Source: Escherichia phage phita32. From it: DNA of 64,000 nt. Location of the stretch: sequence record PQ758395; one strand, given 5' to 3'. This document shows, piece after piece, positions 1 through 64,000 of the stretch; positions within the stretch are counted from its first letter, which is position 1, and every line of letters starts with the position of its first letter. The position numbers were made by a program, and so were the translations under genes. The notes beneath the pieces are model-generated. The model was given only the letters and a program-made list of their open reading frames with translations, was not told where the DNA came from and did not search any database.

Positions 1-2528
1 GTCCTTATCAAGCTCAGCGTGTTTCTGCAATCTTCCTAAGACGTGCCAGAGCTGGCAGGATTATTGAAGTCACCTGCAATATGCGAGGTTTCAAATTTAA
101 ACCTGGTCGTTACGTTACAATGGACCTCCCAAGTATTGGTATAGTGGGCCAAGAAATGAGGGTTCTTGAATGGGAGTTCACCAAAAATGGCGGTGTCAAG
201 GTAAAACTTCGTCAAGATGCTAAAGAGTGGAATGATGCCACAGGGCAACTTCCGGATTCCGGCGATGTAGATATTCCGATATCCCCGTCCGGTGTAGCTC
301 AGCCGCAAAACTTCAGATACTCCGTTCTCCAAGCTGGGGAAGTAACTCACGGTGTTTTGGCTTGGGACAACGTTGGAACTTACGCTCAAAATATTGTGCA
401 GGTAAGAAAGAACGGAGAGATTGTTTGGACAGCACAGACAGTTGAGCAGTTTGTCAAAGTAGAAGGCTTGACCAAAGGGTCATACACAGCAACCGTGGTT
501 GCAACATCTTATAAAGGTGGTGTATCTCCGGAAGCATATTGTGAGTTCAACATTCAGGCACCTGAAGCTCCTGTTTCTGTGGAGGTTAAACAGGGATACT
601 TTGCTATTACCCTGATCCCGCACAGCAGAGACTTGGCTAGTGTAAGCACCCAGTACGACTTTTGGACATCTGGGATGACAAGATTGCCAGATACCAGTGA
701 TGCAACCGTTACTTCAAAAGCCACTCGTATGGGTGTTGGTTCAACTTGGACATCTGAAGGTCTGCAGAACGATAAGATTTATTACTGGTATATCAGGACA
801 ACAAATGCTTTTGGTTCATCTGCTTTTGTGGAGTGTGCAGCCCACTGTTACACATCCATAGAAGATCTTATGCCACAGATTGATGCTGAGTTCAAAAAGA
901 CAGAGACTTATAAAGAGCTTACCGCCAATCTTGATAATGCAGTCAAGGAAATGGATAAAAATGTTGGTGCAGTCAATGACCGTGTTACTAGCATTTTTGA
1001 AGAGCTTGGGGATACAATAGAGGGTGTTGTCAGAGAGACGACAGAAAAATTTACAGGGGTTAATGGAGAAATTTCTACCCTTAACAGTAAGCTGGTAGCA
1101 GCTCAGCAATCATTTGACGATAAACTTGCAGCAGAGTCTGGTAGGCTTGGGTCACTAATCGAGACAACAAATAGATCAACCGTTGATCTTGTTAATCGTA
1201 AAACTCAAGCATTGAGTGAGCAAATAACTGCAACTCAAGGTACTCTGCGGGAAGAGTTGAAGAACACTGAGAGCAAACTTAACTCCTCTATTCAAGAAAC
1301 CAACAAGGCAACAACAGATCTGCTAAATAAGACAACGGAAGCTATTAAGCAGGATCTGGTGGCAGCTACAGGGAAGATCACCAAGCTGGAAGATGATGTG
1401 CAGAAAGAGGTTGCCAATCTGCAAGCATCTATTCAAGAAACTAATAGTACAACAGTTGATCTTGTTAATAATACAGCCACAGCGATCCGTCAAGAACTTA
1501 CCTCTGCAAAACAAGAAATTGTTGACGAAATGGGTAATATTGATGAGCTCAGGGCTACAGTATCTAATACCTCTAAAGCTGTAACAACACTTGAGGGTAA
1601 AATAAATGCTCAGTGGGGAGCTAAGATTCAGGTAGACTCTGCAGGGAATAAGTATGTTGCAGGTATCCAGCTAGGCATGGAGGGGTCTGGAGGACAAGTT
1701 CAATCCTACTTCATGGTTAGTGCAAACAATTTTGCGGTATACAACCCTGGAAATGGAACAGCAACCCTTGCTTTCGCAATCAAGAACAACCAAGCGTTCT
1801 TGAAAGACGCTTTTATAGAGAATGGCACGATCTCCTCTGCCAAGATCGCACAAGAAATTTCGTCAAACAACTACGATGGCAACGGGTACCATAAATACGG
1901 TTGGTACATTAACAAGAACGGGCGCGCCCAATTTATGGATGTGTGGGTGAAAGGCAACATCAACGCCAGTTCTGGTAACTTCACAGGGGCAGTTAACGCC
2001 ACCAGTGGTACCTTCCGTGGAGATGTTTATGCCAATAATGGTAACTTTAGGGGTACCATAGATGCAACTGGAGGTACCTTCCGTGGGCGTGTAGAAGCTT
2101 CTGTTATCCGTGCTAACCAGTTCGAAGGTGCAATAGTTGCACACAGAACCTACGGTGACTGTCCTCCAGTATACAACTCGCAGCAGAGGGTTTGCCGTTG
2201 GAGGTGGAGATATGTGGACAACGTTTCAGGACAAGGTAAGAACGTAACATTCTTCTTTAAACTAAACGGAACATTGTCTGGCTCCCAGCTTAACGTTTGG
2301 ATAGCCGGACATCAAATCCTTGCAGGTAAGAAGTACGGAAACGACAACAACGGCATGTGTGCGGTAGGGATAACTGGTCTAGGTGAACAAACTATAGACA
2401 TTATTGTCGAGATTTACACACCGTGGTCAACGTCTAGCGTGACAGGTGTCACAATCTCCTGTCCCACTGTGATCGTTAGTCGTTCTAACTCAAGCTTCCA
2501 GGGACCTTGGAACGAGTCTCACGACTAA
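1..2528 (+). CDS. Tail central fibre / host-specificity protein, J-like (5'-partial; frame open to window start)
   Basis: Frame is open from nt 3 with no stop before the ATG at 81, so the N-terminus lies upstream of the window. Long coiled-coil heptad region, a segment KINAQWGAKIQVDSAGNKYVAGIQLGMEG..SYFMVSANNFAVYNP resembling the conserved domain of lambda-J-type tip proteins, and Gly-rich GNFTG/GTFRG repeats. Terminator follows. Confidence 0.55.
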   Translation, partial: PYQAQRVSAIFLRRARAGRIIEVTCNMRGFKFKPGRYVTMDLPSIGIVGQEMRVLEWEFTKNGGVKVKLRQDAKEWNDATGQLPDSGDVDIPISPSGVAQPQNFRYSVLQAGEVTHGVLAWDNVGTYAQNIVQVRKNGEIVWTAQTVEQFVKVEGLTKGSYTATVVATSYKGGVSPEAYCEFNIQAPEAPVSVEVKQGYFAITLIPHSRDLASVSTQYDFWTSGMTRLPDTSDATVTSKATRMGVGSTWTSEGLQNDKIYYWYIRTTNAFGSSAFVECAAHCYTSIEDLMPQIDAEFKKTETYKELTANLDNAVKEMDKNVGAVNDRVTSIFEELGDTIEGVVRETTEKFTGVNGEISTLNSKLVAAQQSFDDKLAAESGRLGSLIETTNRSTVDLVNRKTQALSEQITATQGTLREELKNTESKLNSSIQETNKATTDLLNKTTEAIKQDLVAATGKITKLEDDVQKEVANLQASIQETNSTTVDLVNNTATAIRQELTSAKQEIVDEMGNIDELRATVSNTSKAVTTLEGKINAQWGAKIQVDSAGNKYVAGIQLGMEGSGGQVQSYFMVSANNFAVYNPGNGTATLAFAIKNNQAFLKDAFIENGTISSAKIAQEISSNNYDGNGYHKYGWYINKNGRAQFMDVWVKGNINASSGNFTGAVNATSGTFRGDVYANNGNFRGTIDATGGTFRGRVEASVIRANQFEGAIVAHRTYGDCPPVYNSQQRVCRWRWRYVDNVSGQGKNVTFFFKLNGTLSGSQLNVWIAGHQILAGKKYGNDNNGMCAVGITGLGEQTIDIIVEIYTPWSTSSVTGVTISCPTVIVSRSNSSFQGPWNESHD

Positions 2529-2536
2529 CCTTTAAA

Positions 2537-2563
2537 GCCCCGCTTCGGCGGGGTTTATTTTTA
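2537..2563 (+). terminator. Intrinsic terminator (GCCCCGC-TTCG-GCGGGG + T-run)
   Basis: GC stem with TTCG tetraloop followed by TTTATTTTT immediately after the stop at 2528. Confidence 0.6.
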
Positions 2564-2633
2564 TGCTCAGATTGACTATTGTTACAAAATTTGGTAAAAT
2601 ACCTTGTAGAGATTTTCATACCGGAGGAGTGAC

Positions 2634-4124
2634 GTGGCTAAGTATGGATTGACAGAGGCTGGTTTCGTTATACCAACCCTAAATGACCTAATCGTTGAAA
2701 CTAAGCAAAGCCTGATCCGTGCTTTTGGCGAAAACTTCAACGTACAGAGTAACTCCGTTGCAGATAAGCTGACCACTATCTTCAACGAGCGAGAGTATCA
2801 ACTTATTCTTATGGCAGCATCTGTATACGCATCACAGACGCTGTATGGGGCAGAAGGTATCTACCTAGATGAGCTTCTTGGAAGACAGGGTATTTACCGA
2901 AGAGGCCGTTCTAAATCATCAGGTACCTGCCAGTTGACAATCAACACAACTGTGCCGTACAATATGATTTATGATTCCAAAACTTATACGCTGGACAGTG
3001 GCAACTTTGTTCTTAGCAACGATGTGCAAGTAGCAGGGAATCTTATTGCTCACAGAATAAATGCTCCAGACCTAAGGATTGGGAAATACAACTTCCAAAT
3101 TACCAACCAGACAGATGGAAGTATCAAAACAAAAAGCCTGGTTTTAACAGATAAATCTCTGGACTCTTCTGATTTGCCAAGCTTTTACGGAGAGATTAAG
3201 CAATTCATTGTCGATAATACAACCCTGTTGAACGACGATTTGATTCAGATCGATATGTTGACAGGAACGTTGTGGATAGGGTACAATTCGAATCTTGATC
3301 AAGTTGGACTTAACAGTAGGGTAGATTTCAGAGTATCCCCGATTGTAGGGGAAAGAACTATCACACTGGATGTTATCGCTAACGAGGCTGGTGAGCTGTC
3401 AAGAGAAGCAGAAACCGTGACAACAATGTCACCTACTCCTAGTGGATTTATCAAGCTTACCAACCGAGAAAGATTCAATGAGGGCAGGGATGTTGAGAAA
3501 GACTCAGAGTATCGCTTAAGAGCTTCCAGCACAAAACAGTTAACATCTAAGGCTACCCGTCCTGCAATCCTTAGCGCTGTAAGCGAGGTGAAAGGTGTTG
3601 AGAAAGTGAGAGTGTTCTCCAACAACACCGATAAAACTGATGCTAAAGGTATACCTCCTTACAAGTTCCAAGTGGTTGTGTTTGGTGGTGCAACGGAGGA
3701 CATTTGCCAAGCACTTTACCAAACTATAGCCTGTACGAACAGGACTTATGGTAATATTTTCTACGATGTCACTACATCTGACGGTCAAACTGAAAGAATT
3801 TATTACTCCAAGGCAAACACCTACCGCCTAGATGTAAGAATTACCTACTCCGGTGCTGCGCTTTCTACAACCGAAAAAGATGCCATTATAGAGGCTCTTT
3901 TGCAGGTTGTTAACGGACTGGATGTTGCAGATACGTTGTATAATATCCAATTGGTAGGTGCTGCATCTGCTGCTGTGTCAATAGGCAGATTTAATAGACT
4001 GGTAATTCAAGTTAAATCCGTAGGAGCTTCTGATGAAGCTTACACTACAAACGATATTGTTGCGAACATGACCGAGGTGTTTGACCTCGACGAAAGTAAT
4101 ATAACTTTCCAACAAACTATTTAA
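2634..4124 (+). CDS. Tail/baseplate structural protein (496 aa)
   Basis: GTG start with GGAGG RBS; position directly after the J-like gene; N-terminal region loosely reminiscent of baseplate-J-type proteins (not verified). Confidence 0.4.
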   Translation: MAKYGLTEAGFVIPTLNDLIVETKQSLIRAFGENFNVQSNSVADKLTTIFNEREYQLILMAASVYASQTLYGAEGIYLDELLGRQGIYRRGRSKSSGTCQLTINTTVPYNMIYDSKTYTLDSGNFVLSNDVQVAGNLIAHRINAPDLRIGKYNFQITNQTDGSIKTKSLVLTDKSLDSSDLPSFYGEIKQFIVDNTTLLNDDLIQIDMLTGTLWIGYNSNLDQVGLNSRVDFRVSPIVGERTITLDVIANEAGELSREAETVTTMSPTPSGFIKLTNRERFNEGRDVEKDSEYRLRASSTKQLTSKATRPAILSAVSEVKGVEKVRVFSNNTDKTDAKGIPPYKFQVVVFGGATEDICQALYQTIACTNRTYGNIFYDVTTSDGQTERIYYSKANTYRLDVRITYSGAALSTTEKDAIIEALLQVVNGLDVADTLYNIQLVGAASAAVSIGRFNRLVIQVKSVGASDEAYTTNDIVANMTEVFDLDESNITFQQTI

Positions 4125-4135
4125 GGCGGCGAGAT

Positions 4136-4822
4136 ATGGCAGAGATTAAGTCGGATGTTAACCACATCCACACTCTGCCAGATTTTGTTCAGGGAGGTCT
4201 TGACTACCTACCTGGAGATTTTCTGGCTGAGAAGGTTAATTTAGTCACATTCTTAACCGTATACCTTAAAAGGTTGGAGGATGTTGATAAGATGCTGGTA
4301 GGTTTGGCTGAAGGAAGATTGCTTAACAATGCCAGCGGAAGATACCTTGACGAAGTTGGTAATCAACTTGGTATTCTTAGGAATGGACTTTCAGATGCTG
4401 ATTTTCGTGCCACACTAATTATTCAGCAGGCCGCAGCATCAAGGGGCGGGACTCGCGAAGATGTCATCTCCACCTTGCGACAATTGTTCGGAAGAGACAA
4501 TTTCGATACGTGGAAAGGAGACAACTTCAGGTTTGACATAAATATTAGAAAAACTTGCTTTGACATATTGCAGTCTATCGATCAGATCTTAGATATGCTA
4601 CCATTACCTTGTCATTTGCGTCTTACAGAATCGCAAGGGCAAGCTTTTGGTTTTGAAGGGGACTCTACAGCTCTTGGCTTCGGATCAGTGTGGGAAGAAA
4701 ACCAATTCGGAGTTGGTGGGCTGGCTACTTTGCTATATGTTCCTGACGTAAGACCTGATTGGGACACCACAACCATTTATTGTGAAAGTATTACAGTAAA
4801 CGCAACTAGACAGGAGGGTTAA
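4136..4822 (+). CDS. Tail/baseplate structural protein (228 aa)
   Basis: ATG with GGCGG/GAG RBS-like upstream; co-oriented in the tail operon. Confidence 0.35.
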   Translation: MAEIKSDVNHIHTLPDFVQGGLDYLPGDFLAEKVNLVTFLTVYLKRLEDVDKMLVGLAEGRLLNNASGRYLDEVGNQLGILRNGLSDADFRATLIIQQAAASRGGTREDVISTLRQLFGRDNFDTWKGDNFRFDINIRKTCFDILQSIDQILDMLPLPCHLRLTESQGQAFGFEGDSTALGFGSVWEENQFGVGGLATLLYVPDVRPDWDTTTIYCESITVNATRQEG

Positions 4823-6894
4823 TGGCAACAGCTGTTTTTAAACCTTACCGTGATTACTCTACAATGGCTGCACAGTTTCATTACCGAACAGTTCAGGATA
4901 CTGCCGTTCCTGGTAGGGATTATAATCATGTTGAGGGCGATGTAACTATCCCAATTGGGGCAACCAGTATTGAGATCCCAGTGGAAATTGTTGACAAATT
5001 ACCCAACAGGTTGCCAAGAAGCTTCTTTATGGAGTTTTCATCAAAATCCCAAGGGGTAATGATTGGAACACAAAGGGCGAAATGTACAATAGTTTCAGAT
5101 GAGAATCTCGACAGGATATCTTGGGATACTGTTGAGGAGAGAATGTTCCACCCAAGATATTGGGTTACAACTACTCAGCAGACTGAAAGTACCTGTATTG
5201 TTGCAGATAACAACTGTTGTATTAACCGTTTAGTGTCAAGAACATATGGGGGTATGGCTGGGTGCATTTGGGAAACAGTTGACAAGTATGACCATTTCGG
5301 CATTGGGTTTGATGATCACTATGAGATGAGAAACACCAAGCTTTGGTTCAGAATGTCAATAACCAACGCCAGCAACTTCTCCACTCCTGAAAAGATGATT
5401 ATGACTGTAGACCTTGTTGATGGCACAATCATCTATGTTCCTTTAGCTCAATATGCTGTCAGCATCTCAGAGGATAAGAATGTTGCAGAAATTCATATTG
5501 ATTTCGAGGACTGCGTCGGGATGGACCAGAACAACAACATGATGGGCGTTGATCCCCGACAGGTGAGAAGGATTCTAATACCCCTTATGCCTAAAGATTG
5601 GGTAAGTAATAGCACAGACCCAAGAACGGAAAATGTAGAGTGCGAGTTGCGTCTAGATCTGCTTCAGCCAGACACAGGTTGGAAAATGATGCAACTTAAC
5701 AATATCCAGGTGAAAGAGCACGACGTTGGGATCTGCACAGCATATGACGATATGTGGAACGTATCTCCTTTAAGGGTGTTGAGCAATATCAAGCGTCTGG
5801 GATATACCGGAACCATAAACCATTATGTGGGTATGAGTCATTATTATGACTACACATGGTCAGGAACTCAATGGTCTATAAACAGAACAGGGGCGCTAAA
5901 CGCTGCAGCTTATAAATGGCATGATGATTTTATGTACAATGCCAAACGACATAACTTCGACGTTATGCAGTCTGTAAGTTTTGAGCTTTACAGCGATGCC
6001 TGCCCGTTGGAATGGACCCAAAGAGACTGGAACGATAACTATGCTAAAACAGGGTATACACCTTGTAGCTACCTCCTGTCTCCAACCATTGAAGAGGGTA
6101 TGAATTTCCTTACTGCAGTATTTAAGAATTTTGCATCATCTGCTATGAGAAACAACCTGCCAGTGATTATGCAGATTGGTGAACCGTGGTGGTGGTTCAA
6201 TACCGATACTCGTAAGCCTTGTATTTATGACTACCCTACAAAACAAGCGTTTTATGATGAGACTGGTGAATATGCACTAGACATTGGGACTATTGACGAT
6301 CCTAAAACTGGCGGTGTTTATGACAAGTATGTAGCATTTTGTCGTGGTAAGCTTGGCGCTCGTATTGCGGCTATTTCAAAGGCAATAAAGGCACACGCTG
6401 CATCAGCTCAGATGACAGCTTTGCTGTTTTTCCCAACCATTATGGAAACCGAGCTTACGCAAAAGCTGAACCTTGCTGACCAATACAAAAAGGAAGCAGG
6501 AGCTCTTGATTTCTTCTGCACTGAGTGCTACGATTGGGTGATGCAGGGAGGTATTGAAAAGGCAAAAGAGTCTGTAAACATACCTATCGTTAAGTTAGGT
6601 TGGCAACCGTCTGAAATACAATACCTTGCAGGGTTCGTTCCTAGTAAAGAGCTTGCTCCGGTATATGGCTACGACCCAACTAGGAATTACCAAGAATTTT
6701 TATGGAGATGTATTTGCGGAAACATGGCAACTATAGAGTATAGATACCCTGAGGTAAAACAGTATGTGTGGGCATATCCGCAAGTAATGTCTGACAGCAT
6801 CACTGTTACCGCCAGAGATTCTACCGTGCTTCATATGGGGCAGGTTGCTCTGAAAGGGTATGTAGAAGATGTTGTCCCGCCAGACTTCTCATAA
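4822..6894 (+). CDS. Tail fibre-associated protein (690 aa) with N-terminal Ig/Calx-beta-like segment
   Basis: TAATG stop-start overlap with the upstream gene; N-terminal VEGDVTIPIGATSIEIPVEIVDK beta-sandwich-like motif; large Trp/Tyr-rich C-terminal domain. Confidence 0.4.
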   Translation: MATAVFKPYRDYSTMAAQFHYRTVQDTAVPGRDYNHVEGDVTIPIGATSIEIPVEIVDKLPNRLPRSFFMEFSSKSQGVMIGTQRAKCTIVSDENLDRISWDTVEERMFHPRYWVTTTQQTESTCIVADNNCCINRLVSRTYGGMAGCIWETVDKYDHFGIGFDDHYEMRNTKLWFRMSITNASNFSTPEKMIMTVDLVDGTIIYVPLAQYAVSISEDKNVAEIHIDFEDCVGMDQNNNMMGVDPRQVRRILIPLMPKDWVSNSTDPRTENVECELRLDLLQPDTGWKMMQLNNIQVKEHDVGICTAYDDMWNVSPLRVLSNIKRLGYTGTINHYVGMSHYYDYTWSGTQWSINRTGALNAAAYKWHDDFMYNAKRHNFDVMQSVSFELYSDACPLEWTQRDWNDNYAKTGYTPCSYLLSPTIEEGMNFLTAVFKNFASSAMRNNLPVIMQIGEPWWWFNTDTRKPCIYDYPTKQAFYDETGEYALDIGTIDDPKTGGVYDKYVAFCRGKLGARIAAISKAIKAHAASAQMTALLFFPTIMETELTQKLNLADQYKKEAGALDFFCTECYDWVMQGGIEKAKESVNIPIVKLGWQPSEIQYLAGFVPSKELAPVYGYDPTRNYQEFLWRCICGNMATIEYRYPEVKQYVWAYPQVMSDSITVTARDSTVLHMGQVALKGYVEDVVPPDFS

Positions 6895-6906
6895 TCAGGA
6901 GATAAA

Positions 6907-7947
6907 ATGTCAAAACCTAGTTTTCCATTAGAGATTTGGGCAGAGGAGGATCAGGTTCTGCCTAACACCCACAGACAGAACAGGCTACGCCCGATTGATG
7001 ATTTGTGGAGAAAAGGTTGGGATCTCGGTCAAAAGCCCTCATGTGAAGAACTTAACTATATTTTCAATATGCTCGGAACTTGGGCAAAATACATTGCTGA
7101 CGAGCAGATCCCAGCTCAAGAAGGCCGTTATCTGGTACGTGATAATAACTTGAGTGATCTTTTGAACATCCCTGTTGCCCGTAGAAACCTTGGGATTATT
7201 ACTAAGGAAGAGGCAGACGCCAGGTATGTAAAAGTTACAGGTGATACAATGACAGGCCCATTGGGTTTGCAACGTATCAACTTTAAAGCTGCCGAGACAG
7301 ATAAGGCTTGGATAGAGACAACTATTGGCCCAGATAAGACAACTCTCGACTTTGGGTTAAGTGATAATACCGGGTCGTTTGATGATGGTGGTACATCTAC
7401 AGTGGATGCGTTCCGTTGGAGATTCCAGCCAACTCAGCCGGATATTAATCCAGAGTTCACTTTGATGTACCTTAACGCGATCACGGCTAACCGTGCGCTG
7501 TTGAAAGTGGTAGGCAATGTTGAAGTTGTCGATAACATGAGGTGCAATAACCTTACTATCAGCAATACAGCGACATTCACCAACTGTAATGTGGCTAGTC
7601 AGTTGACGGCTGGGTCAGTGTATGTTAATGGTGGTGCAAGTTGTGACAGTATGGTTGTAAGAAGCCAGCACTGTGTTGTCGGTAACAGAAATGTGGTTCG
7701 CTCTGTGAACGGAGTGACGGCTAACGGTAACGGTGATGTAACGATCACTATCCCGCAGACAGGTGTGCAAGACATCAGAATCGGTGCAAGACTTGTGGAC
7801 GGAGTTTCTGAATCTCCAATCCGCAACGGCTACGTTGTCACAGGCTGGCATTTCGGTGACAAAAAAGAGATGCGTGGTTCAACCTACTGGGCAGGACCTT
7901 TACAAAAACTTGTAAATGGTCAATGGATCACTGTTAATTATGCATAG
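6907..7947 (+). CDS. Tail fibre protein, paralog A (346 aa)
   Basis: Shares N-terminus (PLxIWAxxDxVL..GW..) and C-terminal 14 aa (LQKLVNGQWIT-V/I-xYA) with the ORF at 8959..10005; central region differs. Confidence 0.5.
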   Translation: MSKPSFPLEIWAEEDQVLPNTHRQNRLRPIDDLWRKGWDLGQKPSCEELNYIFNMLGTWAKYIADEQIPAQEGRYLVRDNNLSDLLNIPVARRNLGIITKEEADARYVKVTGDTMTGPLGLQRINFKAAETDKAWIETTIGPDKTTLDFGLSDNTGSFDDGGTSTVDAFRWRFQPTQPDINPEFTLMYLNAITANRALLKVVGNVEVVDNMRCNNLTISNTATFTNCNVASQLTAGSVYVNGGASCDSMVVRSQHCVVGNRNVVRSVNGVTANGNGDVTITIPQTGVQDIRIGARLVDGVSESPIRNGYVVTGWHFGDKKEMRGSTYWAGPLQKLVNGQWITVNYA

Positions 7948-7961
7948 ATCGGAGGACTAGC

Positions 7962-8546
7962 ATGAAAATACTTCAAGAGTTTAAACTTTACCAACCGGGA
8001 TCTGGCGAATACCGCACCAACAAGGAAACCAAGGAGCTGACCCCTCAAGAGGTTGAGGATTACACAGCATACACTGGGTATTTTTTACGTAATGATGATG
8101 GCGATTGGTATGTGCAGTCACGAACATTGCGACAAGAAAATCCGGGTTGTATCTTCCTACTTGTTGACGAGAAGGGAATTCTTAAGACATCTACAGAAGA
8201 ACCTGATGCCTTATGGCCTGCTCCAGGTCTTCGTGTGGTTATCGCCAAAAAAGAAGAGGTACCAGAAAACATTATGCTTCACCACGACGCTTTGCGTTTA
8301 GTTGGTGATGAATTTGTCACAGACAATGAATTCTTTGTTCAACAGGCAGAGGGTGTCATAGAGACAGAACTTGCTTGGGCTACTGCTAGAATTGGTGCCT
8401 ATCAAGACATGATTGACCTTGAATATGATCTTACTGATGACCAGAAACGTAACATCAGAGATTTGAAAATGTACAGGGTAAAACTTCTTGAAATAGATAC
8501 ATCTAAAGCCCCTGACATTTTCTTCCCGGAGCGACCTACCCTCTAA
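7962..8546 (+). CDS. Putative tail fibre assembly/chaperone protein (194 aa)
   Basis: Small gene immediately downstream of a tail fibre gene, as is typical for Tfa-type chaperones; GGAGG RBS. Confidence 0.3.
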   Translation: MKILQEFKLYQPGSGEYRTNKETKELTPQEVEDYTAYTGYFLRNDDGDWYVQSRTLRQENPGCIFLLVDEKGILKTSTEEPDALWPAPGLRVVIAKKEEVPENIMLHHDALRLVGDEFVTDNEFFVQQAEGVIETELAWATARIGAYQDMIDLEYDLTDDQKRNIRDLKMYRVKLLEIDTSKAPDIFFPERPTL

Positions 8547-8557
8547 GAGGAGGTGTT

Positions 8558-8872
8558 GTGGAGTTGGATTTGGCGGCATTGTACGGTATCTGCATGGGTA
8601 CCGTTGTCCCGATCTGTGTATGGGCTTTCAACCAGTGGCACACCAAATGGAAAGGCATTTCCAAGAGGTTGGATGAACTGGAGAAAGACCTCATCTTAGT
8701 GAAAAACAGTATGGTTACAAAAGATAAACTTGATTCCGTTATCGAGACCCGGTTAAGCAAGCTAGAGGCCGATATTAACGACCTTAAGCAGGATGTCAGG
8801 ACAGATGTTTCCGGTATCCGAGCTGATGTACAAAAGATTTTGCACATGCTCGTAGAGCATAGTAAAAGGTAA
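8558..8872 (+). CDS. Membrane-anchored coiled-coil protein (104 aa)
   Basis: GTG start after AAGAGGAGG RBS; N-terminal hydrophobic helix then heptad coiled coil; topology resembles i-spanin-like or fibre-associated proteins. Confidence 0.3.
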   Translation: MELDLAALYGICMGTVVPICVWAFNQWHTKWKGISKRLDELEKDLILVKNSMVTKDKLDSVIETRLSKLEADINDLKQDVRTDVSGIRADVQKILHMLVEHSKR

Positions 8873-8958
8873 ACAAAGGTCAGAACGGAAAGGACTCCGT
8901 TCTTGCATTTTGTTCTCTAAAGTGTTAAAATATTCCTAAGGAATTTTCTCAGGAGAAC

Positions 8959-10005
8959 GTGATGACTAAACCAGTTATCCCTCTTGATATTTGGGCCAAT
9001 CAGGATGTTGTGCTTGAAAATACGGGAGAATTGAATAAGTCTCAACCGAAAAAAGAAGATAGATTGAGAGGTTGGGATATGACACAAAGAGTGGCATGTG
9101 AAGTTGTTAACTTTGAACTTCACATGCTTTCTGCGTGGTTAAAGCATTTAACAGAAGATGTTGTCCCAGGATGGGATAATAGATTCTTAAGGGTCACTAA
9201 TAATCTAGCAGACGTTCCAGACAAAGCTGCTGCACGTCAAGTTCTCAATGTATACTCGCCTGAAGAAATGGACGATCTATATATTGACAAGTCCGGAGAC
9301 ATAATGACTCAGACTCAAACTTTAGGTCTTCAAAGAATCGAGTTTGCATCTGCGTCAACAGACAATGCGGCAATATATACCACCATAACTCCAGACAAGA
9401 CGACGATGGATTTCTGGATTATGGACAACATCGGTGGTGCTGACGGCACAGACCTTGATGATCCTTCTCACCAAATAGACGGGTTCCGTTGGAGATTTCA
9501 ACCTTCGGGTGGGCAGCCTGTGTTTTCGGCTATGAAGCTCAATGCTATAACTGCCAACCGTGCAAGACTGGCTATCCAAGGAAATCTTGAATGCAACGAT
9601 GCAAAAAGTTCCTCTGCAAATGCCAATGCAGTCACGATACCAAGAGCCACTGTTAATGGACAACAATCCTGCGGAAGCGCTCAAATAGGTGGAAGAGTTG
9701 ATTGTAACGATGAAACCGTCAGGGGCCAATATGCAACAGTTGGTGGAAGAAACGTGGTCCGCAGGGTAAATGGTAACGGCGCAGACAGTAGTGGTAACCT
9801 TACTATTCCTATGCCTAGCAGAGGGGTTGATGATGTAAGGATAGCAAACCGTTTCAAAACCACCTACAGAGAGTCAAGAGTCTACCCTGGACATGTGATG
9901 TGCTCTGGTAACTACGCTTATAAACACCCTTATCAAGGTGACTACTGGACAGGTGCTATCCAAAAACTTGTAAATGGTCAATGGATCACTATATCTTATG
10001 CTTAA
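8959..10005 (+). CDS. Tail fibre protein, paralog B (348 aa)
   Basis: Paralog of 6907..7947 (shared termini); AGGAGAA RBS. Confidence 0.5.
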   Translation: MMTKPVIPLDIWANQDVVLENTGELNKSQPKKEDRLRGWDMTQRVACEVVNFELHMLSAWLKHLTEDVVPGWDNRFLRVTNNLADVPDKAAARQVLNVYSPEEMDDLYIDKSGDIMTQTQTLGLQRIEFASASTDNAAIYTTITPDKTTMDFWIMDNIGGADGTDLDDPSHQIDGFRWRFQPSGGQPVFSAMKLNAITANRARLAIQGNLECNDAKSSSANANAVTIPRATVNGQQSCGSAQIGGRVDCNDETVRGQYATVGGRNVVRRVNGNGADSSGNLTIPMPSRGVDDVRIANRFKTTYRESRVYPGHVMCSGNYAYKHPYQGDYWTGAIQKLVNGQWITISYA

Positions 10006-10016
10006 AAAGAGGGTAA

Positions 10017-10283
10017 ATGAAACTAACTCAGTTTTTATGGGGACTGGTTGCGGCATCTGATGACCCTACGAAAGTGTCCCAATCTAAGCTATGGTCGAAC
10101 ATAGGCATGGCGGTGATGACTGGGGTGTTTATTCATATGGGGTATAATGATACGCTTCCTGAATGGTATGCGTGGATATACGCGCCTTCAGTAGCTTGCC
10201 CCCAGCTTATTAGCAAATTCATCTCGCTCCGGTGGGGTTGCCAGCACCCTGACCACGTTAAAAACGAAGAGCAAAAAGCTTAA
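10017..10283 (+). CDS. Hypothetical small protein (88 aa), one hydrophobic segment
   Basis: ORF with GAGGG RBS directly after the fibre gene. Confidence 0.3.
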   Translation: MKLTQFLWGLVAASDDPTKVSQSKLWSNIGMAVMTGVFIHMGYNDTLPEWYAWIYAPSVACPQLISKFISLRWGCQHPDHVKNEEQKA

Positions 10284-10292
10284 GGAGAAATC

Positions 10293-12038
10293 ATGGCGCA
10301 AGACATGACAAGCTTTGAGCAGGCGGTAGATCAAGTAATTGTTGATTCTGAACGTTTGCACCTGATTGTCAACGGTAACGCTGTGGATGAAGTTGTCGTA
10401 GAGGATGGGACCACCATCCCTACGGTACGAAAAGCCATGCTTGACACCCTTTATTTTAAAACGCCGCCGATCCCTTGGGCGTATGGTGCATCCACAACAG
10501 TTTTTAACCAGCTATATGAGTTTAAAGGGGACACAGGCCCTCAGTGGTGGTACGCTCCCGCAGCATCAAAATCTAACCCGGTTAGAATGCCAGCAGATCC
10601 TTCACAATCTCCAAACTGGAGATTATATACCGACTCTGCAGTAATGGCAAAATACTACGCAAAACTTAACAGCCCAAGGTTCGAAGGTGACCCGCGAGTA
10701 CCTACACCTCCAATGGACGATAAGTCAGAGTCCATAGCAAACACAGAGTTTGTTGTTGACTATGTTGATAGCATATTTAAAGCCATGGAGGGGATGAAAG
10801 TTACTGTAGGGTCTTTGGTGGTAAAAGGTCTTACAGAACTCGCTAACACCATAGTTGGAGGCACCCTTACCTTACATGGGCCTGTTAATGGAGCAGATTC
10901 TACTGCACGCTTCAGGAACCTAATCCTCACGGCAAATACTTCTACACTTACTTTTGCGTGGAGCGATCCTAAGCATGCAGACTGGAGAAGCACAGAGCTG
11001 CAACCTCATGAAGTGTCCACCCACAGGATTATAGCTGACACTATAACTTCTGGGAAACCAGTGGCTAATAATAACGATGTACATTTTGATGGTCTGGGTA
11101 ATAACTTTTTTGACTACGTGTACATTCGTGGTAATGCCATGAAGGCAGCAACCGAACCGACATTGCAGGTCGATGGGACCACCAGGGTTAAGAACCTAGA
11201 GGTGACAGGTACCGTTACAGGGATAACCTACTCTGTAGATGGCACCATGATCTACCCTAGCTATATTGAAAGCACTGGTGACGCATTGATAAATGGCGAT
11301 TTGGAGGTTGGCGGATCTGTAGTTATTCGAGGTACAGCCTCTATCCAAAACATAGCTCTGAATACCCTAAGAGTCAATGAGCGTGCAACTTTTGAAGGGG
11401 AAGGGCTTACAGCTAATAAAGGTACAATTACCGAGCTGACAACCACCACTTTAACTGCAACAACTGCAAACTCTGAAAACTGCAACGTTACCCGCAACTT
11501 GCGGGTAAATGGGGATGTTAGTTTAAACGCAGCAGGTACGGGTACCACCTCTGTTCACAACCTTGAAATATCTGGCACGGTGACTGGGTGGCTGCCAGAC
11601 TTCTCTAATGTCAACTTTGTCTGCAACGGCATTAACTCTAGTGGTAAGATAACCACCTCTCAAGAAATTGAGGCTGGTAAAACTATTACTGCCCCTACTT
11701 TCCACGCAGGGAAGGTAGATTTTGATCTAGAGGAGGTTGACGCGTCCAGTGGGACATGGACACCTAACGGGCAGGCCAGCATGTATGTTGTCCACGCGAA
11801 AGGGGATTTTACAATAGGACAGTGGCCTGGGACATCAGCGGAAGATAAACCTTATCCATTCACTGCAGTTATCTATGTCATTCAGGATGCTATAGGTCAC
11901 AACGTGACTTTGCACGATAAGTATGCTATCCTGTCGGCAACACCTGTTATTAACAACAAGGCTAACAGTGTTACCTTGCTGCAATTAACATATTGTGGTG
12001 TTGGTGATATCGTAGACGTAGTAATCGCACAACGTTAA
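10293..12038 (+). CDS. Tail fibre / structural protein (581 aa)
   Basis: AAGGAGA RBS; Thr/Gly/Asn-rich repetitive beta-type sequence typical of fibres; terminator follows. Confidence 0.4.
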   Translation: MAQDMTSFEQAVDQVIVDSERLHLIVNGNAVDEVVVEDGTTIPTVRKAMLDTLYFKTPPIPWAYGASTTVFNQLYEFKGDTGPQWWYAPAASKSNPVRMPADPSQSPNWRLYTDSAVMAKYYAKLNSPRFEGDPRVPTPPMDDKSESIANTEFVVDYVDSIFKAMEGMKVTVGSLVVKGLTELANTIVGGTLTLHGPVNGADSTARFRNLILTANTSTLTFAWSDPKHADWRSTELQPHEVSTHRIIADTITSGKPVANNNDVHFDGLGNNFFDYVYIRGNAMKAATEPTLQVDGTTRVKNLEVTGTVTGITYSVDGTMIYPSYIESTGDALINGDLEVGGSVVIRGTASIQNIALNTLRVNERATFEGEGLTANKGTITELTTTTLTATTANSENCNVTRNLRVNGDVSLNAAGTGTTSVHNLEISGTVTGWLPDFSNVNFVCNGINSSGKITTSQEIEAGKTITAPTFHAGKVDFDLEEVDASSGTWTPNGQASMYVVHAKGDFTIGQWPGTSAEDKPYPFTAVIYVIQDAIGHNVTLHDKYAILSATPVINNKANSVTLLQLTYCGVGDIVDVVIAQR

Positions 12039-12047
12039 TATATCTAA

Positions 12048-12073
12048 CCGCTCCTGACGGGGCGGTTTTCTTA
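12048..12073 (+). terminator. Intrinsic terminator
   Basis: CCGCTCC-TGAC-GGGGCGG hairpin followed by TTTTCTT. Confidence 0.5.
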
Positions 12074-12086
12074 TCTGGAGAACACA

Positions 12087-15000
12087 ATGCTTCCAATCCC
12101 TTTGCTAAAACTTGGTCGTCATTTCCTCGATAAGAGGGGTGGAATTAAGGAACTTGCTGTTCTGTCATACCCAATAGACAACAGTGATGGTACAAGCAAC
12201 ACAGTATCCTATGTAAATAGCTTAGCTATACTTTTTGATGATGGTCAGCTTAATATTACTGGCTATAATAAGTTCGGAGAGTGCCGCACCGGGGATCGTA
12301 GCCCTATAAACTACCCGAGCGAAACAGCCTGGAATGTTGATCATGTGTGGAGAGCAGACCGTGCGTTTGTGATCCGGACTTTTGATAATCAGTTTTTCTA
12401 CATCGGTTGCACTGCAGGTCTTATCGGATCCACTGCGGCAGGCGGTAATGATGTTTGCGTAAACGAGTGGACACCTCTTCCAGAACAGATTGTTAAAGGA
12501 TTGCACCTTGACACTCATCCAGAGCGCCTTATTGAGGTGATGGGCGGTATTAACAACACTATCTGGGTTATTGCAGAGGCAGAAGGCACTGGCATACTTA
12601 ACCTATATGGATCTGGTAACAACACCTACGGATCTTTGCATGTAGATAAAAATCAGCATGCAACCCCTGTAAAGATTGGTGAGACATCGGAAAATCCTGA
12701 AACAGGACCTTGGAAAAACCCAAGCATCAACTGCGAGGTGCATGACAACTCTGTTATTTTCGGTGGTCCTAGAGGTTTCTGGATTGCTGGATACGACTTT
12801 CTGAGAAATAACAGTAGAAACGACCTTGTTTGGCCTCCTGTGCAGATTACTCGTAACGATTTGAGGGGAATTCCTGCAGATGAGGAGTGGAAAGGGTTTA
12901 TGTGTGGTCCTAACGGGGCAATAATTGCCACACAGAGGATGCATAGACCCGATGACCAGCAGCTTGTTAACGTATTCTACGGGCAAGACGTCTGGGGAGA
13001 TGACACATGGCGTTCCTTAAATATCACCTACACCCATGAGGTGATAATGGCTCGTGGATACGGCACAAGTGGCATTTTCTTCAATAATGGCACTAAACAG
13101 TATCGTGGATTCTCTCGCAACTTGTGTAATGATATTGGTGCACAATCTGCAAACAATAACCCTAGGGCTAATTTTATCCACTATCAGGCTCTTGCTACAG
13201 CTAAATATGTTGAGCAACGCCTGCCAGTTAGCTGGACAGAGAGTGTTTATTTCCAAGGCATCCACAGGGAAGGTTTCTTAGGAACCTTTACTGTTGTTAA
13301 TGGCAAACTTTGGTGGTCAGGCATCCCAAGGGGAAGTTTTGCAGGCTCTAACAACCTGTTTGGCGGCAGACTTAATAGTCAGGGGTTCACAGAGGTTCCT
13401 GAGAATTGGTATAAAAATGTCCCGGTAGACAGTTGGGGTGTTGATGATATTTTCGACGTTAACGGTGTTAGCAGCGTTAGCAATATTTACATTGGTGACA
13501 CGGTCAAGATGAAATTGAAGCCTCAGCCAGAGGGGGCTACGTTCATTATTGACAAGATTGAACTGGTAAATGCTGCAGGCACGGTTGTTACAGATGCAAA
13601 TTACCAATTCTCCACCAACTGGAACCACGGTGGGGCCAACGAAGTTGTTGTTACTCAGTATAACAGGAATGTTAACAGACGTGGCCTGTACTCTGTAAAA
13701 ATAACCTATCATGACAAGCATGGCACAGGAAGAACTCACACGACAAGGACTTTGAACTGGAACACCATAGTTCCTGCGTATCCTTCTGACGGTAAGTGGC
13801 ATACCGTTGGTAGAAACAAGCAGTTCCATGTTAACGATACTGTGTACTTCGGGCTGAATGGGACTCAGCCTGCGGTAGAAGGGGATACATCGTATATGGT
13901 CCGACTCCACAGAATGGATGCTGGATCAGTCACCTATGATGTTACCCAAGAGATTTATGATCAGAGACGAAATACCTACAACAACTTGGTGCAGACACAG
14001 GCCGTATGGGAGTTCAACCCTAACGGCAGAGGTGGTAAAATGTTGCAGGTTAACGAGCAAAACGGAACGTCGTTGACTGTCCACGAACACCCAGACCCTT
14101 GGCCTGATCCTGGAAAACCTCACCCTGGTGCTCGTACACTGAAAATTGTCAGCCATGATGTAGGATATTTCGGAATACGCTGGGAAGCTACAGTAAGATA
14201 TGCCGACGGGACAACAAACAACATAGGGATTACTCTTGGTGGCACTAGTGAGGATAACTCACTGAAAATTGCCTGCACTCCTAGAGGCATCTCTATTGAC
14301 AATATGGATGTTGTTCGCAACGGTTACGGCGATGTGAATGTCAAAGTTACTCTTGGCGAACATCTTGGTGGGGAAAGGATAATCATGTATGCCTTTGATC
14401 ATGATCCACGCACCAATGGAACTTATGCAAATCAGGCATGGAGTTACCTGATAAATGCACCTGAGCAGAATACTAAAGAGTTCTACTATGGTATGAAGCG
14501 GGATGTGTGCAAGAAAACAGGAACACATGACCGGATTGCTATCTGCGTTAAAGATGAGCGCACAGCTTGGGATGAACCTGTTAACAGATGGTTCATAGGT
14601 ATTCCTACCAGAAGTGATAAGTATGTCGCAGAATATATTGTATGCATGGGCGGTACCAACCTGAACATGTGTTGGAACGAGGATGCAAACAAATACTCTG
14701 ATTATGACTATATGAGGGATTACTCTTGTAATCAGTGGTTTAACCAATCAACAGGATACCCTCCACGTCAGGCGAGAGTAAACCCTGCAATCTTCACAGA
14801 TACGCAGGTTTTCTTGACAAAACAGGCCAACGAGGTTCAGACCTTCAAGAATAAATACGATCCTAACAAGTGGTTCTACAACTGTTACGGCGCATTTTTC
14901 TGGGGACCTGGTGAGTTACCTGGTGGAGGATCTTGCTTGAATGAGGCAACTTACGCCAGTGACTACATCATGGGGCAGGTCAAGAAGTATAAGATAATCC

Positions 15001-16403
15001 CAGGTCCTGAGACTCTGGGCAATGCCGTTGACCCTTATATCATCATGACTGCACTGAGATCAAACATGGACGGGACATCCATGTCTATGCAAATTCCGGT
15101 AACAAACGGGTACAAACGTGTTGTGATGATCATTAAGTGCGACTTAATAGGTAAACAAGTTCTTGCAGAAAACGGGACATCCACGCATCCTTTTGAGATT
15201 GCTCTGCACTATCAGTTTGCTGACTCGCCTTTTGCAGGTGATAAGAGAATATCTGATACAGATGCACAGCGTTGTAAGAAAGTATTGTTGGGTGCAGGTT
15301 GGTGGTGGTATGAGTTTGATTTAACAGACAAATTCACCGACACATCTAAAGTTATAACAGGACTTCGTCTAGACCTTGGCGAGAACATGCACAAAGCTGT
15401 TTGTGATGGCACCTATGGTGACCCTACAATATACCTAAAATATATTTCTTTTGAGCATCCGGAAGATGTTGTCTACGGTCCAAAACTGAGATTGTTTGGC
15501 AGTTGGATTGCAAAAGATAGGGTAGGCATGGGTAAGAAGGTGAGAGGGTTCTTGGTTGATGCAGGAACAGAAGACATGCTGGTTAATGCAGTATGGCCTG
15601 AATTACCTGGGACTCAGTGGAACAACTCAGCCAAATCTATAAACTGGTTTAACATTCATAGGGCCATGTGGACCACTAACTGCTACTTGTGGAGAGAGCT
15701 TAACGATCAGGCCTTTGGCTTCAGTGATGGCAGGAGGATGGCGATCATTTGCTGGACAACGCTGCAAAGATGCTATGACCATGACTACGAGATTGGTGGT
15801 AGGGCATGGAAAAATATCAGGGACAGAATCATAACCAATTTTGCAGACGATAACGGTGGTGGAGCACATAACTTTGGCACAAGCCGACTTATCCATTTGA
15901 ATGGATCCTCAGCCTACAAGAAAGAAGGTTACTCCGGGTCCATGATCGAGTGGGGTCTGGTGAAAGATGCTCGCGTATTGATGGGCCAGCAACTTGCTGC
16001 CGCAATAGGCCCCAGCGCAGTGCAGTCGGTTAAACCAGCGTGGTTCGATATTCCATTGTGGTCACCCGGAACACCGGGAACTGCTGCAATCAACCCCACC
16101 ACTGGGGATCTAGAAATCTCCTGGGAGGACTTGAAGCAGGTCGGTGGTTGGGACAAAACAGGGTATCAGGTTCAGTGGTGGAGGGCTGATGGATCTTTAG
16201 CCGCTGATGAGTTTGTTAAGGACAATTTCTACACTATGTCCTCTGCAAAAGCACAGCAATTATTTGGTCAGGCCACTCCGTCAACGATCACCATGTCTAT
16301 GTGCTGTAAAGACAACAGGACTGGAGCTTTGGGGCCAAGGGTTGCTAAGGTTTTCTCAGGTATTAAATGGAATCTCCCTGTCCAAAGTATTTCATGGAAG
16401 TAA
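12087..16403 (+). CDS. Large tail fibre / host-interaction protein (1438 aa)
   Basis: Long ORF with GGAG RBS in the fibre cluster; ends with a single TAA that is in frame with the downstream ORF. Confidence 0.45.
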   Translation: MLPIPLLKLGRHFLDKRGGIKELAVLSYPIDNSDGTSNTVSYVNSLAILFDDGQLNITGYNKFGECRTGDRSPINYPSETAWNVDHVWRADRAFVIRTFDNQFFYIGCTAGLIGSTAAGGNDVCVNEWTPLPEQIVKGLHLDTHPERLIEVMGGINNTIWVIAEAEGTGILNLYGSGNNTYGSLHVDKNQHATPVKIGETSENPETGPWKNPSINCEVHDNSVIFGGPRGFWIAGYDFLRNNSRNDLVWPPVQITRNDLRGIPADEEWKGFMCGPNGAIIATQRMHRPDDQQLVNVFYGQDVWGDDTWRSLNITYTHEVIMARGYGTSGIFFNNGTKQYRGFSRNLCNDIGAQSANNNPRANFIHYQALATAKYVEQRLPVSWTESVYFQGIHREGFLGTFTVVNGKLWWSGIPRGSFAGSNNLFGGRLNSQGFTEVPENWYKNVPVDSWGVDDIFDVNGVSSVSNIYIGDTVKMKLKPQPEGATFIIDKIELVNAAGTVVTDANYQFSTNWNHGGANEVVVTQYNRNVNRRGLYSVKITYHDKHGTGRTHTTRTLNWNTIVPAYPSDGKWHTVGRNKQFHVNDTVYFGLNGTQPAVEGDTSYMVRLHRMDAGSVTYDVTQEIYDQRRNTYNNLVQTQAVWEFNPNGRGGKMLQVNEQNGTSLTVHEHPDPWPDPGKPHPGARTLKIVSHDVGYFGIRWEATVRYADGTTNNIGITLGGTSEDNSLKIACTPRGISIDNMDVVRNGYGDVNVKVTLGEHLGGERIIMYAFDHDPRTNGTYANQAWSYLINAPEQNTKEFYYGMKRDVCKKTGTHDRIAICVKDERTAWDEPVNRWFIGIPTRSDKYVAEYIVCMGGTNLNMCWNEDANKYSDYDYMRDYSCNQWFNQSTGYPPRQARVNPAIFTDTQVFLTKQANEVQTFKNKYDPNKWFYNCYGAFFWGPGELPGGGSCLNEATYASDYIMGQVKKYKIIPGPETLGNAVDPYIIMTALRSNMDGTSMSMQIPVTNGYKRVVMIIKCDLIGKQVLAENGTSTHPFEIALHYQFADSPFAGDKRISDTDAQRCKKVLLGAGWWWYEFDLTDKFTDTSKVITGLRLDLGENMHKAVCDGTYGDPTIYLKYISFEHPEDVVYGPKLRLFGSWIAKDRVGMGKKVRGFLVDAGTEDMLVNAVWPELPGTQWNNSAKSINWFNIHRAMWTTNCYLWRELNDQAFGFSDGRRMAIICWTTLQRCYDHDYEIGGRAWKNIRDRIITNFADDNGGGAHNFGTSRLIHLNGSSAYKKEGYSGSMIEWGLVKDARVLMGQQLAAAIGPSAVQSVKPAWFDIPLWSPGTPGTAAINPTTGDLEISWEDLKQVGGWDKTGYQVQWWRADGSLAADEFVKDNFYTMSSAKAQQLFGQATPSTITMSMCCKDNRTGALGPRVAKVFSGIKWNLPVQSISWK

Positions 16404-16508
16404 ATAGGTGATAACAAGCTGCTGGTTACCCCTGCCTGTCAGTTCAACGCAACTCTTAACGTTGATCCTGCTGTTGCGGCAAACTCAGCTAAAGCTTCTG
16501 ACTTCTCT

Positions 16509-17723
16509 GTGTCTAACACTGCTATGGCAGATGTGAGGAAGATTGACACACTGAACGCCAGAATTACCTGTAAAAACACTTATGGCACATTCCAGATCAT
16601 CAACAACTTCACAGATGCTGATTCTAAGGTAGTGAGGACAGCAAGCCAGACTCTAAGTTTAGGAACTCTGGCCTATGCGGCTCTGATCACTGAACAGTCG
16701 GCAACACTCCAAGGAGGCGGTGTAGGCAAGTCCATTACAACACCTGTGTGGAAGCCAAATGAGTGGGTTGTGTTTGATTTGACTGTGGACTTCTCCAGCG
16801 ATAATAACTGGACATGGGTAAGGAATTGCTTGTCACAACTGATGGGTGGTCCAAGCTCCGTTAGTGATAGCCACGACTCCACTGACCCGAGTGTGTTCCA
16901 GGTAGGTAAAACTCACCCAGAGACTGGAGAAACGTTGCCTGACAGGAAGTATGCTTTGGTTTGCATCTCTTACGGGAAGGCAGATGTCACCTTCTCAGGG
17001 ACACACACTTATAACGGAACCTACGACTTCTCAAGGAAGTATAGTCTCAAAGCAGGGAACATTATAGACGAGGTTGGTGTGTTGTATAATCCAGGTAACG
17101 GCATAGGGATTGTGGGTGGTAAACTGCAGATGCAGGAACCTTCTATTACCCCTTCCAATGTATCCGGGATTAGAAAGACTTGGGAAAGTAGTAATACCAA
17201 CATTGCAACAGTGGATGCTACCACAGGGCTGGTAACATTTAAAGCTACTGGGAATGTCACCATAAAGTTTGTAGTTACGGATGATGCAGGCCGCAAAACG
17301 TCTTCAACATCTTTCACTGTCAAACAGATGGCACCTCAGTGGAGAATGTGGGTAGGCAGGGCAACAGACGGGGCATATCCAAACCCGGCAGGGACTTCAG
17401 GTATGAAGACTTTCTCTGCAAGCAGACCAATGGAGTATGGCAGCGGTCCTAAAGTTGGGCAGATGGTATACTTTGGTGCGTATATCCCTGAAATTATAGG
17501 GCTTCCTAGAAATCAGATTCAATTACTGTTTGGATCTGGCGTTGACGAGCTTGCTACTTTCGGGTATAGCGACAACATAGATGCTGCAAGAAGTTCCGGA
17601 TGGGTGGGGTTCAGACTACAGCTGGCGGTAGAAGGTAGGGTCATGGGGTTCGGATCCATAGGTGCCATGCTTCCTGGTGATCAGCAGTATGATCTTGAAG
17701 CCTACGCAACTTTCTCTCGTTAA
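16509..17723 (+). CDS. Ig-like (Big_2-type) domain protein (404 aa); possibly a C-terminal extension of the upstream gene
   Basis: Segment IRKTWESSNTNIATVDATTGLVTFKATGNVTIKFVVTDDAGRKTSSTSFTV resembles bacterial Ig-like domains. Same frame as 12087..16403, with an open frame from 16404; no convincing RBS before the GTG at 16509 or the ATG at 16524. Confidence 0.4.
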   Translation: MSNTAMADVRKIDTLNARITCKNTYGTFQIINNFTDADSKVVRTASQTLSLGTLAYAALITEQSATLQGGGVGKSITTPVWKPNEWVVFDLTVDFSSDNNWTWVRNCLSQLMGGPSSVSDSHDSTDPSVFQVGKTHPETGETLPDRKYALVCISYGKADVTFSGTHTYNGTYDFSRKYSLKAGNIIDEVGVLYNPGNGIGIVGGKLQMQEPSITPSNVSGIRKTWESSNTNIATVDATTGLVTFKATGNVTIKFVVTDDAGRKTSSTSFTVKQMAPQWRMWVGRATDGAYPNPAGTSGMKTFSASRPMEYGSGPKVGQMVYFGAYIPEIIGLPRNQIQLLFGSGVDELATFGYSDNIDAARSSGWVGFRLQLAVEGRVMGFGSIGAMLPGDQQYDLEAYATFSR

Positions 17724-17737
17724 CGGAGGGGGTAAAT

Positions 17738-17768
17738 AAAAAAGGGGGCCAAATGGCCCCTTTTTATA
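17738..17768. terminator. Bidirectional intrinsic terminator between convergent operons
   Basis: AAAAAGGGGGCC-AAAT-GGCCCCTTTTT: GC hairpin flanked by A-run and T-run, between the + gene ending 17723 and the - gene ending 17770. Confidence 0.65.
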
Positions 17769-17769
17769 A

Positions 17770-17970
17770 TCAGTAATATTCCCAACACGACCCGTCTTCA
17801 GACGGCTGGACACGCTTACCTTTGTGGTCAACGTAGATATAACCGCAACCTTCGCAGATAACAGGTGCCGCGTAACCTTCCTTCCACTGTTTCTCCGTGA
17901 TCAGTCCTTTCAAATCTCCGCAGTCACGACCAAACAACTCTTCAGAACAGTCTTTACAAAAATCAGCCAT
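17770..17970 (-). CDS. Small zinc-ribbon-like protein (66 aa)
   Basis: Four CxxC-type Cys pairs (CKDC..C..C..CEGC..C). Confidence 0.35.
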   Translation of the reverse strand: MADFCKDCSEELFGRDCGDLKGLITEKQWKEGYAAPVICEGCGYIYVDHKGKRVQPSEDGSCWEYY

Positions 17971-17973
17971 TTC

Positions 17974-18381
17974 TCAGTTCTCGCATTTAACAAATTTCTC
18001 TACAGATCCGCCAAGCACAGCTTGTTGCTTGATGGCACTTTCTTCATCATAGTGGATAGATTTATGTTCCGTACCTCCAAACTTGCCTGTGTGGAAGGTG
18101 TGCACCCAAATCTCTTTAGGAAGGGATTTATTCTCTTCTTCCACCAATTCCCACATGCCCCACAAGTGATCTGTGATATCTCTGATGAAATATCCCTCAC
18201 CGAGGTTTGTATTAACACTATAAGCTGATTCGTGATTTCCGCAAATATAACGGAAGGCAGTGTACTCTTTCCCCGGTGTGAAGTGAGTGTCCATTAGTAT
18301 AGCTGTTAAAGAATAAGGGTCTCGAAAGCCTAAGAACTTTAGTTTAACAATTTCGACATTTACATCTGCAAGATTGTCCAT
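17974..18381 (-). CDS. Hypothetical protein (135 aa) with GNHE motif
   Basis: ORF with GGAG RBS; the ICGNHE motif hints at a metallophosphatase remnant, but the N-terminal motifs are absent. Confidence 0.3.
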   Translation of the reverse strand: MDNLADVNVEIVKLKFLGFRDPYSLTAILMDTHFTPGKEYTAFRYICGNHESAYSVNTNLGEGYFIRDITDHLWGMWELVEEENKSLPKEIWVHTFHTGKFGGTEHKSIHYDEESAIKQQAVLGGSVEKFVKCEN

Positions 18382-18544
18382 GACGATCTCCTCTGTTTGG
18401 TTGGTGAGATAATCCTATACAAATCTGTTGTTGGTGTCAAGCTTAATTTTAAGAGATCTGAGAGGGTATTTTATTCAGGAAGTCAATCGCACAGGGTGGG
18501 GCAATTTATGAAGGCACAGGCCTCGTTTGAGGCCTTAAATTCTA

Positions 18545-18925
18545 TTATGGCACTTTGACATAGCGCTCTGACAAAGCTGGGAAGCCAAAAGTAGTGCCTA
18601 TACTACCATAGGCTATCCACCATTGAAGTTCATCGTGACACCATTTTCCGATCAGGAAGGTGCTGGGATAGCGGGTCAGTATTTTGGCATAAGCTTTAGG
18701 ATCTGCATCTTCTGGGATAATGATGCTTGGAACATCTTTGTTATGACCACAGCAGCAGTTTAGAGTTTTCAATCCTGCTGCCCACAAACTCATGATAGGC
18801 TTAGCCATGCACTTATCAAGGCACACACGTTTTTTGCCGTCACGAAGATTTTTAGGCACATCAACGACAACATTTGGGCGCTTGGCACCTTTAACTTTCC
18901 AATTATAAGATTTACACTTGCACAT
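18545..18925 (-). CDS. Hypothetical Cys-rich protein (126 aa)
   Basis: ORF, co-oriented; CCCGH and CxxxC clusters. Confidence 0.3.
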   Translation of the reverse strand: MCKCKSYNWKVKGAKRPNVVVDVPKNLRDGKKRVCLDKCMAKPIMSLWAAGLKTLNCCCGHNKDVPSIIIPEDADPKAYAKILTRYPSTFLIGKWCHDELQWWIAYGSIGTTFGFPALSERYVKVP

Positions 18926-18975
18926 TTAATCAGTCTCCGTCTAGAAAGCCGCACTATACGTTTTTGAGGTATATT

Positions 18976-19146
18976 TTACTTAAAGTCTTTATCACCTGCC
19001 ACGATTGCATGAATCCACTCATTGTGATGCTCAATAGCGGTGAGATGTAACATGATGTAGTGATCGTCATTGCCAAACATGATATGATAGGCTTTGGCAG
19101 CATTTTGATATAACTTCCACATCAGGTAATGATATCTTCGCCTCAT
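18976..19146 (-). CDS. Hypothetical small protein (56 aa)
   Basis: ORF below the track cut-off, with GGAG RBS, immediately downstream of the HAD gene. Confidence 0.2.
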   Translation of the reverse strand: MRRRYHYLMWKLYQNAAKAYHIMFGNDDHYIMLHLTAIEHHNEWIHAIVAGDKDFK

Positions 19147-19151
19147 GGCTC

Positions 19152-19622
19152 TTACTCCGGTTCAGGATCTGGGTAATCTTCAATAATAAAGGGCCATCCG
19201 TTCCGCTTAGCCGCAGACTTATACTCGATCTCCTTCATTGCAAACTCTAACTGGTTCTTAGCCGGAATACATGCCGGAGAATCATCAATCCAGATATCTG
19301 GGTAGATATCAAACTGCGCCAAGTAGGCTGCCTTCTGCACACCGCCTGTGTAGAACACACCAACATCGAGCTCCTTGCGCCAATACTCAATGTCTACATT
19401 GTCTTGAGTAATGAATCTGAAAGTCACAAGGTAGACTGTCCACCCCTCCTTCTTCAGATCCCTGATCAGGCGGGAGAAGATGAAAGGGCTCGCATTAAAC
19501 GTTCCATCAAAGTCGATGGCAATGATGTGCGTGCCGTGGCGAGTCTCATATGGATTGCTAGTGGTAAGATTGCTGTAATTAAAAGGGACTTCTTCCCCGC
19601 AGTAGCTGTAGTCCATATTCAC
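19152..19622 (-). CDS. HAD-superfamily phosphatase (putative 5'-nucleotidase-like)
   Basis: IIAIDFDGT (HAD motif I, DxDGT) and a distal WIDD acidic motif. Confidence 0.5.
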   Translation of the reverse strand: MNMDYSYCGEEVPFNYSNLTTSNPYETRHGTHIIAIDFDGTFNASPFIFSRLIRDLKKEGWTVYLVTFRFITQDNVDIEYWRKELDVGVFYTGGVQKAAYLAQFDIYPDIWIDDSPACIPAKNQLEFAMKEIEYKSAAKRNGWPFIIEDYPDPEPE

Positions 19623-19894
19623 ACCTTCTCGTTGATAAATTTACGGGCGGTTTGGTGAGTTGTTTCTGCTGTCTTCAGAATGATATTAATTTTATCGTCA
19701 AGATCATTCATCTCGGCAGTTAATTCAGGAATCTCTCCGGCATGCATGGTGAAATCATACATAGACATGCCCAGGATCTCATTGATTCGGTGGTTGCATT
19801 CTGCAGCACGCTGGTTCATTTTCCAAGCTAACACCAGAGCCTCTTGCGTAGCCTCCAGTGCAAAATCTAATACGTCAGCTTCTTCTTTCGTCAT
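19619..19894 (-). CDS. Hypothetical protein (91 aa)
   Basis: ORF, co-oriented, 4-nt overlap with the neighbour. Confidence 0.35.
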   Translation of the reverse strand: MTKEEADVLDFALEATQEALVLAWKMNQRAAECNHRINEILGMSMYDFTMHAGEIPELTAEMNDLDDKINIILKTAETTHQTARKFINEKV

Positions 19895-19949
19895 CTCAGT
19901 CTCTCTTGTTGTATTGTTGGTAGGTGCATGAACACCTTATATCTCACTT

Positions 19950-20516
19950 TTATTCAAACTGCAATAGCAAGTCCACCACCGCACTAGGCCTGTCAACAAA
20001 TTCCCCAGGCCCACATGCCCATAGAGGGTATCCATCAACATACCGCCATATCCAACCTGCAGTGTGAAGCTCAAGCAGGGCAGTGCCGTCCTTACTGTCA
20101 ACCACCCTTTCCCACAGTGTTGGGCAGCGAAGCTTGAGAATCGGGTCCCCGCCCTTATACCCGTCCATGTAGATACCCATTGCAAAGTTCAGCATCATCT
20201 TTTTGTGCACTGATCTCTTACTGAGAGTGCTCATCACTTCCTCTTTGTGAATGTTTGTAAGCTTCTCTTTGGCTACCCGCAGATCGTTGCAACCATTGTT
20301 CAGCAGATCTTCCAGGCACTTGATCCGAAGGTCGTGAATGTCTTTGTCGTGTACCGTTGGCACAGGGTCGTAGCGGTATAGCACTGTTGATACAAGGTTG
20401 CTCGGGTGTGGGTCTGACAGCAACCCATAACCCCAATACTCTTCTGTATCTGAAAGGACAAGGCACCCAATGTCTCTGTCAAGCTTTCCTGTGTTGTAAG
20501 CCACATTGACCGCCAT
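19950..20516 (-). CDS. Hypothetical protein (188 aa)
   Basis: ORF in the minus-strand operon. Confidence 0.35.
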   Translation of the reverse strand: MAVNVAYNTGKLDRDIGCLVLSDTEEYWGYGLLSDPHPSNLVSTVLYRYDPVPTVHDKDIHDLRIKCLEDLLNNGCNDLRVAKEKLTNIHKEEVMSTLSKRSVHKKMMLNFAMGIYMDGYKGGDPILKLRCPTLWERVVDSKDGTALLELHTAGWIWRYVDGYPLWACGPGEFVDRPSAVVDLLLQFE

Positions 20517-20518
20517 GA

Positions 20519-20764
20519 CTATAGCTCCACTAGTAAAGTGCTTTCAAAGTGCCGTTCATGCAGACCATTGTAAGGGACAACTTCCACAACGCCATCACGG
20601 ACATATGGAGCCATCATAGTGGTATAATCTCCAAACGGGTTGGTATTGTCACTAACCACAACCACCTTCTGCCCTTCCTTGGCAGAGTGCCAAATAGATC
20701 TGCACTTCATCAGGTGTTCGAGAGCTCCAGGTAAAATTTTGTTACGTTCTTTACGGGTCTTCAT
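20519..20764 (-). CDS. Hypothetical protein (81 aa)
   Basis: ORF, co-oriented. Confidence 0.3.
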   Translation of the reverse strand: MKTRKERNKILPGALEHLMKCRSIWHSAKEGQKVVVVSDNTNPFGDYTTMMAPYVRDGVVEVVPYNGLHERHFESTLLVEL

Positions 20765-21210
20765 AACAGGTATAGCTCCTTATGAAAGTGGTCTTTTAAT
20801 TTCTCACTGAGGAACCTCTTGATACTTTCCTCTAAAGTGTTTTCGATGTAGTCCAGCTTAACTGCTTCGATGGACATATCATAGATCGCCAGCTCTAAGC
20901 TGTCAAGTCCCATCATAGCATGAACCATAAGATTTTCATCTTCAGATACATTCAGGGGACTTCCTATAACATCTGGAGGCAGAATAGTTTCCCAATTATT
21001 CTGGGTGGTAGTTCTCCCGCCATCCACTTTACGGCGCAGTTCGAATGTGTTCTTAGTGTAGAACACTTCATAAGAAACGATACGACTGTCGCTCTCGTAA
21101 TAAACGAAGTTCAGGTAGGAGCCTAGCCGCAGTCGGCAAACTTCTACCCCAAACCATTGTTTCTTATAAGAATTCAGGCTAATGCTGTCGCATTCACGTT
21201 TGCTCAACAC
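20761..21210 (-). CDS. Hypothetical protein (149 aa)
   Basis: ORF, 4-nt overlap with the neighbour. Confidence 0.35.
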   Translation of the reverse strand: MLSKRECDSISLNSYKKQWFGVEVCRLRLGSYLNFVYYESDSRIVSYEVFYTKNTFELRRKVDGGRTTTQNNWETILPPDVIGSPLNVSEDENLMVHAMMGLDSLELAIYDMSIEAVKLDYIENTLEESIKRFLSEKLKDHFHKELYLL

Positions 21211-21226
21211 GGCTCTCTCCTTTTTG

Positions 21227-21460
21227 TTAATCTTCGTAGATCAGGATCTCTGATCTTGGTTTACGCGCTTTCAGGTCTAATTCTATCCAATGCACCATCG
21301 CAGTCTCAAGAAAAACAGCCTGAATGCACCCGTCTTCAACATGTCCCACCAGCATAACAAGATCTTCACCTTCATCATCTGCATCACGAACATACAGAAT
21401 CTCTCCAGCCTCAAAATCTTTCACAACCTGTTTGTTGGATACTTTCCGAATCTTTGTCAT
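21227..21460 (-). CDS. Small paralog family member 1 (77 aa)
   Basis: Shares M-T..(K)..G.VV...D....V.IV..........FDL pattern with the next three ORFs. Confidence 0.4.
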   Translation of the reverse strand: MTKIRKVSNKQVVKDFEAGEILYVRDADDEGEDLVMLVGHVEDGCIQAVFLETAMVHWIELDLKARKPRSEILIYED

Positions 21461-21461
21461 G

Positions 21462-21728
21462 TTAGAATCCTTCCAGGAAGCTCTTGTAGAAAATAATTTC
21501 AGTGTCTACACCTGTCACGATTTTATCGTTTCGGATCTCATCTGTGAGATAGGTGTCGAAACGTAGCACCTGTGTAGTATTGTCACACATCCACTCAGCT
21601 GTGACAATGGCGAAGATTTTCTCATCTTCATTATCTGGTGTAAATGTTACTACTTCACCACATTTAAATTTTTCAATAGTCTGAGTGTTAGCTTTTGGTT
21701 CTGCGATGGTGATTTTTGTGGTCATCAC
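21462..21728 (-). CDS. Small paralog family member 2 (88 aa)
   Basis: Tandem paralog (see 21227..21460). Confidence 0.4.
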   Translation of the reverse strand: MMTTKITIAEPKANTQTIEKFKCGEVVTFTPDNEDEKIFAIVTAEWMCDNTTQVLRFDTYLTDEIRNDKIVTGVDTEIIFYKSFLEGF

Positions 21729-21985
21729 TCTCCTCCTTCTTTCGAATAAGTCTCTCCAAGGATAGTAATTTTGGTGTCAAGCTCTGTAACTTTCATGTTT
21801 GGTGTCAGGTCGTACAATTCATTATTTTCTAAATCAAATCCCCACACACAATGTTCTCCTGTTTTGACAATCATAACTATGTTTTGAATGCCGTCTCCGT
21901 CGCAACTTACCACGGTCCCACACGGAAAACTATCTGCACGCTTTTTGTTCTTAACCTTAGAATTGAATACAATGCTAGTAGCCAT
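21725..21985 (-). CDS. Small paralog family member 3 (86 aa)
   Basis: Tandem paralog; overlapping stop/start. Confidence 0.4.
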   Translation of the reverse strand: MATSIVFNSKVKNKKRADSFPCGTVVSCDGDGIQNIVMIVKTGEHCVWGFDLENNELYDLTPNMKVTELDTKITILGETYSKEGGE

Positions 21986-22248
21986 TATTGTTCCTCCACC
22001 ATAACTTCGCCAAGAATTTCTATGCAGGCATCCATTTCTGTAACAACCAAACTGTGAGGTAGTTCTACAAACACCTTTCTGAACAGGTCAAATGCCCCAA
22101 CATATATGTTTGCAGGATGTGATTTTACAACAAGTGCTGTATTCACATCCCCAAGCTCATCAACAAACATCACCACAGTGCCTGGGGCTACTGAAGACAG
22201 GTACTTCTTAGTTTTACGGTTTGATGCAAATTTTAACTCTGTTGCCAT
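21985..22248 (-). CDS. Small paralog family member 4 (87 aa)
   Basis: Tandem paralog; ends ILGEV like member 3 (ILGET). Confidence 0.4.
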   Translation of the reverse strand: MATELKFASNRKTKKYLSSVAPGTVVMFVDELGDVNTALVVKSHPANIYVGAFDLFRKVFVELPHSLVVTEMDACIEILGEVMVEEQ

Positions 22249-22263
22249 AAATAATCTCCTCCT

Positions 22264-23724
22264 TTATTTAGCGTACTCGATTAATTCCACAGTTTTCCCA
22301 AAGCTAGGGATATAATTTTTATTATACCCTTCGGTGAGAACCCATAGAGTATCGTACTTTTTCCACTTGTTGTCAACAGCCTTTTGTTCAAAGTTATGCT
22401 CAAAGTATAGATCGGTCAGGACGATGACATCTTTTGCATTTGGTATGTTGGCATCCAGATACTCGAACACGCAAGCAGCTGTTGTGCCCCATGTTGAGTG
22501 GACCTCGTAGTTGATCATCTCATCTATGTTGCCGCGAGTGTATACTTTAACCTCTCCAACCTCAGTTGACCAACAGAACATTGTAACCTTAAACTCTTTA
22601 TACAGATTGCACAATCCGGTGATTTCATTGAACATTTTCTTTAAAGTTCTTTGAGAGATCGAGCCAGAAACGTCTAAAGCTACCACAATATCTATGGTGT
22701 TTTCCGGATTACGACCAGGAACAATAACGTGCTGGTTCTTGTTTATAGCCCCAACTTTTCGCATTGTGCTGGTCAAAGACCCAGATCGGCGACCAGGTTT
22801 TCTGTAGGTCAGTTCAGCCTTTCGTTTAGACAACATGCGTTGCTTAATGATGTCTATATAGTTGATTACAGGCTTACCCCTGTTCTTGACAAACTCACGC
22901 ACCGCCTCAGGGCAACGACCTCCGGAAGCTTGCATTGCTGCCTCCAGCATGTCGCCAGAGTCTTGCATGGCCTGATCTTTATCAGATTGGCTGATTACAG
23001 GTTGTGGCTGATCATACCCCATAGCCTTTCCAAGATCATCACTGGTGCCACCGTTCCCACTCATGTGATCATCTGTTTGTCGCTTATCCCCTTGAGAGTT
23101 CTCACCTTTACCGCTCTTACTTTTACCGTTATTCTGATCTCTTTGCTTATCAAGAACTGCATAGACGTTCTCAGCAATCCATCCATGAAACTTCATGTCG
23201 CAGTAGCAGCTGGCTAAGAAGCCAAAAGGCTTACCTTTTACGAACGTAGTGCTTTTCCCCTTCGGGAAGAAAACACAAGGAGGCTTGCTAAAGTCAACCA
23301 CAAGACCTGTGTTGATAACGTGATCACAAGCAATGTTGAACAGTTCCGGCTCAAAGCTTTTACCACGGACCAGGTGATCACAGATAATATGCCCCACCTC
23401 ATGTGACAGAAGAAAGGCCACCTCTTTCACAGATTTTGGGGAATAGAAAACCTCAGCCATCTCAAACTGCTTGTCAGTCAGAGATGCTTTAAGAATGGTT
23501 TTACGCTCATCTGCCAACCCCATAATGAACTCAGGGCTGTAGTAGATGCGTTTATGGTCTGTTGCCATAGTGGAGCACCATGTGTGGTTTTCTACGAACT
23601 GCAACCCTGACAACAGTGTGCCATAAAACGGCAGCTTTTCAAGAAGATACATGCGTGCTGCCTGCAGCATTCGCAAGGCGTCATCTTTTTGTGCGGCAAT
23701 GATTTCTGAACTTCTGCTATCCAT
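22264..23724 (-). CDS. VWA-domain protein with N-terminal HExxH metallopeptidase-like domain
   Basis: HEVGHIICDH zinc motif; VALDVSGSIS (VWA MIDAS-type DxSGS). Probable start is the ATG at 23724 (GGAG RBS) rather than the TTG at 23745, which lies inside a hairpin. Confidence 0.55.
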   Translation of the reverse strand: MDSRSSEIIAAQKDDALRMLQAARMYLLEKLPFYGTLLSGLQFVENHTWCSTMATDHKRIYYSPEFIMGLADERKTILKASLTDKQFEMAEVFYSPKSVKEVAFLLSHEVGHIICDHLVRGKSFEPELFNIACDHVINTGLVVDFSKPPCVFFPKGKSTTFVKGKPFGFLASCYCDMKFHGWIAENVYAVLDKQRDQNNGKSKSGKGENSQGDKRQTDDHMSGNGGTSDDLGKAMGYDQPQPVISQSDKDQAMQDSGDMLEAAMQASGGRCPEAVREFVKNRGKPVINYIDIIKQRMLSKRKAELTYRKPGRRSGSLTSTMRKVGAINKNQHVIVPGRNPENTIDIVVALDVSGSISQRTLKKMFNEITGLCNLYKEFKVTMFCWSTEVGEVKVYTRGNIDEMINYEVHSTWGTTAACVFEYLDANIPNAKDVIVLTDLYFEHNFEQKAVDNKWKKYDTLWVLTEGYNKNYIPSFGKTVELIEYAK

Positions 23725-23735
23725 TAAAACTCCAG

Positions 23736-23752
23736 AAGGGGCCAATGGCCCC
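23736..23752 (-). terminator. Intergenic hairpin (AGGGGCCAATGGCCCCT), partial terminator
   Basis: Perfect GC stem between two co-oriented minus-strand genes, followed on the minus strand by a T-containing tract. Confidence 0.35.
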
Positions 23753-23757
23753 TGTCA

Positions 23758-24747
23758 TTATTTAACGTGCTTGAAAATACCAGCCAACTCGGTCATTGTC
23801 ATGCGAGTGGTCTTCATAAGGTCTGTCATAGCCTTCTCCATAATTGGAGATACTACCATAAAGTTACCCTTGGTGAAACCTTTATTCCAGTCGGTCACTA
23901 ATAGTGGTTTAAGTCCGGCCCCGAGACGCTCACCAGTCAAAGCACAACATTTTCGGATGTATGTGCTCTTAAACTGGCTGAATGACAAGTCAACTTTCAT
24001 ACCTGCATCGTAGAACGTCTGGCAATAGAAAGTGTAAGCTTTGGCAATCTCAACATCGTCAGGCAGTGCAGGAACCTCTTCTGTGAGCTCTTCTTCGCCC
24101 CCTTGAGGCTCTTTTTCCTCTTCGTGATCCTGTTGCATCATTTCTTCAATCTCTTCTGTTACAGGCTCATTTACGATGTCAGAAATGTGCTTGTTGGCTC
24201 CACGATTAGCCATGAAGTTTTTAAAATCCCGCATTGGTGACATATCTTCCTCCCATTCTTCGTCAAAGAGTGCTAGTTTATCCTCTTCCGTTCCATATTG
24301 CAAGATGAAATCTTCAAAAGTGTAATCACCTTTCAATTTCTCCATACGCTCTTCGCTCAGGTGGAGCATCATCTGCTGGACAATTTTTCGATCAGTTTTG
24401 TCTTTAATCAAGACTGCGGTCTTTTTATCTACCAGACAGTCCTTTAGAGAGTTGCATCTCAATCCTACCACACAACAGTTATCAACCGCGTAAGGACCTT
24501 CATCATCTATCCGCTCTAGAGATGGGTAGAAAGGATTTCCCAGTCCGTTTTCATCTGTGTGCATGTCGAAAGGTATAAGGGTATAGTCGCATACCCCTTC
24601 TCCTAAAAGTTTTTTACCAAATAGGAGGTATTCTTCCCACGACAGGTTGAACTCTATATCTCGTTTCCGTGCATTATTCTGTTTGCGTCTATATTTTTTG
24701 AGCAGGCGCTCTAACTCTTCTGGTGTATAATATTTTTCAAGATTCAT
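23758..24747 (-). CDS. HNH-motif protein
   Basis: SLERIDDEGPYAVDNCCVVGLRCNSLK fits the HNH signature (..RID..xxY..DN....C..CN..K). The track start (TTG at 24813) overlaps a promoter, so the ATG at 24747 is preferred. Confidence 0.4.
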   Translation of the reverse strand: MNLEKYYTPEELERLLKKYRRKQNNARKRDIEFNLSWEEYLLFGKKLLGEGVCDYTLIPFDMHTDENGLGNPFYPSLERIDDEGPYAVDNCCVVGLRCNSLKDCLVDKKTAVLIKDKTDRKIVQQMMLHLSEERMEKLKGDYTFEDFILQYGTEEDKLALFDEEWEEDMSPMRDFKNFMANRGANKHISDIVNEPVTEEIEEMMQQDHEEEKEPQGGEEELTEEVPALPDDVEIAKAYTFYCQTFYDAGMKVDLSFSQFKSTYIRKCCALTGERLGAGLKPLLVTDWNKGFTKGNFMVVSPIMEKAMTDLMKTTRMTMTELAGIFKHVK

Positions 24748-24778
24748 GAGTTGTCTCTCGTGCTCTGTAAGTGAAGAA

Positions 24779-24807
24779 ATCGTATCAATTGTCTCAACAG
24801 ATGTCAA
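24779..24807 (-). promoter_or_regulatory. Sigma70-like promoter for the minus-strand operon
   Basis: TTGACA (minus strand) with about 17-nt spacer and TACGAT -10; back-to-back with the + strand promoter. Confidence 0.35.
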
Positions 24808-24820
24808 TATCAAAAACGTG

Positions 24821-24849
24821 TTGACTTTACTCTAAATATCCGATATAGT
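24821..24849 (+). promoter_or_regulatory. Sigma70-like promoter (TTGACT-N17-TATAGT)
   Basis: Near-consensus -35/-10 with 17-nt spacer, about 40 nt upstream of the ATG at 24890. Confidence 0.6.
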
Positions 24850-24889
24850 GCACCCATTCGAAAGAAAACTAACATAGGAGCACTCACTC

Positions 24890-25789
24890 ATGGCAAATCT
24901 TAACAGTTTTAGTACTCGGTGGCAACAGGATATAACAACCAATCTCTCAGCTGGAGATATTCTTTCTGCAATTTACGAGGCTTTGGATGCTAAAGCTACT
25001 TCAAAAGCGGTTTGTACCAACCCGCTAATCCCTATAGTGATGAAGGTGATTGAGCGTAGATTGGTATCTGGGTCTGATAAGTGGACATATTTAGATAATG
25101 AAGGACACACCTATTCCAATGGGTATGTCGATATAAAAGTAGAATACGCGGTATCATACCGCCGGAGCGGTTCTGTGACTTTCAACTTTTCTGGAGGTTT
25201 CCGATCTCTGGCAACTTCACCTTTTGTTTCCTCAGAAGAGAAGTTTGAACTTCCGTTCCTTTGGATGATGGCTAACGCGACAGGAAAAACCCCCGTGAGC
25301 ATTCGCGTAAAATACAACTACAACGGATCTAGTAAGATCTATGCCGAGAGTATCTCAGCAAGTTTTTATTTTGTGATGGGGGATGGAATCCTCAAACATA
25401 TAAAGATGTGCGATATGCATGATGTTATAAATGAAGTGACTGATAAGAATGTTCTGGTGAAGGACCTAAACAATTTCTATACACCTGGGGACTATTACGT
25501 CAACCGCCCACTGTGCATCTTTAATGCTGCACATCCTTTGGGTGAATACCTGATCGTTAATAGTGACATTGCTAACAACATTTTTGAACTGGCAAGAGTA
25601 CAAAATGAGGTATTGACATCCTGCAAGAGTGGTGATAAATTCACTGATGAAGAGATGGGTGTTTTAGAAATGATGGGGTATAAATGCAGTCTTTGGGTAG
25701 ATGAGGTGTTTAATGACTACATCTACGGACAGGATATTTACCCGTTAAAGAAGTATACTGATACAAGTTTAATTTATGCGGGGATTTGA
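24890..25789 (+). CDS. Hypothetical protein (299 aa)
   Basis: First gene of the + strand operon; GGAG RBS. Confidence 0.4.
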   Translation: MANLNSFSTRWQQDITTNLSAGDILSAIYEALDAKATSKAVCTNPLIPIVMKVIERRLVSGSDKWTYLDNEGHTYSNGYVDIKVEYAVSYRRSGSVTFNFSGGFRSLATSPFVSSEEKFELPFLWMMANATGKTPVSIRVKYNYNGSSKIYAESISASFYFVMGDGILKHIKMCDMHDVINEVTDKNVLVKDLNNFYTPGDYYVNRPLCIFNAAHPLGEYLIVNSDIANNIFELARVQNEVLTSCKSGDKFTDEEMGVLEMMGYKCSLWVDEVFNDYIYGQDIYPLKKYTDTSLIYAGI

Positions 25790-26064
25790 CTATGATGAAG
25801 GCATGTGGTAATGTATATTACGTCGGTGAGCATGTTCAGGCAGACAGTGTGTGGAAATCTATTAAGTCCACCACTGACGATGCCTTTCTGAGTGGACTAT
25901 GTTTCCCCAATCCGGGAGACATCCTCCCTCACCCTGGGGATTTTGTTGTCAACAAGATGGACGGTTATACCGTGTGCCTGATGGTTGAAAAAATCTTTTT
26001 AGACACTAGGCACAATCACCGTCTTGTGTTAAAATTTCAAGAATGTAAAATGACAATTGCCTAA
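25786..26064 (+). CDS. Hypothetical protein (92 aa)
   Basis: ORF, 4-nt overlap with the upstream gene. Confidence 0.35.
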   Translation: MTMMKACGNVYYVGEHVQADSVWKSIKSTTDDAFLSGLCFPNPGDILPHPGDFVVNKMDGYTVCLMVEKIFLDTRHNHRLVLKFQECKMTIA

Positions 26065-26077
26065 GGAGGCCTTACCT

Positions 26078-26434
26078 ATGTCTAAAGTTACTTATCGTGC
26101 AGCTATTTACTGCAATGAACACCCAATCAATAATGATGGTCACTGCCTTTTTAAAGAAAATCAGTTGGGCTGTATTGTCCTACCTGATGAAGGGGAAGGT
26201 TATCTGATTGCATTGACAGGGTTTGAGCCTGAAGCTCTGGAAGCCAATCTGGACTACCTGGTAGAAGAGGGTGCTGCAGACCTGGTTGCCAATGGCCTCT
26301 CCGTAAGCCTTGACGAAGTGGAGCGCTTCATGGGTAATTACCGTGTAGTGCGTGAGTTTACTATCGAGGTTGAAACTCCAGAGTGGGGCAGTCCTGAAAC
26401 TGATATCGAAGAAAAAGAAGAGGGGGTAGAATAA
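26078..26434 (+). CDS. Hypothetical acidic protein (about 118 aa)
   Basis: ATG at 26078 with AAGGAGG RBS at 8-nt spacing, preferred over the TTG at 26057. Confidence 0.4.
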   Translation: MSKVTYRAAIYCNEHPINNDGHCLFKENQLGCIVLPDEGEGYLIALTGFEPEALEANLDYLVEEGAADLVANGLSVSLDEVERFMGNYRVVREFTIEVETPEWGSPETDIEEKEEGVE

Positions 26435-26691
26435 TGAAAGTGCAGATCTTGACTAATGCCGAGAAGATGTTTATTGAAGATACACCTTTTGAAGCTGGTG
26501 AGCTACAGTTTGTTTATTTTGTTGACTTAGATAAGGTGTTTCCTGCACTGAATCTGGGTCTGGATGAAGTTCCTCATAAGGTTTTGTGCCAGGTTGTTCG
26601 TGCCTTAGCGGCAGATGGGGAGTTCCACACCCTTCAAGATATCCAGACCTACGGGTATCTTGAACTACAACGAGAAGAAGAGGTGGACTAA
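26434..26691 (+). CDS. Hypothetical protein (85 aa)
   Basis: ORF with overlapping stop/start. Confidence 0.35.
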   Translation: MKVQILTNAEKMFIEDTPFEAGELQFVYFVDLDKVFPALNLGLDEVPHKVLCQVVRALAADGEFHTLQDIQTYGYLELQREEEVD

Positions 26692-26693
26692 TA

Positions 26694-27074
26694 ATGGCCC
26701 GGTGGAAGACAACAGTTGACCTTCATGATCAGTGGTTAGGACGCATCACTGAAGACGGGAAACTAGTGGAGTGGGACAATAAGCATGTTAGCGAGTTGGC
26801 AAGTATTGTGGCTGGCAAGTTACGCTCCAAGTTCCCTGAACAACTGGATCCTGATAATCCAAAGTTCGATCCTGAGTTGGAGGATGTTGTATACTACTTC
26901 GATACTGTGGATGACTACGATGCGTGGTTTGCAGCACGGGAGCTTTACCCACAAGGATCTGCTATGCGCCAGATGGAAGAAGATTATCCTCCGTGCGAGC
27001 AATTCAATAGCGCAATGACTTGCCTCTACGATTGGGCAGATAAGAACCTTGTCTGGATTCGGACCGTATTCTAG
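26694..27074 (+). CDS. Hypothetical protein (126 aa)
   Basis: ORF, co-oriented. Confidence 0.35.
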   Translation: MARWKTTVDLHDQWLGRITEDGKLVEWDNKHVSELASIVAGKLRSKFPEQLDPDNPKFDPELEDVVYYFDTVDDYDAWFAARELYPQGSAMRQMEEDYPPCEQFNSAMTCLYDWADKNLVWIRTVF

Positions 27075-27080
27075 CAGGCG

Positions 27081-27383
27081 GTGGCAAGGATGCCACTTAA
27101 AAGAGTAATAAACATGTTATACCAGAAACACGAACTTTGTGTAGAAAAAGAGTTAAATTTTGACAAAGTTATCCACCGATATTGTTATGGGAAAACCAGA
27201 AGACAACTAAGAAGGTGTGCTCCAACATTCTTTCACCCCAGTAGACGGCTAAGTCCTGAAGAGGCGACAGCAGAAAGGGTTGCATACAACTGGGAAGTTG
27301 TGTACGATATTGACAGATCCGATGTGACATCTGTTTTGGAAAACTTTGAAAACACTTACACACAAGTAGAGGACTTTTACTAA
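27081..27383 (+). CDS. Hypothetical protein (100 aa)
   Basis: ORF (GTG start in track). Confidence 0.3.
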   Translation: MARMPLKRVINMLYQKHELCVEKELNFDKVIHRYCYGKTRRQLRRCAPTFFHPSRRLSPEEATAERVAYNWEVVYDIDRSDVTSVLENFENTYTQVEDFY

Positions 27384-28567
27384 TGTCAAGAAACGTATTT
27401 GAAAGTGGTCAAATCACTGTCCGTGAGTTGCCAGCTATCATTCAGTTTGCCCAGCGTCATAACCGATCTGTCCTGATTTTAGGACCAATGGGTGTGGGAA
27501 AGAGTCAGGTGATGAAGCAGATCGCTGATAATATGTTCGGTGAGCGAGATGACAACCTGGTTGACGTGCGGCTGTCAGATAAAGATCCTGCCGACTTATC
27601 TGGGCTACCTATCCCTGTAGAAGCGGATGGAACTACACGTACAGTGTTTGCAATTCCAGAATTTTGGCCTGCAGATCCGGACTGGAGCGGAATTATCTTT
27701 CTGGATGAGCTTACTCATGCAGATAACTACCTGCAAAAGGTTGCAATGCAAATTATGCTCGACCATAAGTGCGGCACCTATGCATTCCCTAAAGGCTCTG
27801 TTTTTGTGGCTGCGGGTAACCGTTCTACAGATGGTGCGGTTCTTTCGGCGCTCGAAGCTCCTCTGGCTAACCGCTTTATCATTGTAGAAGTTACAAGCAA
27901 TGCAGAGGTGTTTATTGAGGACTACGCATTCCTTAATGGGGTTCACTCCTCTGTAATTGGGTATCTGAAAAGAGTTCCATCAGCTATTGATAATTATGAG
28001 GCTATGGCTGAGATTAATTGTCCATCTTTTGCCACACCACGATCTTGGGTTGCTGCATCTGACATCTTGCACGATTTTGACAGCGGTATTATTTCTGACG
28101 CTATGGCCCGTGTTCTTCTGCAAGGTGCTATTGGTCACACTGCAGCGGTAGAGATCTGGACATACCACACCAAGAAACGCAATTTACCGGAAATCGGTCG
28201 GATTATGGCAGGTGGTTGCAAAGAATACGTAGGTCCTAAGCAGCCAGACATCTTGTGGATTCTTGGATCTGAAGGTTGTATCGCTATTCGCAATATGATG
28301 GAAAATGCAAGTATCTCCGACGAAGATCTTGTTAGCTGTGTGGCAAACTTCCTCGATTTCCTTTGGGAAAATTTCAAGGACGAGAACCGAGATTTTGTAT
28401 TCTCAGTCTTTATGGCGATGATGAAACCTAACGCCTTAGGAAATGCCTTGCTTATCGGTAAAGGGCGTGACAAGATCGTTGCTCAACTGATCAAAGCATA
28501 CCCAAACCTGATGAAGATTGTAAAAGAGTTTGGTGAAGAGTTTAGCGCCATTTTAGCTAAAGCTTGA
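27383..28567 (+). CDS. AAA+ ATPase (MoxR/AAA_5-like)
   Basis: Walker A LILGPMGVGKSQV; Walker B IIFLDELTHA; sensor/arginine region VAAGNRS. Confidence 0.6.
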   Translation: MSRNVFESGQITVRELPAIIQFAQRHNRSVLILGPMGVGKSQVMKQIADNMFGERDDNLVDVRLSDKDPADLSGLPIPVEADGTTRTVFAIPEFWPADPDWSGIIFLDELTHADNYLQKVAMQIMLDHKCGTYAFPKGSVFVAAGNRSTDGAVLSALEAPLANRFIIVEVTSNAEVFIEDYAFLNGVHSSVIGYLKRVPSAIDNYEAMAEINCPSFATPRSWVAASDILHDFDSGIISDAMARVLLQGAIGHTAAVEIWTYHTKKRNLPEIGRIMAGGCKEYVGPKQPDILWILGSEGCIAIRNMMENASISDEDLVSCVANFLDFLWENFKDENRDFVFSVFMAMMKPNALGNALLIGKGRDKIVAQLIKAYPNLMKIVKEFGEEFSAILAKA

Positions 28568-28576
28568 GGAGGTTGT

Positions 28577-28957
28577 ATGGCTAAAGTAGGTAAGCGGGGA
28601 AACTACCTGGTGGTATTGACCGAGGAGCCGGAGAAGGAGTACGAATGCAGCTCCACTTGCGTGATCGATATCCGAGAAAAGGATGTGGATGAAATCTGGT
28701 TTGAAATATTAGACGCTTGCGACAGCAGTGATTATTTCTTCATCTATGTCAACGATAAGGCTGGATTCTTCCATGACGACGGAGAGTTGCCATATGAAAT
28801 CTATGAACTTGTAGAGGCTTGCCATCGTGGAGATGCGGAGTTGTTTGGCCTACGGCTGAAAAGCGGTAAATTCTTCTATCAAGATGAGTGCATGAATCTT
28901 CATAACTTTGTAGAAGGAACTTGCAACGATGGAGAGATTTTGGCACACTACGATTAA
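28577..28957 (+). CDS. Hypothetical protein (126 aa)
   Basis: GGAGG RBS; terminator follows. Confidence 0.35.
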   Translation: MAKVGKRGNYLVVLTEEPEKEYECSSTCVIDIREKDVDEIWFEILDACDSSDYFFIYVNDKAGFFHDDGELPYEIYELVEACHRGDAELFGLRLKSGKFFYQDECMNLHNFVEGTCNDGEILAHYD

Positions 28958-28968
28958 TTTCTAAGACA

Positions 28969-28995
28969 CCCCCGCTTCGGCGGGGATTTTCTATT
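28969..28995 (+). terminator. Intrinsic terminator (CCCCGC-TTCG-GCGGGG + T-run)
   Basis: Same stem-loop type as at 2537; followed by ATTTTCTATTT. Confidence 0.6.
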
Positions 28996-29005
28996 TGGAG
29001 TTATT

Positions 29006-29506
29006 GTGAAAATTAAGATCTTTGCTATTATTTTGAGCGCATTTTTATCGCTGCCTGTTGTTGCAGCACCAAAGCAAAAAGTATATCATACTTGCAAGCC
29101 ATCGGATACTAAGGAAAACATTCTGGCATGCAATATCTACAGAGAAGCTAGAGGTGATGGCACGATGAGTATGCTGGCATCTGGGTTTGCCACACTGAAC
29201 AGGAAATCCCACCCTAAATACCCAGACACTATAAGAAAGATTGTCTACCAACCTAACCAGTTTTCGTGGACAAACCACGGCAAAACTTTTAAGGTGACAG
29301 AAAAAGATTCATGGGATCACGCTAAAAGTCTTGCAAAGATGCTTCTAAAGGTCTATAATAACAACCATGTTGCATACATGGCTATGGACATAACAGGTGG
29401 AGCAACACACTACCATACAACCAAAGTACGACCGAAATGGGCAAAAAAGATGCAGAGGACAGCTCAATTCGGGAGTCATATCTACTACAAGGAGCGCAAT
29501 AAATGA
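29006..29506 (+). CDS. Secreted cell-wall hydrolase, SleB/CwlJ-like (signal peptide)
   Basis: GTG start with GGAG RBS; N-terminal signal peptide (KIFAIILSAFLSLPVVAAP); motifs NIYREARGD..VYQPNQFSW..ATHYH characteristic of the SleB/Hydrolase_2 family. Confidence 0.55.
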   Translation: MKIKIFAIILSAFLSLPVVAAPKQKVYHTCKPSDTKENILACNIYREARGDGTMSMLASGFATLNRKSHPKYPDTIRKIVYQPNQFSWTNHGKTFKVTEKDSWDHAKSLAKMLLKVYNNNHVAYMAMDITGGATHYHTTKVRPKWAKKMQRTAQFGSHIYYKERNK

Positions 29507-31485
29507 TTGTAAACAGTAATGAAACTAAAGCAGTACTAACCGGAAATATGGAGGTCACCAGGGGCTCAATTTCTCTGAACAAGGAGACTTTTGGGCTAAT
29601 CATTAAAGGGATTTACGAAGATAAGGTGCTGGCAAGCTGCCGTGAACCAATCTTCAATGCTGTGGACTCCCATGTTGAGTCTGGACGGGGTGATGTACCG
29701 ATCATCATTCACTCTCCTACAGACCTTGAACCATACTTCTTTGTGCAGGACGTTGGATTAGGTATGTCAGAAGAGATGGTCCGCAACACTTTCATGAACC
29801 TCGGGGAGTCAACCAAGCGCAACAGCAACGCTCTGGTAGGTAATAAAGGTGTTGGTTCGAAGGCTCCGTTCAGCATGGTGGACACTTTCGATGTGATCAG
29901 TGTGCACAATGGTGTTGAAAGCACATATCTATTGTTCTTGGATCAGGGTATCCCAAACGTTACCAAGATCCGCGAGCGGAAGACTGAAGAGCACAATGGG
30001 GTAAAAGTTCAGTTCCATGTTAAGAAAGAGCATGTTCTGAAATATCGCACTGCTATTGCATCATGCCTACGCTATGCAAAGTTTCCGTTTACCGTTACCG
30101 ATCCTATGACCAATAAGATGCTGGAAGGTGACAAGGTTGAGGCGCAGTATCGCTACGAGAAAGATGGTTGGAAAATGACCATCCTAAAGGGTTATACCAG
30201 CTCTGACGAGAGTCGCGTGGTAATGGGACACCAACCTTACCGCTCTAAGTTTCTGGAAACATTGACAGACTACCCTGCAATCTGTGTAGAGATCCCTATC
30301 GGGGATTGCAATATTAACCCTGGGCGCGAATGGACCATAGAGGGTCACGACGATGGTGGATTCCAAGAGCGTCTGGAGGCTTTTGTCAAAGAGGGTATCC
30401 GTCTTCGTGGGGCAGAAGTTGTTGCGGAATTGGAAACAGCAAAAACATCCTCAGAAGCACGCGAGATGATGAAGAACAGTGGAGTGTTCGGGCACATCTT
30501 CGGCAAAAACTTTATGTGGAACCGTTGGGAAGAAACAGGACTTGGCGACTTAGGCGATTGTGAAATTTTCGCTGGCGGCTTAAATAAAGGCCGCATAGGC
30601 TATGCTCGTTACGGAAAGTCGGAGTTCTTACGAGGTGTATACCTTGTATTTAACGACGGGGACGGCAAATATAACCGAAATAAGTGTAACTACCTAAGTG
30701 AGATCACCGGACGCAACGTTTTCTATTGCCGGAACACGGATCTGGTGAAAGAGTTTAAAGAGGCGGCACACCATCCGTTCTTTGCAGATACGGTCAAATT
30801 GTTATCAGAGCTCCCTCGCCGACCTGTGAAGAAAGGTGAAACAAAAACTCATTATGAGCCAGGGTATTGGGTTAAAAAACTTGAGAAGGATGGTTACTTC
30901 CGTCGTGAACGTATTACTAAGGCAGAGTTCAAAAAGATTAAGCACTGCATTCCTTATGAGGGTGATATCCAACGTGGAAGTTGTTGGCTGGGACAGCTGA
31001 GTAACATCTACCAGCAAAATTATGACCGTGTGCGTGCGGCACTCCAGATTCCTGAAGGGGAAGACCTGTACCTGGTATCAGAATCCCGTCTGCTTTGGAC
31101 TGATCCTGATTGCCAGTATGTTACAGAGAAGAGTGTGGAACATTTGTTGAAAGAGGATGCTTGGAAATTCTTACTAACTCGCGCAGCAAATGAAACTTCA
31201 TATGACAGCCTGTATAGACAATTAGGGAAAATTATCCCCATGCAAGATTTTGGAAATTATCGACCACATTTCCACAAGTGGGAAGGTAACACCGCGTGGA
31301 AGCATAGTGAGCTAAATCATCGTGCCAAAATCTTAATCGCCAACCGAGTCAAGTGCGGGAAGGCCTATATTGCAAGATTGGAAAAGAAATATCCGCTTTT
31401 GAAGCATGTAGGCTTGAAATATTGGGACACTCCTGCTATGATTGAATACCGTGAACTGATTGACACAAAGAATAACACCAACTAA
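29503..31485 (+). CDS. GHKL-family ATPase (660 aa)
   Basis: N-box EPIFNAVDS, G1 box VQDVGLGMS, G2 box GNKGVGSKAPF in the order of Bergerat-fold ATPases (Hsp90/MutL/MORC-like). Confidence 0.5.
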   Translation: MIVNSNETKAVLTGNMEVTRGSISLNKETFGLIIKGIYEDKVLASCREPIFNAVDSHVESGRGDVPIIIHSPTDLEPYFFVQDVGLGMSEEMVRNTFMNLGESTKRNSNALVGNKGVGSKAPFSMVDTFDVISVHNGVESTYLLFLDQGIPNVTKIRERKTEEHNGVKVQFHVKKEHVLKYRTAIASCLRYAKFPFTVTDPMTNKMLEGDKVEAQYRYEKDGWKMTILKGYTSSDESRVVMGHQPYRSKFLETLTDYPAICVEIPIGDCNINPGREWTIEGHDDGGFQERLEAFVKEGIRLRGAEVVAELETAKTSSEAREMMKNSGVFGHIFGKNFMWNRWEETGLGDLGDCEIFAGGLNKGRIGYARYGKSEFLRGVYLVFNDGDGKYNRNKCNYLSEITGRNVFYCRNTDLVKEFKEAAHHPFFADTVKLLSELPRRPVKKGETKTHYEPGYWVKKLEKDGYFRRERITKAEFKKIKHCIPYEGDIQRGSCWLGQLSNIYQQNYDRVRAALQIPEGEDLYLVSESRLLWTDPDCQYVTEKSVEHLLKEDAWKFLLTRAANETSYDSLYRQLGKIIPMQDFGNYRPHFHKWEGNTAWKHSELNHRAKILIANRVKCGKAYIARLEKKYPLLKHVGLKYWDTPAMIEYRELIDTKNNTN

Positions 31486-31495
31486 GGAGACCAAG

Positions 31496-32701
31496 ATGAT
31501 TTTCATCTACGAACATTTCAAAACTCGTAAAGAAGCACGTGACCGCCGTGCAGAACTTGAGAAGAAGGGTTTCACATGTGCCATTGAGAAAGGTGATACA
31601 ACCTGGACACTGGCAGTTGGTGCCCCAGAGTTGTTCGATCCTGACCGTGACAGCGTCTGCTACACCCGTGAGGATTTTGAAACCCGCGAAGAGGCCCGTT
31701 TATTTCGATATGGGCTGGAAGATAACGGTAAGTACGCCATGATCTTAGACTTAGGCGAAGGTTCCGTTAAACGTTGGGGTGTGGTATACCCACTGTGCGT
31801 TGTTCACGGTGTGGGGTTCACTGGGGTAGCAATCAAGTCAGAAGAACCTTCAGTAGAAGTCAAAGATCCGGTGCTGCAGGTAGTAAGCAGTGTGTCTCAA
31901 CAACAGACTCGAAGCATAGAGCCTTTAGTAGTTATTTGTGGAGAACTTCTCCAGATCACCTGCAACGAAGGCATTTTTGAAATTCGCCGCAGCGAAAGTG
32001 AGGAAGTTTACCAGAAAGTCTTCGACCATATCTCTGTTCAGGAATATGACGAGGCAATTGGTGAAATCCTTGTCTGGTTGGAACGCAAGAATGAGTTCAC
32101 TACACTTGCAGACAACCTGATTATGAAAGATGGTAAGCTCTATTACTACGGTGTAGAGATGCAATCTACCATTGCAAAGAAAATTGAGGAAGATTATGTA
32201 GATGGAACACTGGACGACCGATATGTTAAATTCCTTGTCCGTCTGCTACGCAACCCGTCTGCAAAATCTGTGAACATGCTCTACGATTTCATGCAGGCTA
32301 ATGACATCCAGGTTGCAGAAGATGGTCGAATCATTTGCTATAAGGGGGTTCAGTTTAACGGAAGCAAGTGGGTGGATTGGCACAGCGGTAAAGTTCCACA
32401 ATACCAGGGTGCTTTTGTATCCATGCCTCGTAACTTTGTAGAAGATGATCCGGAAGCTGCGTGTTCTTATGGCCTGCACTGCGCCAGCAAAGAGTATGCA
32501 GCGGGCTATGGCACCGTAATGATGGTTATGGTTGACCCTGCGGATGTGGTTAGTGTGCCATACCAACACAACAGTGCTAAGTGCCGTGCATGCCGCTACG
32601 AAATCGTAGCAGCACCGGAATCACGCAAAGATGGCGATCCGATTGAATACGTAGTTGATCGTGACGGTAACACTATCGACATTCTTTACGAGGAGGCGTA
32701 A
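31496..32701 (+). CDS. Hypothetical protein (about 401 aa)
   Basis: ATG at 31496 with AAGGAGA RBS right after the upstream stop; the track start at 31460 overlaps the upstream gene. Confidence 0.4.
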   Translation: MIFIYEHFKTRKEARDRRAELEKKGFTCAIEKGDTTWTLAVGAPELFDPDRDSVCYTREDFETREEARLFRYGLEDNGKYAMILDLGEGSVKRWGVVYPLCVVHGVGFTGVAIKSEEPSVEVKDPVLQVVSSVSQQQTRSIEPLVVICGELLQITCNEGIFEIRRSESEEVYQKVFDHISVQEYDEAIGEILVWLERKNEFTTLADNLIMKDGKLYYYGVEMQSTIAKKIEEDYVDGTLDDRYVKFLVRLLRNPSAKSVNMLYDFMQANDIQVAEDGRIICYKGVQFNGSKWVDWHSGKVPQYQGAFVSMPRNFVEDDPEAACSYGLHCASKEYAAGYGTVMMVMVDPADVVSVPYQHNSAKCRACRYEIVAAPESRKDGDPIEYVVDRDGNTIDILYEEA

Positions 32702-34071
32702 TGGAAAAGGGGCAGTATGATGTAGGCACAGATGCTGCCCTCGTTGCAATCATGAGCGGTGAGAATGTCTTCGTTTCAGGACCCGCAGGTTGTGGGAAGA
32801 CGTACCTCATCAACATGATCCAGTCAATGTATGGAGACTCTTGCATAACGGTTGCCCCGACAGGGGTAGCCGCTTTAAACGTTAATGGAGCAACAGCACA
32901 CCGAACCTTCGATCTTGCAGCAGGTGTGAGCATGGAGTCAGACTGGACCGCAATAAGGGCAAAAACAGCAAAGCCTTTGAAGAGCAAGGCATTTACCATC
33001 TTAATTATCGATGAAATCTCTATGATCCGTGCTGATAAGTTTATAGAGATGGATAGGAAACTCCGCTTCCTTCGAAAAAATGACAAACCTTTCGGAGGCA
33101 TACAGGTCATATTGTTTGGCGATTTTTACCAGGCACCTCCTGTTGTCTCTTCTATGGAGAAGGAAGCCTACTTCAACTTCTACCATACGGACTTGTGTTG
33201 CTATACCGAATCTTGGAAAGAGCTTGACCTCCACAACATAGCCCTAATAGATCAGTTCCGACAGGAGTCTATTCGATTTGCCACAATGCTTAACTGTGTT
33301 CGTGAGGGTCGTCGCATAAAAGAGGTTGTAGCAGAGCTTAATGCTCACTGTTACAAAGGTGGTGTACCAACAGACGCTCTCACAATTTGCGCCACCAACA
33401 AACAAGCAGAGGAAGTGAACAGAAGGTTCTATGATGCCATCAACGCCCCAGAGAAGGTATACACTGGTGAAATGAAGGGTAAGTTTCCCTCCACCCTGCC
33501 AGTTGAGCAGGAGATGAAGTTGAAAATTGGCATGAAAGTTATGATAACCGCCAATGATGTTGACCCGACGCACAAAGTACCTTATTATGTTAACGGAACA
33601 CGTGCCACAATTGTTAAATTTAAGAACAAGGCAGTGGTGGTAGAGCTTGAAGATGGAACACAGGTTGACATAGAGCAGAGGTTGTGGGAGAATAACGAGT
33701 ATAAGCCCTCTCAGAGATACAACATTGCAGAAAGGAAGATGGAGAAGTTTATAGAGAGGGTAGTGATTGGGTCATACAAGCAACTTCCTCTGAAATCTGG
33801 GTATGCCGTAACATCTCATAAAAGTCAAGGACTTACGCTAGATTGTTACAACCTAGACCTTGGAAAGAACGGAGCTTTCTCTCCTGGGATGACGTATGTT
33901 GCTTTGAGTCGAGTTAAGACAATACAAGGAATAAACTTGTTGCGTCCACTAAGAGAAGTTGACATTATTGTTGACCCGCGAGTCGTAGAGTTTTACAATA
34001 CAACATTCCCTGACTTAGACAAAATTGTCAGGAAAGATTTTGAAACCAGAGCAGAAGAGGGGGACGTATGA
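32701..34071 (+). CDS. Superfamily-1 DNA helicase (Pif1/RecD/Dda-like)
   Basis: Walker A SGPAGCGKT; Walker B ILIIDEISM; C-terminal YAVTSHKSQGLTLD (SF1 motif VI). Confidence 0.6.
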   Translation: MEKGQYDVGTDAALVAIMSGENVFVSGPAGCGKTYLINMIQSMYGDSCITVAPTGVAALNVNGATAHRTFDLAAGVSMESDWTAIRAKTAKPLKSKAFTILIIDEISMIRADKFIEMDRKLRFLRKNDKPFGGIQVILFGDFYQAPPVVSSMEKEAYFNFYHTDLCCYTESWKELDLHNIALIDQFRQESIRFATMLNCVREGRRIKEVVAELNAHCYKGGVPTDALTICATNKQAEEVNRRFYDAINAPEKVYTGEMKGKFPSTLPVEQEMKLKIGMKVMITANDVDPTHKVPYYVNGTRATIVKFKNKAVVVELEDGTQVDIEQRLWENNEYKPSQRYNIAERKMEKFIERVVIGSYKQLPLKSGYAVTSHKSQGLTLDCYNLDLGKNGAFSPGMTYVALSRVKTIQGINLLRPLREVDIIVDPRVVEFYNTTFPDLDKIVRKDFETRAEEGDV

Positions 34072-34409
34072 GTTTGTGGAGAAATATAGTTAACTACGTG
34101 TGCGGCAATCCAACTCCTGAAGAGAAGGATGTTGTGATTCACGATTTTACTAAAAGATCTCGTGAAAAAGATCTACTGCTAACAAAGGTGACTGATAAAG
34201 ATCCTGCAGTAGGGGACTGGGCAGGTTTTGCGTTCACATCGGACAAATACACCTTTAACAAAGGTGACTATCTTGTTGTGGATTTTAACGAAGACATCGA
34301 GGGTGCTGAACCTTACTATCAGACCCTTATCGTTGCAGGGTGTGTTAATCTCTCCGCAGGTATGCACAGTTTGATTCTTTTTGAGCTTGACTCTGAAGAC
34401 CTCCAGTAG
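34068..34409 (+). CDS. Hypothetical protein (113 aa)
   Basis: ORF, 4-nt overlap. Confidence 0.35.
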   Translation: MSLWRNIVNYVCGNPTPEEKDVVIHDFTKRSREKDLLLTKVTDKDPAVGDWAGFAFTSDKYTFNKGDYLVVDFNEDIEGAEPYYQTLIVAGCVNLSAGMHSLILFELDSEDLQ

Positions 34410-34466
34410 TAAGATGTGAGTCTAAAGGGGAGGCACCCTCCCCAAAAACTAAGGAAGCACTAAACG

Positions 34467-34769
34467 ATGAAACGTTATAAACCATACACTTTTGAAATCG
34501 ATTTCGAACTTGACGATATGTTTACTGTGGAAGCTCAGGCAGTTGTCCAGTTGCCAGACCCGGAGTGCCGTGATTCTGATGTTGACTATTATGGATTTAG
34601 GCAGATCACTGATGTGCATGTTTACCACAACGGCGAAGAGATTGACTTCCACCAACTGCCAAACGCTGTGCGCCACTCAATTTACAAACGTGCAGCCCGT
34701 GAACTAGAGTCCTATCTGGATGCAGCGACGACAGCAGCTGCATTTGCTGAAGAAGTGGGAGGTTTCTGA
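34467..34769 (+). CDS. Hypothetical protein (100 aa)
   Basis: ORF with RBS-like AGGAAG. Confidence 0.35.
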   Translation: MKRYKPYTFEIDFELDDMFTVEAQAVVQLPDPECRDSDVDYYGFRQITDVHVYHNGEEIDFHQLPNAVRHSIYKRAARELESYLDAATTAAAFAEEVGGF

Positions 34770-35164
34770 TGATTACAGGTGTGAAGATTATCCAATACCA
34801 CCTAACCAAATTGGAAGATGCTGAAAAAGAGCTTGCAGAAGTTCTGAATAGTGGATATACTTTGTTATCATGCGCCTGCTCAGACACCTACGTTGTGTGG
34901 ACACTTACTAAGAAGGAAGAGCCAGCATGGATCTTAGTGCCAAACCCTAAGATTATTAATGAGGTGGATGACTACTCTCATGACGGCCTGTCGGAAGACT
35001 GGGAAGTATGGGAAGGTGGTGAAAACCCTGCACCAGGTAAGTGGGTAAAATACAAACTACGTAGCGGTGCACAGCACGCTGGATACTCTGATAACATGGA
35101 CTGGAGTCATTCTTCACCGGAATCATTGGTAAGTGCATATGATATCATAGCTTTTAAGGAATAA
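34769..35164 (+). CDS. Hypothetical protein (131 aa)
   Basis: ORF with overlapping stop/start. Confidence 0.35.
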   Translation: MITGVKIIQYHLTKLEDAEKELAEVLNSGYTLLSCACSDTYVVWTLTKKEEPAWILVPNPKIINEVDDYSHDGLSEDWEVWEGGENPAPGKWVKYKLRSGAQHAGYSDNMDWSHSSPESLVSAYDIIAFKE

Positions 35165-35176
35165 GGAGAAGGCGGT

Positions 35177-35659
35177 ATGTCAGATTTTATGTGGAAAGTA
35201 GGTTATGCCTCTCCTGAAATGTGCGAGGCTTGCTTTGTAAAAATAGGCCGCGAGGATATTGACAAAGTAATCTTTAAGTTTCGTGATGTATCTGTGATCG
35301 GCAACCGAGTGCTTAAGCACTTAAAGAATCTGAAGCTCACCAAAAAGAAGTTCTTCGGACTTTTCGAAGAGAAAGTTGATGCTTGGACCCATTGCATTCA
35401 GGAAGCTAAATCTCACTACAGTGCTATCGTTACCCCAGAACGGGTAGCCAAGATGGAAGGATTAATCAACAGTACAGAGTTTGAGTGCCTAAAGGCTGCT
35501 CTTAATAGTTATCCAAAGTGCCTCAAACACCTTGACAAGTATGTAGAAAAGGATGGGGAAATGTATCTCACCCTGGACGCATATTATGAGATGCAAGAAA
35601 TTTTAAATTTAGATTTGACATTGGTATCCACCGAGTATACAATAGGTATCCGGGTTTAA
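35177..35659 (+). CDS. Hypothetical protein (160 aa)
   Basis: AAGGAGAAGG RBS; terminator follows. Confidence 0.4.
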   Translation: MSDFMWKVGYASPEMCEACFVKIGREDIDKVIFKFRDVSVIGNRVLKHLKNLKLTKKKFFGLFEEKVDAWTHCIQEAKSHYSAIVTPERVAKMEGLINSTEFECLKAALNSYPKCLKHLDKYVEKDGEMYLTLDAYYEMQEILNLDLTLVSTEYTIGIRV

Positions 35660-35665
35660 CACTAG

Positions 35666-35693
35666 GCCCTGCCCGAAAGGGTGGGGCTTTTTG
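35666..35693 (+). terminator. Intrinsic terminator with GNRA loop (GCCCTGCCC-GAAA-GGGTGGGGC + T5)
   Basis: 9-bp stem (2 G-U pairs), GAAA loop, TTTTT; identical hairpin recurs at 47391. Confidence 0.6.
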
Positions 35694-35710
35694 CATTAGG
35701 AGACAGCAAA

Positions 35711-36475
35711 TTGAAATTTATCTACAAAGAACACTACCACAAAGGTGTTGTGTGGAGCCTATTTGACGGGTCTGGTGGTGCAGTCATTGACTGGGCAAAA
35801 GCTGGGTACCTGTGCCTGTGCTTTAATGCAGAAGGTGCTGATCACGGCAGTTATGCAGAGGTGATAACCGATCATCACAACATTCACTATGTGGATTATT
35901 GGATTGATCCATGGTTCCCTCAGGAAACTTTTTGCATGTATCCAGCTCCAGACTTTATTCTTGCATTTCCTCCGTGCACGCATTTAGCGGTATCAGGTGC
36001 TGCACATTTTAAGAAAAAACTGGCTAAGGACCCCATGATCCAAATTAATGCTGTAAAGGATGCTCGGGTTGCGGAAGAGCTGGGAGAGATTTACGATTGC
36101 CCGTGGCATGTAGAGAATCCTGTGGGTGTTATGTCCACACTGTGGCGTAAACCTGATTACCGTTTTCATCCTTCTGACTATGGTGGGTATTTACCGGAGG
36201 ATGATGTAAACCCTTGGTTTCCTGAATTTATAGCTCCACGTGATGCCTATCCAAAAATAACTTGCGGCTGGATAGGTAATGGATTTATAATCCCGCCCAC
36301 AAAACCTGTCCCGCAAATAGTTGACGCGGTTAGCGGGTATTCCATGCAACACGCCAAGCTGGGTGGAAAGAGTGCAAGAACGAAGATGATTCGAAGTCTC
36401 ACACCACGTGGCTGGGCAAAAGCCGTATTCTTAGCAAACGAGCCTGTAGTAAGGAGCAGAATTAATGGGAAGTAA
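35711..36475 (+). CDS. DNA (cytosine-5)-methyltransferase-like protein (about 254 aa)
   Basis: TTG start after AGGAGA RBS (the track GTG at 35681 lies inside the terminator hairpin). Motif I VWSLFDGSGG, motif IV AFPPCTHLAVSG (Pro-Cys), motif VI HVENPVG (ENV). Confidence 0.45.
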   Translation: MKFIYKEHYHKGVVWSLFDGSGGAVIDWAKAGYLCLCFNAEGADHGSYAEVITDHHNIHYVDYWIDPWFPQETFCMYPAPDFILAFPPCTHLAVSGAAHFKKKLAKDPMIQINAVKDARVAEELGEIYDCPWHVENPVGVMSTLWRKPDYRFHPSDYGGYLPEDDVNPWFPEFIAPRDAYPKITCGWIGNGFIIPPTKPVPQIVDAVSGYSMQHAKLGGKSARTKMIRSLTPRGWAKAVFLANEPVVRSRINGK

Positions 36476-38543
36476 ATTTATGGCATCTGCATACAACCGT
36501 TTCGGTGAGCCAAACCCGAAAGCAACTAAGTATAAAAGTGGGGGAAGTGTGAAACGAGACTATCGTGATGAAAAAGAAGTTGAAACTGTAGAGACTGTTT
36601 TAGAAAATACTAAAATTGTCCCTGTCCCACAACAAAATATCGGTCTGATGGCTGCACAATATTTTGGTGTGCGATCAGCATTGTCCCAAGAAGACGGTGT
36701 GACAGTCACTGCAACATATTTCCCATATTACGACCGCTACGGAAATCTGTCTGGTTTCAAAAAGCGTGACTGGACTATTCCTAAAGAGCAAAGGGGCCAT
36801 TTCTCCGTTGTTGGCATCGTAAAGGCCAACTCCCAGATGTTTGGTCAAAAGCTGTGTGCATCTTCCAACAACCGTAAGCAGATTAACGTTTGTGAGGGAG
36901 AAGGTGATGTTATTGCAGCATGGCAGGCTGCATATCAGATACAAGTAAAAGGGATTCTCACCAACGCTAAAGCCCCGGCAAAGGTGAAGCAGTGGGCTAA
37001 AGAGGTCCAGGACGGGATCGACGCAGTTATCAACGGTGGTGATCTGGCAGGAAAACCATGCCTACCTTTTGTTGGAATTAACTGTGGATGTGCAAACGCA
37101 GTAGATACTTTTGCAAACAATGAGAAGTTTATCCGTAGCTATGGAACAGTTGTGCTGGCAATGGATAATGATGCAGCTAACGAGGTAGAGAAGCAAAAAC
37201 ACGTCATTAAAGGTGTTGAGGCCACGCATAATATCGCAGCATTTTTGATGGCTGATAACGTTTACCACGTAGAATACCCTGGTGAAGTAAATGACCCTGA
37301 CGGTGTAAAAGATATCCGAGACATGCTGAAGGCTAAAAAGCTGGAAGATATTGTCAACATGTTCCGGCACCCTGTTAAATATGTGCCTGATGCTGTGTCG
37401 GATTTAGAAGACTTCTCTATCGAGTCTTTGCGGAAAAAGACTTCCAACGGGGTAGATATCAGCGCAGAGTTCCCAAAACTGCAAAAAATGCTAAAAGGCT
37501 TGCACAAAGGGACACTCGTAATGCTTACAGGCCCGTCAGGTGGCGGTAAAACAACTGTAGCTAAAAAACTGGAACACTGTATTGCAAGATACCTAATGGA
37601 CCCGACATGTCCGAAGGCCGATGACTACGAAGAGGATGATCGTCTATGCATGATCCATCTTGAGGAGGACCCAGAGGAAGCAATTAACTCCTTGTATGCA
37701 AACCAGTTAGGGTTTGATGTTAAAGAGTTTGTTGAAGATCCTAGCCAGTTTTTAACTGATCAAGAACACGCAGAGATTCACCAATCATGGGCAAAAGCTG
37801 GAAAAATCAAAGTGTTCAAACATTTCGGATCTATTCCGGTGGACGAGTTGATTACTAAGCTTAAGCAAATGGTTTGCCTGTACCATTGTCGTTATATTGT
37901 ACTGGATCACCTGTCCATGGTAATTTCAGGGCTTAATGTTAAGGATGAGCGAAAAGAACTGGACATGGCTATGACCCAACTGGCTGCGTTTTGTAAGCAG
38001 TTTAACGTGTTTATCTTGGTGATCGCTCACCTCAAGCGTATAGAGATTGTGCCTCCTAAGGACAAGGATGGTAACCCGTTACCTTTCTGGTATCCTGTGC
38101 GAAAAGAGAATTTGCGAGGATCGGCTGGGCTTGAACAGTTGAGTTGGGTAGTCATAGGTGTCGAGGCCGAAGAAATGGTGGATCGTTCTCGTGGACGTGT
38201 CCGTCTGGTAGGTCTTAAAAACCGTCCAGCAAAAACTTTAGGTATTGCTGACACTTTAGTTATGGACCCTCACACAGGCAAGTTCCATGATGCCAGCAAT
38301 TGGTACTGGGACAAAGAAATGCAGATGTTTACAGACGGAGAAGGTGGGGAGGTTGTTTGGAGACCTCAGGCTATGTTTGAGGATCAGGAGCATACAGTTG
38401 TAGAAACACCTATGGGTAAGGTTGTGGCTGATAAGGTTGTAACTCCTACTGTTAAGCCTGTTGACACGCAGGAAGACCTCCAGTACGATGATCCATCCTC
38501 TGACCCTGTCCCTGGTTTTGAGGACGATGAAACGCCTTTTTAA
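36465..38543 (+). CDS. Primase-helicase (T7 gp4-like)
   Basis: TOPRIM-like acidic cluster (VCEGEGDV, MDNDAAN) in the N-terminal half; Walker A LTGPSGGGKTT and helicase motifs in the C-terminal half; AAGGAG RBS. Confidence 0.6.
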   Translation: MGSKFMASAYNRFGEPNPKATKYKSGGSVKRDYRDEKEVETVETVLENTKIVPVPQQNIGLMAAQYFGVRSALSQEDGVTVTATYFPYYDRYGNLSGFKKRDWTIPKEQRGHFSVVGIVKANSQMFGQKLCASSNNRKQINVCEGEGDVIAAWQAAYQIQVKGILTNAKAPAKVKQWAKEVQDGIDAVINGGDLAGKPCLPFVGINCGCANAVDTFANNEKFIRSYGTVVLAMDNDAANEVEKQKHVIKGVEATHNIAAFLMADNVYHVEYPGEVNDPDGVKDIRDMLKAKKLEDIVNMFRHPVKYVPDAVSDLEDFSIESLRKKTSNGVDISAEFPKLQKMLKGLHKGTLVMLTGPSGGGKTTVAKKLEHCIARYLMDPTCPKADDYEEDDRLCMIHLEEDPEEAINSLYANQLGFDVKEFVEDPSQFLTDQEHAEIHQSWAKAGKIKVFKHFGSIPVDELITKLKQMVCLYHCRYIVLDHLSMVISGLNVKDERKELDMAMTQLAAFCKQFNVFILVIAHLKRIEIVPPKDKDGNPLPFWYPVRKENLRGSAGLEQLSWVVIGVEAEEMVDRSRGRVRLVGLKNRPAKTLGIADTLVMDPHTGKFHDASNWYWDKEMQMFTDGEGGEVVWRPQAMFEDQEHTVVETPMGKVVADKVVTPTVKPVDTQEDLQYDDPSSDPVPGFEDDETPF

Positions 38544-38557
38544 TGTTTAACAAAGAG

Positions 38558-38590
38558 CGGGAGGGGTAGTACAACCGCCTCCCCTTTAAG
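38558..38590 (+). terminator. Hairpin/terminator-like element between primase-helicase and DNA polymerase
   Basis: GGGAGG..13 nt..CCTCCC stem followed by CTTT; weak T-run, may be an attenuator. Confidence 0.3.
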
Positions 38591-38601
38591 GAGAACTGTA
38601 T

Positions 38602-41031
38602 ATGAGTATGTGGTCTTTCGATCTGGAGGCCTCCGGGCTTTTGGAAGATCTAGATCTTTATTATCACTGCGGTCTGTTTAAAGAGCTGAATAAGAACCGT
38701 TTTATGCTGTTCCTTCCTCTAAATGACCGCACACACTACTCCAAGGAGGATATAGAGAAGGCCAAGAACTTTATTCTGGCAAAGAAAACTCTTTATAAAG
38801 ATTTTGAAGTCCGCATAGCAGATTTTTCGGAGTTGGAAGGTTGGCTTACAGGCAATTCCGACTGGTCACCAACAGCTTTGAACTGCCATAACTGCTACAG
38901 TTATGACTTTATGCTGATGGAGAGATTATCCGGTATTCATTTTGATATGTTCCGTGATCCTAAATGCATGGGGACTATCAACGACCACCAGGTTAATCTG
39001 TTTGATACGTTGGCGATGAGCCGAATCTTGTGGCCTGATCGCCCTTTACCAAAAGGTTGTCCGGACTCTGTATTCAACCCGGTTACTAAGAAAATGCAGC
39101 CTGTTGGTCCTCACGGCCTTATGGCATGGGGCTACGCCCTTGGTAACCAGAAAGTTCAAATTGATGACTGGCGCGATCTTCCGTTGTGGAAGTATGTGGA
39201 TCGTGTATTCGAGGACGTTATCATCCAGGAGCTGCTCTGGAAAGAGCTGGTAGCGGAATCAAAAGGTGTATTCTACGGCAAATCTGACATGCAGAACTTT
39301 ATGTATGATCCTGCCAAAGAGAAGCCGAAAGGGTTCAAGAAGATCACCTGGAAGAACGCATTACGTCGAGGCATGCTGCAGCACTTCCTGATGGAGCTGC
39401 AGGCCCGTCAGGGTGTATACTTCGACATAGATGGAGCTATTGCTTTACGTGACCGTTGCGATGCGTGGATGAAAGAAATCGCTGATCGTGTTGAACCACA
39501 ACTACCTTTAAAAGAGCTGTCAATGTCTCAGCGGCCCAAGTTCCCTGAAAAGCCGTTTAACCAAGACGGGACAATCTCTAATAATGGTTGGAAATGGTTA
39601 AAAGATAAGCTTGGCTATCCTGTAGACATGAGCGCTTTAGAGTTCAAAGCCCCGCCTAAGCGAGCATTTACCTCTACAGGGGATGTCAGCAAGATGGGGA
39701 TAAAATGGTGTGAAGAGATGGGCTGCAAAGACCCCGATAAGATGGCTGATTTCTTGAGAGGCTATATTAAGGGTACCTCCACACCACAACCTTTACCTAA
39801 AGAGCTAATGGATCAGGCAATAAGTGATCTGCAGCAGAAGCGAATGCCTGACTGCAAGATACCTATGAAAATCGGCAATCAGGACGACATCAAGCGATAC
39901 CTAATCAGTGCTGGTTGGCTCCCAACAATGTGGAGAACTAAAGATGTAACTAAAGACAGCAAGAAGAAAGCTTTACCTGATGCAGATGTTGATGCACGAG
40001 TATATGCATACATGGACGAGCTTTTAGAGTCAGAGTATTGTGACCTGATTATCAACTTCTGGAACAAAACTGATGCTAAGTTTCAGACAACCGTGCACAA
40101 GTTCCGAAGCTTTCCTAACTCCGAAAGGATTAAAAAGGAAGTGTTCGGGAAAATACGTAGAAAAGCCAGGGCACTTATTACTTCTCCGCAACTGAAAGAT
40201 ACGTTTGGACACCTATGCCCAAATCTTGAAAAATTGAACGGAGAGATGGCTAAAGATATCGTCTTGTGGTTATCATTGCGAAACCGCAGATCGGTCCTTG
40301 ATCCAATCAAGGAGGATAAGGTTGATACTGGTCTTCTTAATCACCCACGTTTGAAGATTGACCATAAGCTTCCTGCTAAAAGCTCTGGATTAACAAACAC
40401 TTCCAGACAGAAACACAGTATTTGTGCAAACATGCCTAAACCATCTCCTAAAGTGGTTATGGGTAAAGAGATGCGTAGTCTGTGGGGTGTTCCTCCAGGA
40501 TACTTTGAGATCGGTATTGACGGGTCCAACTTAGAGCAGCTTATCGGGGCTTGGGGTGCCTTTGAGTTCGACAACGGCTTGTATTATGATGTTGTAAGTA
40601 ACGGAGACGCACACCAAAACAATGCTGAGGCATATACAAAAGTAGCAGGCAGAGAGGTGTCCCGTAACGACGGTAAACCTATCACGTATGGGGTTATGTA
40701 CGGGGCACAAAAAGATAAAGTTGCAGATATGCTGGACATCTCTCCAGAGTTGGGACAAAGGGTAATCGATGCACTCTGGGATGCCAACCCAGGTCTTAAG
40801 GGGCGCAAAGAGGATCTGGAGAAATTCTGGGAAGCAACAGGTAAGAAGTTTATCTACTCTTTTGATGGTCATGCTATCTGGACCAGATCTAAACACTCTT
40901 TACTTAATGCATACCAACAAAATGGCGGTGCATCGTTGTGTGACTTAGTTGGAATACTCATGCACCACCAGATGGTGAAGCGTGGGTGGTACGATGAAGG
41001 TGTTCGTCGTATTATTTATTACCATAAATAA
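38602..41031 (+). CDS. DNA polymerase, family A (with 3'-5' exonuclease domain)
   Basis: N-terminal FDLEASGL (exo motif I); polymerase motif A region IGIDGSNLEQL; motif B region KPITYGVMYGAQ; AAGGAGA RBS. Confidence 0.65.
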   Translation: MSMWSFDLEASGLLEDLDLYYHCGLFKELNKNRFMLFLPLNDRTHYSKEDIEKAKNFILAKKTLYKDFEVRIADFSELEGWLTGNSDWSPTALNCHNCYSYDFMLMERLSGIHFDMFRDPKCMGTINDHQVNLFDTLAMSRILWPDRPLPKGCPDSVFNPVTKKMQPVGPHGLMAWGYALGNQKVQIDDWRDLPLWKYVDRVFEDVIIQELLWKELVAESKGVFYGKSDMQNFMYDPAKEKPKGFKKITWKNALRRGMLQHFLMELQARQGVYFDIDGAIALRDRCDAWMKEIADRVEPQLPLKELSMSQRPKFPEKPFNQDGTISNNGWKWLKDKLGYPVDMSALEFKAPPKRAFTSTGDVSKMGIKWCEEMGCKDPDKMADFLRGYIKGTSTPQPLPKELMDQAISDLQQKRMPDCKIPMKIGNQDDIKRYLISAGWLPTMWRTKDVTKDSKKKALPDADVDARVYAYMDELLESEYCDLIINFWNKTDAKFQTTVHKFRSFPNSERIKKEVFGKIRRKARALITSPQLKDTFGHLCPNLEKLNGEMAKDIVLWLSLRNRRSVLDPIKEDKVDTGLLNHPRLKIDHKLPAKSSGLTNTSRQKHSICANMPKPSPKVVMGKEMRSLWGVPPGYFEIGIDGSNLEQLIGAWGAFEFDNGLYYDVVSNGDAHQNNAEAYTKVAGREVSRNDGKPITYGVMYGAQKDKVADMLDISPELGQRVIDALWDANPGLKGRKEDLEKFWEATGKKFIYSFDGHAIWTRSKHSLLNAYQQNGGASLCDLVGILMHHQMVKRGWYDEGVRRIIYYHK

Positions 41032-41298
41032 CATTGTGGCTTCATAGAGTAATCTATGTCGAATAACCTCTTTAACTGCGGGAAGCCTAAACCTTATGGC
41101 AAGGTAATCCGCAACGAAGCGCTCAAAAGAGCGAACGCTCAGAGGCCATTCCGAAAGGAAGTAGACCAGCAAGTGCGGTCGAAATGGGAGGATTCCTGTG
41201 GTTGCTTATTATAGGAATATGAGATGGTCCGATCCTACGTGAAAACGTATGGCTATGCACGTAATGGTGCGGGGTAGCTTAACGACCTACCTGAACTA

Positions 41299-41655
41299 TT
41301 GGATGAGTACCAACTTCAAGTGCCTGACACACCGAAGTATAAGACTGTGTACACCTTCGACACAATTGAAGAACTGGAAGCATTTAAGGCAGAGCAGGAA
41401 GCCAAACTTCATGTGTTCGACGGTCATAAGTACAAAAAGGCACGCAAGGATGAGGACGGAAACGAAGTGGTTGACAGAGACGGAAACACGGTGTACGATC
41501 CTATCCTGAACGATGACGGAAAGCTTGAACTTATCTGGAGCCCTGTGGGTGAAATGGTGGTGCATTGCTTCTGGCAAGCTTCTAAAATGATGGGAGTCCC
41601 GTTCCAGATCACAGGTGAATACTTGTGTGGGGCTAATTGGGGTAGTTGCCATTGA
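41299..41655 (+). CDS. Hypothetical protein (118 aa)
   Basis: ORF (TTG start in track, no clear RBS); overlapped by alternative ORFs on both strands. Confidence 0.3.
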   Translation: MDEYQLQVPDTPKYKTVYTFDTIEELEAFKAEQEAKLHVFDGHKYKKARKDEDGNEVVDRDGNTVYDPILNDDGKLELIWSPVGEMVVHCFWQASKMMGVPFQITGEYLCGANWGSCH

Positions 41656-41666
41656 TCTGATAAGAG

Positions 41667-42323
41667 ATGTTTGCTATGGAAGAATGGAGAAAACTGGTTG
41701 GCAAGGAGGCCAACTATGAAGTTAGCAGCAAAGGAAGGATTAAAAGGCTGTCTTACCTGAGGAAGTACAGTAACCAAACAGGTAAAGTTACTTTCAAAGC
41801 TGTCCCTGACAGGATTTTAAAAGGTAGCGTAGACAGTAGCGGTTACATTCAAGTAAATGTGGATGGAAGATCGGAATTGCTTCACAGGTTAATTGCCGAG
41901 ACCTTTCTAGAGCCTCCTTCAAAAGAGCTTGTAGAGGAATGTAAGGCAGCAGGGCTGGACTATGTACCGATTAATCATAAAGACCATAACCGCCTAAACA
42001 ATGCTGCTGACAACCTTGAATGGGCCTCGCCTTCAAAAAATGCACAAGATGTGGACTACGATTACTGTAAAACAAGAGGTGAAAATTCATACTGTGCAAA
42101 ACTTAAAGAGCGAGATGTTGACGAAATATTAAAGCTTTCCAAAACAGGTATGTCGCAGCAAGCTATAGCAGATCTTTTCGGTGTTAATCAGATAACCATT
42201 TCCAATATCTTGACAGGAAGGAGTTGGGCATGGTACACTGGGATACCTAAAACCGCAAGGTGTAAAAACAAAAGGAAGAGATCCCCAAAAAGCATGTCCG
42301 AGCAAAATTTCTCGGTAAGCTGA
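41667..42323 (+). CDS. HNH homing endonuclease (NUMOD4 + HNH_3 + C-terminal HTH)
   Basis: EEWRKLVGKEANYEVSSKGRIKR (NUMOD4-like); INHKDHNRLNNAADNLEWASPSKN (HNH); C-terminal MSQQAIADLFGVNQITISNIL (HTH). Confidence 0.65.
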   Translation: MFAMEEWRKLVGKEANYEVSSKGRIKRLSYLRKYSNQTGKVTFKAVPDRILKGSVDSSGYIQVNVDGRSELLHRLIAETFLEPPSKELVEECKAAGLDYVPINHKDHNRLNNAADNLEWASPSKNAQDVDYDYCKTRGENSYCAKLKERDVDEILKLSKTGMSQQAIADLFGVNQITISNILTGRSWAWYTGIPKTARCKNKRKRSPKSMSEQNFSVS

Positions 42324-42349
42324 TTGTCACTAATGTAAACTATCAACAC

Positions 42350-42667
42350 ATGGAAGTGTTGTTGAGCAAAGAGGAGACTTTTATGGTAGTAGAACCAACA
42401 AAAACATTTACATCTATGACTATCCCTGTTATTATGCAGGTGGAGTGTGTTCAGGTATCTCAAGTGTGGCCTGGCACCAAAATCCCAACAGGGCCTGATT
42501 TCTTTCAGGTTGGGAAAGTGTACAATGTCTGGAAGGCACCAGATTGTTACCCTTTCATTAAAGATGACCGTGGAATGTTGTGGTATCTTGGAAATGATTT
42601 GACACTGCACCTTGGGAATGCTATTATTGCAGTATTCAGACTTAACAAGAAGGAGACCGATCAATGA
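42350..42667 (+). CDS. Hypothetical protein (105 aa), small paralog family B
   Basis: Shares G(K)xY.V.....IKDDxGxxWYL-type segment with the next two ORFs. Confidence 0.35.
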   Translation: MEVLLSKEETFMVVEPTKTFTSMTIPVIMQVECVQVSQVWPGTKIPTGPDFFQVGKVYNVWKAPDCYPFIKDDRGMLWYLGNDLTLHLGNAIIAVFRLNKKETDQ

Positions 42668-42891
42668 CAACTTTGGTTAAAGCTACTTTTGTAGAAGAAA
42701 AGATGACAGACCTGTCCTTCTTTAAAGAAGGAAAGACCTACGAGGTTTATTACGATAAAAATCGTGCAAACAAGATGATTAAAGACGAGGAAGGGATTGC
42801 CTGGTTTATCTCCCATCTGGCAAACGGTGAGTATCATATCTACGGAACCACCCTGCTTGCCAAGTTCGTAGCTGTTGAAGAGGACCTATGA
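42664..42891 (+). CDS. Hypothetical protein (75 aa), paralog family B
   Basis: KEGKTYEVYYDKNRANKMIKDEEGIAWFISHLANGEYHIYG; 4-nt overlaps with neighbours. Confidence 0.35.
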   Translation: MTTLVKATFVEEKMTDLSFFKEGKTYEVYYDKNRANKMIKDEEGIAWFISHLANGEYHIYGTTLLAKFVAVEEDL

Positions 42892-43082
42892 AAGTAAAGT
42901 ATCTGGCTGAGGGTATGAGTAGGTATTTCACCCTTGGTGAAGAATATTGGCCCTTTACAAGCAACGGCGATGTATACGTGAAAGATAATTTCGGCACGCC
43001 GTGGTTTCTGCACTCTAATGGGCTGGGATACTCCATTTACTGTGGTGCAGTGAACAACACAACCCTTGCAGAGTTCGTTTAA
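42888..43082 (+). CDS. Hypothetical protein (64 aa), paralog family B
   Basis: LGEEYWPFTSNGDVYVKDNFGTPWFLHSNGLGYSIY. Confidence 0.35.
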   Translation: MKVKYLAEGMSRYFTLGEEYWPFTSNGDVYVKDNFGTPWFLHSNGLGYSIYCGAVNNTTLAEFV

Positions 43083-43092
43083 AGGAGGTAGG

Positions 43093-43464
43093 ATGTTAGT
43101 AAAAGGTACCCACACAGTCAAACAACGTATTGAAGTTGAGATTGATGATTGTGAGCTGAAGCATATTTTACGGTCATGCTCCAACGTTTTGCTCCTTAGC
43201 ATTCTTCAGGAGCGGGCAGAGAACGAGTTCTTAAATGCACTGGCAGGCCGTCCTGGTGACTTCTGTGTGCGTAAGCGTGGTGACAACAAGTCATGGTTGT
43301 GGGAAATCGATGCCGACTGGGATTACCACAAAAATGAGGGTATAGATGAGCCTATTCGTGAATTGACAGACAAAGAGATTCAGATGTACAATGAAGTTTG
43401 TCATTGGGCAACACGCCAACAAATTTACCTCGACCCTGTGTGGCTGATTGAAAATAGCCATTGA
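43093..43464 (+). CDS. Hypothetical protein (about 123 aa)
   Basis: ATG after AAAGGAGG RBS (the track TTG at 43066 overlaps the upstream gene). Confidence 0.35.
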   Translation: MLVKGTHTVKQRIEVEIDDCELKHILRSCSNVLLLSILQERAENEFLNALAGRPGDFCVRKRGDNKSWLWEIDADWDYHKNEGIDEPIRELTDKEIQMYNEVCHWATRQQIYLDPVWLIENSH

Positions 43465-43540
43465 CAAGAAGTAAGATTAGATATAAGATGCTTCACACAA
43501 ACAGAGCGTTGATTTTTAAATAACTAAGGAGACTGCCAAG

Positions 43541-43792
43541 ATGAAAATTACTTTGAAGCCAGAATGCGTTGCAAATGACCGAGCTTTTAAAGATTGCACA
43601 GTCGGTGCAATTTATGAAGCAGAGTTTTGTGAGAGCCCTCTGGTAAAAGCCCTTCTGGAAGAAGGCTCTTTATCACAAGAAGAGATCGATGAGCTGGAAA
43701 ACTCAGCACAGTGCCTTACCTTTAAAGATGATGAAGGAGACTCTGTCTGGTGCACTGTTAACGAAGTCGTTTTTGTAAAACCTGAACATTAA
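43541..43792 (+). CDS. Hypothetical protein (83 aa), paralog family C
   Basis: KPExxANDRAFKDCTVG...GDSVWCTVNEV; paralogous to 43796..44116. Confidence 0.4.
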   Translation: MKITLKPECVANDRAFKDCTVGAIYEAEFCESPLVKALLEEGSLSQEEIDELENSAQCLTFKDDEGDSVWCTVNEVVFVKPEH

Positions 43793-43795
43793 TAC

Positions 43796-44116
43796 TTGAC
43801 AACAGTGATGGGGCCTAATATAATGGCCCTATCAAAACGAAAGGGGACCACAGCAATGACCAAACAATATCAACGAATTAAAGCCAAGGTTAAGCCAGAC
43901 TATCTGGAGAAAGACTCTGCTTTTCGGGACTGCACAGCCGACAAAGTTTACACAGGGGCTGTCCTATTGAACGATAAACTTGAAGTAGATGTGCTGGGTA
44001 AAGAGGCCGTTATCGAGGATGACAACGGTGACTGTGTTTTCTGCACCACACGGGAGCTAGAAGTCTTAGAATACTTCGGTGAAATCTTCAACTCCTTAGA
44101 CGACGAGGAAGCGTGA
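43796..44116 (+). CDS. Hypothetical protein (106 aa), paralog family C
   Basis: KPDYLEKDSAFRDCTADK...GDCVFCTTREL. Confidence 0.4.
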   Translation: MTTVMGPNIMALSKRKGTTAMTKQYQRIKAKVKPDYLEKDSAFRDCTADKVYTGAVLLNDKLEVDVLGKEAVIEDDNGDCVFCTTRELEVLEYFGEIFNSLDDEEA

Positions 44117-44505
44117 TGAAAAATATTTGGGATATTGATATCTTTGAAGCCTCTAAGCTTGACGGTGCTGATGGAGTGATTATGGTGTCTGATGGCAAGG
44201 CAACACTAACTTCCGGAGATATCATCTATGCCTTGGACGAGCTGGCGCTTCTGAAATCTATCGGTAACACTTTGGAGGAGCGTCTTCAAGGCTTCGCTTT
44301 CAAAGAAGGTACAAATACCGCCATGATGTGCACCACACGGACAGTCCAGGTAGGTAACGGTGTCTATATGATCATTGCTGTGTGTCCTAAATTCAGCAAC
44401 GTCAACAAAGATGATACTGACGCTGTCAACGATGTGGTTGTTCTCTTCGTGGGTGACGCTATGGCAGATCTGATGAATGCAGGAGAAGCAGCAAATGAAG
44501 ACTGA
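44113..44505 (+). CDS. Hypothetical protein (130 aa)
   Basis: ORF, 4-nt overlap with the upstream gene. Confidence 0.35.
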   Translation: MMKNIWDIDIFEASKLDGADGVIMVSDGKATLTSGDIIYALDELALLKSIGNTLEERLQGFAFKEGTNTAMMCTTRTVQVGNGVYMIIAVCPKFSNVNKDDTDAVNDVVVLFVGDAMADLMNAGEAANED

Positions 44506-44797
44506 AAACATCACCCCCGCAAGGTTCTTAAAAGTATACCGTGAACTGCTATATACTACAGAGGACAGTGTTCTAGAGTATCCAGAATATCTTTTGCTGT
44601 ATAAGTATCTGCAGGAGGCTGGTGAAAATCTGCCAGTTAGTGCAGAAGGTGGTCCGAACTGGATATACAGCGCATGGAGAAAGGTTGACATTCTCCCCGA
44701 CCCAGGTAAAGATATGGTAGTTTGGCAGCTTATCAACAACATCGGGATTCCAATCTTTGATGAAGCTGTTAAAATCTATTTTGAACTTGACGATTAA
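44495..44797 (+). CDS. Hypothetical protein (about 100 aa)
   Basis: ATG at 44495 preceded by AGGAGAAG RBS. Confidence 0.35.
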   Translation: MKTENITPARFLKVYRELLYTTEDSVLEYPEYLLLYKYLQEAGENLPVSAEGGPNWIYSAWRKVDILPDPGKDMVVWQLINNIGIPIFDEAVKIYFELDD

Positions 44798-44814
44798 TAT
44801 CAGGAGACCTTAAG

Positions 44815-45060
44815 ATGACTGAAGTAGTTGCTCGCGCAGGACAGAAAGTACGTTGTGTTGAAGTAGGTTTTGGTGGCAAAGGGTGTCAAAACTTGACTCA
44901 AGGTAAGGAATACGCTGTTATTTCTGGTGGTGGCGACGAAAGTATTGTGTTCGAGGGCCACATCCTGGATGCTGAAAACTTTGAAATCTTTGACGACGAT
45001 GGGGATCCGATCACCTGCCTGCTGGACGGGAATTGGGGAACTTTTGAAGTGATTGGCTAA
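44815..45060 (+). CDS. Hypothetical protein (81 aa)
   Basis: AGGAGA RBS. Confidence 0.4.
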   Translation: MTEVVARAGQKVRCVEVGFGGKGCQNLTQGKEYAVISGGGDESIVFEGHILDAENFEIFDDDGDPITCLLDGNWGTFEVIG

Positions 45061-45143
45061 CAAATATCTATTGTAATTTGCAGAAGGGGATGCTAAAATA
45101 GTGTCTCCTTCTATGTTGTTCAAATAAAATCGGAGATTCCATA

Positions 45144-45509
45144 ATGGAACAAATGAACGATCAAGCGTCGGTTGCGATGAACGAGCAAGAACAACCTCAA
45201 GAATTTTTCTTAGGGTTAAGTAAAGATCAAGTGTCTCTTTTGCTAGTGCTTTCTTCTTTCATGGGAAGACTTCAAGAGCTCACACAACAACCGGAGGCTG
45301 AACAATTATTTCAGGCTCTGCGTGAAGAAGAAAAATATCGTCGTTTGGACTATGCCTTAGGTTGGGTAGCTCAACAACGGGATATGCTGATGGCCCTCTC
45401 TGGGACCACAAGTTTTGCAATGGGCCTGTTGGCTCAAGTTCAGGACAAATTAATTCAAGCAGGGTTCGCACACACGGCAAGCACTAACGAAGAACAAGGA
45501 GACAAATAA
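45144..45509 (+). CDS. Hypothetical protein (121 aa)
   Basis: GGAG RBS; ATAATG stop-start overlap with the next gene. Confidence 0.4.
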   Translation: MEQMNDQASVAMNEQEQPQEFFLGLSKDQVSLLLVLSSFMGRLQELTQQPEAEQLFQALREEEKYRRLDYALGWVAQQRDMLMALSGTTSFAMGLLAQVQDKLIQAGFAHTASTNEEQGDK

Positions 45510-46780
45510 TGAGCGTTATTCAACAATTCGCTAACCCAATGAATCCGCGTGAAACTGTTTTACTGGCTCACGGCATGATTAAACGTGTTAGCATCAAGCC
45601 TATCAAAGGTGCTGATCCTACAACAGGTATTAAAACCACTGTGTGGCAAGGTAAGAAAATTGAATCCAGCCACACCATCTCTTTACTGATTTCTGAACTG
45701 GATTCCTCTGATAACCTGCTTCAAGGTGGTGAAGAAGTCTGGATCAGCATGGGTGATAAGCTGCTTAAACCAGGTCATCAAGACTCTGTCTCTGTTAAGA
45801 TTGATGACAAGTGGGAAACCGTAACGCCAGGATGGATCGTAAATATCCCTTTGAAGGCAAACGAGCATAACGGTAAGACCTATTACAAGGGCTCACTGGC
45901 TAAGATGGTTAAGCTGGGTGCAGGAGAGGCTCCAGCAGCGACTCAGCAGCAAAAACAGCAACAAGGTGCACAATCACAAGGCCAGAAGCAGAAACCTCAG
46001 CAGAATGCCAATCAGGACGTTTTACGCATCTATGGTGATGTGACTCAGATTGTTGGCAACGTGGTTACTGTTAATGACCACAAGATTGGCGAAGGTGCTA
46101 TGGTTGTCACTGATGAGCAGCTTAAAGATCTGGTGGTAGGTGGTCGTGTTGCAGCCATTGTTGACAAAGACACCGGAAACATTATCAGTGGTTTCAAAGC
46201 CTATCCTCCTAAGGCAGAGAACGGCACTCAAGGCTCCGGTGGCAAGCGTAAATCCTCTTACGACCCTATCGGTGTGGAAACGGGGCATAGCATCAATGCG
46301 TTGCAGATCATCCTGGATCGCGGGTTTAAGGTAGACGACCCACTGGGCGTGGCTAAAACACTGCACGTAGTCACCATTGAGCTTAAGAAAGAGTATGCTC
46401 AAGCCACCAACCGAACTGAAGATGAAGTAGGTGCCAGTGTCGGTAATGCGGTGTTGAACGCTTGTCGCCGTATTGACAAGAAAACGAAAGTTGATGATTT
46501 TGCAGCGGCAATTACTGCAGAAGCAAAAGATGTCTTGACTAATCTGGCTGAGCCGTTGTACGATTGGATCAAGAACGGTGCTGGGTCAACTGACCATCAA
46601 GAACCTCAGGCTGCCAAACAGGAAGCAGCTCCACAGCAAAACACTGTAGACGCTCCTCCTGTAAATGATGAGGAAGATGACCCAATGGATCAGAATCCGG
46701 CGCAGTATGACTTCTGTGATGACATACCTTTCGCTCCGGTAGGTTTGCAATATGGCAAAAGTAGAATCCACGCATTGTAA
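45509..46780 (+). CDS. Putative single-stranded DNA-binding protein (423 aa)
   Basis: AAGGAGA RBS; Gln-rich low-complexity linker ([20 protein letters not shown]); acidic C-terminal region ending ...YDFCDDIPF followed by a further 15 aa. Inference, not verified. Confidence 0.35.
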
Positions 46781-47375
46781 GAGGTGCATCAAGTGCGGGG
46801 AGGTGAAAGACCTCTCCGAGTTCTACAAACACCAAAAGATGTCTGACGGTCATCTTAATAAGTGCAAAGAGTGTTGCAAGAAGGCCAGTAGGGAGGCTGA
46901 CCAATTTTCCTACGACTCTTCAGAAAAAGGTGTAATACGCGTGCTGTACAAGGCTCAAAAGTGCAACAGCAAGCAAAGAGGTCACCCGCCTCCGACTTAC
47001 ACCAAAAAAGAGTTTAAGGAGTGGCTATACCTAAACGGTTACAAAGAGTTGTATGATCAATGGGTAGCCAGCGGATACGACAAAAGGAAAAAGCCTTCTT
47101 GTGACAGGATAGATGATTTCAAAGGGTACTCTTTTGATAATATCCGTTTAACGACTTGGGGAGAAAATAAAGACAAGCAGACAGAGGATATTCTGTTGCA
47201 TAGAAGCACCAGCGGTAGACGGTGTAAAAATGTAAGGAGGCTGGACATGAATGGCAACGTTCTTAAAGAATGGGTATCCCACAATTCTTGTAGAAGAGAA
47301 ACCGGAATATGTGTTGATTACTACATTCATGAAAAAATTCCAGCCCCGGATGGATACCTCTATGAATACTTTTAG
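46752..47375 (+). CDS. Zinc-finger His-Me/HNH-type endonuclease-like protein
   Basis: N-terminal C-x2-C...C-x2-CC cluster ([17 protein letters not shown]); overlaps the 3' end of the upstream gene by 29 nt. Confidence 0.4.
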
Positions 47376-47390
47376 CACCTAACTAACATA

Positions 47391-47420
47391 GCCCTGCCCG
47401 AAAGGGTGGGGCATTTTTGT
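47391..47420 (+). terminator. Intrinsic terminator, identical hairpin to 35666
   Basis: GCCCTGCCC-GAAA-GGGTGGGGC followed by ATTTTTGT. Confidence 0.6.
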
Positions 47421-47437
47421 ATAAGGAGATCTGAAAA

Positions 47438-47653
47438 ATGACATTAGAAGATATCATTGTTAAACCTGAGAACTATGACCAATACAACCTGTCAACTCAA
47501 TCTGTAGGCCTCGGATGCGCCACAGTCAGTGCATGGCTGGTTAACGGAAAAGAGCTTGACGAGTGCCTGGAAGCACACATGTCGGTGAATAAATTTCTTG
47601 ATGAAAATACCCACTGGCTGGAGGGTGCAGGAGTATATGCTTCATGGTTGTAG
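47438..47653 (+). CDS. Hypothetical protein (71 aa)
   Basis: AAGGAGA RBS. Confidence 0.4.
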   Translation: MTLEDIIVKPENYDQYNLSTQSVGLGCATVSAWLVNGKELDECLEAHMSVNKFLDENTHWLEGAGVYASWL

Positions 47654-47656
47654 AGT

Positions 47657-47854
47657 ATGGGATTCGACTACCAATCTGAAGAGGGGTGGTGGAGCTATTT
47701 AGCTATCTGCCCAGAGACGCTGCAATGCTTCATGAAATATTCTGAAGATTTGGAGTACCGGGCGGTGGTTGATAGTGCTATTGCCCGTTATAGCCGTAAA
47801 CCTTTTTCCCACGACATTAAAACTGTGGAAGAGTTTGTTGAAGTTTTCTGTTGA
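47657..47854 (+). CDS. Hypothetical protein (65 aa)
   Basis: ORF, co-oriented. Confidence 0.3.
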   Translation: MGFDYQSEEGWWSYLAICPETLQCFMKYSEDLEYRAVVDSAIARYSRKPFSHDIKTVEEFVEVFC

Positions 47855-47950
47855 CACAGGTTGAAAGGTGTGCAATTATAACTTCATAGAACGGGAGGAC
47901 GTGATGAACGAAGAAAACTGGGATGTATAACTAACAGGAGGCCACTGCCC

Positions 47951-48148
47951 ATGATTTATCGAATCCGTGTAAGAGAAGATGTACCAGGCTGTTACTTTGA
48001 CTGGCGTGGGTGGTGGTTTCTCCACCCGATGGATGGACTCACAGATAGAATGCTGGATGCTGCCCTTTATACAGATACCGACATAGAATATAATCTCTAC
48101 CTGAAGGACGGTATAGATAACGGTCTATTTGAAGCAATTCCTGTGTAA
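47951..48148 (+). CDS. Hypothetical protein (65 aa)
   Basis: AGGAGG RBS. Confidence 0.4.
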   Translation: MIYRIRVREDVPGCYFDWRGWWFLHPMDGLTDRMLDAALYTDTDIEYNLYLKDGIDNGLFEAIPV

Positions 48149-48216
48149 GAGACTGTGATAGCCATGTTTTATGATCTTCCTGTAGCACCACCACCTGTTG
48201 AACCCGGAGAACTAAG

Positions 48217-48642
48217 ATGATCTATGAAATGCCAAAACTGATTCGTGACGATGCCCAAAACGCTCACACCATTATTATGGGCAAACGCATGGATATTATT
48301 TGTCATAAAGATTTCTGGGAAGGAAGTTACTTCACAGAGTATTTTGGTAAACTGGACAATGGTCTGCTGATCCAGTTCTACACCGATGCGGAAAACAATA
48401 TCTGCTGGGAGTTCGAAACTGAAGATATCCATAAACTTTTCACCTTCCTCGGTATTAAGGTTGAGGCCAAGTTTGAAGAAGGTGAGTGCGACGATTGTGG
48501 ATTCTACGAGGTAACAGATTTCTACCTCCCGAGCGGTGAGAACCTTTACTATGAAAGCCACTTCGGTAACTCCAATATGCCACAGTGCTGGACTGAGTTT
48601 TTTGAAATTGCGGAAGAGGAGCTGGCATACCGTGATTATTGA
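48217..48642 (+). CDS. Hypothetical acidic protein (141 aa)
   Basis: ORF with GGAG RBS. Confidence 0.35.
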   Translation: MIYEMPKLIRDDAQNAHTIIMGKRMDIICHKDFWEGSYFTEYFGKLDNGLLIQFYTDAENNICWEFETEDIHKLFTFLGIKVEAKFEEGECDDCGFYEVTDFYLPSGENLYYESHFGNSNMPQCWTEFFEIAEEELAYRDY

Positions 48643-49090
48643 TACTGTAGGGGGAGATCTAATCTCTCTTTTCAAGAAAGGGTCGGGCCACATGATCCAC
48701 GGTTGTAACTGCTTTCACACAATGGGTGCAGGCATAGCGAAAGACATTGCCCGTGAGTTCCCTCAAGCACTGGCAGCCGACAAAGAGACTGCTTATGGTA
48801 ATCTAGACAAGCTGGGTATGTTTTCTTGTTGGGAGCATTTTGCCAAGAACAGGGTCGTATATGGAATCAACCTGTATACCCAGTTCTACCCAGGGCCCAA
48901 TGCTGAATACTTCTCAATCATGAAAGGTTTTGAGCGAGTCAACGAGGTATTCAAAGGTGTGTCATTGCCGTTCTACATTCCTAAAATCGGATGCGGTATT
49001 GGCGGTCTAAAGTGGGAACATGTAGAAGATGTAATTAATCTTGCAACCACAGATATTGATGTGGTTGTAGTAGAGTACAAAAAGTGTTGA
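48632..49090 (+). CDS. Macro-domain-like protein (about 152 aa)
   Basis: GTG at 48632 after GAGGAG RBS (the track ATG at 48536 overlaps the upstream gene); motifs MIHGCNCFHTMGAGIAKDIA and IGCGIGGLKW resemble ADP-ribose-binding macro domains. Confidence 0.45.
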   Translation: MIIDTVGGDLISLFKKGSGHMIHGCNCFHTMGAGIAKDIAREFPQALAADKETAYGNLDKLGMFSCWEHFAKNRVVYGINLYTQFYPGPNAEYFSIMKGFERVNEVFKGVSLPFYIPKIGCGIGGLKWEHVEDVINLATTDIDVVVVEYKKC

Positions 49091-49115
49091 CGACCATCTT
49101 CTGAGGTGATATAGT
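49087..49115 (+). promoter_or_regulatory. Sigma70-like promoter (TTGACG-N17-TATAGT)
   Basis: Near-consensus boxes at the end of the macro gene. Confidence 0.45.
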
Positions 49116-49144
49116 CTCCACAACAACTAAGAGAGGAGAGCACT

Positions 49145-49315
49145 GTGGAGACTAAAATCTTAATTCTTGCTGTGGTAGATACAACCGAAGGAGCTATATT
49201 CGAATCTGCAGGAGGGTATTTCTACCTACCATACGGAAAAAGAACTTCCGAGCCAAGTAAAGATTCAATCCTCAAAGTGTTCCCGTGTGCTTTCTGGCTG
49301 GAGATTTTGGTATAA
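49145..49315 (+). CDS. Hypothetical small protein (56 aa)
   Basis: GTG start after GAGGAG RBS downstream of the promoter; not in the ORF track (below cut-off). Confidence 0.25.
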   Translation: METKILILAVVDTTEGAIFESAGGYFYLPYGKRTSEPSKDSILKVFPCAFWLEILV

Positions 49316-49341
49316 GATTGCAGAGGATTTGGGAGAGAATT

Positions 49342-49536
49342 ATGAGAAACAAGAAAGAGCTTTACTCTGGTGAGTGGATCAACGATCAACAGGTGGGAGA
49401 GGTAACCTGCTTCCGATGTTTTACCAGGTACAATCTTAAAACTGCACCAAAAAGTGTTCCAAAGACTGATGGTTATTACATAAAAGAACCTCATTGCCCA
49501 AAATGTAAATGCCGATTATACTGGAGTAACCTGTAA
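49342..49536 (+). CDS. Small zinc-ribbon protein (about 64 aa)
   Basis: ATG at 49342 after GGGAGA RBS; CFRC...CPKCKC pairs. Confidence 0.4.
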   Translation: MRNKKELYSGEWINDQQVGEVTCFRCFTRYNLKTAPKSVPKTDGYYIKEPHCPKCKCRLYWSNL

Positions 49537-49540
49537 AAGA

Positions 49541-49568
49541 TTGACATCTGAAAACTGCAGTGTATAAT
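49541..49568 (+). promoter_or_regulatory. Consensus sigma70 promoter (TTGACA-N16-TATAAT)
   Basis: Perfect -35 and -10 hexamers. Confidence 0.6.
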
Positions 49569-49599
49569 ATATGCATAAACTAACAGAGAGTGATGTATT

Positions 49600-49791
49600 A
49601 TGGTAATTTTTAACCGGGATGGTATCATAGTTAGACAGCACCCGTTCCTTGAATACTATCAAATTGAGCAATGGTGCTACGGGGATTGCAGTCACTCCTA
49701 TGGGCAAAGTTGGGGATATCGTACAGTTTTTGAATCAACAGACCTTGACAAAGTAAGACAGAAAGTTTTAGAACTTATTAACAACAAGTGA
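49600..49791 (+). CDS. Hypothetical protein (63 aa)
   Basis: ORF downstream of the consensus promoter; GAGAG RBS. Confidence 0.4.
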   Translation: MVIFNRDGIIVRQHPFLEYYQIEQWCYGDCSHSYGQSWGYRTVFESTDLDKVRQKVLELINNK

Positions 49792-49798
49792 GTATGAT

Positions 49799-50131
49799 AT
49801 GGTAACATTAGAAAGACGTAAAGCTATCGCCGCCACACTGGCAGACATCTTTTGGGATTGTAATTTAAAATCTACCCGAAATTGTGGTGCATCTGTAGAT
49901 GTATTATTCCCACGGCCTACTATTGTTGCAATGGGCAACCTGCTCGATGTGGTATACGGAGCATGGGACAAGGAAGGTGGATTCTATATCTGGCAACCTG
50001 ACTACGGGACTTGGAAAGAGGTTAGTGGTTCTACGGACTTCACTCCTGCAGTGGCTAAAATGGATGGCTGGAAAATCTATGTCGGTAACGACATGGAACT
50101 GAAAGGCGAAATTGTTTACTGGTTACCTTAA
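49799..50131 (+). CDS. Hypothetical protein (110 aa)
   Basis: ORF, co-oriented. Confidence 0.35.
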   Translation: MVTLERRKAIAATLADIFWDCNLKSTRNCGASVDVLFPRPTIVAMGNLLDVVYGAWDKEGGFYIWQPDYGTWKEVSGSTDFTPAVAKMDGWKIYVGNDMELKGEIVYWLP

Positions 50132-50152
50132 AAAAGTCCAGGAGATAAAGTT

Positions 50153-50398
50153 ATGAACAAAGGGTGGACATTTGTAGACGGCGTTAAAAACATGCCTCTA
50201 GGAAAGTATATTGTAGCCATGGCAGATGAGAATGGCAAGGTGGATTTCGGAGTTTGCGAGGTTGTTCTTGCAGGATCTGGTGACTATGCTCACAAAACTG
50301 GGATAATTAACGATCATTTCTACTTTGATTACAACCCTGTTGTGGCGTATATGGCTATGCCAGAGTTAGAGCTCCCAAAGGAGGGTGCAGATGTTTAA
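50153..50398 (+). CDS. Hypothetical protein (81 aa)
   Basis: AGGAGA RBS. Confidence 0.4.
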   Translation: MNKGWTFVDGVKNMPLGKYIVAMADENGKVDFGVCEVVLAGSGDYAHKTGIINDHFYFDYNPVVAYMAMPELELPKEGADV

Positions 50399-50588
50399 GC
50401 TTAAATCTGCATGGAACATCGCTGTGGGGGACGAGATCCGCATCCCAGGTGGAAAGACCATTATGAAGATATCACGTATCGAGTATGAAGGTGATCGTGT
50501 ATTTCATATCTTTGCAGAAGATGGCCGAGAAATTTATATACAGGCAGGCTCTCACATCTATATCCGTAAGAAAGGGGACGACAAATGA
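50385..50588 (+). CDS. Hypothetical protein (67 aa)
   Basis: AGGAGGG RBS; overlaps the neighbour. Confidence 0.35.
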   Translation: MQMFKLKSAWNIAVGDEIRIPGGKTIMKISRIEYEGDRVFHIFAEDGREIYIQAGSHIYIRKKGDDK

Positions 50589-50917
50589 CAGAGATCATCG
50601 TTTCAACTGCAGGGTATGTATTCCTGACAATCATTGCGCTGGCTATTCTGGTGGCGGTGTATGGATTTGTTATCCTGCCTATTCTTGAGACATTTAGTTT
50701 GTGTCGGTGCTGGAGAAAAGCTTACGGACCACAACCGTGGAAAGACTGGTTCCATTTGGTGCGTATAGCGTTCTCTTATGCCTATGACCACTCTAGCAGT
50801 GCATGCGTAACCGGGTACCATGCCTACAACTGGAACTGGGAAGGGCTGGGGAGATGGACTGTTACAAAAACTATACCCTTACGGTTGTATAAAGGAAAGA
50901 ACACACTGGGAGCCTGA
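50585..50917 (+). CDS. Hypothetical membrane protein (110 aa)
   Basis: Two hydrophobic helices at the N-terminus; Cys/Trp-rich tail. Confidence 0.35.
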   Translation: MTEIIVSTAGYVFLTIIALAILVAVYGFVILPILETFSLCRCWRKAYGPQPWKDWFHLVRIAFSYAYDHSSSACVTGYHAYNWNWEGLGRWTVTKTIPLRLYKGKNTLGA

Positions 50918-50939
50918 TATTTTAAGTTATCAGGTTGCC

Positions 50940-51450
50940 AGAGATCAGGAGGATTTCTAAAATGGATTTCCTCCTTTTGATATTTTACCTACCAGGATAT
51001 TTTAAAATCCTTAGAAAATCAGAAAATGGATCGAAAACTAAAATGGATTTTTCAGAGCAGGCACGACGAGATGAACCACTCATCCTATCGTTTGCACCAT
51101 ATTCCAGACCACCATTACAGATTTCCCGCACATGCTCACATCCTTCTCCTAGAACTTCCCCCACTTACCCTTGACCTTTTATGGTAATGATATAACCACT
51201 ATCTTGAAGTTGCGGTGCAGCTTTCCAAGTACTCGATCTGTTTTTCGTTTCAAAGATTGAATTTTCTGAAAATTTTTCTCGATAAATTTCTCAGTACTCG
51301 ATCTGTTTTTCGTTTTCTGAATCGGATTTTCTGGAAATCGTTCCGGCTCTCGACCTGAAATTTTTGGGGACGAAATCGATTTTTCGTTTTCAGAAATGGA
51401 TTTTTAAAATTTCTATATGGGAATATTTTAGTGGATACTATTTTATAGGA
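50940..51450. repeat. Non-coding repeat region: AAATGGATTT motifs and about 3 degenerate ~60-bp direct repeats (AGTACTCGATCTGTTTTTCGTTT...)
   Basis: AGTACTCGATCTGTTTTTCGTTT occurs at about 51229 and 51292 with a degenerate third copy near 51350; (A)AAATGGATT(T) recurs at least four times between 50955 and 51400; no credible ORF. Confidence 0.6.
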
Positions 51451-51553
51451 AATTGTTACGGAGGGTAATTAGCGTGCTAATTAAATTTATTAAATGCGAG
51501 GAGTTCTAATTTAGAATTTTGAATGATAATCATTCTCGTTTGCAGAATAACGG

Positions 51554-51575
51554 GCAGGCCCGGTGATTGTCTCCC
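51554..51575 (+). repeat. Conserved element copy 1 (GCAGGCCCGGTGATTGTCTCCC)
   Basis: 22-nt core also present inverted at 61118..61139; 13-mer GTGATTGTCTCCC also at 51697. Confidence 0.6.
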
Positions 51576-51696
51576 GGCCCCTGTTGCCCCGGCTTGTTAT
51601 TATAGTATCACGCAGGACAAAGAAAGCAAGGATTTTTTGCATAAATTTTTAGACGATAATGATAACCGTTCTCATTCTATCTAGCGCCCATCCCCA

Positions 51697-51709
51697 GTGA
51701 TTGTCTCCC
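51697..51709 (+). repeat. Conserved element copy 2 (GTGATTGTCTCCC core in a paralogous ~100-nt unit)
   Basis: Units at about 51519-51620 and 51650-51760 share GATAAT(C/G)AT..GTTCTC..GTGATTGTCTCCC..TAT..CAC.AGG. Confidence 0.5.
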
Positions 51710-52058
51710 CCGTCACCAGGGCCTGCCGTCCTTTCGATAGGTATATTGTGCCACCTGGCGGGGCCGCTGTCAACACCTTTCAAAAAAAAAAAATTATAAC
51801 CAGGTGCGCCCACTGCCAGGACCTGGCGGGGCCAACCTGGCAGGTCCGCGCTATAAAGTGAACAGCTACAGAAGAGGTACAAAAATGAAAGGTAATGCTA
51901 CTCACCTGGAAAATAGTAATTGATGATACGGAAGCTATCGCCCTGGTCGAGAAGGCTAAAACTGAAGCACCGGAACATAAAGAAGAGTACGAAAAACGGT
52001 GGTGATCTGGCAGGGCGGCGGCAGGTGGATTCTATCATAAAAATAATTTAAAATAATT

Positions 52059-52087
52059 GTTGACAACCGGGGGAGTCCTGCTATTCT
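52059..52087 (+). promoter_or_regulatory. Sigma70-like promoter (TTGACA-N16/17-TATTCT)
   Basis: AT-rich upstream region, consensus -35; precedes the gene at 52139. Confidence 0.5.
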
Positions 52088-52138
52088 TATCCTACAAGGT
52101 GAACAACACCGCACTAACTAGTAAAGAGGATAAAAATC

Positions 52139-52351
52139 ATGAACGCATACGGAATCAAAGTACGTCGCAACACTCGCCAGGTGGTAACCGATCAAGTGGT
52201 TTGCCTGGTGGATGTAACCATCAACAACGGGCAAGGCCTTTATAAATTTCGTCGCGGTCATAGTTATACCCTGCAACAGCTTAACCGTTGCGCCCTGACA
52301 AAAGGTCAGATCAACCACTGGTTTAATAAAAAAATAAATATTGACATGTAG
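52139..52351 (+). CDS. Early small protein (70 aa)
   Basis: AAAGAGGA RBS plus own promoter. Confidence 0.45.
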   Translation: MNAYGIKVRRNTRQVVTDQVVCLVDVTINNGQGLYKFRRGHSYTLQQLNRCALTKGQINHWFNKKINIDM

Positions 52352-52369
52352 TCTGAAACAAAATATACT
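52341..52369 (+). promoter_or_regulatory. Sigma70 promoter (TTGACA-N17-TATACT)
   Basis: Near-consensus; overlaps the end of the upstream ORF. Confidence 0.6.
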
Positions 52370-52401
52370 AAAAGCACAAAAGACACTAAGAGGATAAAAT
52401 C

Positions 52402-52800
52402 ATGAAAACCACAACCTTTAATTTTGATAATGCTAACTTCTCTTTTTCTGATGTTAAGAACTGCCGCCGTGATCGCGGATTCTACAAGGCCTATAATCTG
52501 GTTGGCCTTGACGATGATAATAATTTGCACGAAGTGGCGGAGATCCGGTACTATGCCGCCGCCAGTGGTAACACTAACTACTGCGTTTTTTGGATACACG
52601 ACAACAAGAACAATAAGTACGGTTATACTGGCGGCAAGGCGAGCGGTCACGGTTATGATAAAGCCAACGCTGCACTTGAAAGCGCATTAAATGCCATGGG
52701 AATCACTGCTAACGGCTGGATCTATGAAGAAGAATTTTTGGCGGCACTTGCTGCCCACCTGGGCTATAAAAAGCACATTGTAACATGCGCCCACGAATAA
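52402..52800 (+). CDS. Early protein (132 aa)
   Basis: AAGAGGA RBS plus own promoter. Confidence 0.45.
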   Translation: MKTTTFNFDNANFSFSDVKNCRRDRGFYKAYNLVGLDDDNNLHEVAEIRYYAAASGNTNYCVFWIHDNKNNKYGYTGGKASGHGYDKANAALESALNAMGITANGWIYEEEFLAALAAHLGYKKHIVTCAHE

Positions 52801-52811
52801 AAAAAAAATAT

Positions 52812-52839
52812 TTGACACGCCACAAAATTTAAGTAGACT
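52812..52839 (+). promoter_or_regulatory. Sigma70-like promoter (TTGACA-N16-TAGACT) with downstream 5' hairpin GGCGGGAAACATCCCGCC
   Basis: A-rich UP region, consensus -35, then conserved leader hairpin and GAGGAAAA RBS. Confidence 0.5.
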
Positions 52840-52883
52840 ATATACAAAGGCGGGAAACATCCCGCCAACACAGAGGAAAAGCT

Positions 52884-53279
52884 ATGAATAAGAACGTACG
52901 CCGCATCATGAACGAACTGGCAAACGATGAAAAAATTATTGACATGCATTTGGTCAACATTTGCCGCCGTTGTGTAACATACAACAACCGCGCCGCAAAA
53001 GCGCGTGAGATGAACGCAAAAGGCACCTTAAAGCCCTTTCAGGTGGTTGTAAAATCTATAACTAATGCAGCAGGCCAGGCGCATGATCACAACAACGAGA
53101 GCACTAATATTGATCCGTCTTACGTAATGAAACGGATCCGGACTTGCAAGAATAAAGAGCAGGTGTATAACGTCATAGATTGGCTTGATTCCATGGGCGA
53201 CGTGGTTTACAATAGATTTTCTGCAGCTATTGAAATTCAGTTAGACAGGTTGGACGGGAAAGTACTAAAAACTTACTGA
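52884..53279 (+). CDS. Early protein (131 aa)
   Basis: Promoter, leader hairpin and RBS all present. Confidence 0.45.
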   Translation: MNKNVRRIMNELANDEKIIDMHLVNICRRCVTYNNRAAKAREMNAKGTLKPFQVVVKSITNAAGQAHDHNNESTNIDPSYVMKRIRTCKNKEQVYNVIDWLDSMGDVVYNRFSAAIEIQLDRLDGKVLKTY

Positions 53280-53280
53280 G

Positions 53281-53326
53281 TTTATTTTTAGATGGCCTTG
53301 ACTCCAGGGCCATCAATAAAGTAAAC
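53281..53326 (+). repeat. 46-nt intergenic palindromic element, copy 1 (TTTATTTTTAGATGGCCTTGACTCCAGGGCCATCAATAAAGTAAAC)
   Basis: 7-bp stem GATGGCC/GGCCATC with TTGACT in the loop; near-identical copies at 53902 and 57619, variant at 54247. Confidence 0.65.
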
Positions 53327-53359
53327 TAATCCCAGTTAAGCGAAAAAGGAGGCTTGAAG

Positions 53360-53479
53360 ATGAGCACTACACGCCAGCACACAAAGGTAACTATTATCGT
53401 TTGCATCATTGGTTATATCCTGGCGCAAATGTTGATGGGTAGCGCCAACGGTGTCGCAAAATTTTTCTTAAACTTTTAA
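53360..53479 (+). CDS. Small hydrophobic peptide (39 aa)
   Basis: AAGGAGG RBS at 7-nt spacing; predicted single transmembrane helix; below the track cut-off. Confidence 0.3.
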   Translation: MSTTRQHTKVTIIVCIIGYILAQMLMGSANGVAKFFLNF

Positions 53480-53506
53480 TTGACAAGCTAACTTAGATCA
53501 GTATAC
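53479..53506 (+). promoter_or_regulatory. Sigma70 promoter (TTGACA-N16-TATACT) with leader hairpin
   Basis: Followed by CGGGAAAACTTCCC hairpin and AAGGAGA RBS. Confidence 0.55.
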
Positions 53507-53558
53507 TAAACACATAAACGGGAAAACTTCCCAGAACACACAAAAGGAGAAAAACACC

Positions 53559-53900
53559 ATGACTACTATGACCGCCGCAGAAAAAGCTATTCAGGTTGCA
53601 GCACTGAAAAAACAGATCGCAGACCTTGAGAACAAGATCGATAACTTTGAAATCGACGAGGACAAGTACGACGAAAACTATGATGAATGGTTAGACGAGA
53701 TCTACGGCGAAATTATGATCGGAAACATTTCTTTTCTTCCGTCGCGTATCCTCAAGGAGCTAGATCCTATCGCTTACCGCTGCGGATTTAGCGACTACAT
53801 CGACAGCCTGGATATTGAGGACGATGAAGAATACCAGGAATTACAGACAGAGTTGGAAGAAGCAAAAGAAGAGCTTGCAGAACTGGAAGAAAACGAGTAA
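53559..53900 (+). CDS. Early acidic coiled-coil protein (113 aa)
   Basis: Own promoter and RBS; strongly acidic (DE-rich) C-terminal half. Confidence 0.45.
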   Translation: MTTMTAAEKAIQVAALKKQIADLENKIDNFEIDEDKYDENYDEWLDEIYGEIMIGNISFLPSRILKELDPIAYRCGFSDYIDSLDIEDDEEYQELQTELEEAKEELAELEENE

Positions 53901-53901
53901 A

Positions 53902-53947
53902 TTTATTTTTAGATGGCCTTGACGCCAGGGCCATCGATAAAGTAAAC
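53902..53947 (+). repeat. 46-nt intergenic palindromic element, copy 2
   Basis: Two substitutions relative to copy 1 (TTGACG loop; CGATAAAG). Confidence 0.65.
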
Positions 53948-53989
53948 TTTATACTGTTAACACTGAACTAATACAGAGGAGTTAAAACC

Positions 53990-54235
53990 ATGGCAGCACT
54001 AATCACCAAATACTATGCACCGACCAACACCAAAAGCGCACGCATCTTGGTAAAAGGATTCGGACGTAAAAAGGTTTACACCTGGGATTATGCCTTAGAC
54101 ATGGAAGACAACTACACCAACGCGATGACAGATTTTATTAATGAACTAAATAAACAGATCTTAACCAATTATAAGGTGACCGACATCGCCTATGTTGGGG
54201 AAGGTGGGATCTGTTTTGTCGGTATTGTCAAATAA
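53990..54235 (+). CDS. Early small protein (81 aa)
   Basis: GAGGAG RBS. Confidence 0.45.
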   Translation: MAALITKYYAPTNTKSARILVKGFGRKKVYTWDYALDMEDNYTNAMTDFINELNKQILTNYKVTDIAYVGEGGICFVGIVK

Positions 54236-54246
54236 GCTGTTTTTCG

Positions 54247-54278
54247 GTGGCCCTGGTGGCAGGGCCATCTATAAAGAT
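54247..54278 (+). repeat. Variant of the palindromic intergenic element (TGGCCCTGGTGGCAGGGCCA + TATAAAG)
   Basis: Same GGCC..GGCC stem type and downstream ATAAAG, but no TTGAC in the loop. Confidence 0.45.
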
Positions 54279-54309
54279 AGTTTATTAACACCATGAAAGG
54301 AGAAAGTAC

Positions 54310-54663
54310 ATGATCAGTGGGGCTAGTTTTATTATTGGCGCTATTGCTACGGCTTTAATTGTAAACAAGATCCAGGATAAAAAGGAAAGAGGAAGTACCG
54401 ACCTTGCAGAATATCCATTTTGGACATTCAATGATAACGAAGATTATATTGTAAAGTATAAAAATAAAGAAGGTGACCAAGTAACACCGCGACCGATCCC
54501 GGCTTACAAGATGCAGGAAACACTATACCGCTTGGAGGCGGGAGGCGCAAAAATTGTGGACTTTTGGGGATACGATCACACAGATCAGGAAGTTATAAAG
54601 CGCCGTATCCGGGCTATTCAGGCCAATATTGAAGTTAGCAAGGGGGGAATATATGAAGATTAA
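54310..54663 (+). CDS. Early membrane-anchored protein (117 aa)
   Basis: AAGGAGA RBS; N-terminal hydrophobic helix. Confidence 0.45.
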   Translation: MISGASFIIGAIATALIVNKIQDKKERGSTDLAEYPFWTFNDNEDYIVKYKNKEGDQVTPRPIPAYKMQETLYRLEAGGAKIVDFWGYDHTDQEVIKRRIRAIQANIEVSKGGIYED

Positions 54664-54850
54664 TTTTGAGAAGATTGTAAAGCGATCTCATGATTCCGAA
54701 GAGCTGCCGGAACGCCGCCAGCGTAACAATAAACTGAATAAGCCAAAAAGATTTGGGAAGATCTGGCGGAATCATTATGATCGTAAATTGCCGGGCCTCC
54801 TTTTGGAACGTGAACGACAGGCGGAACGATACCGCCACAAAGGCAAATAA
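54653..54850 (+). CDS. Early small basic protein (about 65 aa)
   Basis: ATG at 54653 after GGGGGGA RBS; highly basic (R/K-rich); terminator follows. Confidence 0.35.
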   Translation: MKINFEKIVKRSHDSEELPERRQRNNKLNKPKRFGKIWRNHYDRKLPGLLLERERQAERYRHKGK

Positions 54851-54858
54851 CAACCAAC

Positions 54859-54884
54859 GCCCCGCTATTGTGCGGGGCTTTTTA
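54859..54884 (+). terminator. Intrinsic terminator (GCCCCGC-TATTGT-GCGGGGC + T-run)
   Basis: Perfect 7-bp GC stem then TTTTTATTT. Confidence 0.65.
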
Positions 54885-55009
54885 TTTCTATCCCGCCGAT
54901 AGCGCCCCTGGTTGGCCCCACAACGCCCTAAAGGCCCCCTACCTATGCAATCTCCTTTCTTAACCTGAAAACATCGTCAAAGGCCGTTTTAAAGCGTTAA
55001 AAATATTGT

Positions 55010-55037
55010 TGACATCTAAAATATTCTAGATATACTA
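55010..55037 (+). promoter_or_regulatory. Sigma70 promoter (TTGACA-N16-TATACT)
   Basis: Near-consensus boxes. Confidence 0.55.
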
Positions 55038-55071
55038 ATCACATCAAAGCGAGAAGTAAGGAGTAAACGCC

Positions 55072-55341
55072 ATGCGTAAATTGAAAAATTTTGATAAAGT
55101 CGATGTTGTCCTAAATAATTTTTACTACTGCAATAATAAAGCCGTTTGGTGGCGCGATAATTCCACCGATAAGGTTAAGGCGCGCTTTCTCCAAGGGTAC
55201 TGGCAAGGCCGTCCAGTGATTAAAATCCTGGGGCAATTGGTAGCGTTTAAAAATTGCCGCCGTGTTGACGACGTTGAAGAGATTTTAAACATTTTGCGCC
55301 ACAATAATTTAAAAATAGTGTTGACAAGTAAATATCGATAA
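55072..55341 (+). CDS. Early small protein (89 aa)
   Basis: AAGGAG RBS plus own promoter. Confidence 0.45.
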   Translation: MRKLKNFDKVDVVLNNFYYCNNKAVWWRDNSTDKVKARFLQGYWQGRPVIKILGQLVAFKNCRRVDDVEEILNILRHNNLKIVLTSKYR

Positions 55342-55348
55342 GTATACT
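55321..55348 (+). promoter_or_regulatory. Sigma70 promoter (TTGACA-N16-TATACT) with leader hairpin GGCGGGAAAACTTCCCGCC
   Basis: Promoter overlaps the end of the upstream ORF; conserved leader hairpin at about 55359-55377. Confidence 0.6.
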
Positions 55349-55405
55349 TAAACACACAGGCGGGAAAACTTCCCGCCACTAACAAAGAAAATAGGAGAAA
55401 ATATC

Positions 55406-56029
55406 ATGACCACCGTTAACATTACTACAGGTTACAATTTATCTTTCGACGTGCTGACCGACGAACAAAAAGAAAAAGCCGTTGAAATGGTCCGCGAAAG
55501 AGAAGAACACAGCGGGGATAACTTTTTTGCAGAAAGTGTAATTGAATACTATAAAGAGTATGTTTTTCCAGAGTACGGGCTTGAAGATACAGAGGTACAT
55601 TGGTCCGGCTTTTGGTGCCAGGGTGACGGCGCGTCAATCAGTGCTGAAAACGTGGACTTAGAAAAATTCTTGCGTAAAGTCAAGTCTCTGACTAAATTCC
55701 GCTCAATTCGCCACTTGTTCGGCACAATGCATGACGGGGAATTATCAGCCAGTGTTGAACGTGACACATACAGCCGCTATAGTCACGAAAACACTGTAAA
55801 CGGATACATCGATACTACTTGGCTAGACCTAACCGCCAAACAAGAAAACAAAGTGGAAGATTTGGAAGAGCTGATCACCGAGACGGTACGGGAGTTATCC
55901 CGCAAGGTTTACGTAGACTTGGAAGCGGCCTATTTGGAGCAATTCACATCTGAAAACTTGATCGGCCTTATCGAGGCCAATGATTGGCGGTTTGATGTCG
56001 ATGAATATGGTGAGATGACTTTTTCATAA
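55406..56029 (+). CDS. Early protein (207 aa)
   Basis: AGGAGAAAA RBS; acidic protein. Confidence 0.45.
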   Translation: MTTVNITTGYNLSFDVLTDEQKEKAVEMVREREEHSGDNFFAESVIEYYKEYVFPEYGLEDTEVHWSGFWCQGDGASISAENVDLEKFLRKVKSLTKFRSIRHLFGTMHDGELSASVERDTYSRYSHENTVNGYIDTTWLDLTAKQENKVEDLEELITETVRELSRKVYVDLEAAYLEQFTSENLIGLIEANDWRFDVDEYGEMTFS

Positions 56030-56037
56030 ATAAAGTG

Positions 56038-56065
56038 TTGCAATAACCTAAAAACCTGTTATATT
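56038..56065 (+). promoter_or_regulatory. Sigma70-like promoter (TTGCAA-N16-TATATT) with leader hairpin GGGGCAAGACGTTTGCCCC
   Basis: Promoter, leader hairpin and AAGAGGAAAA RBS. Confidence 0.5.
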
Positions 56066-56118
56066 AAAACTCAAGGGGGCAAGACGTTTGCCCCACACAA
56101 AACAAAGAGGAAAACATC

Positions 56119-56499
56119 ATGAAAAACACTACTAAAGCTATTGACACCGTTATGTTTAACCTGGTTACCTTTCGCGAGGATATGAAAGATCTTCCACGTG
56201 AAACAGTGTGCGACCATATCGAAAACTATCGCAAACTAATCAAAGAGTTGCCTTTAAAACGTGACCAGTATGCGGCTAACGCTATGCTTAACGCTATGAT
56301 CAAAAAGATGATCCAGTGTGATTTAACTCTGGCCTATGATTATGCAGGTGGTCGTTTTGCAGTATACAATCGGCCCGTGCCTGGTATGAGCACCACCGAA
56401 GAATTGCACGCGCTCAATCTAAAACAAGACGTGTGGGATAGTATGCCCCGCGTGGTGGTGTGGGCAGAAAGCGGAAAGATTTACGGCGATAATTTTTAA
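56119..56499 (+). CDS. Early protein (126 aa)
   Basis: Own promoter and RBS; terminator follows. Confidence 0.45.
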   Translation: MKNTTKAIDTVMFNLVTFREDMKDLPRETVCDHIENYRKLIKELPLKRDQYAANAMLNAMIKKMIQCDLTLAYDYAGGRFAVYNRPVPGMSTTEELHALNLKQDVWDSMPRVVVWAESGKIYGDNF

Positions 56500-56508
56500 T
56501 CAGGTAAC

Positions 56509-56536
56509 AGGCGGCGGCATATTTGCCGCCTTATTG
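56509..56536 (+). terminator. Intrinsic terminator (GGCGGC-ATATTT-GCCGCC + T-rich)
   Basis: GC stem followed by TTATTGTT. Confidence 0.5.
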
Positions 56537-56566
56537 TTAAACAGAACTGTAAAAGAGGTACATAGA

Positions 56567-56926
56567 ATGGAATTTATTATTCTGACTGTATTAGTTGCCT
56601 TGTTCAACGCCTGGATCGCTGGCAAGGTAGGCAGATCCGCTTTCTTATGGTTTATTATATCTATTTTCCTGGGAGTGGTTGCAACTATCATATTGGTTAT
56701 CCTTGCAATTGTTGACAAAGGTAATAATAGAAAGGGTAAAGTATTTTCCGACCTGTATGACGCACAAACGTTCGTCAACGCCTATTATGGTGATCTCCCG
56801 GTATCCCTACGCTGCAGCCTGGCACAACAGGTTTTTGATGAAGCTAAAACCAGAGATCAAGCCCATGAGATATGTTTAACTGAGGCGGATCGCCTATTTG
56901 AGAGGAATAGAAAATATGTGGGCTAA
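56567..56926 (+). CDS. Early membrane protein (about 119 aa)
   Basis: ATG after AAAGAGG RBS; two predicted transmembrane helices. Confidence 0.4.
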   Translation: MEFIILTVLVALFNAWIAGKVGRSAFLWFIISIFLGVVATIILVILAIVDKGNNRKGKVFSDLYDAQTFVNAYYGDLPVSLRCSLAQQVFDEAKTRDQAHEICLTEADRLFERNRKYVG

Positions 56927-57161
56927 CCGTTTAAATAACTCCGCGCTAATTAATCCCTTTAGTGAAGATTTGAAGCCAGCCGCCTGGCGTGATGGATTCA
57001 ATACCGAAGGATTTATTTTCAGGCCTGATCTTGAGGAATTTTATAACAATGGATCGAACAACGACAGAGATAATTTTTCTTGTGATGTGCGTAGCGATGG
57101 TACTCCTGGGGGCCATTGCAAACCACATCACTACTACCAGGGGGAAAGGGGGAGACGATGA
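56916..57161 (+). CDS. Early small protein (about 81 aa)
   Basis: ATG at 56916 after GAGAGGAA RBS; 11-nt overlap with the upstream gene. Confidence 0.35.
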   Translation: MWANRLNNSALINPFSEDLKPAAWRDGFNTEGFIFRPDLEEFYNNGSNNDRDNFSCDVRSDGTPGGHCKPHHYYQGERGRR

Positions 57162-57277
57162 CAACCAAGGATAAGCCCCGCACCGATAAGGCGCGCCGGG
57201 TTATGGTATGGCTTGAGATCATCGCCCTTGAAATATTGCTAGGCGTAGGGATGTACTTTATCGCTGTAAGTAACTAA
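57158..57277 (+). CDS. Small membrane peptide (39 aa)
   Basis: ATGA start/stop overlap with the upstream gene; GGGGGAGA RBS; hydrophobic C-terminal half; terminator follows. Confidence 0.3.
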   Translation: MTTKDKPRTDKARRVMVWLEIIALEILLGVGMYFIAVSN

Positions 57278-57282
57278 GAACG

Positions 57283-57310
57283 GCCCCCGATCATGGGGGC
57301 TTATCTTTTT
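57283..57310 (+). terminator. Intrinsic terminator (GCCCCCGATCATGGGGGC + T-run)
   Basis: Stem-loop followed by TTATCTTTTT. Confidence 0.6.
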
Positions 57311-57332
57311 AAAAAATTTCCCTTCCAGGGTG

Positions 57333-57360
57333 TTGCAATCCGGTCCGCAATATGGATAAT
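57333..57360 (+). promoter_or_regulatory. Sigma70-like promoter (TTGCAA-N16-GATAAT) with leader hairpin GGGGAGCTAATCCCC
   Basis: Shares CAATATGGATAATA with the promoter at 58149. Confidence 0.5.
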
Positions 57361-57416
57361 AACAATCAACGGGGAGCTAATCCCCACCAACACAAAAACC
57401 AGAAAGGAGAAACAAA

Positions 57417-57617
57417 ATGAGCAACAATATCCGCGTTATTAACTTCAAAAAAGAAGAAAAAATTGCCGTGCTGATTGACGGTCAAGAAATCTTCAAGGGC
57501 TATTATGAAGATCATCAAACGGCGATTAGTATCACTCGCGTGATCGGTTACCATAATTTCTACCCCCAAGGCGCTGAGGCAGCGGTTAAACGAATCAAAG
57601 AGATTGTAGGCCTGTAA
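57417..57617 (+). CDS. Early small protein (66 aa)
   Basis: AAAGGAGAAA RBS. Confidence 0.45.
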   Translation: MSNNIRVINFKKEEKIAVLIDGQEIFKGYYEDHQTAISITRVIGYHNFYPQGAEAAVKRIKEIVGL

Positions 57618-57618
57618 A

Positions 57619-57664
57619 TTTATTTTTAGATGGCCTTGACTCCAGGGCCATCAATAAAGTAAAT
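57619..57664 (+). repeat. 46-nt intergenic palindromic element, copy 3
   Basis: Hairpin and TTGACT loop identical to copy 1. Confidence 0.65.
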
Positions 57665-57707
57665 TTTAATCGTGATAAAATAATCAGTGCAAAAAGGAGT
57701 AATGATC

Positions 57708-58007
57708 ATGTTCATACCCGCCAATAATCTTTATTTCTTTGATGGTCAAATCGTAGACGGTGTGGAGGTGGAGATCACCGGGTGCCCTGGTGGTCAGGTT
57801 ATGACTTTCCGGAATAATGCCTTTGATGATTCTCATATCGTTATGAGAATGGAAGTTAGTAAGCTAGATGATAAGAAAACATTGATTGACTATTCCGTCA
57901 AAGATCATCCAGACTACCACATGATCTATGGTGATTTGTGCATTGTTGACCGTGACAAGGTGGGCGGCATTGTGATCGCTATTGTGAACGATGTTTTCTC
58001 TGTATAG
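57708..58007 (+). CDS. Early protein (about 99 aa)
   Basis: ATG at 57708 after AAGGAG RBS (the track GTG at 57687 contains the RBS). Confidence 0.4.
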   Translation: MFIPANNLYFFDGQIVDGVEVEITGCPGGQVMTFRNNAFDDSHIVMRMEVSKLDDKKTLIDYSVKDHPDYHMIYGDLCIVDRDKVGGIVIAIVNDVFSV

Positions 58008-58065
58008 TTCCGGTAAATGATGCAAAATAAGGCCCCTAGCAGGGCCTGCAGCGATATAATCACAT

Positions 58066-58099
58066 AAAGGCCATGCAACCGCATGGCCTTTATTATTTT
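58066..58099 (+). terminator. Intrinsic terminator (AAAGGCCATGC-AACC-GCATGGCCTTT + T-run)
   Basis: 11-bp stem followed by ATTATTTT; preceded by a second hairpin AGGCCCCTAGCAGGGCCT at about 58030. Confidence 0.6.
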
Positions 58100-58148
58100 G
58101 GCGTTACAGCGGCCCCCAAGGTGCTTAAAAAATTTTTTAAAGAAGTAC

Positions 58149-58176
58149 TTGCATCAAGCCCTACAATATGGATAAT
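58149..58176 (+). promoter_or_regulatory. Sigma70-like promoter (TTGCAT-N16-GATAAT) with leader hairpin GGGGG-GCGG-CCCCC
   Basis: Paralogous to the promoter at 57333. Confidence 0.5.
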
Positions 58177-58232
58177 AGGACGTGTCGGGGGGCGGCCCCC
58201 AATCATTAACCGGATAGATAGGAGTTAAAATC

Positions 58233-58517
58233 ATGGCTATTGTTACCGTTGGCGATGTAGTAGAAATGGAAGCAAAATACTTAAAAGCGGGTATGCATAT
58301 CCTACGGAATGATCAAGAGTTACTATTAACGATGGTCGACTATAATCCCGGCCAGGATTATCCAAGCATCGACTACTTTTTTGAGTATGTTGATGAAGAG
58401 TTGAAAGAGGATGAGGCCTATTGCGGTGAGTTCTGCAACTTCTTTTGTCCTGATGAGGTTGTAAAGGTTATTTATCAACCTGGCGTAGCTTTCCCGCTGC
58501 ACGCTATCAATAAATAA
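58233..58517 (+). CDS. Early protein (94 aa)
   Basis: AGGAG RBS; followed by a GGGGCC-GAAAA-GGCCCC hairpin. Confidence 0.45.
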   Translation: MAIVTVGDVVEMEAKYLKAGMHILRNDQELLLTMVDYNPGQDYPSIDYFFEYVDEELKEDEAYCGEFCNFFCPDEVVKVIYQPGVAFPLHAINK

Positions 58518-58582
58518 ACCTGGCGGGGCCGAAAAGGCCCCTACAGCATAAAATCATAAAAAATAAAGAGAGGCAAATCATC

Positions 58583-58816
58583 ATGATGGAACAAATTAAA
58601 CGCGCCGAGGCTATTAATGGCAATGTGATCTATTTTGTTAGCAATAACGAAAAAGGCGTACCATATGCAGCGGTAATAGTGCAGCCTGACGGCGATTATT
58701 GGTTTACTGTATACGGATCTTATTCTTTCGGGCGTCCGGTGCATGATAGAATTTTAAAAGTAGCTAATCCAACCGGGAAGAATATCACAGCAGAAAAATT
58801 TTTTGAAAATAGTTGA
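58583..58816 (+). CDS. Early small protein (77 aa)
   Basis: AAAGAGAGG RBS. Confidence 0.45.
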   Translation: MMEQIKRAEAINGNVIYFVSNNEKGVPYAAVIVQPDGDYWFTVYGSYSFGRPVHDRILKVANPTGKNITAEKFFENS

Positions 58817-58843
58817 CATGACCGTATAAGACTGTAGTATATA
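58813..58843 (+). promoter_or_regulatory. Sigma70-like promoter (TTGACA ... TATATA) with leader hairpin GGGGGCAAGCCCC
   Basis: -35 overlaps the upstream stop codon; followed by leader hairpin and AAAGAGGA RBS. Confidence 0.5.
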
Positions 58844-58889
58844 AATCAAAGGGGGCAAGCCCCACCAACCACAAAGAGGATAAAAAATC

Positions 58890-59069
58890 ATGGCTATTAT
58901 TGCAAAGACCGAGATTTTAGGTTTAGATTCTATTCTCCTGGCATACGAGGAAGCTATAGAAATGTATGTGGTTTCCTATGGTGAGTATATCCGTGAATAT
59001 GAATCTATTGATCTAGCTTTTGAATGTTATATTCACCAGGTAAATAAGGCATATGATGATTATCGTTAA
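58890..59069 (+). CDS. Early small protein (59 aa)
   Basis: Just below the track cut-off; has promoter, leader hairpin and RBS. Confidence 0.4.
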   Translation: MAIIAKTEILGLDSILLAYEEAIEMYVVSYGEYIREYESIDLAFECYIHQVNKAYDDYR

Positions 59070-59075
59070 AATAGT

Positions 59076-59103
59076 TTGACAACAGTCAACAATCTGGTAA
59101 AGT
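59076..59103 (+). promoter_or_regulatory. Sigma70-like promoter (TTGACA-N16-TAAAGT) with leader hairpin GCGGGAATACTTCCCGC
   Basis: Promoter followed by leader hairpin. Confidence 0.45.
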
Positions 59104-59151
59104 GTACTACATAGCGCGGGAATACTTCCCGCCATTAATGAGGGTAATTTA

Positions 59152-59298
59152 ATGAAAACTTTCAACGCAACGGCCTCGACAATTGGTTATATTATTACAG
59201 TACAAGCCGTGGATCTGGTAGCAGCAGCAAACAAGATTAAAAAGATGATTCCGCCAGGCAGTGAATTTTCCGTTTGGGAAGTAAAAAATAAATCTTGA
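59152..59298 (+). CDS. Early small protein (48 aa)
   Basis: GAGGG RBS; below the track cut-off. Confidence 0.35.
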   Translation: MKTFNATASTIGYIITVQAVDLVAAANKIKKMIPPGSEFSVWEVKNKS

Positions 59299-59322
59299 CG
59301 ATAATTTGTTATCTGATAGAAT
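59295..59322 (+). promoter_or_regulatory. Sigma70-like promoter (TTGACG-N16-TAGAAT)
   Basis: Overlaps the upstream stop; followed by a GC-rich leader hairpin and GAGGAAAA RBS. Confidence 0.5.
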
Positions 59323-59382
59323 GTATTTCGTAGGGCGGGGAAATAAGGCAACGCCCCACATCAACCGGAAGAGGAAAACAAG

Positions 59383-59619
59383 ATGAGTATTGCGACAATA
59401 TTAACCGCTGTTAAAACCGCTGAACGTTCCGGCCTGCAAGTTGAGATTATAGATCAACCAGGTGGCGATCTCCTTGTCCAAGTTTACCCGCCGAAAGTAG
59501 GGGATGATTATTATTGGTGTTATTCTGATACGTTCGAACAAGTAGACACGAAAGCAATAACCGCCTTTATTTTAAAAGCCGTTGAAGAAAATAACTTGCA
59601 CAATAACGTCAATCAATAA
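59383..59619 (+). CDS. Early small protein (78 aa)
   Basis: GAGGAAAA RBS. Confidence 0.45.
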   Translation: MSIATILTAVKTAERSGLQVEIIDQPGGDLLVQVYPPKVGDDYYWCYSDTFEQVDTKAITAFILKAVEENNLHNNVNQ

Positions 59620-59673
59620 ACCATAAGCGAAGTGGTAACGCCCCATTAAACGCAATAGAAAGAGGATAACTAC

Positions 59674-59778
59674 ATGAAACAGAAATTAATTGATGCGGTG
59701 ATCCTGGTTATTGCCCTAGGTATTGGCCTGATTGCAACCATGGCTAATATGATCTTGTCTTCCAACGGTATCGGATAA
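59674..59778 (+). CDS. Small hydrophobic peptide (34 aa)
   Basis: AAAGAGGATAA RBS; predicted single transmembrane helix; leader paralogous to that of the gene at 60095. Confidence 0.35.
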   Translation: MKQKLIDAVILVIALGIGLIATMANMILSSNGIG

Positions 59779-59787
59779 GGTGGGCAA

Positions 59788-60003
59788 ATGATCACCAACA
59801 AAACAGGCAAAACAGAATTTTTACGCAACTTGCAGATCGGCAAGCCTGAGATCTGGTATTGCACTAAAACACCACGTGACGAAATGAAAGACTTCACCGC
59901 CACGCTGCAACGGGTGAAGATATCTATCACACAGAAAAAGGCCTTACTAGTGGTGGAAGGTGAGATCCCCCAAACCGTTGTTATAGTTGAGCGTACAGCA
60001 TAG
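59788..60003 (+). CDS. Early small protein (71 aa)
   Basis: AAGGTGGG RBS. Confidence 0.4.
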   Translation: MITNKTGKTEFLRNLQIGKPEIWYCTKTPRDEMKDFTATLQRVKISITQKKALLVVEGEIPQTVVIVERTA

Positions 60004-60094
60004 TTTAATTTATACAGATACCTGAAAATTAACCAACAAAGCATAAACAGGCGGTTACCGCCGCCTTAAACGTAGCAGAAAGAGGATAGACACA

Positions 60095-60379
60095 ATGAAA
60101 AAGATGATCGCAGTGGTTTCCCTGGTTGTTGGACTTAATGCGCCTGTAATGGCTAAAGAGCTGGCAAAAGAGGTTGATCTAACGGATATCCATGCCGTCA
60201 ATCAAATCGGGGTTACTTATCGCTTATGCCTTGCCGCTAAAACTTTTAATGACGGCACAACAGAGTACTACGGATTCGAGGGTATCCGGTGCGGTGAGCT
60301 TGCTCGCGACCTTAAGGAAGATCCAGACCTGGAAGATCTGCCCATCACCGTAAACGGTAAAGCTTACGTAGACCGTTAA
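60095..60379 (+). CDS. Small secreted/periplasmic protein (94 aa, signal peptide)
   Basis: N-terminal MKKMIAVVSLVVGLNAPVMA signal-peptide-like sequence; AAAGAGGATAG RBS. Confidence 0.45.
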   Translation: MKKMIAVVSLVVGLNAPVMAKELAKEVDLTDIHAVNQIGVTYRLCLAAKTFNDGTTEYYGFEGIRCGELARDLKEDPDLEDLPITVNGKAYVDR

Positions 60380-60381
60380 CC

Positions 60382-60522
60382 ATGAGAAAGATAATCATCA
60401 CCTTGGGGATTGTGGTAGCAATATTGGCGCTCTTTCCCCTTATGGTTAGATATGTGCTGATACGTGCTGTTCTAGTGGTCAGCGATCTGGTGTTATATAT
60501 ATATATTAACTTACTGTTTTAG
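60382..60522 (+). CDS. Small hydrophobic peptide (46 aa)
   Basis: ATG 2 nt after the upstream stop; very hydrophobic; no clear RBS. Confidence 0.2.
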   Translation: MRKIIITLGIVVAILALFPLMVRYVLIRAVLVVSDLVLYIYINLLF

Positions 60523-60718
60523 GTGCGATAATGACCACTGATGAAGCTGTAAAAGTGTTGGCGGTATTGAGATAACATAATCAGACAAAAGTTATAAACG
60601 ATCCTGATTATGTTGACTCAAAGCGTGAAGATGAGACATTGACCGCAATAGGGATTATTCAAGAATTGCTAAAGCGCATGACAGAGAAAAACCGACCTGA
60701 CTACATAGGGGGTAAAAT

Positions 60719-61030
60719 ATGATCGCTATTACGCCAACCGTTTTAGATTGGTATCGGCAACGCATAGCGCTTCCGCTGGCTATCTTCAAAGATGCGGAAG
60801 CAAAACAACGCCGGATCTCAATACATGAGATCATCAACCTTAACGCTGGAGGCACACCATACCGTCCAGGACCTGGCCGTGAGATGGACAATACGTTAGC
60901 GATCCTGAAGATACGCCGTAAACGGTCCTCCCTTACGCTGGACTCATTACACACAATGCAGTCTCCGTTCCAGGTGACCGGGAAACGGATCGCCAGGTCC
61001 TGGACAAAGGCCAATGATCGGACCGTATAA
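60719..61030 (+). CDS. Hypothetical basic protein (103 aa)
   Basis: GGGGG RBS; preferred over the overlapping antisense 179-aa ORF because it is co-oriented with the array. Confidence 0.3.
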   Translation: MIAITPTVLDWYRQRIALPLAIFKDAEAKQRRISIHEIINLNAGGTPYRPGPGREMDNTLAILKIRRKRSSLTLDSLHTMQSPFQVTGKRIARSWTKANDRTV

Positions 61031-61060
61031 ATAAAAAGTGTTTTGGTACTGATTTTGGGG

Positions 61061-61089
61061 TTGACTTGTTCGGCCCCTTTTGCTATTCT
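61061..61089 (+). promoter_or_regulatory. Sigma70-like promoter (TTGACT-N17-TATTCT), -35 within a GGGG...CCCC hairpin
   Basis: Reads through the inverted copy of the 22-nt element. Confidence 0.4.
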
Positions 61090-61117
61090 TATTAAACGGG
61101 CGGCACTTGGGAACAGG

Positions 61118-61139
61118 GGGAGACAATCACCGGGCCTGC
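61118..61139 (-). repeat. Conserved element copy 3, inverted (GGGAGACAATCACCGGGCCTGC on the + strand)
   Basis: Exact reverse complement of 51554..51575. Confidence 0.6.
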
Positions 61140-61165
61140 CTGTCATATAAGAACTATAAAAACCT

Positions 61166-61194
61166 TTGACATCTGCCATGGGGTGAGGTAACAT
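61166..61194 (+). promoter_or_regulatory. Sigma70 promoter (TTGACA-N17-TAACAT)
   Basis: Followed by a leader hairpin and GGAGAGAGGAAAA RBS. Confidence 0.5.
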
Positions 61195-61249
61195 TTATCT
61201 TGAAGGGGGCAAAAGTGCCCACACAACAACCAGGAGAGAGGAAAACACT

Positions 61250-61522
61250 ATGTCAAGCTGGATTAATCAAGAAGTCGAATCACGTTTTAATGCTATTTGG
61301 GATCTCATCGAAAAAGAGGACGGAACATCAAGCCCCTACCTCAACAATTTGGAATTCCATTTTGTGGAAGCGATGAACGCAGAACATGATCACGAAGGTG
61401 GCGCGGATGAGTTCGCTAAAGGTTATGGCTTTAACAATGCCAACGAAATGATCGAGGCGGTAGTACTCCAGGCTGAGGAAGATTATCAATTAAAAACTCT
61501 TGAATTCTGCCGCCGCAAGTAA
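61250..61522 (+). CDS. Early acidic protein (90 aa)
   Basis: Promoter and RBS present. Confidence 0.45.
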   Translation: MSSWINQEVESRFNAIWDLIEKEDGTSSPYLNNLEFHFVEAMNAEHDHEGGADEFAKGYGFNNANEMIEAVVLQAEEDYQLKTLEFCRRK

Positions 61523-61582
61523 TAAGATAATGACACGGGCCGAAAGGCCCACTAATCAAGATCACATAGAGAGGAAAACATC

Positions 61583-61846
61583 ATGAAACGCATCGATCAG
61601 CTTAAAGTAGTTCAACATATGGCTTACCGTATCCTTGAAGTTCAAAAAGGCAGCAAAAAAGAAGTTTGTGAAAAAGCCTATAAAATTTTCACCCGCAAAA
61701 AGGACGACTGGATGTTACGCCAGACTAAAAAGGACGATATCTTGGGATACTTGGAAGAAGAGATCCGCCTTGCCGAGCAAGAAGAGATCCGCCGTGATGA
61801 AGCAGAATATCAGGCAAGTTGGGAATACTGGATGAATAACAAGTAA
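61583..61846 (+). CDS. Early protein (87 aa)
   Basis: GAGAGGAAAA RBS; followed by a GGGC-GAAA-GCCC hairpin. Confidence 0.45.
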   Translation: MKRIDQLKVVQHMAYRILEVQKGSKKEVCEKAYKIFTRKKDDWMLRQTKKDDILGYLEEEIRLAEQEEIRRDEAEYQASWEYWMNNK

Positions 61847-61907
61847 TACAGCAAGCCATGCAACCAGGGCGAAAGCCCCTTGATTCTGAAAAATAATGCT
61901 ATCCTTA

Positions 61908-61936
61908 TTGACAAGGATCGGCAGTTTTGCTATATT
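61908..61936 (+). promoter_or_regulatory. Sigma70 promoter (TTGACA-N17-TATATT)
   Basis: Consensus -35, good -10. Confidence 0.55.
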
Positions 61937-61983
61937 CTTTTTCAGAAGGAAGTTGTAAGAAAATTATCTAAGAGGTAAACACC

Positions 61984-62403
61984 ATGAATATTAAATCTAA
62001 CAATCCCGCATACAGCTTTGATAACGCTTTTTGTCACGGCCCAGCCGCAAAAGGTTTTGAAATTGATGGTAAACTGGTTATTGTGAATGTTGACGGGGAA
62101 GAGGTTGCAGTATATCCGGTGGCAGACGTTAAAAGCCGTTTACAATGCCGCATTGATGTTACCGCATATCAGCTTGATCCGGTCCGCGTAGTTGCCCTGG
62201 TCCTGGAGGAAGAAATCAAAGCGATGCACCATAGTAACAGGTTTATTGGTGACGCGCAGGATAATATGAAGGTGTGCCGTTATAAAGTTAATGAAGTGCT
62301 TAAAGAATATGGATTTAAGGATCTGATGATCAAACGTGATGAAAAATTTCGTTATCGTAACGACCTGGCAAATCGAATCTATGAAATATACGAATCATTA
62401 TAA
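61984..62403 (+). CDS. Early protein (139 aa)
   Basis: AAGAGG RBS; terminator follows. Confidence 0.45.
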   Translation: MNIKSNNPAYSFDNAFCHGPAAKGFEIDGKLVIVNVDGEEVAVYPVADVKSRLQCRIDVTAYQLDPVRVVALVLEEEIKAMHHSNRFIGDAQDNMKVCRYKVNEVLKEYGFKDLMIKRDEKFRYRNDLANRIYEIYESL

Positions 62404-62421
62404 TTTTTTAACTGAATTATC

Positions 62422-62448
62422 AAGGGGCTTAAAGCCCCTTTCTTTTTG
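62422..62448 (+). terminator. Intrinsic terminator (AAGGGGCTT-AAA-GCCCCTT + T-run)
   Basis: Ends the + strand early-gene array. Confidence 0.65.
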
Positions 62449-62449
62449 T

Positions 62450-64000
62450 CTCCTCTTTTCCTACCACAAACGGCCAAGCCTGGCAAGTGGAATAATTGAC
62501 TAGCCAGCAATTACCAACACTGTACAAACATACATGTAAAATAGCTATTGCATAATATTTCATTGTGTGGTAGCAGGGCCATTTTTACCCGCTTTTCCTT
62601 CCAAAACTGCATGTAATTCCACTATTGCACAAAATTTAACCTGATGCACAATATCTCTTTCTTGTCAACAACTAAAAATCTTTATAAGTCATACACTTAC
62701 ATAACCACAAAAGCGTGTTCTACGTGAAAAATCGGGTATAACTATAGCCACTAAATTCCAGAATTCACGTAGCGTCACCATTCTATAGCCCGCTAAGTAT
62801 TTATTCCGACCATAGAATAACGGAATAGTCAATACCTGCATAAAATAATTATTCGTGTAAACTGCATAACATAAATCAGCTAGGGTGTCAACATTTTTCG
62901 TAAACAGCTTGAAATTATCACGGTGAGTTATCATAAGCAGATAAATCTTTAGTCGTCTAATGTTTACTGTACGTTACTATACTAACTGAAATCATTAGAT
63001 GACTAAGAGAAAGATAAGAAATCATTAACAATGCAATTGTTTTATTCGTAACAATAAGGCAACTATGCAAACGAATGGCATGGCGCGACGGAGTCGCGAC
63101 ATAATATAAAAGCAGTAACCATCACCCCCGTGATAGTTTGTCTGCAAACTATTAATCAGATCATAGTTGCCTTGTATTTAGTTAATCATGACATAAACTC
63201 AGGCATAGCCTTCGTCTCGAGGATGTTAACAAGCAAGGCAACTATAGATCTGCTAATAGTTGCCCTGCTTTTATATTATGTCATAGAAACACCCGAAGGG
63301 GTGACCAAAGGTCACCTGGCATAGCCAGTGAAAGATTATTAACTTGCTAATTGTCAACTTGTTGGCTGTTAGCTTGTCAATTGTAAACTAGTTAATTGTT
63401 ATCATGCAAACGAATGGCATGGCTTATCATCTATGCGTGAACTATCCAGGCGTAAACAGTCTATGTGGGAACAATCTATACGTGAACAGTGAAACATGAA
63501 ATAATAACAGTCGTTATTGTGGCGTATTGTGCTGCAGTATGTCATATTGTGTCAGACAAGTTTTTCTCCTCTTTGTCAAGTGCTGCATGAAAAATTTACA
63601 ATCTTGTATGGTAGCATTTTGCGGCCCTGTTTACATTCAGGAATGTATGTATAATCCTTGTTGTGTGGGCGTTTAGACGTCTGGACGGTCAGAAGTCTGC
63701 AGGTTAATATCTAATCTATTGGCTGCTAACTATATCCCCCACAAATAATAAGAAATATAATTGTTATATGTGTAAACCGTAACTCATGTTATCAATCCCT
63801 GTATGTATCGCCAGTGGTGCGCATAATGGGTATTATGTTAAATTGCCCGTAATGATAACTATTCTCACAATGATAGGTATTCTCATTCACCCCACAAGAT
63901 AGGTTGCAAATGTTGTGCCACTGTGTGAACGGCCTCACCTATTAATTTGCCTCACTGCCTCGATATTTGAGAATTATTATAAGAATGAAAAGTATTCCCA
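62450..64000. repeat. AT-rich non-coding region with dispersed repeats and palindromes
   Basis: GCAAACGAATGGCATGGC twice (about 63066 and 63407); GGCAACTAT / ATAGTTGCC inverted pairs (63058-63270); TTGTCAA-containing direct repeats (63351-63400); palindromes CGCGAC-GGA-GTCGCG (about 63085) and GGTGACC-AAA-GGTCACC (about 63300); no convincing ORF with an RBS. Confidence 0.5.

Follow-up and report, generated by a model that had tools for sequence, protein, structure and literature searches.

Paralogous short tail fibres of an rV5-like Vequintavirus: a known gene pair of old in-locus origin with one chaperone gene

Results

Short tail fibre genes of the window

The window (the whole 64-kb stretch of DNA analysed here) belongs to an rV5-like Vequintavirus and is ~98% identical to more than 100 phages in GenBank. 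It harbors two short tail fibre genes, STF1 and STF2, which are listed with their neighbors in Table 1. Over the short-fibre region, identity is 98% with more than 100 Vequintavirus genomes, and the annotation there reads 'short tail fiber protein (x2), tail fiber chaperone'. In orthologue comparisons STF1 is at least 99% identical in 100 records, and STF2 reaches 95-99% or better identity in 112. The gene order (wedge, baseplate, NGR fibre, STF1, Tfa, 104 aa, STF2, 88 aa, 581-aa fibre) is the same as in WalterGehring, rV5_ev147 and rV5 Table S3, and the gene sizes across the locus are likewise equal.

STF1 and STF2 are the previously published gp33/gp30 pair of rV5 and, as such, ordinary and already known. 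Kropinski 2013 reported 42.3% identity between gp33 and gp30 and wrote of "two chemotypes of LPS" (PMC3606486); the proposal that the fibre pair broadens host range dates from that year. The 'two paralogous short tail fibers + chaperone' of Vequintavirus are also depicted by Maffei et al. 2021 (S5D Fig, PMC8594841). That only one of the two is a virion component is contradicted by rV5, in whose virions mass spectrometry found gp33, gp30 and the chaperone gp32 (PMC3606486).

Table 1. Features of the short-fibre locus (positions in the window)
Feature	Position	Strand	Remarks
Late-promoter motif TGGTAAAATA	2592..2601	+	exact copy of rV5 P036 (rV5 Table S4C in PMC3606486); 5' of wedge gene
Baseplate wedge-1 protein, 496 aa	2634..4124	+	rV5 gp36, phi92 gp145 homologue
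STF1, short tail fibre paralog 1, 346 aa	6907..7947	+	rV5 gp33; N-terminal wedge-docking domain, shaft, Mu-S-type C-terminal tip
Tail fibre assembly chaperone, 194 aa	7962..8546	+	rV5 gp32; Pfam Caudo_TAP; only one in window
104-aa protein	8558..8872	+	rV5 gp31; N-terminal transmembrane helix and coiled coil; conserved after chaperone gene subfamily-wide
Terminator-like hairpin AGAACGGAAAGGACTCCGTTCT then TGCATTTTGT	8882..8913	+	
rV5 late promoter P030	8910..8946	+	core TGTTAAAATA at 8923-8932; one base off published rV5 sequence
STF2, short tail fibre paralog 2, 347 aa	8962..10005	+	rV5 gp30; diverged docking domain, genus-specific tip
88-aa protein annotated as membrane protein	10017..10283	+	rV5 gp29, phi92 gp144 homologue, PHROG 1322; not fibre-specific
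581-aa fibre	10293..12038	+	rV5 gp28, phiTE gp241-type; within putative STF2 transcription unit
Intrinsic terminator	12046..12067	+	rV5 t028; would close STF2/88-aa/581-aa unit

Both fibre ORFs of the original prediction are present on the plus strand, and its three small ORFs exist as well. The second fibre gene had been given as 8959-10005. The gene itself is there; its start is almost certainly ATG at 8962 and not GTG at 8959, considering that AGGAGA (8951-8956) lies 5 nt 5' of this ATG, that relatives are annotated at the same ATG and that rV5 gp30 has 347 aa.

STF1 and STF2 align by BLASTP over their full length (151/356 identities, 42%, E 2e-93), and the homology is not confined to low-complexity segments. 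Together with the match of the 194-aa protein to Caudo_TAP (45.8 bits versus a cut-off of 22.1), this bears out the view of two paralogous tail-fibre proteins beside a tail fibre assembly chaperone. The earlier observations of an N-terminal motif and of near identity at the C-terminal end both hold. The supposed pattern of conserved termini and divergent centres is not: identity over STF1 residues 1-70, 71-117, 118-205, 206-255, 256-289 and 290-346 amounts to 39, 36, 58, 25, 53 and 43%, respectively, so that the best long block is central (118-205) and the N-terminus falls below average. The sole strongly divergent internal block is 206-255.

Domains of the fibres

Both fibres consist of a phiTE-type docking N-terminus, a beta-rich shaft and a small C-terminal tip, which is of Mu GpS type in STF1 and putatively so in STF2. 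The phiTE short fibre (9CUY chain c) matches STF1 1-108 through its residues 1-111 with E 1.4e-19, and STF2 2-84 with E 3.4e-9. In 9CUY the N-terminal domain of this fibre binds wedge 1 (PMC11972413), and the phi92 homologue gp147 is fibre III, mounted on wedge gp145 (PMC13450770). By analogy, the wedge-1 protein would be the docking partner of STF1 and STF2. Its 496 aa compare with 494-497 aa in single-fibre relatives, and neither an extra domain nor a second docking site is evident from this comparison.

The C-terminal ends of STF1 (LQKLVNGQWITVNYA) and STF2 (IQKLVNGQWITISYA) represent the last strand of Mu-S-type tips. This strand is found family-wide, including Mu S (RPVQKNINGTWYNV) and phiTE (KPIQKKVNGVWVTI), and the motif is thus no peculiarity of the pair. 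STF1 alone matches the Mu S tip 5YVQ (E 1.7e-6), and the family profile finds 5YVQ (E 1.6e-8) and the Mu S' tip 8JU3 (E 4.2e-8) in PDB. The STF2 tip alone (last 101 aa) gave no Mu S match among PDB sequences, only chance-level ones, and its Mu-S-type character is therefore a putative assignment made through the family alignment. A weak resemblance of this tip to pneumococcal cell-wall-binding repeats (E 0.64) is not trusted. The tips of STF1 and STF2 are 43% identical over the last 57 aa. The STF2 tip is genus-specific: it is at least 95% identical in 115 records and below 45% elsewhere. The extreme C-termini are common to both paralogs within a genome (NYA/SYA in the window, QTL/QTL in the deep metagenomic lineage L012).

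In Pfam, the fibres and small proteins had no matches above threshold; in NCBIfam, none of six proteins had one; and the chaperone matched PDB sequences only spuriously. AlphaFold2 monomers of both fibres, made from 25-sequence alignments, were of low confidence (pLDDT 62.3/pTM 0.34 and 57.4/pTM 0.26) and uninformative. As Foldseek found no PDB match at E <= 0.001 for either of these models, structure prediction, which the original prediction had called for, gave nothing beyond sequence.

Chaperone, transcription units and small membrane proteins

The chaperone gene lies directly downstream of STF1 and not of STF2, and tblastn did not find a second Tfa in the 64-kb window. A single chaperone would thus serve both fibres. 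A cognate accessory gene had been assumed to follow each fibre; instead, one chaperone is present for the two fibres, and STF2 is followed by the 88-aa membrane-protein gene. STF2 and the chaperone are the fastest-evolving genes.

The P036 copy probably starts a late unit whose last genes are STF1, Tfa and the 104-aa gene. STF2 is preceded by the hairpin and by P030, a published late promoter, and this junction is conserved in L012. Judging from these signals, STF2 probably heads a late unit of its own, in which the 88-aa gene and the 581-aa fibre would be co-transcribed.

The 104-aa and 88-aa genes occur in the same order in single-short-fibre phages, namely Seunavirus, Mydovirus, Avunavirus-like TH18 and Certrevirus phiTE. 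They are conserved membrane-protein genes and not fibre accessories, as which they had been regarded. In phi92 the 88-aa homologue (35% identity) follows the endosialidase gene and not a fibre gene. The order in single-fibre relatives is STF, Tfa, 104 aa, 157 aa, 88 aa, fibre, with a gene for a 157-aa polytopic membrane protein in the slot of STF2. This gene matches 107 phage records, with no rV5-like phage among the matches listed, and is absent from the 64-kb window.

As a side observation, the small membrane proteins were considered as candidates for missing lysis genes; in rV5-like phages, spanins were reported beside the terminase and no holin was assigned (PMC7344957). PADLOC returned nothing meaningful for three membrane proteins, and the window contains no tRNA or suppressor tRNA.

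Duplication history

STF1 and STF2 are sisters in a neighbor-joining tree (84% bootstrap) and originated by an old in-locus duplication. Compared with single-copy orthologues, the N-terminus of STF1 is 59-66% identical and that of STF2 41-46%. STF1 is the conservative copy: it sits where related genera have their single short fibre and has the same docking domain and type of tip. STF2 is the fast-evolving copy, located at the position of the relatives' 157-aa gene. The two-fibre layout is retained in two deeper lineages, L015 and L012. With dN of 0.09 for STF1 and 0.16 for STF2 and saturated synonymous sites, both copies are under purifying selection, in addition to being homologous, syntenic and conserved.

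In L012 the tips of the two paralogs are 88% identical over the last 57 aa. Recent gene conversion was rejected as the source of these shared C-termini, given the saturation of synonymous sites across the shared tip at a dN of 0.10. As both L012 paralogs carry the same tip, two specificities cannot be the general reason for keeping two copies.

Discussion

We suggest that the locus is best explained as the known Vequintavirus short-fibre pair, which descends from an old duplication, shares a chaperone and presents two tips to two LPS-core epitopes. As a whole, we hold this explanation to be reasonably probable; the sharing of the chaperone, the docking sites of STF1 and STF2 and the split of receptors between them are what we infer.

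The presumed course of events is as follows. One Caudo_TAP chaperone (gp32) would fold the tips of both STF1 and STF2 and, being present in the rV5 virion, may remain bound as in Mu. Trimers of both fibres would be mounted on the baseplate. After lateral fibres have engaged the NGR glycan, STF1 and STF2 would use LPS core as their secondary receptor, for irreversible binding. For the rV5 crown group we consider it probable that each tip reads a core epitope of its own, so that contraction would be triggered by a wider set of core types or states. According to published data, all of the genus requires the same two LPS-core genes, waaG and waaF (PMC7229145, PMC8594841, PMC12548472), and effects of waaP or waaY were reported beyond this requirement (PMC7229145, PMC12548472). 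In published screens a single LPS requirement, glucose I, is common to the genus (PMC8594841, PMC7229145). A single functional specificity would account for this as well.

Alternatively, the paralogs may be specialized by position, either as two rings of short fibres or with STF2 as a bridge to gp28. The receptor would then be largely the same, and the pair would contribute to architecture or avidity, not to host range. The strongly different tips of the crown group (43%) speak against this, and the highly conserved, genus-specific tip of STF2 suggests a ligand of its own. Yet it is the N-terminal domain that holds paralog identity, as STF2-type N-termini are 50-55% identical between lineages and 34-40% to the STF1-type, and the L012 paralogs were kept at the protein level with one tip (88%) and saturated synonymous sites. 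STF2 also shares its putative transcription unit with a phiTE-gp241-type fibre, a type of fibre that was hypothesized in the phiTE study to contact STF (PMC11972413); the single LPS requirement across the genus (PMC8594841, PMC7229145) agrees with a common receptor, too. A second docking site is, however, hypothetical. Taken on its own, positional specialization seems to us possible but rather unlikely.

Elements of both explanations can be joined. Two baseplate positions would be set by the N-termini (12 short fibres or STF2-gp28 coupling), the tips would be exchangeable and served by one chaperone, and those of the crown group would recognize two LPS-core epitopes, such as glucose I of the outer core and the phosphorylated heptose region (waaP/waaY), with the same tip on both fibres elsewhere. 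We offer so specific a scheme tentatively and remain doubtful of it.

The original prediction pictured two self-contained receptor-binding cassettes, each a fibre with its own accessory gene, exchanged as units at conserved termini. Small ORFs indeed come after each fibre gene, and the history of the tip is separate from that of the rest of the gene, since STF2 of L012 has an STF1-type tip. This is nevertheless very improbable and already contradicted by synteny: there is a single Caudo_TAP chaperone, single-fibre relatives have the 104-aa and 88-aa genes in unchanged order, and in phi92 the 88-aa homologue lies elsewhere. Nor do the 88-aa gene and STF2 co-vary, the former evolving slowly (74-90% identity) and the latter fast (45-78%).

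Co-assembly of STF1 and STF2 into heterotrimers, giving a single fibre species, might be imagined from their equal lengths (346 and 347 aa), collinear alignment and common extreme C-terminus. The identity is only 42% (25-39% in docking and shaft blocks), the genes lie in what appear to be separate transcription units, and known Mu/P2-type fibres are homotrimers; we give heterotrimers hardly any credit. Decay or redundancy of one copy, to which the ~1.7 times higher non-synonymous rate of STF2 might point, is effectively refuted by intact ORFs in more than 100 genomes and two deeper lineages, dN far below saturated dS, and the presence of both proteins in rV5 virions (PMC3606486).

Taken together, the preferred explanation, a duplicated pair with a shared chaperone and two LPS-core tips, holds no novelty in the gene pair itself. 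Experiments with deletions, tip swaps and cryo-EM could be designed with the help of the small additions made here: STF1 is the conserved orthologue, STF2 is a fast copy in a membrane-gene slot, one chaperone gene accompanies two tips, STF2 would head a separate late transcription unit, and in a deep lineage a single tip is common to both paralogs. rV5-like phages, which rank among the most often isolated E. coli phages of broad host range, have found use in cocktails for therapy and biocontrol.

Comparison with known systems

The likeness to T4 gp12 is one of functional analogy: baseplate-mounted trimers bind LPS core and make adsorption irreversible. HHpred similarity to gp12 was reported by Kropinski 2013 (PMC3606486); our phmmer and hmmsearch runs with STF1, STF2 and the family profile gave no T4 gp12 match in PDB at E <= 1. 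The chaperone differs as well, being gp57A in T4 and Caudo_TAP gp32 here. The fibre described in a Klebsiella TFP_Y paper (PMC12671077) is unrelated and Pam3-gp24-like.

Mu GpS/GpU (S'/U'; PDB 5YVQ, 9KI1, 8JU3) shares with our locus the homologous C-terminal tip, as seen in STF1, followed by a Caudo_TAP chaperone gene, and LPS core is the target of Mu fibres as it presumably is of STF1 and STF2. Mu alternates its tips by DNA inversion and has a chaperone for each, whereas here two complete fibre genes stand with one chaperone gene in the window. As for the N-terminal docking domain, it matches phiTE and has no relation to that of Mu.

With phiTE gp236 (9CUY) and phi92 gp147, the fibres share a homologous N-terminal wedge-docking domain, a locus after two wedge genes and the same chaperone and membrane-protein genes downstream. 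Both of these phages have a single short-fibre copy, and the phiTE fibre, a proposed flagella binder, is longer, its 554 aa including a coiled coil and Ig-like domains. The closest counterpart is rV5 itself: gp33/gp30 and gp32 are the same genes, with 95-100% protein identity and the same order, late promoter P030 and terminator t028. There is no material difference from the rV5 system, and the phage of the window is another isolate.

The short-fibre locus

Positions 6000-12100 of the window match more than 100 GenBank Vequintavirus (rV5-like myovirus) phages over their full length with 97.8-98.2% identity, and the locus annotation was read off two well-annotated relatives, WalterGehring/Bas51 and rV5_ev147. 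There the annotated order is baseplate wedge, baseplate protein, lateral fibre (glycosidase/deacetylase domains), short tail fiber protein, tail fiber chaperone, hypothetical, short tail fiber protein, hypothetical and lateral tail fiber. It is safe to regard the genes as the known Vequintavirus short-fibre pair (STF1 and STF2) with one Mu-type chaperone (Tfa), and both fibre copies as functional. Both paralogs are virion components in rV5 (PMC3606486), where the similar sizes and 42.3% identity of gp30 and gp33 were reported (Kropinski et al. 2013, PMC3606486); for the Vequintavirus short fibres, allelic variation is reported to be not considerable (Maffei et al. 2021, PMC8594841). The observation of two paralogs is real, yet ordinary and already in the literature. 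Our literature search found no paper telling the functions of STF1 and STF2 apart.

Features of the locus, with rV5 counterparts (PMC3606486 Table S3) and protein identity to the window in two deeper two-fibre lineages
Feature	Coordinates	rV5 counterpart	L015	L012
Exact late motif TGGTAAAATA (P036), upstream of wedge gene	2592-2601
690-aa fibre	4822-6894
STF1	6907-7947 (+)	gp33, 346 aa, short tail fibre	87%	74%
Tfa	7962-8546	gp32, 194 aa, tail fibre assembly protein	78%	45%
104-aa gene	8558-8872	gp31, 104 aa, membrane protein, 1 TMD	83%	52%
Terminator-like hairpin, then TGCATTTTGT, between 104-aa gene and STF2	8882-8903
Late promoter P030 sequence, core TGTTAAAATA, between 104-aa gene and STF2	8910-8946	published, PMC3606486
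STF2	8962-10005 (+)	gp30, 347 aa, short tail fibre	78%	45%
88-aa gene	10017-10283	gp29, 88 aa, no product given	90%	74%
581-aa fibre	10293-12038	gp28, 581 aa, fibre	82%	63%
Terminator t028, after 581-aa fibre gene	12046-12067	published, PMC3606486
Large Ig-like/intimin lateral tail fibre	12087-17723	gp27 orthologue
In-frame TAA	16401-16403

From these signals we infer two late units, one that would run from the wedge gene through STF1, Tfa and the 104-aa gene, and another that would comprise STF2, the 88-aa gene and the 581-aa fibre. L012, a metagenomic contig of a deeper rV5-like lineage (ENA ERZ15185469 NODE_327, 1-9156), keeps the hairpin and a TGCTAAAATA motif at its 104-aa gene/STF2 junction and has the 88-aa protein in a 117-aa version.

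Several side observations concern neighbouring genes and records. The 690-aa fibre carries Calx-beta, NCTSP_N and N4-gp65-like TIM-barrel domains (Pfam E 2e-79) and is the NGR-glycan-binding fibre of recent literature on Vequintavirus and phi92 gp142. The large Ig-like fibre region (12087-18000) reaches only ~95% identity to its best database matches, the short-fibre locus ~98%, in agreement with the reported allelic variability of big lateral fibre genes. The TAA, where rV5_ev147 and WalterGehring have CAA (Gln), divides a frame of ~1878 codons into 1438 aa and an in-frame remainder of 404 aa. The phage may be a true ochre mutant, or the base may be a sequencing error; the window has no suppressor tRNA. 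Finally, 15-21 GenBank records (MG0656xx) titled 'Campylobacter phage' are ~98% identical to the 6000-12100 locus, and C. jejuni is probably wrong as host of these rV5-like records. Other such titles among the matches are phi92-like.

Paralogy and domains of the fibres

STF1 and STF2 align collinearly from end to end (BLASTP, 42% identity, 58% positives, E 2e-93), which bears out the predicted paralogy. The conserved termini and divergent centre of the original prediction are absent: in STF1 numbering, identity is 39% (1-70), 36% (71-117), 58% (118-205), 25% (206-255), 53% (256-289) and 43% (290-346). The near-identical C-terminal ~14 residues are real, yet not specific to the pair, being the family-wide terminal strand of such tips, found also in Mu S, Mu S' and the phiTE short fibre (family profile alignment). 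STF2 most likely starts at ATG 8962 and not at the proposed GTG 8959, since the latter leaves a spacer of just 2 nt to AGGAGA (8951-8956) and the annotation in both relatives begins at the matching ATG.

Over their first ~100 aa, STF1 (E 1.4e-19) and STF2 (E 3.4e-9) both match the solved N-terminal part of the short fibre of phiTE (PDB 9CUY). Searched against PDB sequences, a family profile built from 11 members matches two C-terminal tips, that of Mu S (E 1.6e-8; 5YVQ/9KI1) and that of Mu S' (E 4.2e-8; 8JU3); as single queries, STF1 matches Mu S (E 1.7e-6) and STF2 gives no Mu S match. The 194-aa protein, chaperone-like in the original prediction, is a Caudo_TAP chaperone (45.8 bits against a cut-off of 22.1; PHROG 136), and tblastn detects no second Caudo_TAP chaperone in the 64-kb window.

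Small membrane-protein genes

In single-fibre relatives from four other groups (Seunavirus NINP13076, Avunavirus-like TH18, Mydovirus VIK251, Certrevirus phiTE) the order is wedge, baseplate, STF and Tfa, then genes of ~104-112, ~152-157 and ~86-91 aa and a ~585-aa fibre. The 104-aa and 88-aa genes thus belong to a membrane-protein trio conserved whatever the fibre number, which contradicts their supposed role as cognate fibre accessories. The phi92 homologue of the 88-aa protein (35% identity) is encoded after the endosialidase gene, a further argument against an STF2 accessory. The middle gene encodes a very hydrophobic, probably polytopic membrane protein of 157 aa; it matches 107 phage records, with none rV5-like among the matches listed, and has no match in the window. 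In Vequintavirus, STF2 fills its slot.

Throughout Vequintavirinae the trio (~104 aa, one TM helix and coiled coil; ~157 aa; ~88 aa) is placed between the fibre chaperone gene and a phiTE-gp241-type fibre gene, at 7686-8755 in locus L004, 7709-8772 in L005, 7536-8609 in L006 and 5728-6805 in L011. Searches of Pfam, NCBIfam and PADLOC gave no hits for its proteins; holin-like or superinfection-exclusion roles are pure speculation.

Evolution of the pair

STF1 and STF2 pair as sisters in a neighbour-joining tree built from 11 homologues (84% bootstrap), STF2 having the longer branch. Docking-domain identity to single-copy orthologues is 59-66% for STF1 and only 41-46% for STF2. A protein-database search recovered L015 and L012 as deeper lineages retaining the two-fibre layout, and the tabulated identities indicate that STF2 and the chaperone evolve fastest in the locus. 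Purifying selection acts on both fibres: comparison of the window with L015 gives a dN of 0.094 (STF1) and 0.159 (STF2), at saturated synonymous divergence.

The STF1 tip shares 55-57% identity with tips of phi92, Seunavirus NINP13076 and Avunavirus Av-05 (GAP31/EC152, 37%), and resembles those of some ~52-kb Salmonella phages.

Discussion

Two tips may broaden recognition of the LPS core, as proposed by Kropinski 2013 and again in the original prediction. The STF2 tip of the crown group (rV5-like Vequintavirus including the window) fits this: it is distinct (43% identity to the STF1 tip) and highly conserved, with at least 95% identity in 115 records of the phage collection, below 45% otherwise, and no occurrence outside the genus there. 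Alternatively, the paralogs may differ chiefly in baseplate position. The L012 paralogs favour this reading, as they combine one shared tip (88% identical across the final 57 aa, 27-59% elsewhere) with different docking domains. Their tip sharing goes far back and has been preserved in the protein sequence, given saturated synonymous sites and dN of 0.10; the saturation rules out recent gene conversion. Wedge-1, the baseplate wedge protein, measures 494-497 aa in one-fibre and two-fibre phages alike, so no added docking domain is visible.

One chaperone would serve both tips, consistent with extreme C-termini common to both paralogs in each genome (QTL in L012, YA in the window). Once the lateral fibres have bound the NGR glycan, the LPS core would be the secondary receptor of both short fibres. 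Across the genus waaG and waaF are required, and waaP or waaY have further effects (PMC8594841, PMC7229145, PMC12548472). Both would dock on the baseplate. In phiTE a joint formed by the 9CUY N-terminal domain attaches the short fibre to the wedge-1 protein (PMC11972413), and in phi92 the homologue gp147 is assigned to fibre III, pointing down, on wedge protein gp145 (PMC13450770).

Follow-up and report, generated by a model that had tools for sequence, protein, structure and literature searches.

The product of a well-known Vequintavirus gene is named lateral tail fiber protein with intimin domain (bas48_0041 / bas54_0041, PHROG 15684). Its uninterrupted orthologues are single open reading frames (ORFs) of 1875 to 1878 aa, annotated as one CDS of 5628 to 5637 nt in Murica, AlexBoehm, MaxBurger, and JohannBauhin. 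Three large lateral tail fiber (LTF) genes show allelic variation (BASEL paper, PMC8594841). In a HIDEN-SEQ preprint, bas54_0041 was hit by transposon insertions at 281 of 336 TA sites and scored 'Non-essential' on K-12, and insertion mutants of this gene were depleted on a clinical isolate, with a log2FC of -2.23 and an adjusted p of <1e-5 (10.1101/2025.11.20.689424). Disrupted alleles of the same fiber gene, each read as two or three ORFs, are found in APECc02 (APCEc02_193-195), where the gene has lost approximately 3 kb and changes frame, in a Logan contig from SRR27718206, where it is broken by a +1 G in a G-run, and in vB_Eco_Alma (PHAGEALMA_092/093), where it is frameshifted near the N terminus. 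These alleles fit with the fiber gene being dispensable on laboratory hosts.

Two more distant systems provide a useful comparison. In the conditional-lethal amber and ochre tail fiber alleles of T4, a one-base change from a sense codon to a stop truncates a fiber protein, and such nonsense alleles give full-length protein again only after reversion or with a suppressor tRNA. In Qbeta, the A1 protein arises when ribosomes read through the UGA of the coat gene into an in-frame functional domain; this leaky UGA is conserved, and both products are needed.

We analyzed a stretch of 64,000 nucleotides of Escherichia phage phita32 (record PQ758395), referred to here as the window, which comes from a Vequintavirus (rV5-like myophage). 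An earlier note, made from the letters of the DNA alone, had drawn attention to a 1438-aa tail protein ORF and a downstream Ig-like ORF separated by one in-frame stop codon. At a probability of approximately 0.68, we consider that a C-to-T nonsense change split one 1878-residue lateral tail fiber gene, leaving a truncated, recent, and tolerated allele.

One fiber gene read as two ORFs

The 1438-aa ORF occupies positions 12087-16403 of the plus strand, from an ATG start to a TAA stop at 16401-16403. Its frame resumes immediately after the stop with ATA GGT GAT AAC and is open for 439 sense codons until a second stop at 17721-17723. The Ig-like ORF was called mechanically as 404 aa from a GTG (16509-17723, plus strand); this GTG lies exactly 35 codons past the TAA, and an alternative ATG at 16524 lies 5 codons beyond the GTG. 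The coordinates thus bear out the arrangement given in the earlier note, an in-frame TAA followed by 35 sense codons and then the Ig-like ORF. Chance continuity of the frame, which the note had allowed for, does not account for it; judged from the gene's two other frames, an open stretch of 35 codons arises by chance with a P of 0.03 to 0.17, and one of 439 codons with a P of <=2e-10. The two ORFs are continuous because, as their homology demonstrates, both are halves of one gene, the Vequintavirus lateral tail fiber gene of 1878 codons. Of the 1878 positions in the PHROG 15684 profile, 1 to 1438 are matched by the first ORF (12087-16400, plus strand; E = 0) and 1440 to 1878 by the downstream piece (E 4e-292), which comprises orphaned codons and the native stop (16404-17723, plus strand), in frame and intact but without a translation start of its own. 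When CarlMeissner QXV76607.1 was used as the tblastn query, residues 1 to 1878 were covered in one frame with one stop at 97% amino acid identity, and the window gene, at 5637 nt, is the same length as CarlMeissner bas48_0041 and collinear with it, with 0 indels. The MaxBurger protein bas54_0041 (QXV82561.1) is 98.7% identical across the junction.

The locus is also the same. Gene order around the tail fiber genes is shared with CarlMeissner, AlexBoehm, and the Logan contig, and as in CarlMeissner, MaxBurger, and Murica (FDG88_gp026), the gene lies between the glycosidase LTF gene and convergent small genes. A GC-rich hairpin terminator (17745-17760, minus strand) separates it from those convergent genes, and terminators are annotated at the equivalent place in Murica and Alma. 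The fiber gene is the last in its operon, so no downstream gene on the same strand is exposed to a polar effect. The junction is spanned by one feature in every annotated record listed, and a two-gene organization was absent from all uninterrupted orthologues examined; the comparison with orthologues that the earlier note had proposed as a check therefore finds the relatives fused, with one ORF across the junction. A homologue search with the 439-aa piece gave four proteins, no full-length orthologue among them, and yielded junction-spanning Logan proteins and APECc02. The single uninterrupted ORF of 1875 to 1878 codons that characterizes the PHROG 15684 family is broken here by a TAA at codon 1439, and the window therefore carries the family gene in broken form.

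Codon 1439 and the C terminus beyond it

Codon 1439 is the glutamine codon CAA in all 17 of the relatives compared (12 fetched loci and 5 metagenome contigs). A 51-mer with CAA at this position matches 111 phage records and the corresponding TAA 51-mer matches 0, and a TAA 25-mer had no match in IMG/VR, JGI metagenomes, or GTDB genomes. Exact matches to the 1438-aa product and to the 581-aa protein beside it were likewise sought among public contigs, and there were none. Two Logan proteins whose tip allele is closely related have the sequence ...SWKQIGDN... through the junction, and the flanks of position 16401 are otherwise perfectly conserved among relatives. Judged from these alignments, Gln1439 was converted to an ochre codon (16401-16403, plus strand) by a single C-to-T transition at 16401 that is private to this sequence. 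Among the explanations offered in the earlier note, that of a recent nonsense mutation splitting a gene of roughly 1880 aa agrees with all of this: orthologues of 1875 to 1878 aa, CAA in all examined relatives, and a private TAA. The lesion is nothing unusual: it either truncates or knocks out the gene, or is a base-call error, and it is no case of programmed read-through. It differs from those of APECc02, the Logan contig, and Alma, which are either a large deletion with a frame change or single-base indels elsewhere in the gene, in being a clean base substitution, after which the two halves still share a frame. It resembles the T4 alleles in kind, but there is no sign here of selection as a conditional-lethal mutant; the fiber gene is non-essential on K-12, and therefore no suppressor host is needed.

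The DNA 3' of the stop still appears to be constrained as coding sequence. Compared to relatives, dN/dS is 0.02 to 0.15 downstream of the stop and 0.06 upstream, with no indels, further stops, or frameshifts. With the frame intact and downstream dN/dS low, the change appears to be evolutionarily recent.

The part of the gene beyond the stop encodes a Big_2 (intimin-like Ig) domain at 17127-17285 of the plus strand (residues 242-294 of the 439-aa piece; Pfam PF02368, E 3.9e-9). Searching PDB sequences with the C-terminal piece gave weak matches to the intimin Ig domains 1e5u and 1f00 only. For the N-terminal 1438 aa, the PDB sequence search returned no match and the Pfam search no domain. An AlphaFold2 model of the 439-aa piece, built on a shallow alignment, was unusable (mean pLDDT 40, pTM 0.30). 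The gene ends in an allelically variable tip of approximately residues 1701-1878 (17187-17720, plus strand), marked by a drop in amino acid identity to four aligned GenBank relatives from 98 to 100% down to 69 to 78% over the last ~180 residues; taken whole, the 439-aa piece matches a Logan protein at 95% identity. Both this tip and the Big_2 domain are placed as they are in the Vequintavirus relatives. This tip is likely to be the receptor-contacting end of the fiber, which the truncation removes.

If the TAA is real, ribosomes would stop at the UAA and release a fragment with a predicted mass of ~161 kDa, in which the N-terminal region and the bulk of the shaft are retained but the last 439 residues, including the Big_2 domain and the tip, are missing. 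The 1.3 kb past the stop has no ribosome-binding site or promoter and therefore would be essentially untranslated, save for trace near-cognate read-through. The phage would be expected to be viable, as this fiber is one of several and its orthologue is dispensable on E. coli K-12; since bas54_0041 tolerates insertions on that host, a truncated allele can survive. The expected cost, on hosts where the fiber matters, would be a drop in fitness or a restricted range.

Private stops in the window and competing explanations

The stop at 16401 has company. Four more private in-frame stops lie in the window, at 47651, 51682, 56924, and 60573, compared to 0 across the same 42 ORFs in three control genomes. 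The five comprise 3 TAA, 2 TAG, and 0 TGA; the ratio of private nonsense to private missense changes in the window is 5:86; and one of the five trims just 4 residues from its product. Instead of standing alone, the fiber stop may reflect something genome-wide, such as mutagenesis, relaxed selection, suppression, or the quality of the data. This excess of private stops is the one odd feature of the window.

The alternative that fares best, and one that we consider unlikely, is an error of sequencing, assembly, or consensus calling, in which case the true codon at 16401 is CAA and a normal 1878-aa fiber is made. A single changed base, unique among >110 relatives and set in such conserved flanks, is what an error would produce, and error-like gene splits exist in the public records of this phage group, many of them in Alma. 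Against it, no frameshift was found in any of ~100 mapped CDS, and several window proteins totaling 1174 aa are 100% identical to those of CarlMeissner; by a rough estimate, five stops would be accompanied by ~110 random errors and thus by ~4 to 5 missense changes within these identical proteins. That all five stops stem from uniform random noise in the sequencing was rejected on the basis of this identity and the lack of indels. The contexts of the five stops, compared by eye for nanopore methylation-motif miscalls, have no motif in common, and none of them falls within a GATC or CCWGG site. Finally, conserved structural and replication genes are free of the five stops, and of the orthologues of stop-hit genes that could be looked up, three are non-essential in Bas54 (10.1101/2025.11.20.689424); this distribution looks like filtering by selection.

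It is improbable that an ochre suppressor, supplied by the propagation host or by a mutated phage tRNA, decodes UAA and UAG, so that full-length fiber is made and the stops drift like missense changes. The presence of five private stops of the TAA and TAG types, none of them TGA, when three control genomes have none, is in keeping with suppression, as is the 5:86 ratio, which is near the ~5 to 6% expected without selection against stops (a rough figure). The absence of TGA from five stops is not significant (P ~0.17, a rough estimate), one stop costs only 4 residues, and most of the stop-hit genes are dispensable. No tRNA gene, suppressors included, was found in the window or in the matching stretch of CarlMeissner. 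Suppressor tRNAs are rare in natural isolates. The tRNA list of rV5 includes tRNA-Tyr(GUA) and tRNA-Ser(UGA) (PMC3606486), each of which needs a single anticodon change to become a suppressor; in this phage such genes would lie outside the window.

A still smaller chance attaches to there being two genes, with an Ig-like protein started from a CTG at 16419, the GTG at 16509, or the ATG at 16524. We calculated the strength of Shine-Dalgarno sequences as the energy of the duplex that the 20 nt before each start form with the 3' tail of the 16S rRNA. The values were -0.1 kcal/mol for GTG 16509 and -1.6 kcal/mol for ATG 16524, compared to a median of -7.75 kcal/mol for 92 gene starts in the window, of which 98 to 99% are stronger than these two; the lack of a Shine-Dalgarno sequence before either codon, reported in the earlier note, holds when measured in this way. 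No promoter-like site was found on the plus strand within 15900-17900. The best case for a separate start is the heptamer AGGTGAT directly after the stop (16405-16411, plus strand), which has an anti-Shine-Dalgarno duplex of -6.7 kcal/mol; as possible starts it has just the CTG codons that come after it (16419 and 16422), the first of them 7 nt on. In all relatives, however, AGGTGAT is ordinary coding sequence (K-Q-I-G-D-N), and together with the 35 'spacer' codons it is conserved within one ORF; its resemblance to a Shine-Dalgarno sequence is coincidental. PHROG 215 ('structural protein with Ig domain', 491 positions) is a related stand-alone C-terminal module in other phages, and in APECc02 annotators began a 396-aa CDS at the equivalent of ATG 16524, but that call annotates a degenerate allele and is no evidence that it is expressed. 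The earlier note's suggestion of two genes with a noncanonical start thus finds conserved coding sequence in place of a spacer, no ribosome-binding site, no promoter, and fused orthologues.

Programmed read-through giving a minor, C-terminally extended fiber, also raised in the earlier note, is the least credible reading: the extension keeps the frame and remains cleanly coding, with a stop followed by an in-frame functional domain as in Qbeta A1, but here the stop is a private UAA inside a normally continuous ORF and is absent from every relative examined, where a programmed signal would be conserved, the 'extension' is the normal C terminus of the gene, and the 106 nt after the stop fold no better than shuffled sequences (-26 kcal/mol versus a mean of -23.7, z -0.65), with no read-through-stimulating structure found. 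The context of the stop is UAA-A, and UAA, which is read by both RF1 and RF2, leaks less than any other stop codon in E. coli.

Consequences for annotation and for the fiber

The preferred reading, a nonsense change in one fiber gene, bears on how the locus should be recorded. The two ORFs are best annotated as one interrupted gene (a pseudogene or truncated allele), and neither as a tail protein with a separate Ig-like protein nor as a recoding event. Of its several lateral fibers, the phage probably has one that lacks the variable distal end. Loss of this tip could reduce host range or fitness where the fiber counts, as seen for bas54_0041 on the clinical isolate, and such a loss of host range would be relevant if the phage were considered for typing or therapy. 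The allele adds to the evidence that propagation on laboratory hosts readily leads to loss of this lateral fiber.

The interrupted lateral tail-fibre gene

The window belongs to a Vequintavirus, an rV5-like myophage of E. coli, for which the closest GenBank phage is vB_Eco_Alma (approximately 96% identity over 12 kb), with most relatives at 94-95%. The N-terminal part of the tail-fibre gene is a plus-strand ORF (12087..16403) that starts with ATG, encodes 1438 aa and ends with a TAA at 16401-16403. Beyond it the frame stays open (ATA GGT GAT AAC AAG CTG CTG ...) for 439 sense codons, up to the next stop at 17721-17723. The ORF called mechanically within this stretch, the plus-strand Ig-like ORF of 404 aa, starts at GTG 16509, and the TAA is followed by exactly 35 codons in the same frame before it, as the earlier note had described.

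Well-annotated relatives carry this locus as one fused CDS. It is 5637 nt in CarlMeissner (bas48_0041, "lateral tail fiber protein with intimin domain") and Murica (FDG88_gp026), 5628 nt in AlexBoehm (bas56_0040), and also single in MaxBurger (bas54_0041) and JohannBauhin (bas53_0040). When 311 nt with the junction at their centre were used as a query, every annotated record among the matches listed had one feature under the match. The window gene is 5637 nt long, aligns to that of CarlMeissner without an indel and shares 97% protein identity with it. On the 1878-position profile phrog_15684, the first ORF covers positions 1-1438 and the downstream piece 1440-1878, so that only the position of the stop codon is missing.

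The codon at the TAA site was CAA (Gln) in all 12 loci fetched from GenBank phages, IMG/VR and a set related to Logan, a contig and protein collection, and in 5 of 5 metagenome contigs fetched. A 51-nt megablast query, built such that any 28-nt seed spans the variable base, matched 111 phage records when it carried C and none when it carried T. The TAA-bearing 25-mer had no exact match in IMG/VR, JGI metagenomes or GTDB species genomes, and two Logan proteins whose tip allele is closely related have ...SVSWKQIGDN... at the junction. Since the relatives all have CAA and the TAA version was not found in these searches, the split is, judged from the sequence comparisons, a single C-to-T transition private to the window. 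One suggestion of the earlier note, that a recent nonsense mutation split a single gene of roughly 1880 aa, is thus supported. Its "recent" also agrees with the state of the downstream part, which carries no second stop and no frameshift within the fibre gene. Against CarlMeissner and ECML-10, pairwise dN/dS was 0.02-0.07 over codons 1440-1700 and reached 0.15 in the variable tip, compared to 0.06 upstream. The low values and intact frame suggest that the orphaned part was under coding evolution until very recently.

Alternative readings of the split

The stop may instead be a sequencing error at the single base 16401, although no frameshifts were found among the approximately 100 CDS mapped in the window and several window proteins are 100% identical to those of CarlMeissner.

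The earlier note had also proposed two genes, the second with a non-canonical start. Shine-Dalgarno strength was taken as the best duplex of the 20 nt upstream with the 3' tail of 16S rRNA. The values for GTG 16509 and the alternative ATG 16524, five codons beyond it, were -0.1 and -1.6 kcal/mol, compared to a median of -7.75 kcal/mol for 92 real gene starts in the window, and both are weaker than 98-99% of those starts. The lack of a Shine-Dalgarno sequence noted earlier for these codons was therefore confirmed. No promoter-like site was found on the plus strand in 15900-17900. Directly 3' of the new stop, AGGTGAT (16405-16411, plus strand) is a good Shine-Dalgarno-like match (-6.7 kcal/mol). 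Only CTG codons follow it, without a canonical start, and it is plain, conserved coding sequence in all relatives. Trace re-initiation there could in principle occur, but with no Shine-Dalgarno sequence at either start and a single CDS in the relatives, the downstream piece is unlikely to be an independently initiated second gene.

Nor do the data support the remaining proposal, programmed read-through at the TAA, which needs a conserved stop that no relative has; the stop is UAA, and the 106 nt downstream fold no better than shuffled sequences (z = -0.65). Near-cognate read-through at trace levels would place mostly Gln, Tyr or Lys at the stop, so that a few chains of wild-type sequence could still be made. 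Chance in-frame continuity, which the earlier note had allowed for, can be set aside because 439 open codons have P <= 2e-10 in the two non-coding frames of the fibre gene, where a run of 35 would be unremarkable (P = 0.03-0.17). The split is best read as a known gene with either an ordinary nonsense allele or a miscalled base, and as neither a recoding signal nor a gene pair.

Predicted effect of truncation and tolerance of fibre loss

The last ~180 residues form the region that varies between alleles, and identity to relatives drops there from 98-100% to 69-78%. According to the BASEL paper (PMC8594841), three large lateral tail-fibre genes of the Vequintavirinae are allelically variable, and their products may form the distal ends that touch the host. 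Truncation at residue 1438 would take away this variable tip and a Big_2 Ig-like domain (residues 242-294 of the downstream piece, E = 3.9e-9), leaving an N-terminal fragment of ~161 kDa in place of a ~208-kDa protein, as computed. A PDB search gave weak matches to intimin Ig domains for the downstream piece, whereas the N-terminal part had no relative of solved structure; the predicted model of the C-terminal piece was unusable (pLDDT 40).

The direct orthologue bas54_0041, 98.7% identical across the junction, was classed "Non-essential" by transposon sequencing on E. coli K-12, with insertions at 281 of 336 TA sites, and is needed neither for K-12 infection nor for forming infective virions (HIDEN-SEQ, bioRxiv 10.1101/2025.11.20.689424). 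Its insertion mutants were depleted on a clinical isolate (log2FC -2.23, adjusted p < 1e-5; same source). The sheet reporting this depletion (Extended Data Table 8, "Data S6") is titled resampling_K-12_vs_CFE303, while both the command line and the name of the experimental file give "311", which makes the host ambiguous between CFE303 and CFE311. Together, dispensability on K-12 and depletion on a clinical isolate suggest a conditionally useful fibre whose loss is tolerated on laboratory hosts, and by this analysis the phage could carry the truncated allele.

Unrelated lesions also break the fibre gene in other sequenced phages. In APECc02 (KR698074.1, 3666-6338) the allele is ~3 kb shorter and changes frame, and a 396-aa CDS was annotated there from the ATG that corresponds to window 16524. 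In a Logan SRR27718206 contig (5947-11584), a G-run near window 16142 is longer by one G. In Alma (OV101294.1, 12380-18015) the frame shifts close to the N-terminus; this record, in which rIIB, helicase, DNA polymerase and further tail-fibre genes are split as well, is probably error-prone, the split genes suggesting many indel errors.

Other differences and four further private stops

The DNA polymerase gene, uninterrupted in CarlMeissner (925 aa), is interrupted in the window (38602-42323). Exon 1 lies in an 809-aa ORF (38602..41031), followed by a group I intron (41016-41251; Rfam RF00028, 63.1 bits, E = 1.2e-13), the C-terminal ~117 aa within an ORF at 41299..41655, and a 218-aa ORF (41667..42323) that, judged by eye alone, resembles an HNH-type homing endonuclease. 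A 207-aa ORF (46752-47375) has no counterpart at the CarlMeissner position. It does occur in I29, annotated as "putative endonuclease" (I29_192), in slur16 as "endonuclease VII" and in Bas54 as "putative homing endonuclease" (bas54_0088), which suggests a patchily distributed mobile endonuclease gene. By CDS mapping, the CarlMeissner N6-adenine methyltransferase bas48_0070 (site at window ~34406-34467) and the 116-aa bas48_0120 (site at window ~58001-58233) have no window counterparts.

Mapping all CarlMeissner CDS onto the window revealed four in-frame stops besides the fibre TAA, and at each of them all the relatives sampled (3-5) have a sense codon. They are, with the class of the Bas54 orthologue in brackets where there is one, GAG to TAG at 47651-47653 in a 138-aa ORF (47438-47854; bas54_0089, non-essential), CAG to TAG at 51682-51684 in a 92-aa ORF from 51523 (bas54_0102, "strong fitness defect" when disrupted), CAA to TAA at 56924-56926 in a "putative holin" (56567-56938; bas54_0115, non-essential), which loses 4 residues, and TAT to TAA at 60573-60575, the 15th codon in a 63-aa ORF from 60531. 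No stops were found in the same 42 ORFs of three control genomes of similar divergence (I29, slur16 and RudolfGeigy). Where relatives agree, 228 of the private changes are synonymous, 86 missense and 5 nonsense; the last two counts indicate that in this lineage a stop has been about as acceptable as a missense change. Data problems are a possible source of the excess, as is recent relaxed selection or mutagenesis. Informational suppression is also possible: the rV5 tRNA set has Tyr and Ser species one anticodon change from suppressors (PMC3606486), and the tRNA genes are located outside the window. This excess of private stops is the sole thread that merits follow-up.

Follow-up and report, generated by a model that had tools for sequence, protein, structure and literature searches.

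An array of four small paralogous genes with a replaceable promoter-proximal cassette in the Vequintavirus coliphage phita32

Four small genes, here called A, B, C and D, lie in tandem on the minus strand of the window, the 64,000-nt stretch of Escherichia phage phita32 (record PQ758395) that was analysed (Table 1). The window is that of a Vequintavirus, i.e. an rV5-like coliphage; the 6-kb region around the array is matched by about 120 genomes of this genus at 94–95.5% nucleotide identity, EmilHeitz/Bas49 being the closest. The four tightly packed ORFs are present as a preliminary description, made from the sequence by inspection, had listed them; only the length of C differs with the choice of start, being 87 aa from the ATG annotated in relatives and 88 aa from a GTG at 21728, one codon before it. 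The junctions are TAATG (A/B), GTGATG (B/C) and TAAcATG (C/D), and the Shine-Dalgarno motif of each next gene is formed by the last codons (GGAGGA-type) of the preceding array gene. These stop/start signals and Shine-Dalgarno motifs are kept in all lineages examined, so that the array genes bear the sequence signals of translational coupling throughout. Orthologs of A–D are rV5 ORF14–16, Bas49 genes 0051–0054 and Murica genes 13–16. Their annotation is 'hypothetical protein' in over 100 genomes, among the Vequintavirus relatives without exception, and nothing on these genes was found in the rV5 genome paper or in the BASEL, CRISPRi-ART and Hachiman/EdH4 papers.

Table 1. Features of the array region of phita32 and amino acid identity of the encoded proteins between the window and the L009 lineage. 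Positions are those of the window.
Feature	Coordinates	Strand	Description	Identity to L009 lineage (aa, %)
Sigma70-like promoter candidate	24897..24925	-	Consensus scan: TTGCCA-17-TAAGAT, extended -10 TG; candidate for the Srd-like/DUF2201/A-B-C-D operon
Srd-like protein	23758..24813	-	Operon gene 1; annotated 'anti-sigma factor'; PHROG matches to Srd and sigma70 decoy; Srd-like in rV5 annotation	60
DUF2201_N metallopeptidase + DUF2201 vWA-like protein	22264..23745	-	Same operon, upstream of the array, outside the family; Pfam PF13203 (E = 3e-28), PF09967 (E = 3.6e-11)	82
Paralog A	21985..22248	-	87 aa; array gene 1, variable module 1	59
Paralog B	21725..21985	-	86 aa; array gene 2, variable module 1; start overlaps stop of A (TAATG)	62
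Paralog C	21462..21725	-	87 aa from ATG; conserved module 2	94
Paralog D	21227..21460	-	77 aa; last array gene, conserved module 2	91
Replaceable cassette body A+B	21737..22233	-	497 nt; in rV5-type genomes a 230-nt body with the single gene E instead
Synonymous-divergence island C+D	21231..21710	-	Nucleotide identity 83.5–87.6% to all 117 relatives vs 96–100% in the flanks
rV5 gp17 homolog	20761..21210	-	Downstream of the array	60
gp19				55
gp20				37
gp21				64

The array forms genes 3 to 6 of a minus-strand operon in which gene 1 is Srd-like and gene 2 encodes the DUF2201 protein. The true start of the Srd-like gene probably lies downstream of the called TTG. The promoter candidate is one half of a divergent sigma70-like pair near 24820–24925, and a site scan found no terminator-like site between it and the array. 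The main text of the rV5 paper describes a transcription unit 11–26 with sigma70 promoters, parted from the late genes by bidirectional terminators. Large lateral tail-fibre genes adjoin the array region on the opposite strand. Two PHROG labels in the region, 'tail protein' on the gp17 homolog and 'HNH endonuclease', look unreliable.

Relatedness of the four proteins was assessed pairwise by Smith-Waterman z-scores against 500 shuffles and by profiles. Four of the six pairs are significant (A–B 19.1, B–C 6.0, B–D 5.5, C–D 6.8), A and B being 39% identical in amino acid sequence; A–C (z 1.6) and A–D (z -0.3) are not significant alone and are linked only via B and via profiles. A clade HMM built from A/B/E-type sequences only (E being the alternative allele described below), with C and D sequences excluded, was searched against the 454 ORFs of the window. 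Its best matches outside the clade itself were C (E = 7.5e-7) and D (E = 1.2e-3), the best background E being 0.14; hhalign probabilities are 91.5% for C and 73% for D. The recovery of C and D by both methods places A–D in one family, solidly for C and moderately for D, where position and size reinforce the profile match. A local HMM search detected no further member elsewhere in the 64-kb window. The tandem family of the preliminary description, which had named a lack of significant pairwise similarity as its refutation, is thus genuine by both the z-scores and the profile recovery. The FDL...ILGE pattern that it gave for all four is a true signature of A and B and does not extend to the whole array, across which only M1, T3, G23 and one Ile are invariant. 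Full-length PHROG matches are phrog_10698 for A (E = 5e-43) and B (E = 2e-39), phrog_12861 for C (E = 1e-58) and phrog_12046 for D (E = 2e-51). These entries, all of 'unknown function', hold the same genes or their orthologs and are treated there as three unrelated families; by the profiles and by the shared predicted fold they unite into a single paralogous family.

Distribution of the family is narrow. A word-indexed search of 5.8 billion proteins gave 27 matches, all of them close orthologs. When 1.84 billion cluster representatives were searched exhaustively with an HMMER profile, 13 matches at E <= 1e-3 came up, among which three long repetitive proteins (P0030, P0031, P0033) look like chance partial matches. 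Pfam, NCBIfam, PADLOC (a library of defence-system models) and PDB profile searches gave no match to A–D. Judged from these searches, the family appears to have almost no members outside Vequintavirus and a few unsequenced relatives. The corresponding loci of PVP-SE1, Hena1, KpS11, CR8 and A7_1 were compared, and a local HMM search found no family member at the loci of Seunavirus, Henunavirus, Mydovirus, Certrevirus and phage A7_1, in all of which the flanking genes are kept. In these sister genera the rV5 gp17 homolog stands directly after the DUF2201 gene; the array is therefore an insertion between two conserved genes. In Seunavirus, Henunavirus and Mydovirus a gene of about 85 aa lies upstream of DUF2201; it was considered as a displaced member and dismissed (HMM E = 4.8).

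The DUF2201 gene itself occurs in 673 phage records, including Vequintavirinae, N4-like and jumbo phages, and the array family in only about 117. Where the two meet, which is in Vequintavirus and the L006 and L009 lineages, no other gene ever separates the array from the DUF2201 gene before it. Since most phages with DUF2201 have no array, the neighbour says little about array function. The preliminary description had regarded an array beside a VWA/HExxH protein as typical of an accessory locus under rapid change. As a diagnostic this neighbour fails, because sister genera, N4-like and jumbo phages hold the gene without the array and one member (L020) has no adjacent DUF2201; the accessory and variable character of the locus is upheld by its restriction to one lineage, its absence from sister genera that keep the flanks, its varying copy number and the two forms of its promoter-proximal slot. 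An inhibitor role, which the description had given as an example, would be plausible.

The comparison of copy number across related phages, which had been suggested as a check, gave 1, 3 or 4 copies: one in L006 and L020, three in rV5-type genomes and four in AB-type genomes. In rV5 the three genes are ORF14–16. ORF15 corresponds to C, with 97% aa identity, and ORF16 to D, with 90%; ORF14 is a separate allele, E, with about 40% aa identity to both A (41%) and B (39%). Among 117 sequenced Vequintavirus relatives, A+B is found in 43 at an identity of at least 94% and E in 74 at an identity of at least 95%, and the split is clean. IMG/VR, metagenome and genome scans yielded five more loci, each E-C-D or A-B-C-D, without intermediates. 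Breakpoints of the cassette were located by blastn against rV5, L005, L018 and L019. Homology to the rV5-type sequence, at about 94% of nucleotides, ends at 22234, which is five codons into A ('MATE'), and is regained at 21736 with the last four codons of B and the Shine-Dalgarno motif of C.

A/A2, B/B2 and E/E2 form three clades of similar depth, with 57–62% identity. Origin of E as a recent A::B chimera by unequal crossover was rejected: E lies no nearer to A than to B, its informative sites are mixed, and its own E/E2 clade is equally deep. Murica, of AB type, and Pr121LW, of E type, have one and the same species assignment, so the cassette has been exchanged within a species. Both architectures recur in more diverged lineages, E-type in L019 (about 88% nucleotide identity) and AB-type in L009 (about 71%). 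L009, a diverged uncultured relative with 82% aa identity in DUF2201, has four copies. L006 is more distant (DUF2201 62%) and has only one A/B/E-like copy, with the gp17 homolog as the next gene. The E-like copy of L020 lies on a 2.7-kb contig together with a Krischvirus-like segment; DUF2201 is not adjacent within the contig.

Selection was compared between the window and the L009 lineage, at which distance synonymous sites are saturated (amino acid identities in Table 1). C has a dN/dS of 0.01, D of 0.03 and A of 0.16. Overall, C and D lie at 0.01–0.05 (D at 0.03–0.05, with 90–91% aa identity across lineages); the rate of A and B, with dN/dS of about 0.16, is average for the region. By these ratios A–D behave as real, selected proteins. 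No protein of the operon is more constrained than C and D, which have the lowest values, and this half of the array is for that reason likely to be important to the phage. Recent horizontal transfer was rejected as the cause of C/D conservation, since dS between the window and L009 is saturated while the proteins are 91–94% identical. The paralogs themselves share 20–39% aa identity with saturated dS and are therefore ancient. The view of the locus as a tandem amplification in rapid evolution does not survive these values: the duplications are old, C and D are the slowest proteins of the region, and A and B are average.

Within Vequintavirus the C and D genes of the window form an island of synonymous divergence, with dS of 0.84–0.97 vs 0.08–0.18 in gp17–gp20. 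Against EmilHeitz, nucleotide identity rises to 100% exactly at the stop codon of D. An association of the C/D alleles with the AB/E haplotype was sought and rejected: EmilHeitz and Murica are AB-type, yet their C/D alleles are as far from those of the window as E-type alleles are. With C/D independent of AB/E and with breakpoints at the junctions, the array behaves like a pair of modules that are shuffled independently.

Structure prediction, another proposed check, bears out a shared fold for the two paralogs modelled. AlphaFold2 models of B (pLDDT 73, pTM 0.63) and C (pLDDT 79.5, pTM 0.66) are all-beta with identical strand order, and both proteins are predicted to be small five-stranded SH3/Tudor-like beta-barrels. 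The pI of every member lies at 4.2–5.0; the first 20 residues are rich in Lys/Arg, and the net charge of the barrel is -7 to -11. Across the paralogs only 3–4 core positions are invariant, and they have no basic or aromatic surface motif in common. Pfam Tudor, SH3 and KOW models gave no match at E <= 1, and the PDB sequence/profile search was also empty. In sequence, the proteins thus show no sign of being Tudor domains in the functional sense of methyl-Lys/Arg readers.

It is plausible, though short of probable, that A–D are early-made intracellular protein-binding modules, of which C and D bind invariant partners and A+B or E supply alternative specificities. Early timing (taken from the promoter type and the neighbouring genes), protein binding and host targets are all presumed here. 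Host RNA polymerase would co-transcribe the array from the sigma70-type promoter, in an operon opened by a Srd-like host-takeover gene. The paralogs would be made early in infection as intracellular binders, each contacting a different host or phage partner through its diverged barrel surface. Partners of C and D would be invariant, which is proposed as the reason for the extreme purifying selection on these two proteins. The promoter-proximal slot would carry alternative specificities, A+B or a single E, swapped between phages by recombination at the conserved junctions. The strong conservation of C and D fits equally well a role in the phage's own processes instead of host targeting, and the tight translational coupling could mean that the proteins assemble together rather than act separately.

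Assembly is the core of another reading, judged unlikely, in which the proteins are subunits of one hetero-oligomeric complex, with C/D as the core and A+B or E as exchangeable adaptors, maybe working together with the DUF2201 protein and its MoxR-like ATPase or serving them as substrate or cofactor. Coupling at all junctions, kept in every lineage, is typical of stoichiometric partners, but a fixed stoichiometry agrees poorly with copy numbers that vary between 1, 3 and 4. The MoxR-type ATPase and DUF2201 protein (MoxR-vWA-peptidase pair) have been proposed as a phage assembly chaperone (PMC7824862), and the array directly follows DUF2201 in Vequintavirus, L006 and L009; against a functional tie to that pair, sister genera, N4-like and jumbo phages hold DUF2201 without a family member, the L020 member has no adjacent DUF2201 within its 2.7-kb contig, and the 673 DUF2201 records against about 117 with the family are not the consistent co-occurrence expected of an accessory subunit. 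N4 gp21, a structural neighbour in BFVD, is encoded three genes upstream of the N4 ATPase/DUF2201 pair. This adjacency was set aside as a lead only, the match being weak (Foldseek E = 2e-2) and the gene not adjoining the pair. Placement in the virion, as small decoration or tail-fibre-associated proteins or other assembly accessories, is extremely unlikely. The lateral tail-fibre genes next to the region and the 'tail protein' label on the gp17 homolog would speak for it, were the tail-fibre genes not on the opposite strand and the regional PHROG labels not doubtful; moreover, the main text of the rV5 paper assigns the array genes to the sigma70-driven 11–26 unit, with bidirectional terminators before the late genes, and gp14–16 are not among the virion proteins detected by MS that it lists.

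Strict counter-defence, with A–D as inhibitors or decoys of bacterial immune systems and A+B vs E kept under balancing selection by alternative host defence alleles, is a doubtful alternative. The proteins are acidic, of small size and restricted to one lineage, and their position in the operon is probably early. Two haplotypes of about 40% aa identity, each at least 94% conserved, stand at 43:74 in near-identical genomes and occur within one species; both architectures are met again in the diverged L019 (E-type) and L009 (AB-type) lineages, and the Krischvirus-related contig points to horizontal presence in another coliphage lineage. Set against this, the conservation of C and D is far too strong for a target in an arms race, a dN/dS of about 0.16 for A/B is not positive selection, Pfam, NCBIfam, PADLOC (defence-system models) and PDB profiles gave no match, and BASEL reports only minor differences in immunity profile from phage to phage in Vequintavirinae, together with high sensitivity to restriction-modification (PMC8594841). 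A bolder and likewise improbable version makes the array a new host-interaction/counter-defence family of two-module, recombination-shuffled Tudor-like binders, in which C/D would neutralise an invariant host factor, A+B vs E would be an old balanced polymorphism across Vequintavirus species against alternative host alleles or defences, and the synonymous divergence of C/D would reflect hitch-hiking with it. Nucleic-acid-binding regulators, e.g. RNA-binding or translational ones, would use the barrel as in Sm, KOW, L2 and cold-shock-like domains and lay the basic arm on RNA or DNA. The Lys/Arg-rich first 20 residues agree with such a role, which is nevertheless very unlikely, as the low pI and the charge of the barrel are unfavourable and the paralogs have no common basic/aromatic surface motif.

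rV5-like phages are among the most often isolated coliphages and find use in cocktails for biocontrol and therapy; to our knowledge, their early genes are mostly still unannotated. The swap of A+B and E among phages otherwise about 95% identical, held in public collections (BASEL, DSMZ), is a natural experiment. Comparison or exchange of the cassette could reveal a determinant of host range or immunity; otherwise the array would be one more uncharacterised accessory cluster.

Array proteins agree with Ocr/ArdA/Arn-like DNA-mimic anti-restriction proteins in their acidic pI; in fold they differ, as a beta-barrel is predicted for them, whereas the DNA mimics Ocr and ArdA are helical and elongated. 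Vequintavirinae are reported to be exceptionally sensitive to restriction-modification systems (PMC8594841), which argues against a DNA-mimic anti-restriction role. The predicted barrel resembles SMN Tudor (1g5v/4qq6), PHF19 Tudor (6wau), the C-terminal domain of ribosomal protein L2, PWWP and KOW, a likeness of fold class that does not establish homology or function. Array proteins differ from Tudor/SH3-like domains in an extra N-terminal strand or arm and in being standalone acidic phage proteins, without detectable sequence relation. Matches to the RNA polymerase-interacting CarD (4l5g) and to the UvrD/PcrA C-terminal domain (7egs/5dma) are no better than those to dozens of unrelated Tudor domains and share no sequence motif with the array proteins; they are taken as a lead only. 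The best non-self BFVD neighbours are proteins of 70–90 aa, many of them from N4-like phages (e.g. N4 gp21, vB_EcoP_SU7 A0A8F3C9H7; Foldseek E = 3e-3 to 2e-2, TM 0.6–0.7). These phages also encode the ATPase and DUF2201 pair; the proteins have 11–19% sequence identity to those of the array and are also uncharacterised. With anti-CRISPR loci and the early 'moron' clusters of T-even phages the array shares small, probably early, lineage-restricted genes, presence or allele that varies between near-identical genomes, and breakpoints at gene boundaries. It is unlike anti-defence clusters in having no adjacent regulator (e.g. Aca) or known anti-defence gene and in its ultra-conserved C/D half. Clusters of small early accessory genes are familiar from lytic phages, and the array is one of this kind; database records already list its genes repeatedly as hypothetical proteins. 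Apparently new are the copy number and the AB/E dimorphism with its breakpoints at the junctions, the contrast in selection between C/D and A/B, the fold and the merger of the families.

The array of four small paralogous genes is somewhat lower in GC content (0.37–0.43) than the adjoining genes (0.44–0.51), a weak signal, consistent with a separate history of the array. Tandem duplication within its operon is not confined to these genes. The operon has undergone a second event of this kind in L006, a distantly related lineage represented by metagenome contig YOKO23-1 scaffold_84, where two diverged copies of the gp19 homolog stand in tandem. The same contig carries a TnpB/IS605 OrfB-like gene with a Cas12f1-like_TNB domain, located within the divergent promoter region directly upstream of the Srd-like gene; it looks like a mobile element inserted in the early control region.

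The Srd-like gene is unusually divergent between close relatives (90–95% nucleotide identity; dS of 0.51 vs rV5) compared with gp17–gp20. Its ORF encodes 351 aa if begun at TTG, as in ORF calling, and 311–329 aa as annotated in relatives.

The DUF2201 metallopeptidase-vWA gene is a single ORF of 486–493 aa in the window and in other relatives. In the original rV5 record (DQ832317) it is split into overlapping ORF12 and ORF13, probably by a frameshift or a sequencing error.

Both the DUF2201 and the Srd-like proteins are labelled 'HNH endonuclease' in PHROG/RefSeq, and the gp17 homolog is labelled 'tail protein'. The labelling problem extends to N4 gp25 and to PVP-SE1 gp216 and gp218. The Pfam matches are to DUF2201_N and DUF2201, with none to an HNH domain. 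Both labels look like propagated mis-annotations. Sixteen search matches (MG0656xx, UNVERIFIED records) are labelled as Campylobacter jejuni phages ('Campylobacter phage C12, A142, ...'). All 16 are 94–95% identical to E. coli Vequintavirus across the array region; host mislabelling or contamination is probable.

Coordinates of the array, its neighbours and the compared genes
Feature	Sequence	Coordinates	Size (aa)
gp19 homolog	window	19950-20516	
Array, region of lower GC	window	21150-22250	
DUF2201 metallopeptidase-vWA gene	window	22264-23745	
Srd-like gene	window	23758-24813	
MoxR-type ATPase gene	window	27383-28567	
Split DUF2201 gene	rV5 (L003)	1024-2485	
TnpB/IS605 OrfB-like gene	L006	2119-3258	
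gp19 homolog, first copy	L006	6938-7531	197
gp19 homolog, second copy	L006	7577-8128	183
MoxR-type ATPase and DUF2201 genes	CR8 (L015)	2683-5545	

The MoxR-type ATPase of the window has only a weak Pfam match, to AAA_14. In Certrevirus (CR8), A7_1 and N4 (gp24/gp25) the gene for the MoxR-type ATPase adjoins the DUF2201 gene and is co-oriented with it, whereas in Vequintavirus the two genes flank the divergent promoter and are on opposite strands.

Follow-up and report, generated by a model that had tools for sequence, protein, structure and literature searches.

A MoxR-type ATPase and a VWA–metallopeptidase-like protein encoded by divergent units of Escherichia phage phita32 and their probable joint role against host defence

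The window analyzed in this study, a 64,000-nucleotide stretch of Escherichia phage phita32 (PQ758395), a Vequintavirus (rV5-like coliphage), carries two genes on opposite strands that raise the question of whether they encode one functional pair and what such a pair would do. The VWA/peptidase gene (22264–23724, minus strand) encodes 486 amino acid residues when read from its ATG, and an alternative TTG start seven codons upstream would extend it to 23745. The gene for a MoxR-class (AAA_5 clade) AAA+ ATPase (27383–28567, plus strand) encodes 394 residues. The two genes are arranged head-to-head, flanking a 76-bp gap at 24.8 kb. The former is the orthologue of rV5 gp12, Bas54 bas54_0055, and N4 gp25, and the latter is the orthologue of rV5 gp4, Bas54 bas54_0063, and N4 gp24. 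Both proteins showed 94–100% amino acid identity across more than 110 phage records, and the dN/dS values against relatives (0.008–0.08) indicated strong purifying selection on both; these ORFs are real genes. In GenBank they already carry the labels "MoxR ATPase" and "putative metallopeptidase", and the 2013 annotation of rV5 gave gp4 as "MoxR - ATPase" and gp12 as "CHP, DUF2201_N". The initial annotation of the window suggested that the two proteins, although split across a divergent promoter region, could together remodel or degrade a host or phage target.

Both ORFs were found at the coordinates given in the initial annotation, and the VWA protein contains the HEVGHIICDH motif noted there. 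A Pfam search gave two matches exceeding the curated cut-offs, in the family order: DUF2201_N (PF13203; E 2.9e-28, 99.7 bits against a cut-off of 23.2, residues ~1–314) and the VWA-like DUF2201 (PF09967; E 3.5e-11, 43.8 bits against a cut-off of 26.4, residues 346–481). A zincin-like, putative metallopeptidase domain corresponds to residues ~1–330, with a low-complexity linker at residues ~200–228, and the VWA domain to residues ~340–486. HEVGHIICDH (residues 108–117; 23374–23403, minus strand) is the putative HExxH zinc-binding and catalytic helix. Among 28 homologues with identities down to 24%, H108 and H112 were invariant, E109 and H117 were at least 90% conserved, and N130, A132, D134, and N138 were also invariant; H117 and D134 are predicted candidates for the third zinc ligand. 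This helix gave only sub-threshold matches to active-site helices (M48, E 0.0014–0.3; SprT-like, E 0.00078), fold searches with the whole model returned VWA matches only, and searches for a solved relative of the N-terminal domain returned none. In the VWA domain, DVSGS (residues 351–355; 22660–22674, minus strand) represents the DxSxS element, and the MIDAS motif (DxSxS...T...D) is complete because D351, S353, S355, T414, and D438 were all invariant (alignment A2). The predicted structure likewise showed a VWA fold with a complete MIDAS. Judged from its sequence, the protein joins an HExxH-bearing zincin-like domain to a VWA domain whose MIDAS is intact, and the motif conservation suggests that the former domain has peptidase activity. 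A literature search on DUF2201 yielded nothing relevant. The "HNH endonuclease" label given to this protein by PHROG 1314 and RefSeq was rejected, as no HNH-family match was obtained from Pfam or NCBIfam (E <= 0.01–0.1); it can apparently be traced to an early BLAST hit annotated as "putative HNH endonuclease".

Assigning the ATPase required combined evidence from homologues, a profile search, and a predicted structure. The protein alone failed every Pfam and NCBIfam cut-off, reaching 16.7 bits for AAA_5, for which the Pfam cut-off is 22, without any AAA_3 hit listed, and single-sequence searches of Pfam, NCBIfam, and PDB (phmmer) gave only P-loop-level matches. Its homologues (31–36% identity, E ~1e-45) carry AAA_3/AAA_5 (PF07726/PF07728), so that, with the window protein itself below the threshold, membership in the MoxR family is transitive, not direct. 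The ATPase profile matched midasin (E 5e-11) from Walker A through the arginine finger. In the structure-based homology search for which the initial annotation had called, the nearest solved folds were CbbQ and NorQ, and the model most closely resembled MoxR/dynein/midasin modules, carrying the helix-2 insert (a beta-hairpin following beta2), a pre-sensor-1 hairpin, and an additional C-terminal helical region of ~110 residues. Across 45 homologues, G37, G39, K40, and S41 of Walker A (GPMGVGKS, residues 34–41; 27482–27505, plus strand), D108 and E109 of Walker B (IFLDEL; 27692–27709, plus strand), N146 at the sensor 1 position, R164 at the arginine-finger position (LANRF), and R220 at the sensor 2 position were invariant. 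These results establish, by an indirect route, that the ATPase is a divergent member of the MoxR/dynein/midasin (AAA_5) clade, as initially claimed. The fold neighbours and the midasin match led us to reject the clamp-loader and packaging ATPase readings. Searched against the PADLOC models of known anti-phage defence and counter-defence families, the VWA protein gave no match, and the hits of the ATPase did not exceed the P-loop level (E > 5e-4).

The claim that the pair is split across a divergent promoter region was borne out by the layout of the locus. Consensus scanning and reading of the sequence predicted back-to-back sigma70-like promoters at 24779–24849, one on the minus strand (24807–24779, TTGACA-17-TACGAT with an extended TG) and the other on the plus strand (24821–24849, TTGACT-17-TATAGT), heading two divergent units; the published bidirectional promoter between rV5 genes 10 and 11 is the same site. 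A literature search for Vequintavirus transcriptomics yielded nothing usable. The minus-strand unit opens with a gene for an Srd-like "anti-sigma factor" (23758–24747, minus strand), which is followed directly by the VWA gene and whose product matched Srd and sigma70-decoy families in PHROG. The same order recurs in every split lineage, and rV5 gp11 has been called an Srd homologue; the Srd-like gene is regarded here as context, with a putative membership in the module at most. A hairpin at 23737–23753 was considered as a regulatory element, and its fold z-score (-1.64) was not significant.

In other phages, the ATPase gene was located upstream of the VWA gene in all 69 same-strand loci surveyed, and among the 87 loci with sufficient upstream DNA, it lay upstream within 10 kb in 86. 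These 86 linked loci comprised 66 same-strand and 20 divergent ones, the latter being confined to Vequintavirus/Seunavirus-like lineages, where the genes lie head-to-head, 3.5–5.3 kb apart. When counted by lineage, the genes were adjacent in 12 of 16 and divergent at 3.5–5.3 kb in 3 of 16, and the remaining lineage (locus L018) had no ATPase gene within 10 kb of the VWA gene. Adjacent pairs were found in Certrevirus CR9, RaK2, N4-like St11Ph5, phAPEC6, and three further distant homologues. The pair is present in more than 700 phage genomes with near-identical phyletic distributions (725 versus 820 phage records by gene, with nearly matching genus counts). Because the genes flank back-to-back promoters here and are adjacent on the same strand elsewhere, the reading of the locus as a split pair holds, with strong support from the comparison across genomes. 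Clustering the neighbouring ORFs from 91 loci all against all revealed no universal third component; FEN exonuclease, thymidylate synthase, HD hydrolase, and proteins of unknown function were recurrent but non-universal neighbours.

Phenotypes of the orthologues in phage Bas54, which are identical to the window proteins at 393 of 394 (bas54_0063, ATPase) and 477 of 486 residues (bas54_0055, VWA), are available from the HIDEN-SEQ preprint (2025). Both genes are dispensable on Escherichia coli K-12, where transposon insertions hit 60 of 64 TA sites in the ATPase gene and 81 of 86 in the VWA gene. The ATPase gene is needed against the cloned DS-28 defence system and is also required on the clinical isolate CFE311. 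The supplementary table for CFE311 gives log2FC values of -7.23 for the ATPase gene and -2.20 for the VWA gene (adjusted p 0.00896), corresponding to more than 100-fold and ~4.6-fold depletion, respectively. The VWA gene is among only 27 significantly depleted genes on this host, and the flanking genes 0054, 0056–0062, and 0064 are unaffected; insertions in the Srd-like orthologue are neutral. The authors do not mention the depletion of the VWA gene and name bas54_0140 as the second anti-DS-28 gene. CFE311 carries further defences, such as Gao_Tmn, so the VWA effect may not stem from DS-28, and it comes from this one isolate, since the supplementary sheet for CFE303 duplicates the CFE311 numbers. 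A second phage Tn-seq preprint contained no data on the ATPase/VWA family. The role suggested in the initial annotation fits an anti-defence ATPase and the VWA depletion on CFE311.

In the rV5 group, these two genes are the orthologues of the N4 gp24/gp25 module, a MoxR ATPase and its cognate VWA–zincin partner. We consider, with a probability of roughly 0.6, that the two proteins work together and counter host defence. By analogy with NorQ and NorD, whose complex (NorQD) provides a cryo-EM precedent for MoxR–VWA docking, an ATPase hexamer would dock the VWA protein. The MIDAS site or the peptidase domain would then seize a protein target, which could be part of DS-28 or something sensed by it, and ATP-driven remodelling, probably combined with cleavage by the HExxH domain, would neutralize it early in infection. 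The split may have arisen by a single inversion, with co-expression kept through the shared promoter region. Several observations were counted against this reading: the weaker depletion of the VWA gene, bas54_0140 as the published second gene, a model in which no NorD-like finger is evident, a peptidase domain without a solved relative, and an ATPase below all Pfam and NCBIfam cut-offs.

The first alternative is that the ATPase acts against DS-28 independently of the VWA/peptidase protein, for instance with bas54_0140, and that, once the two genes had been parted in this lineage, the VWA/peptidase protein drifted into a role of its own. We regard this as rather unlikely. The DS-28 counter-genes reported in the preprint are indeed bas54_0063 and bas54_0140, and the VWA depletion on CFE311 is far weaker than that of the ATPase; however, the VWA gene is found in the short list of depleted genes amid neutral neighbours. 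The two genes occupy separate transcription units here, and at least one lineage seems to keep them more than 10 kb apart, whereas co-occurrence and adjacency are strict everywhere else, and after the split both genes have kept all motifs and a low dN/dS. Homologues of bas54_0140, a 99-residue protein, were confined to Vequintavirus (117 records with identities of at least 89%), and the pair occurs in 700–800 records; bas54_0140 therefore cannot be a general partner.

A role of the pair as a virion-assembly chaperone or protease, comparable to the tail-development proteins of Acidianus two-tailed virus, is much less probable. Iyer, Anantharaman, Krishnan, Burroughs, and Aravind (2021) proposed a virion assembly or processing role for the jumbo-phage MoxR–vWA pair with an N-terminal metallopeptidase, and the ATPase gene adjoins structural genes in phAPEC6 and in locus L091. 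This proposal fits poorly with the non-essentiality in Bas54: insertions at 94% of the TA sites of both genes are tolerated on K-12, so neither gene is needed for building infectious virions, and we gave the assembly role less weight for this reason. Purified virions of phAPEC6 yielded 6 peptides of its MoxR ATPase orthologue gp265c (19% coverage), but the virion protein list also includes thymidylate synthase, which suggests carry-over, and does not contain the VWA partner gp264c. Also against this role, the N4 homologues are middle genes, and both units in the window start at sigma70-like promoters amid early and replication genes. The Acidianus couple, p618 (MoxR) and p892 (VWA), is likewise virus-encoded and is compared here by description; it belongs to an archaeal virus, has no peptidase domain, and acts in extracellular tail development.

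Slightly less probable still is that the pair is a chaperone for metal-cofactor insertion or enzyme maturation, analogous to NorQ/NorD, CoxD/E, CbbQ/O, CobS/T, or the BchI/D chelatase subunits. Such activity is the best documented one for MoxR–VWA couples, CbbQ and NorQ are the nearest structural neighbours of the ATPase, and the pair is often located near nucleotide-metabolism genes (thymidylate synthase, dCTP deaminase, and FEN exonuclease). However, neither a chelatase large subunit nor a consistently linked metalloenzyme was found among the neighbours, the invariant HExxH domain has no counterpart in those systems, and the genes are dispensable on K-12 and conditionally required on a defence-carrying host. 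NorQ/NorD, CbbQ/CbbO, and RavA/ViaA share with the phage pair an AAA_5-clade ATPase and a VWA partner with a MIDAS, whereas the bacterial partners have no peptidase domain and serve to insert metals or activate enzymes, the pore "finger" of NorD is not evident in the compact phage VWA model, and NorQ-type ATPases do not have the extra C-terminal region. Finally, an unrelated AAA+/P-loop family (clamp loader, Clp/Hsp100, or packaging ATPase) with a coincidental VWA neighbour, the outcome that would have undermined the initial annotation, can be dismissed as extremely improbable, considering the AAA_3/AAA_5 domains of the homologues, the extent of the midasin match, the two hairpins of the model, and the VWA linkage across 16 lineages.

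A MoxR ATPase with a zincin–VWA partner, the reading that we prefer, may also be compared with proteases of other types. FtsH-type proteases combine an AAA+ motor and an HExxH zincin peptidase to remodel and cleave substrates. The likeness is a functional analogy only, as the AAA+ clade differs and FtsH carries both activities on one membrane-anchored polypeptide, whereas the phage pair is predicted to be two soluble proteins bridged by the VWA domain. Among phages, Bas54 (Escherichia phage MaxBurger) and rV5 have the same genes in the same synteny and differ in nothing substantive; published work leaves the two genes unlinked as a pair. In the N4-like phages (Schitoviridae), gp24 (AAA ATPase) and gp25 (vWFA) are 2 of the 14 core genes, and the St11Ph5 proteins are homologous to those of the window (tblastn E 3e-19 for gp24 and 4e-15 for gp25), with an identity of only ~22–24%. 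There, the ATPase gene lies upstream of the VWA gene, co-directionally and with an 11-bp gap, amid middle and nucleotide-metabolism genes near rIIA/rIIB, whereas the window genes are split. The jumbo-phage pair has an identical domain architecture, and its RaK2/phAPEC6-type members are direct homologues; these genes are also adjacent, unlike those in the window.

The genes were already annotated and the pair type was already published (Iyer et al. 2021), and the window adds little beyond the existing annotation and the 2021 and 2025 papers. The pair is nevertheless one of the most widespread gene couples without an assigned mechanism in large lytic phages. It belongs to the core genes of N4-like phages and also occurs in rV5-like, RaK2-like, PA5oct-like, and many marine phages. 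Its ATPase now has a conditional phenotype (DS-28), and supplementary data hold an unremarked signal for the VWA/peptidase protein. The natural split in rV5-like phages means that each gene can be deleted separately without polar effects on the other. If the two proteins act together, they would represent a mechanistically novel kind of anti-defence factor, a remodeller or protease driven by ATP, and give a function to hundreds of genes mis-annotated as "HNH endonuclease" or "hypothetical". It is possible, though less likely than not, that the N4 gp24/gp25-type module serves large virulent phages in general as a counter-defence machine powered by ATP, in which the MIDAS/VWA adaptor would seize a host immune protein, the motor and the peptidase would unfold and cut it, and lineage-specific small proteins such as bas54_0140 would give target specificity. 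If true, this would be the first AAA+-driven anti-defence protease and would explain the core status of the module in Schitoviridae and its presence across so many other phage genomes.

The minus-strand ORF that the initial annotation placed at 22264–23724 was present and encodes 486 amino acid residues from the ATG at 23724. In this protein, Pfam detected two domains well over the cut-offs: DUF2201_N, with E = 2.9e-28, and the VWA-like domain of DUF2201, with E = 3.5e-11. In an alignment of 28 homologues with identities down to 24%, H108 and H112 of the HEVGHIICDH motif were invariant, E109 and H117 were at least 90% conserved, and the MIDAS residues D351, S353, S355, T414, and D438 were all invariant. 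The Pfam domains and the conserved HExxH and MIDAS residues thus bear out the proposed VWA protein with a zinc motif. A search for a solved relative of its N-terminal domain found none, and the active-site helix alone weakly resembled M48 and SprT-like zincins; therefore, this domain is described as a putative peptidase from its Pfam family and the conservation of the motif. The label "HNH endonuclease" is attached to two proteins here, the VWA/peptidase protein and the Srd-like one (23758–24813, minus strand), in phrog_1314, phrog_3118, and many RefSeq records. An HNH domain was undetectable in the VWA/peptidase protein with Pfam and NCBIfam, and the label is regarded as a propagated mis-annotation of this protein because it seems traceable to an old BLAST match.

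The plus-strand ORF at 27383–28567, encoding the ATPase, was likewise present. As a single sequence, the ATPase scored below every curated threshold (16.7 bits for AAA_5 versus the required 22). AAA_3 and AAA_5 are present in ATPase homologues at approximately 35% identity (E about 1e-45), and a 45-member family profile matched midasin AAA modules with an E value of 5e-11 over a span that reaches from the Walker A motif to the arginine finger. The Walker A and B residues and those at the sensor and arginine-finger positions were invariant. The homologue domains, profile match, and invariant residues place the ATPase in the MoxR/AAA_5 clade and not in a packaging or clamp-loader family, the assignment that, according to the initial annotation, would have spoken against the pair. 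An ORF for 100 amino acid residues at 27081–27383 (plus strand; 89 residues from the annotated start) shares an ATGA overlap with the ATPase start codon, which suggests translational coupling. This ORF is called "ATPase" in PHROG 13164, yet it had no Pfam match; its homologues were found in Vequintavirus loci only, and insertions in its Bas54 orthologue (0062) were neutral on the host CFE311.

For pairing of the two genes, 90 loci were surveyed, drawn from GenBank phages, IMG/VR, and metagenomes. Of the 87 loci having enough flanking DNA, 86 had a member of the same ATPase family upstream of the VWA gene and no more than 10 kb away. In 66 loci both genes were encoded on one strand, 5 bp to 8.6 kb apart, and in 20 loci, exclusively Vequintavirus/Seunavirus-like, they lay head-to-head. 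Whereas the window has the head-to-head layout, the genes are still adjacent, with a 70-bp gap, in Certrevirus CR9 of the same subfamily. The two genes are also adjacent in RaK2, where they are annotated as "gp24-like" and "gp25-like", and, unlike the split pair of the window, gp24 and gp25 are adjacent in the N4-like phage St11Ph5. In three further distant homologues (a 578-kb contig, an NCBI assembly, and an N4-like contig), the ATPase gene was immediately upstream of the VWA gene. By tblastn, one protein was detected in 725 phage records and the other in 820, with genus counts that nearly agree, and strong purifying selection was observed on both genes (dN/dS of 0.008–0.08). Given this conserved linkage across the surveyed phages, the window pair is homologous to N4 gp24/gp25. 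These two are middle genes of unknown function and belong to the core set of 14 genes in N4-like phages. The same architecture, MoxR with a vWA domain bearing an N-terminal metallopeptidase, was described in jumbo phages by Iyer et al. (2021).

Three loci are described individually. L018, a 136-kb IMG/VR contig, contains the VWA/peptidase gene (46% identity) and no ATPase gene within 10 kb. L091, a 70-kb Logan contig, contains the ATPase gene (59% identity) after the tail genes and before HNH-rIIA-rIIB-helicase, and no VWA gene within 10 kb. The pair may be separated by more than 10 kb in the lineage of these contigs, for which a GenBank search found no relative. In L092 (1–9434 of the very large, phage-like metagenomic contig of 578 kb), the pair is located among genes for proteostasis (HSP20, ClpS, and ClpP protease) and for a T4-type RNA ligase, and the ATPase has an insertion of about 100 amino acid residues.

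In the window, the VWA/peptidase gene is the second gene of a minus-strand unit, behind the Srd-like gene, and the ATPase gene is the seventh of a plus-strand unit. Both units start at back-to-back sigma70-like promoters at 24.8 kb, with −35 hexamers 13 bp apart; co-expression of the two genes is therefore plausible. The pair had been described as split across this divergent promoter region, and its adjacency elsewhere and head-to-head layout in Vequintavirus/Seunavirus-like phages support that description. One inversion of the block from the promoter to the ATPase gene, relative to the VWA gene, would have produced the present layout. The explicit identification of rV5 gp4/gp12 as a split N4 gp24/gp25 module and the mapping of the split to one clade are modestly new.

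A perfect 7-bp GC-rich hairpin (AGGGGCC-AAT-GGCCCCT) was found at 23737–23753, after the stop codon of the Srd-like gene and before the ribosome-binding site of the VWA gene. Compared with shuffled sequence, its fold energy showed no significant advantage (z = −1.64); it could act as an attenuator or as a processing site. Four consecutive small genes (21227–22248, minus strand; 77–88 amino acid residues) immediately follow the VWA gene and resemble a tandem paralogue array, with the first two proteins 38% identical and the others 18–19%; the orthologues in Bas54 are non-essential. The plus-strand unit opens with a gene (24890–25789) that many records name "putative alpha 1-3 fucosyltransferase"; it had no Pfam or NCBIfam match, and its PHROG function is unknown.

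More than 110 Vequintavirus (rV5-like) coliphage genomes matched the 7-kb region around both genes at 94–96% identity, and their records name the genes "putative metallopeptidase" and "MoxR ATPase". In the rV5 paper (2013), gp4 appears as "MoxR - ATPase", and gp12 is entered as a conserved hypothetical protein containing DUF2201_N. The feature is already known: the genes carry annotations, this type of pair has been published, and a preprint describes what the ATPase does. In the rV5 reference annotation, the VWA/peptidase gene is cut into gp12 (441 amino acid residues) and an overlapping gp13 (81 residues), at the place of a single intact 486-residue ORF in the window and other relatives; the break probably reflects a frameshift, or an error made in sequencing the reference, that truncates the VWA domain. 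Sixteen GenBank MG0656xx "Campylobacter phage" (Campylobacter jejuni) records were 94–99% identical to this E. coli Vequintavirus in matches to 22000–29000 of the window, and likely represent mislabelled hosts or contaminating coliphages.

The decisive functional data are external and come from a saturated transposon library of Bas54 (phage MaxBurger, MZ501093) in the HIDEN-SEQ preprint (bioRxiv 10.1101/2025.11.20.689424). bas54_0063 and bas54_0055 are identical to the window ATPase and VWA/peptidase protein at 393/394 and 477/486 residues, respectively. On K-12, both genes were non-essential, with 60 of 64 and 81 of 86 TA sites disrupted, respectively. bas54_0063 and bas54_0140, encoding an unknown protein of 99 amino acid residues, were needed to overcome DS-28, a predicted two-gene defence system of the uropathogenic isolate CFE311, as confirmed by knockouts on cloned DS-28 (10.1101/2025.11.20.689424). 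In the resampling table comparing K-12 with CFE311, bas54_0063 had a log2FC of −7.23. A significant, smaller depletion of bas54_0055 was seen as well (log2FC −2.20, p = 0.0009, adjusted p = 0.00896), as read from this one host comparison; CFE311 carries other defences. The Srd-like gene beside bas54_0055 and the genes flanking bas54_0063 were neutral on CFE311. The depletion of bas54_0055, unmentioned in the preprint, provides independent, though weaker, support for a role shared with the ATPase; this conditional-fitness signal of the partner gene, unremarked until now, is modestly new. bas54_0140, located about 1.9 kb past the window end, is confined to Vequintavirus, which excludes it as the general partner in a module spread over many phage families.

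The DNA helicase gene downstream of rIIB (32701–34071, plus strand) has an orthologue, bas54_0068, that was non-essential on K-12 and strongly depleted on CFE311 (log2FC −6.32); this makes three genes of the plus-strand unit that are conditionally required, if counted with those above, and the preprint text leaves this one undiscussed. In Extended Data Table 8 of the preprint, sheet S6, "resampling_K-12_vs_CFE303", is identical to S7, with the CFE311 console line and numbers, so the table gives no CFE303 values against which the host specificity of the bas54_0055 depletion could be judged. At about 62000–64000 of the window, GC falls to 0.38 and the skew is flat. This region aligns with a roughly 2.5-kb non-coding stretch between bas54_0134 and bas54_0135, and it may be a replication origin or other essential cis element because Bas54 tolerated zero transposon insertions there.

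The proposal by Iyer et al. (2021) that such a pair acts as an assembly chaperone is weakened because both Bas54 orthologues are non-essential on K-12. In phAPEC6 (pair locus L096; MK817115, 200065–202889), the ATPase orthologue gp265c was seen by mass spectrometry in purified virions, in favour of an assembly role, but the VWA partner gp264c was undetected and thymidylate synthase was detected, suggesting carry-over of abundant non-structural proteins. A role of the pair as a metal-insertion factor had no specific support.

The initial observation of a phage-encoded MoxR-VWA pair is confirmed and its interpretation as a remodelling module is supported, with the partnership and mechanism being what we infer. 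By analogy with NorQ/NorD, in which a VWA domain sits as a plug in the MoxR hexamer pore, the ATPase ring would dock the VWA domain. A target would be bound through the MIDAS site, the peptidase domain, or both, and ATP hydrolysis would remodel that target, probably with cleavage at the HExxH site.
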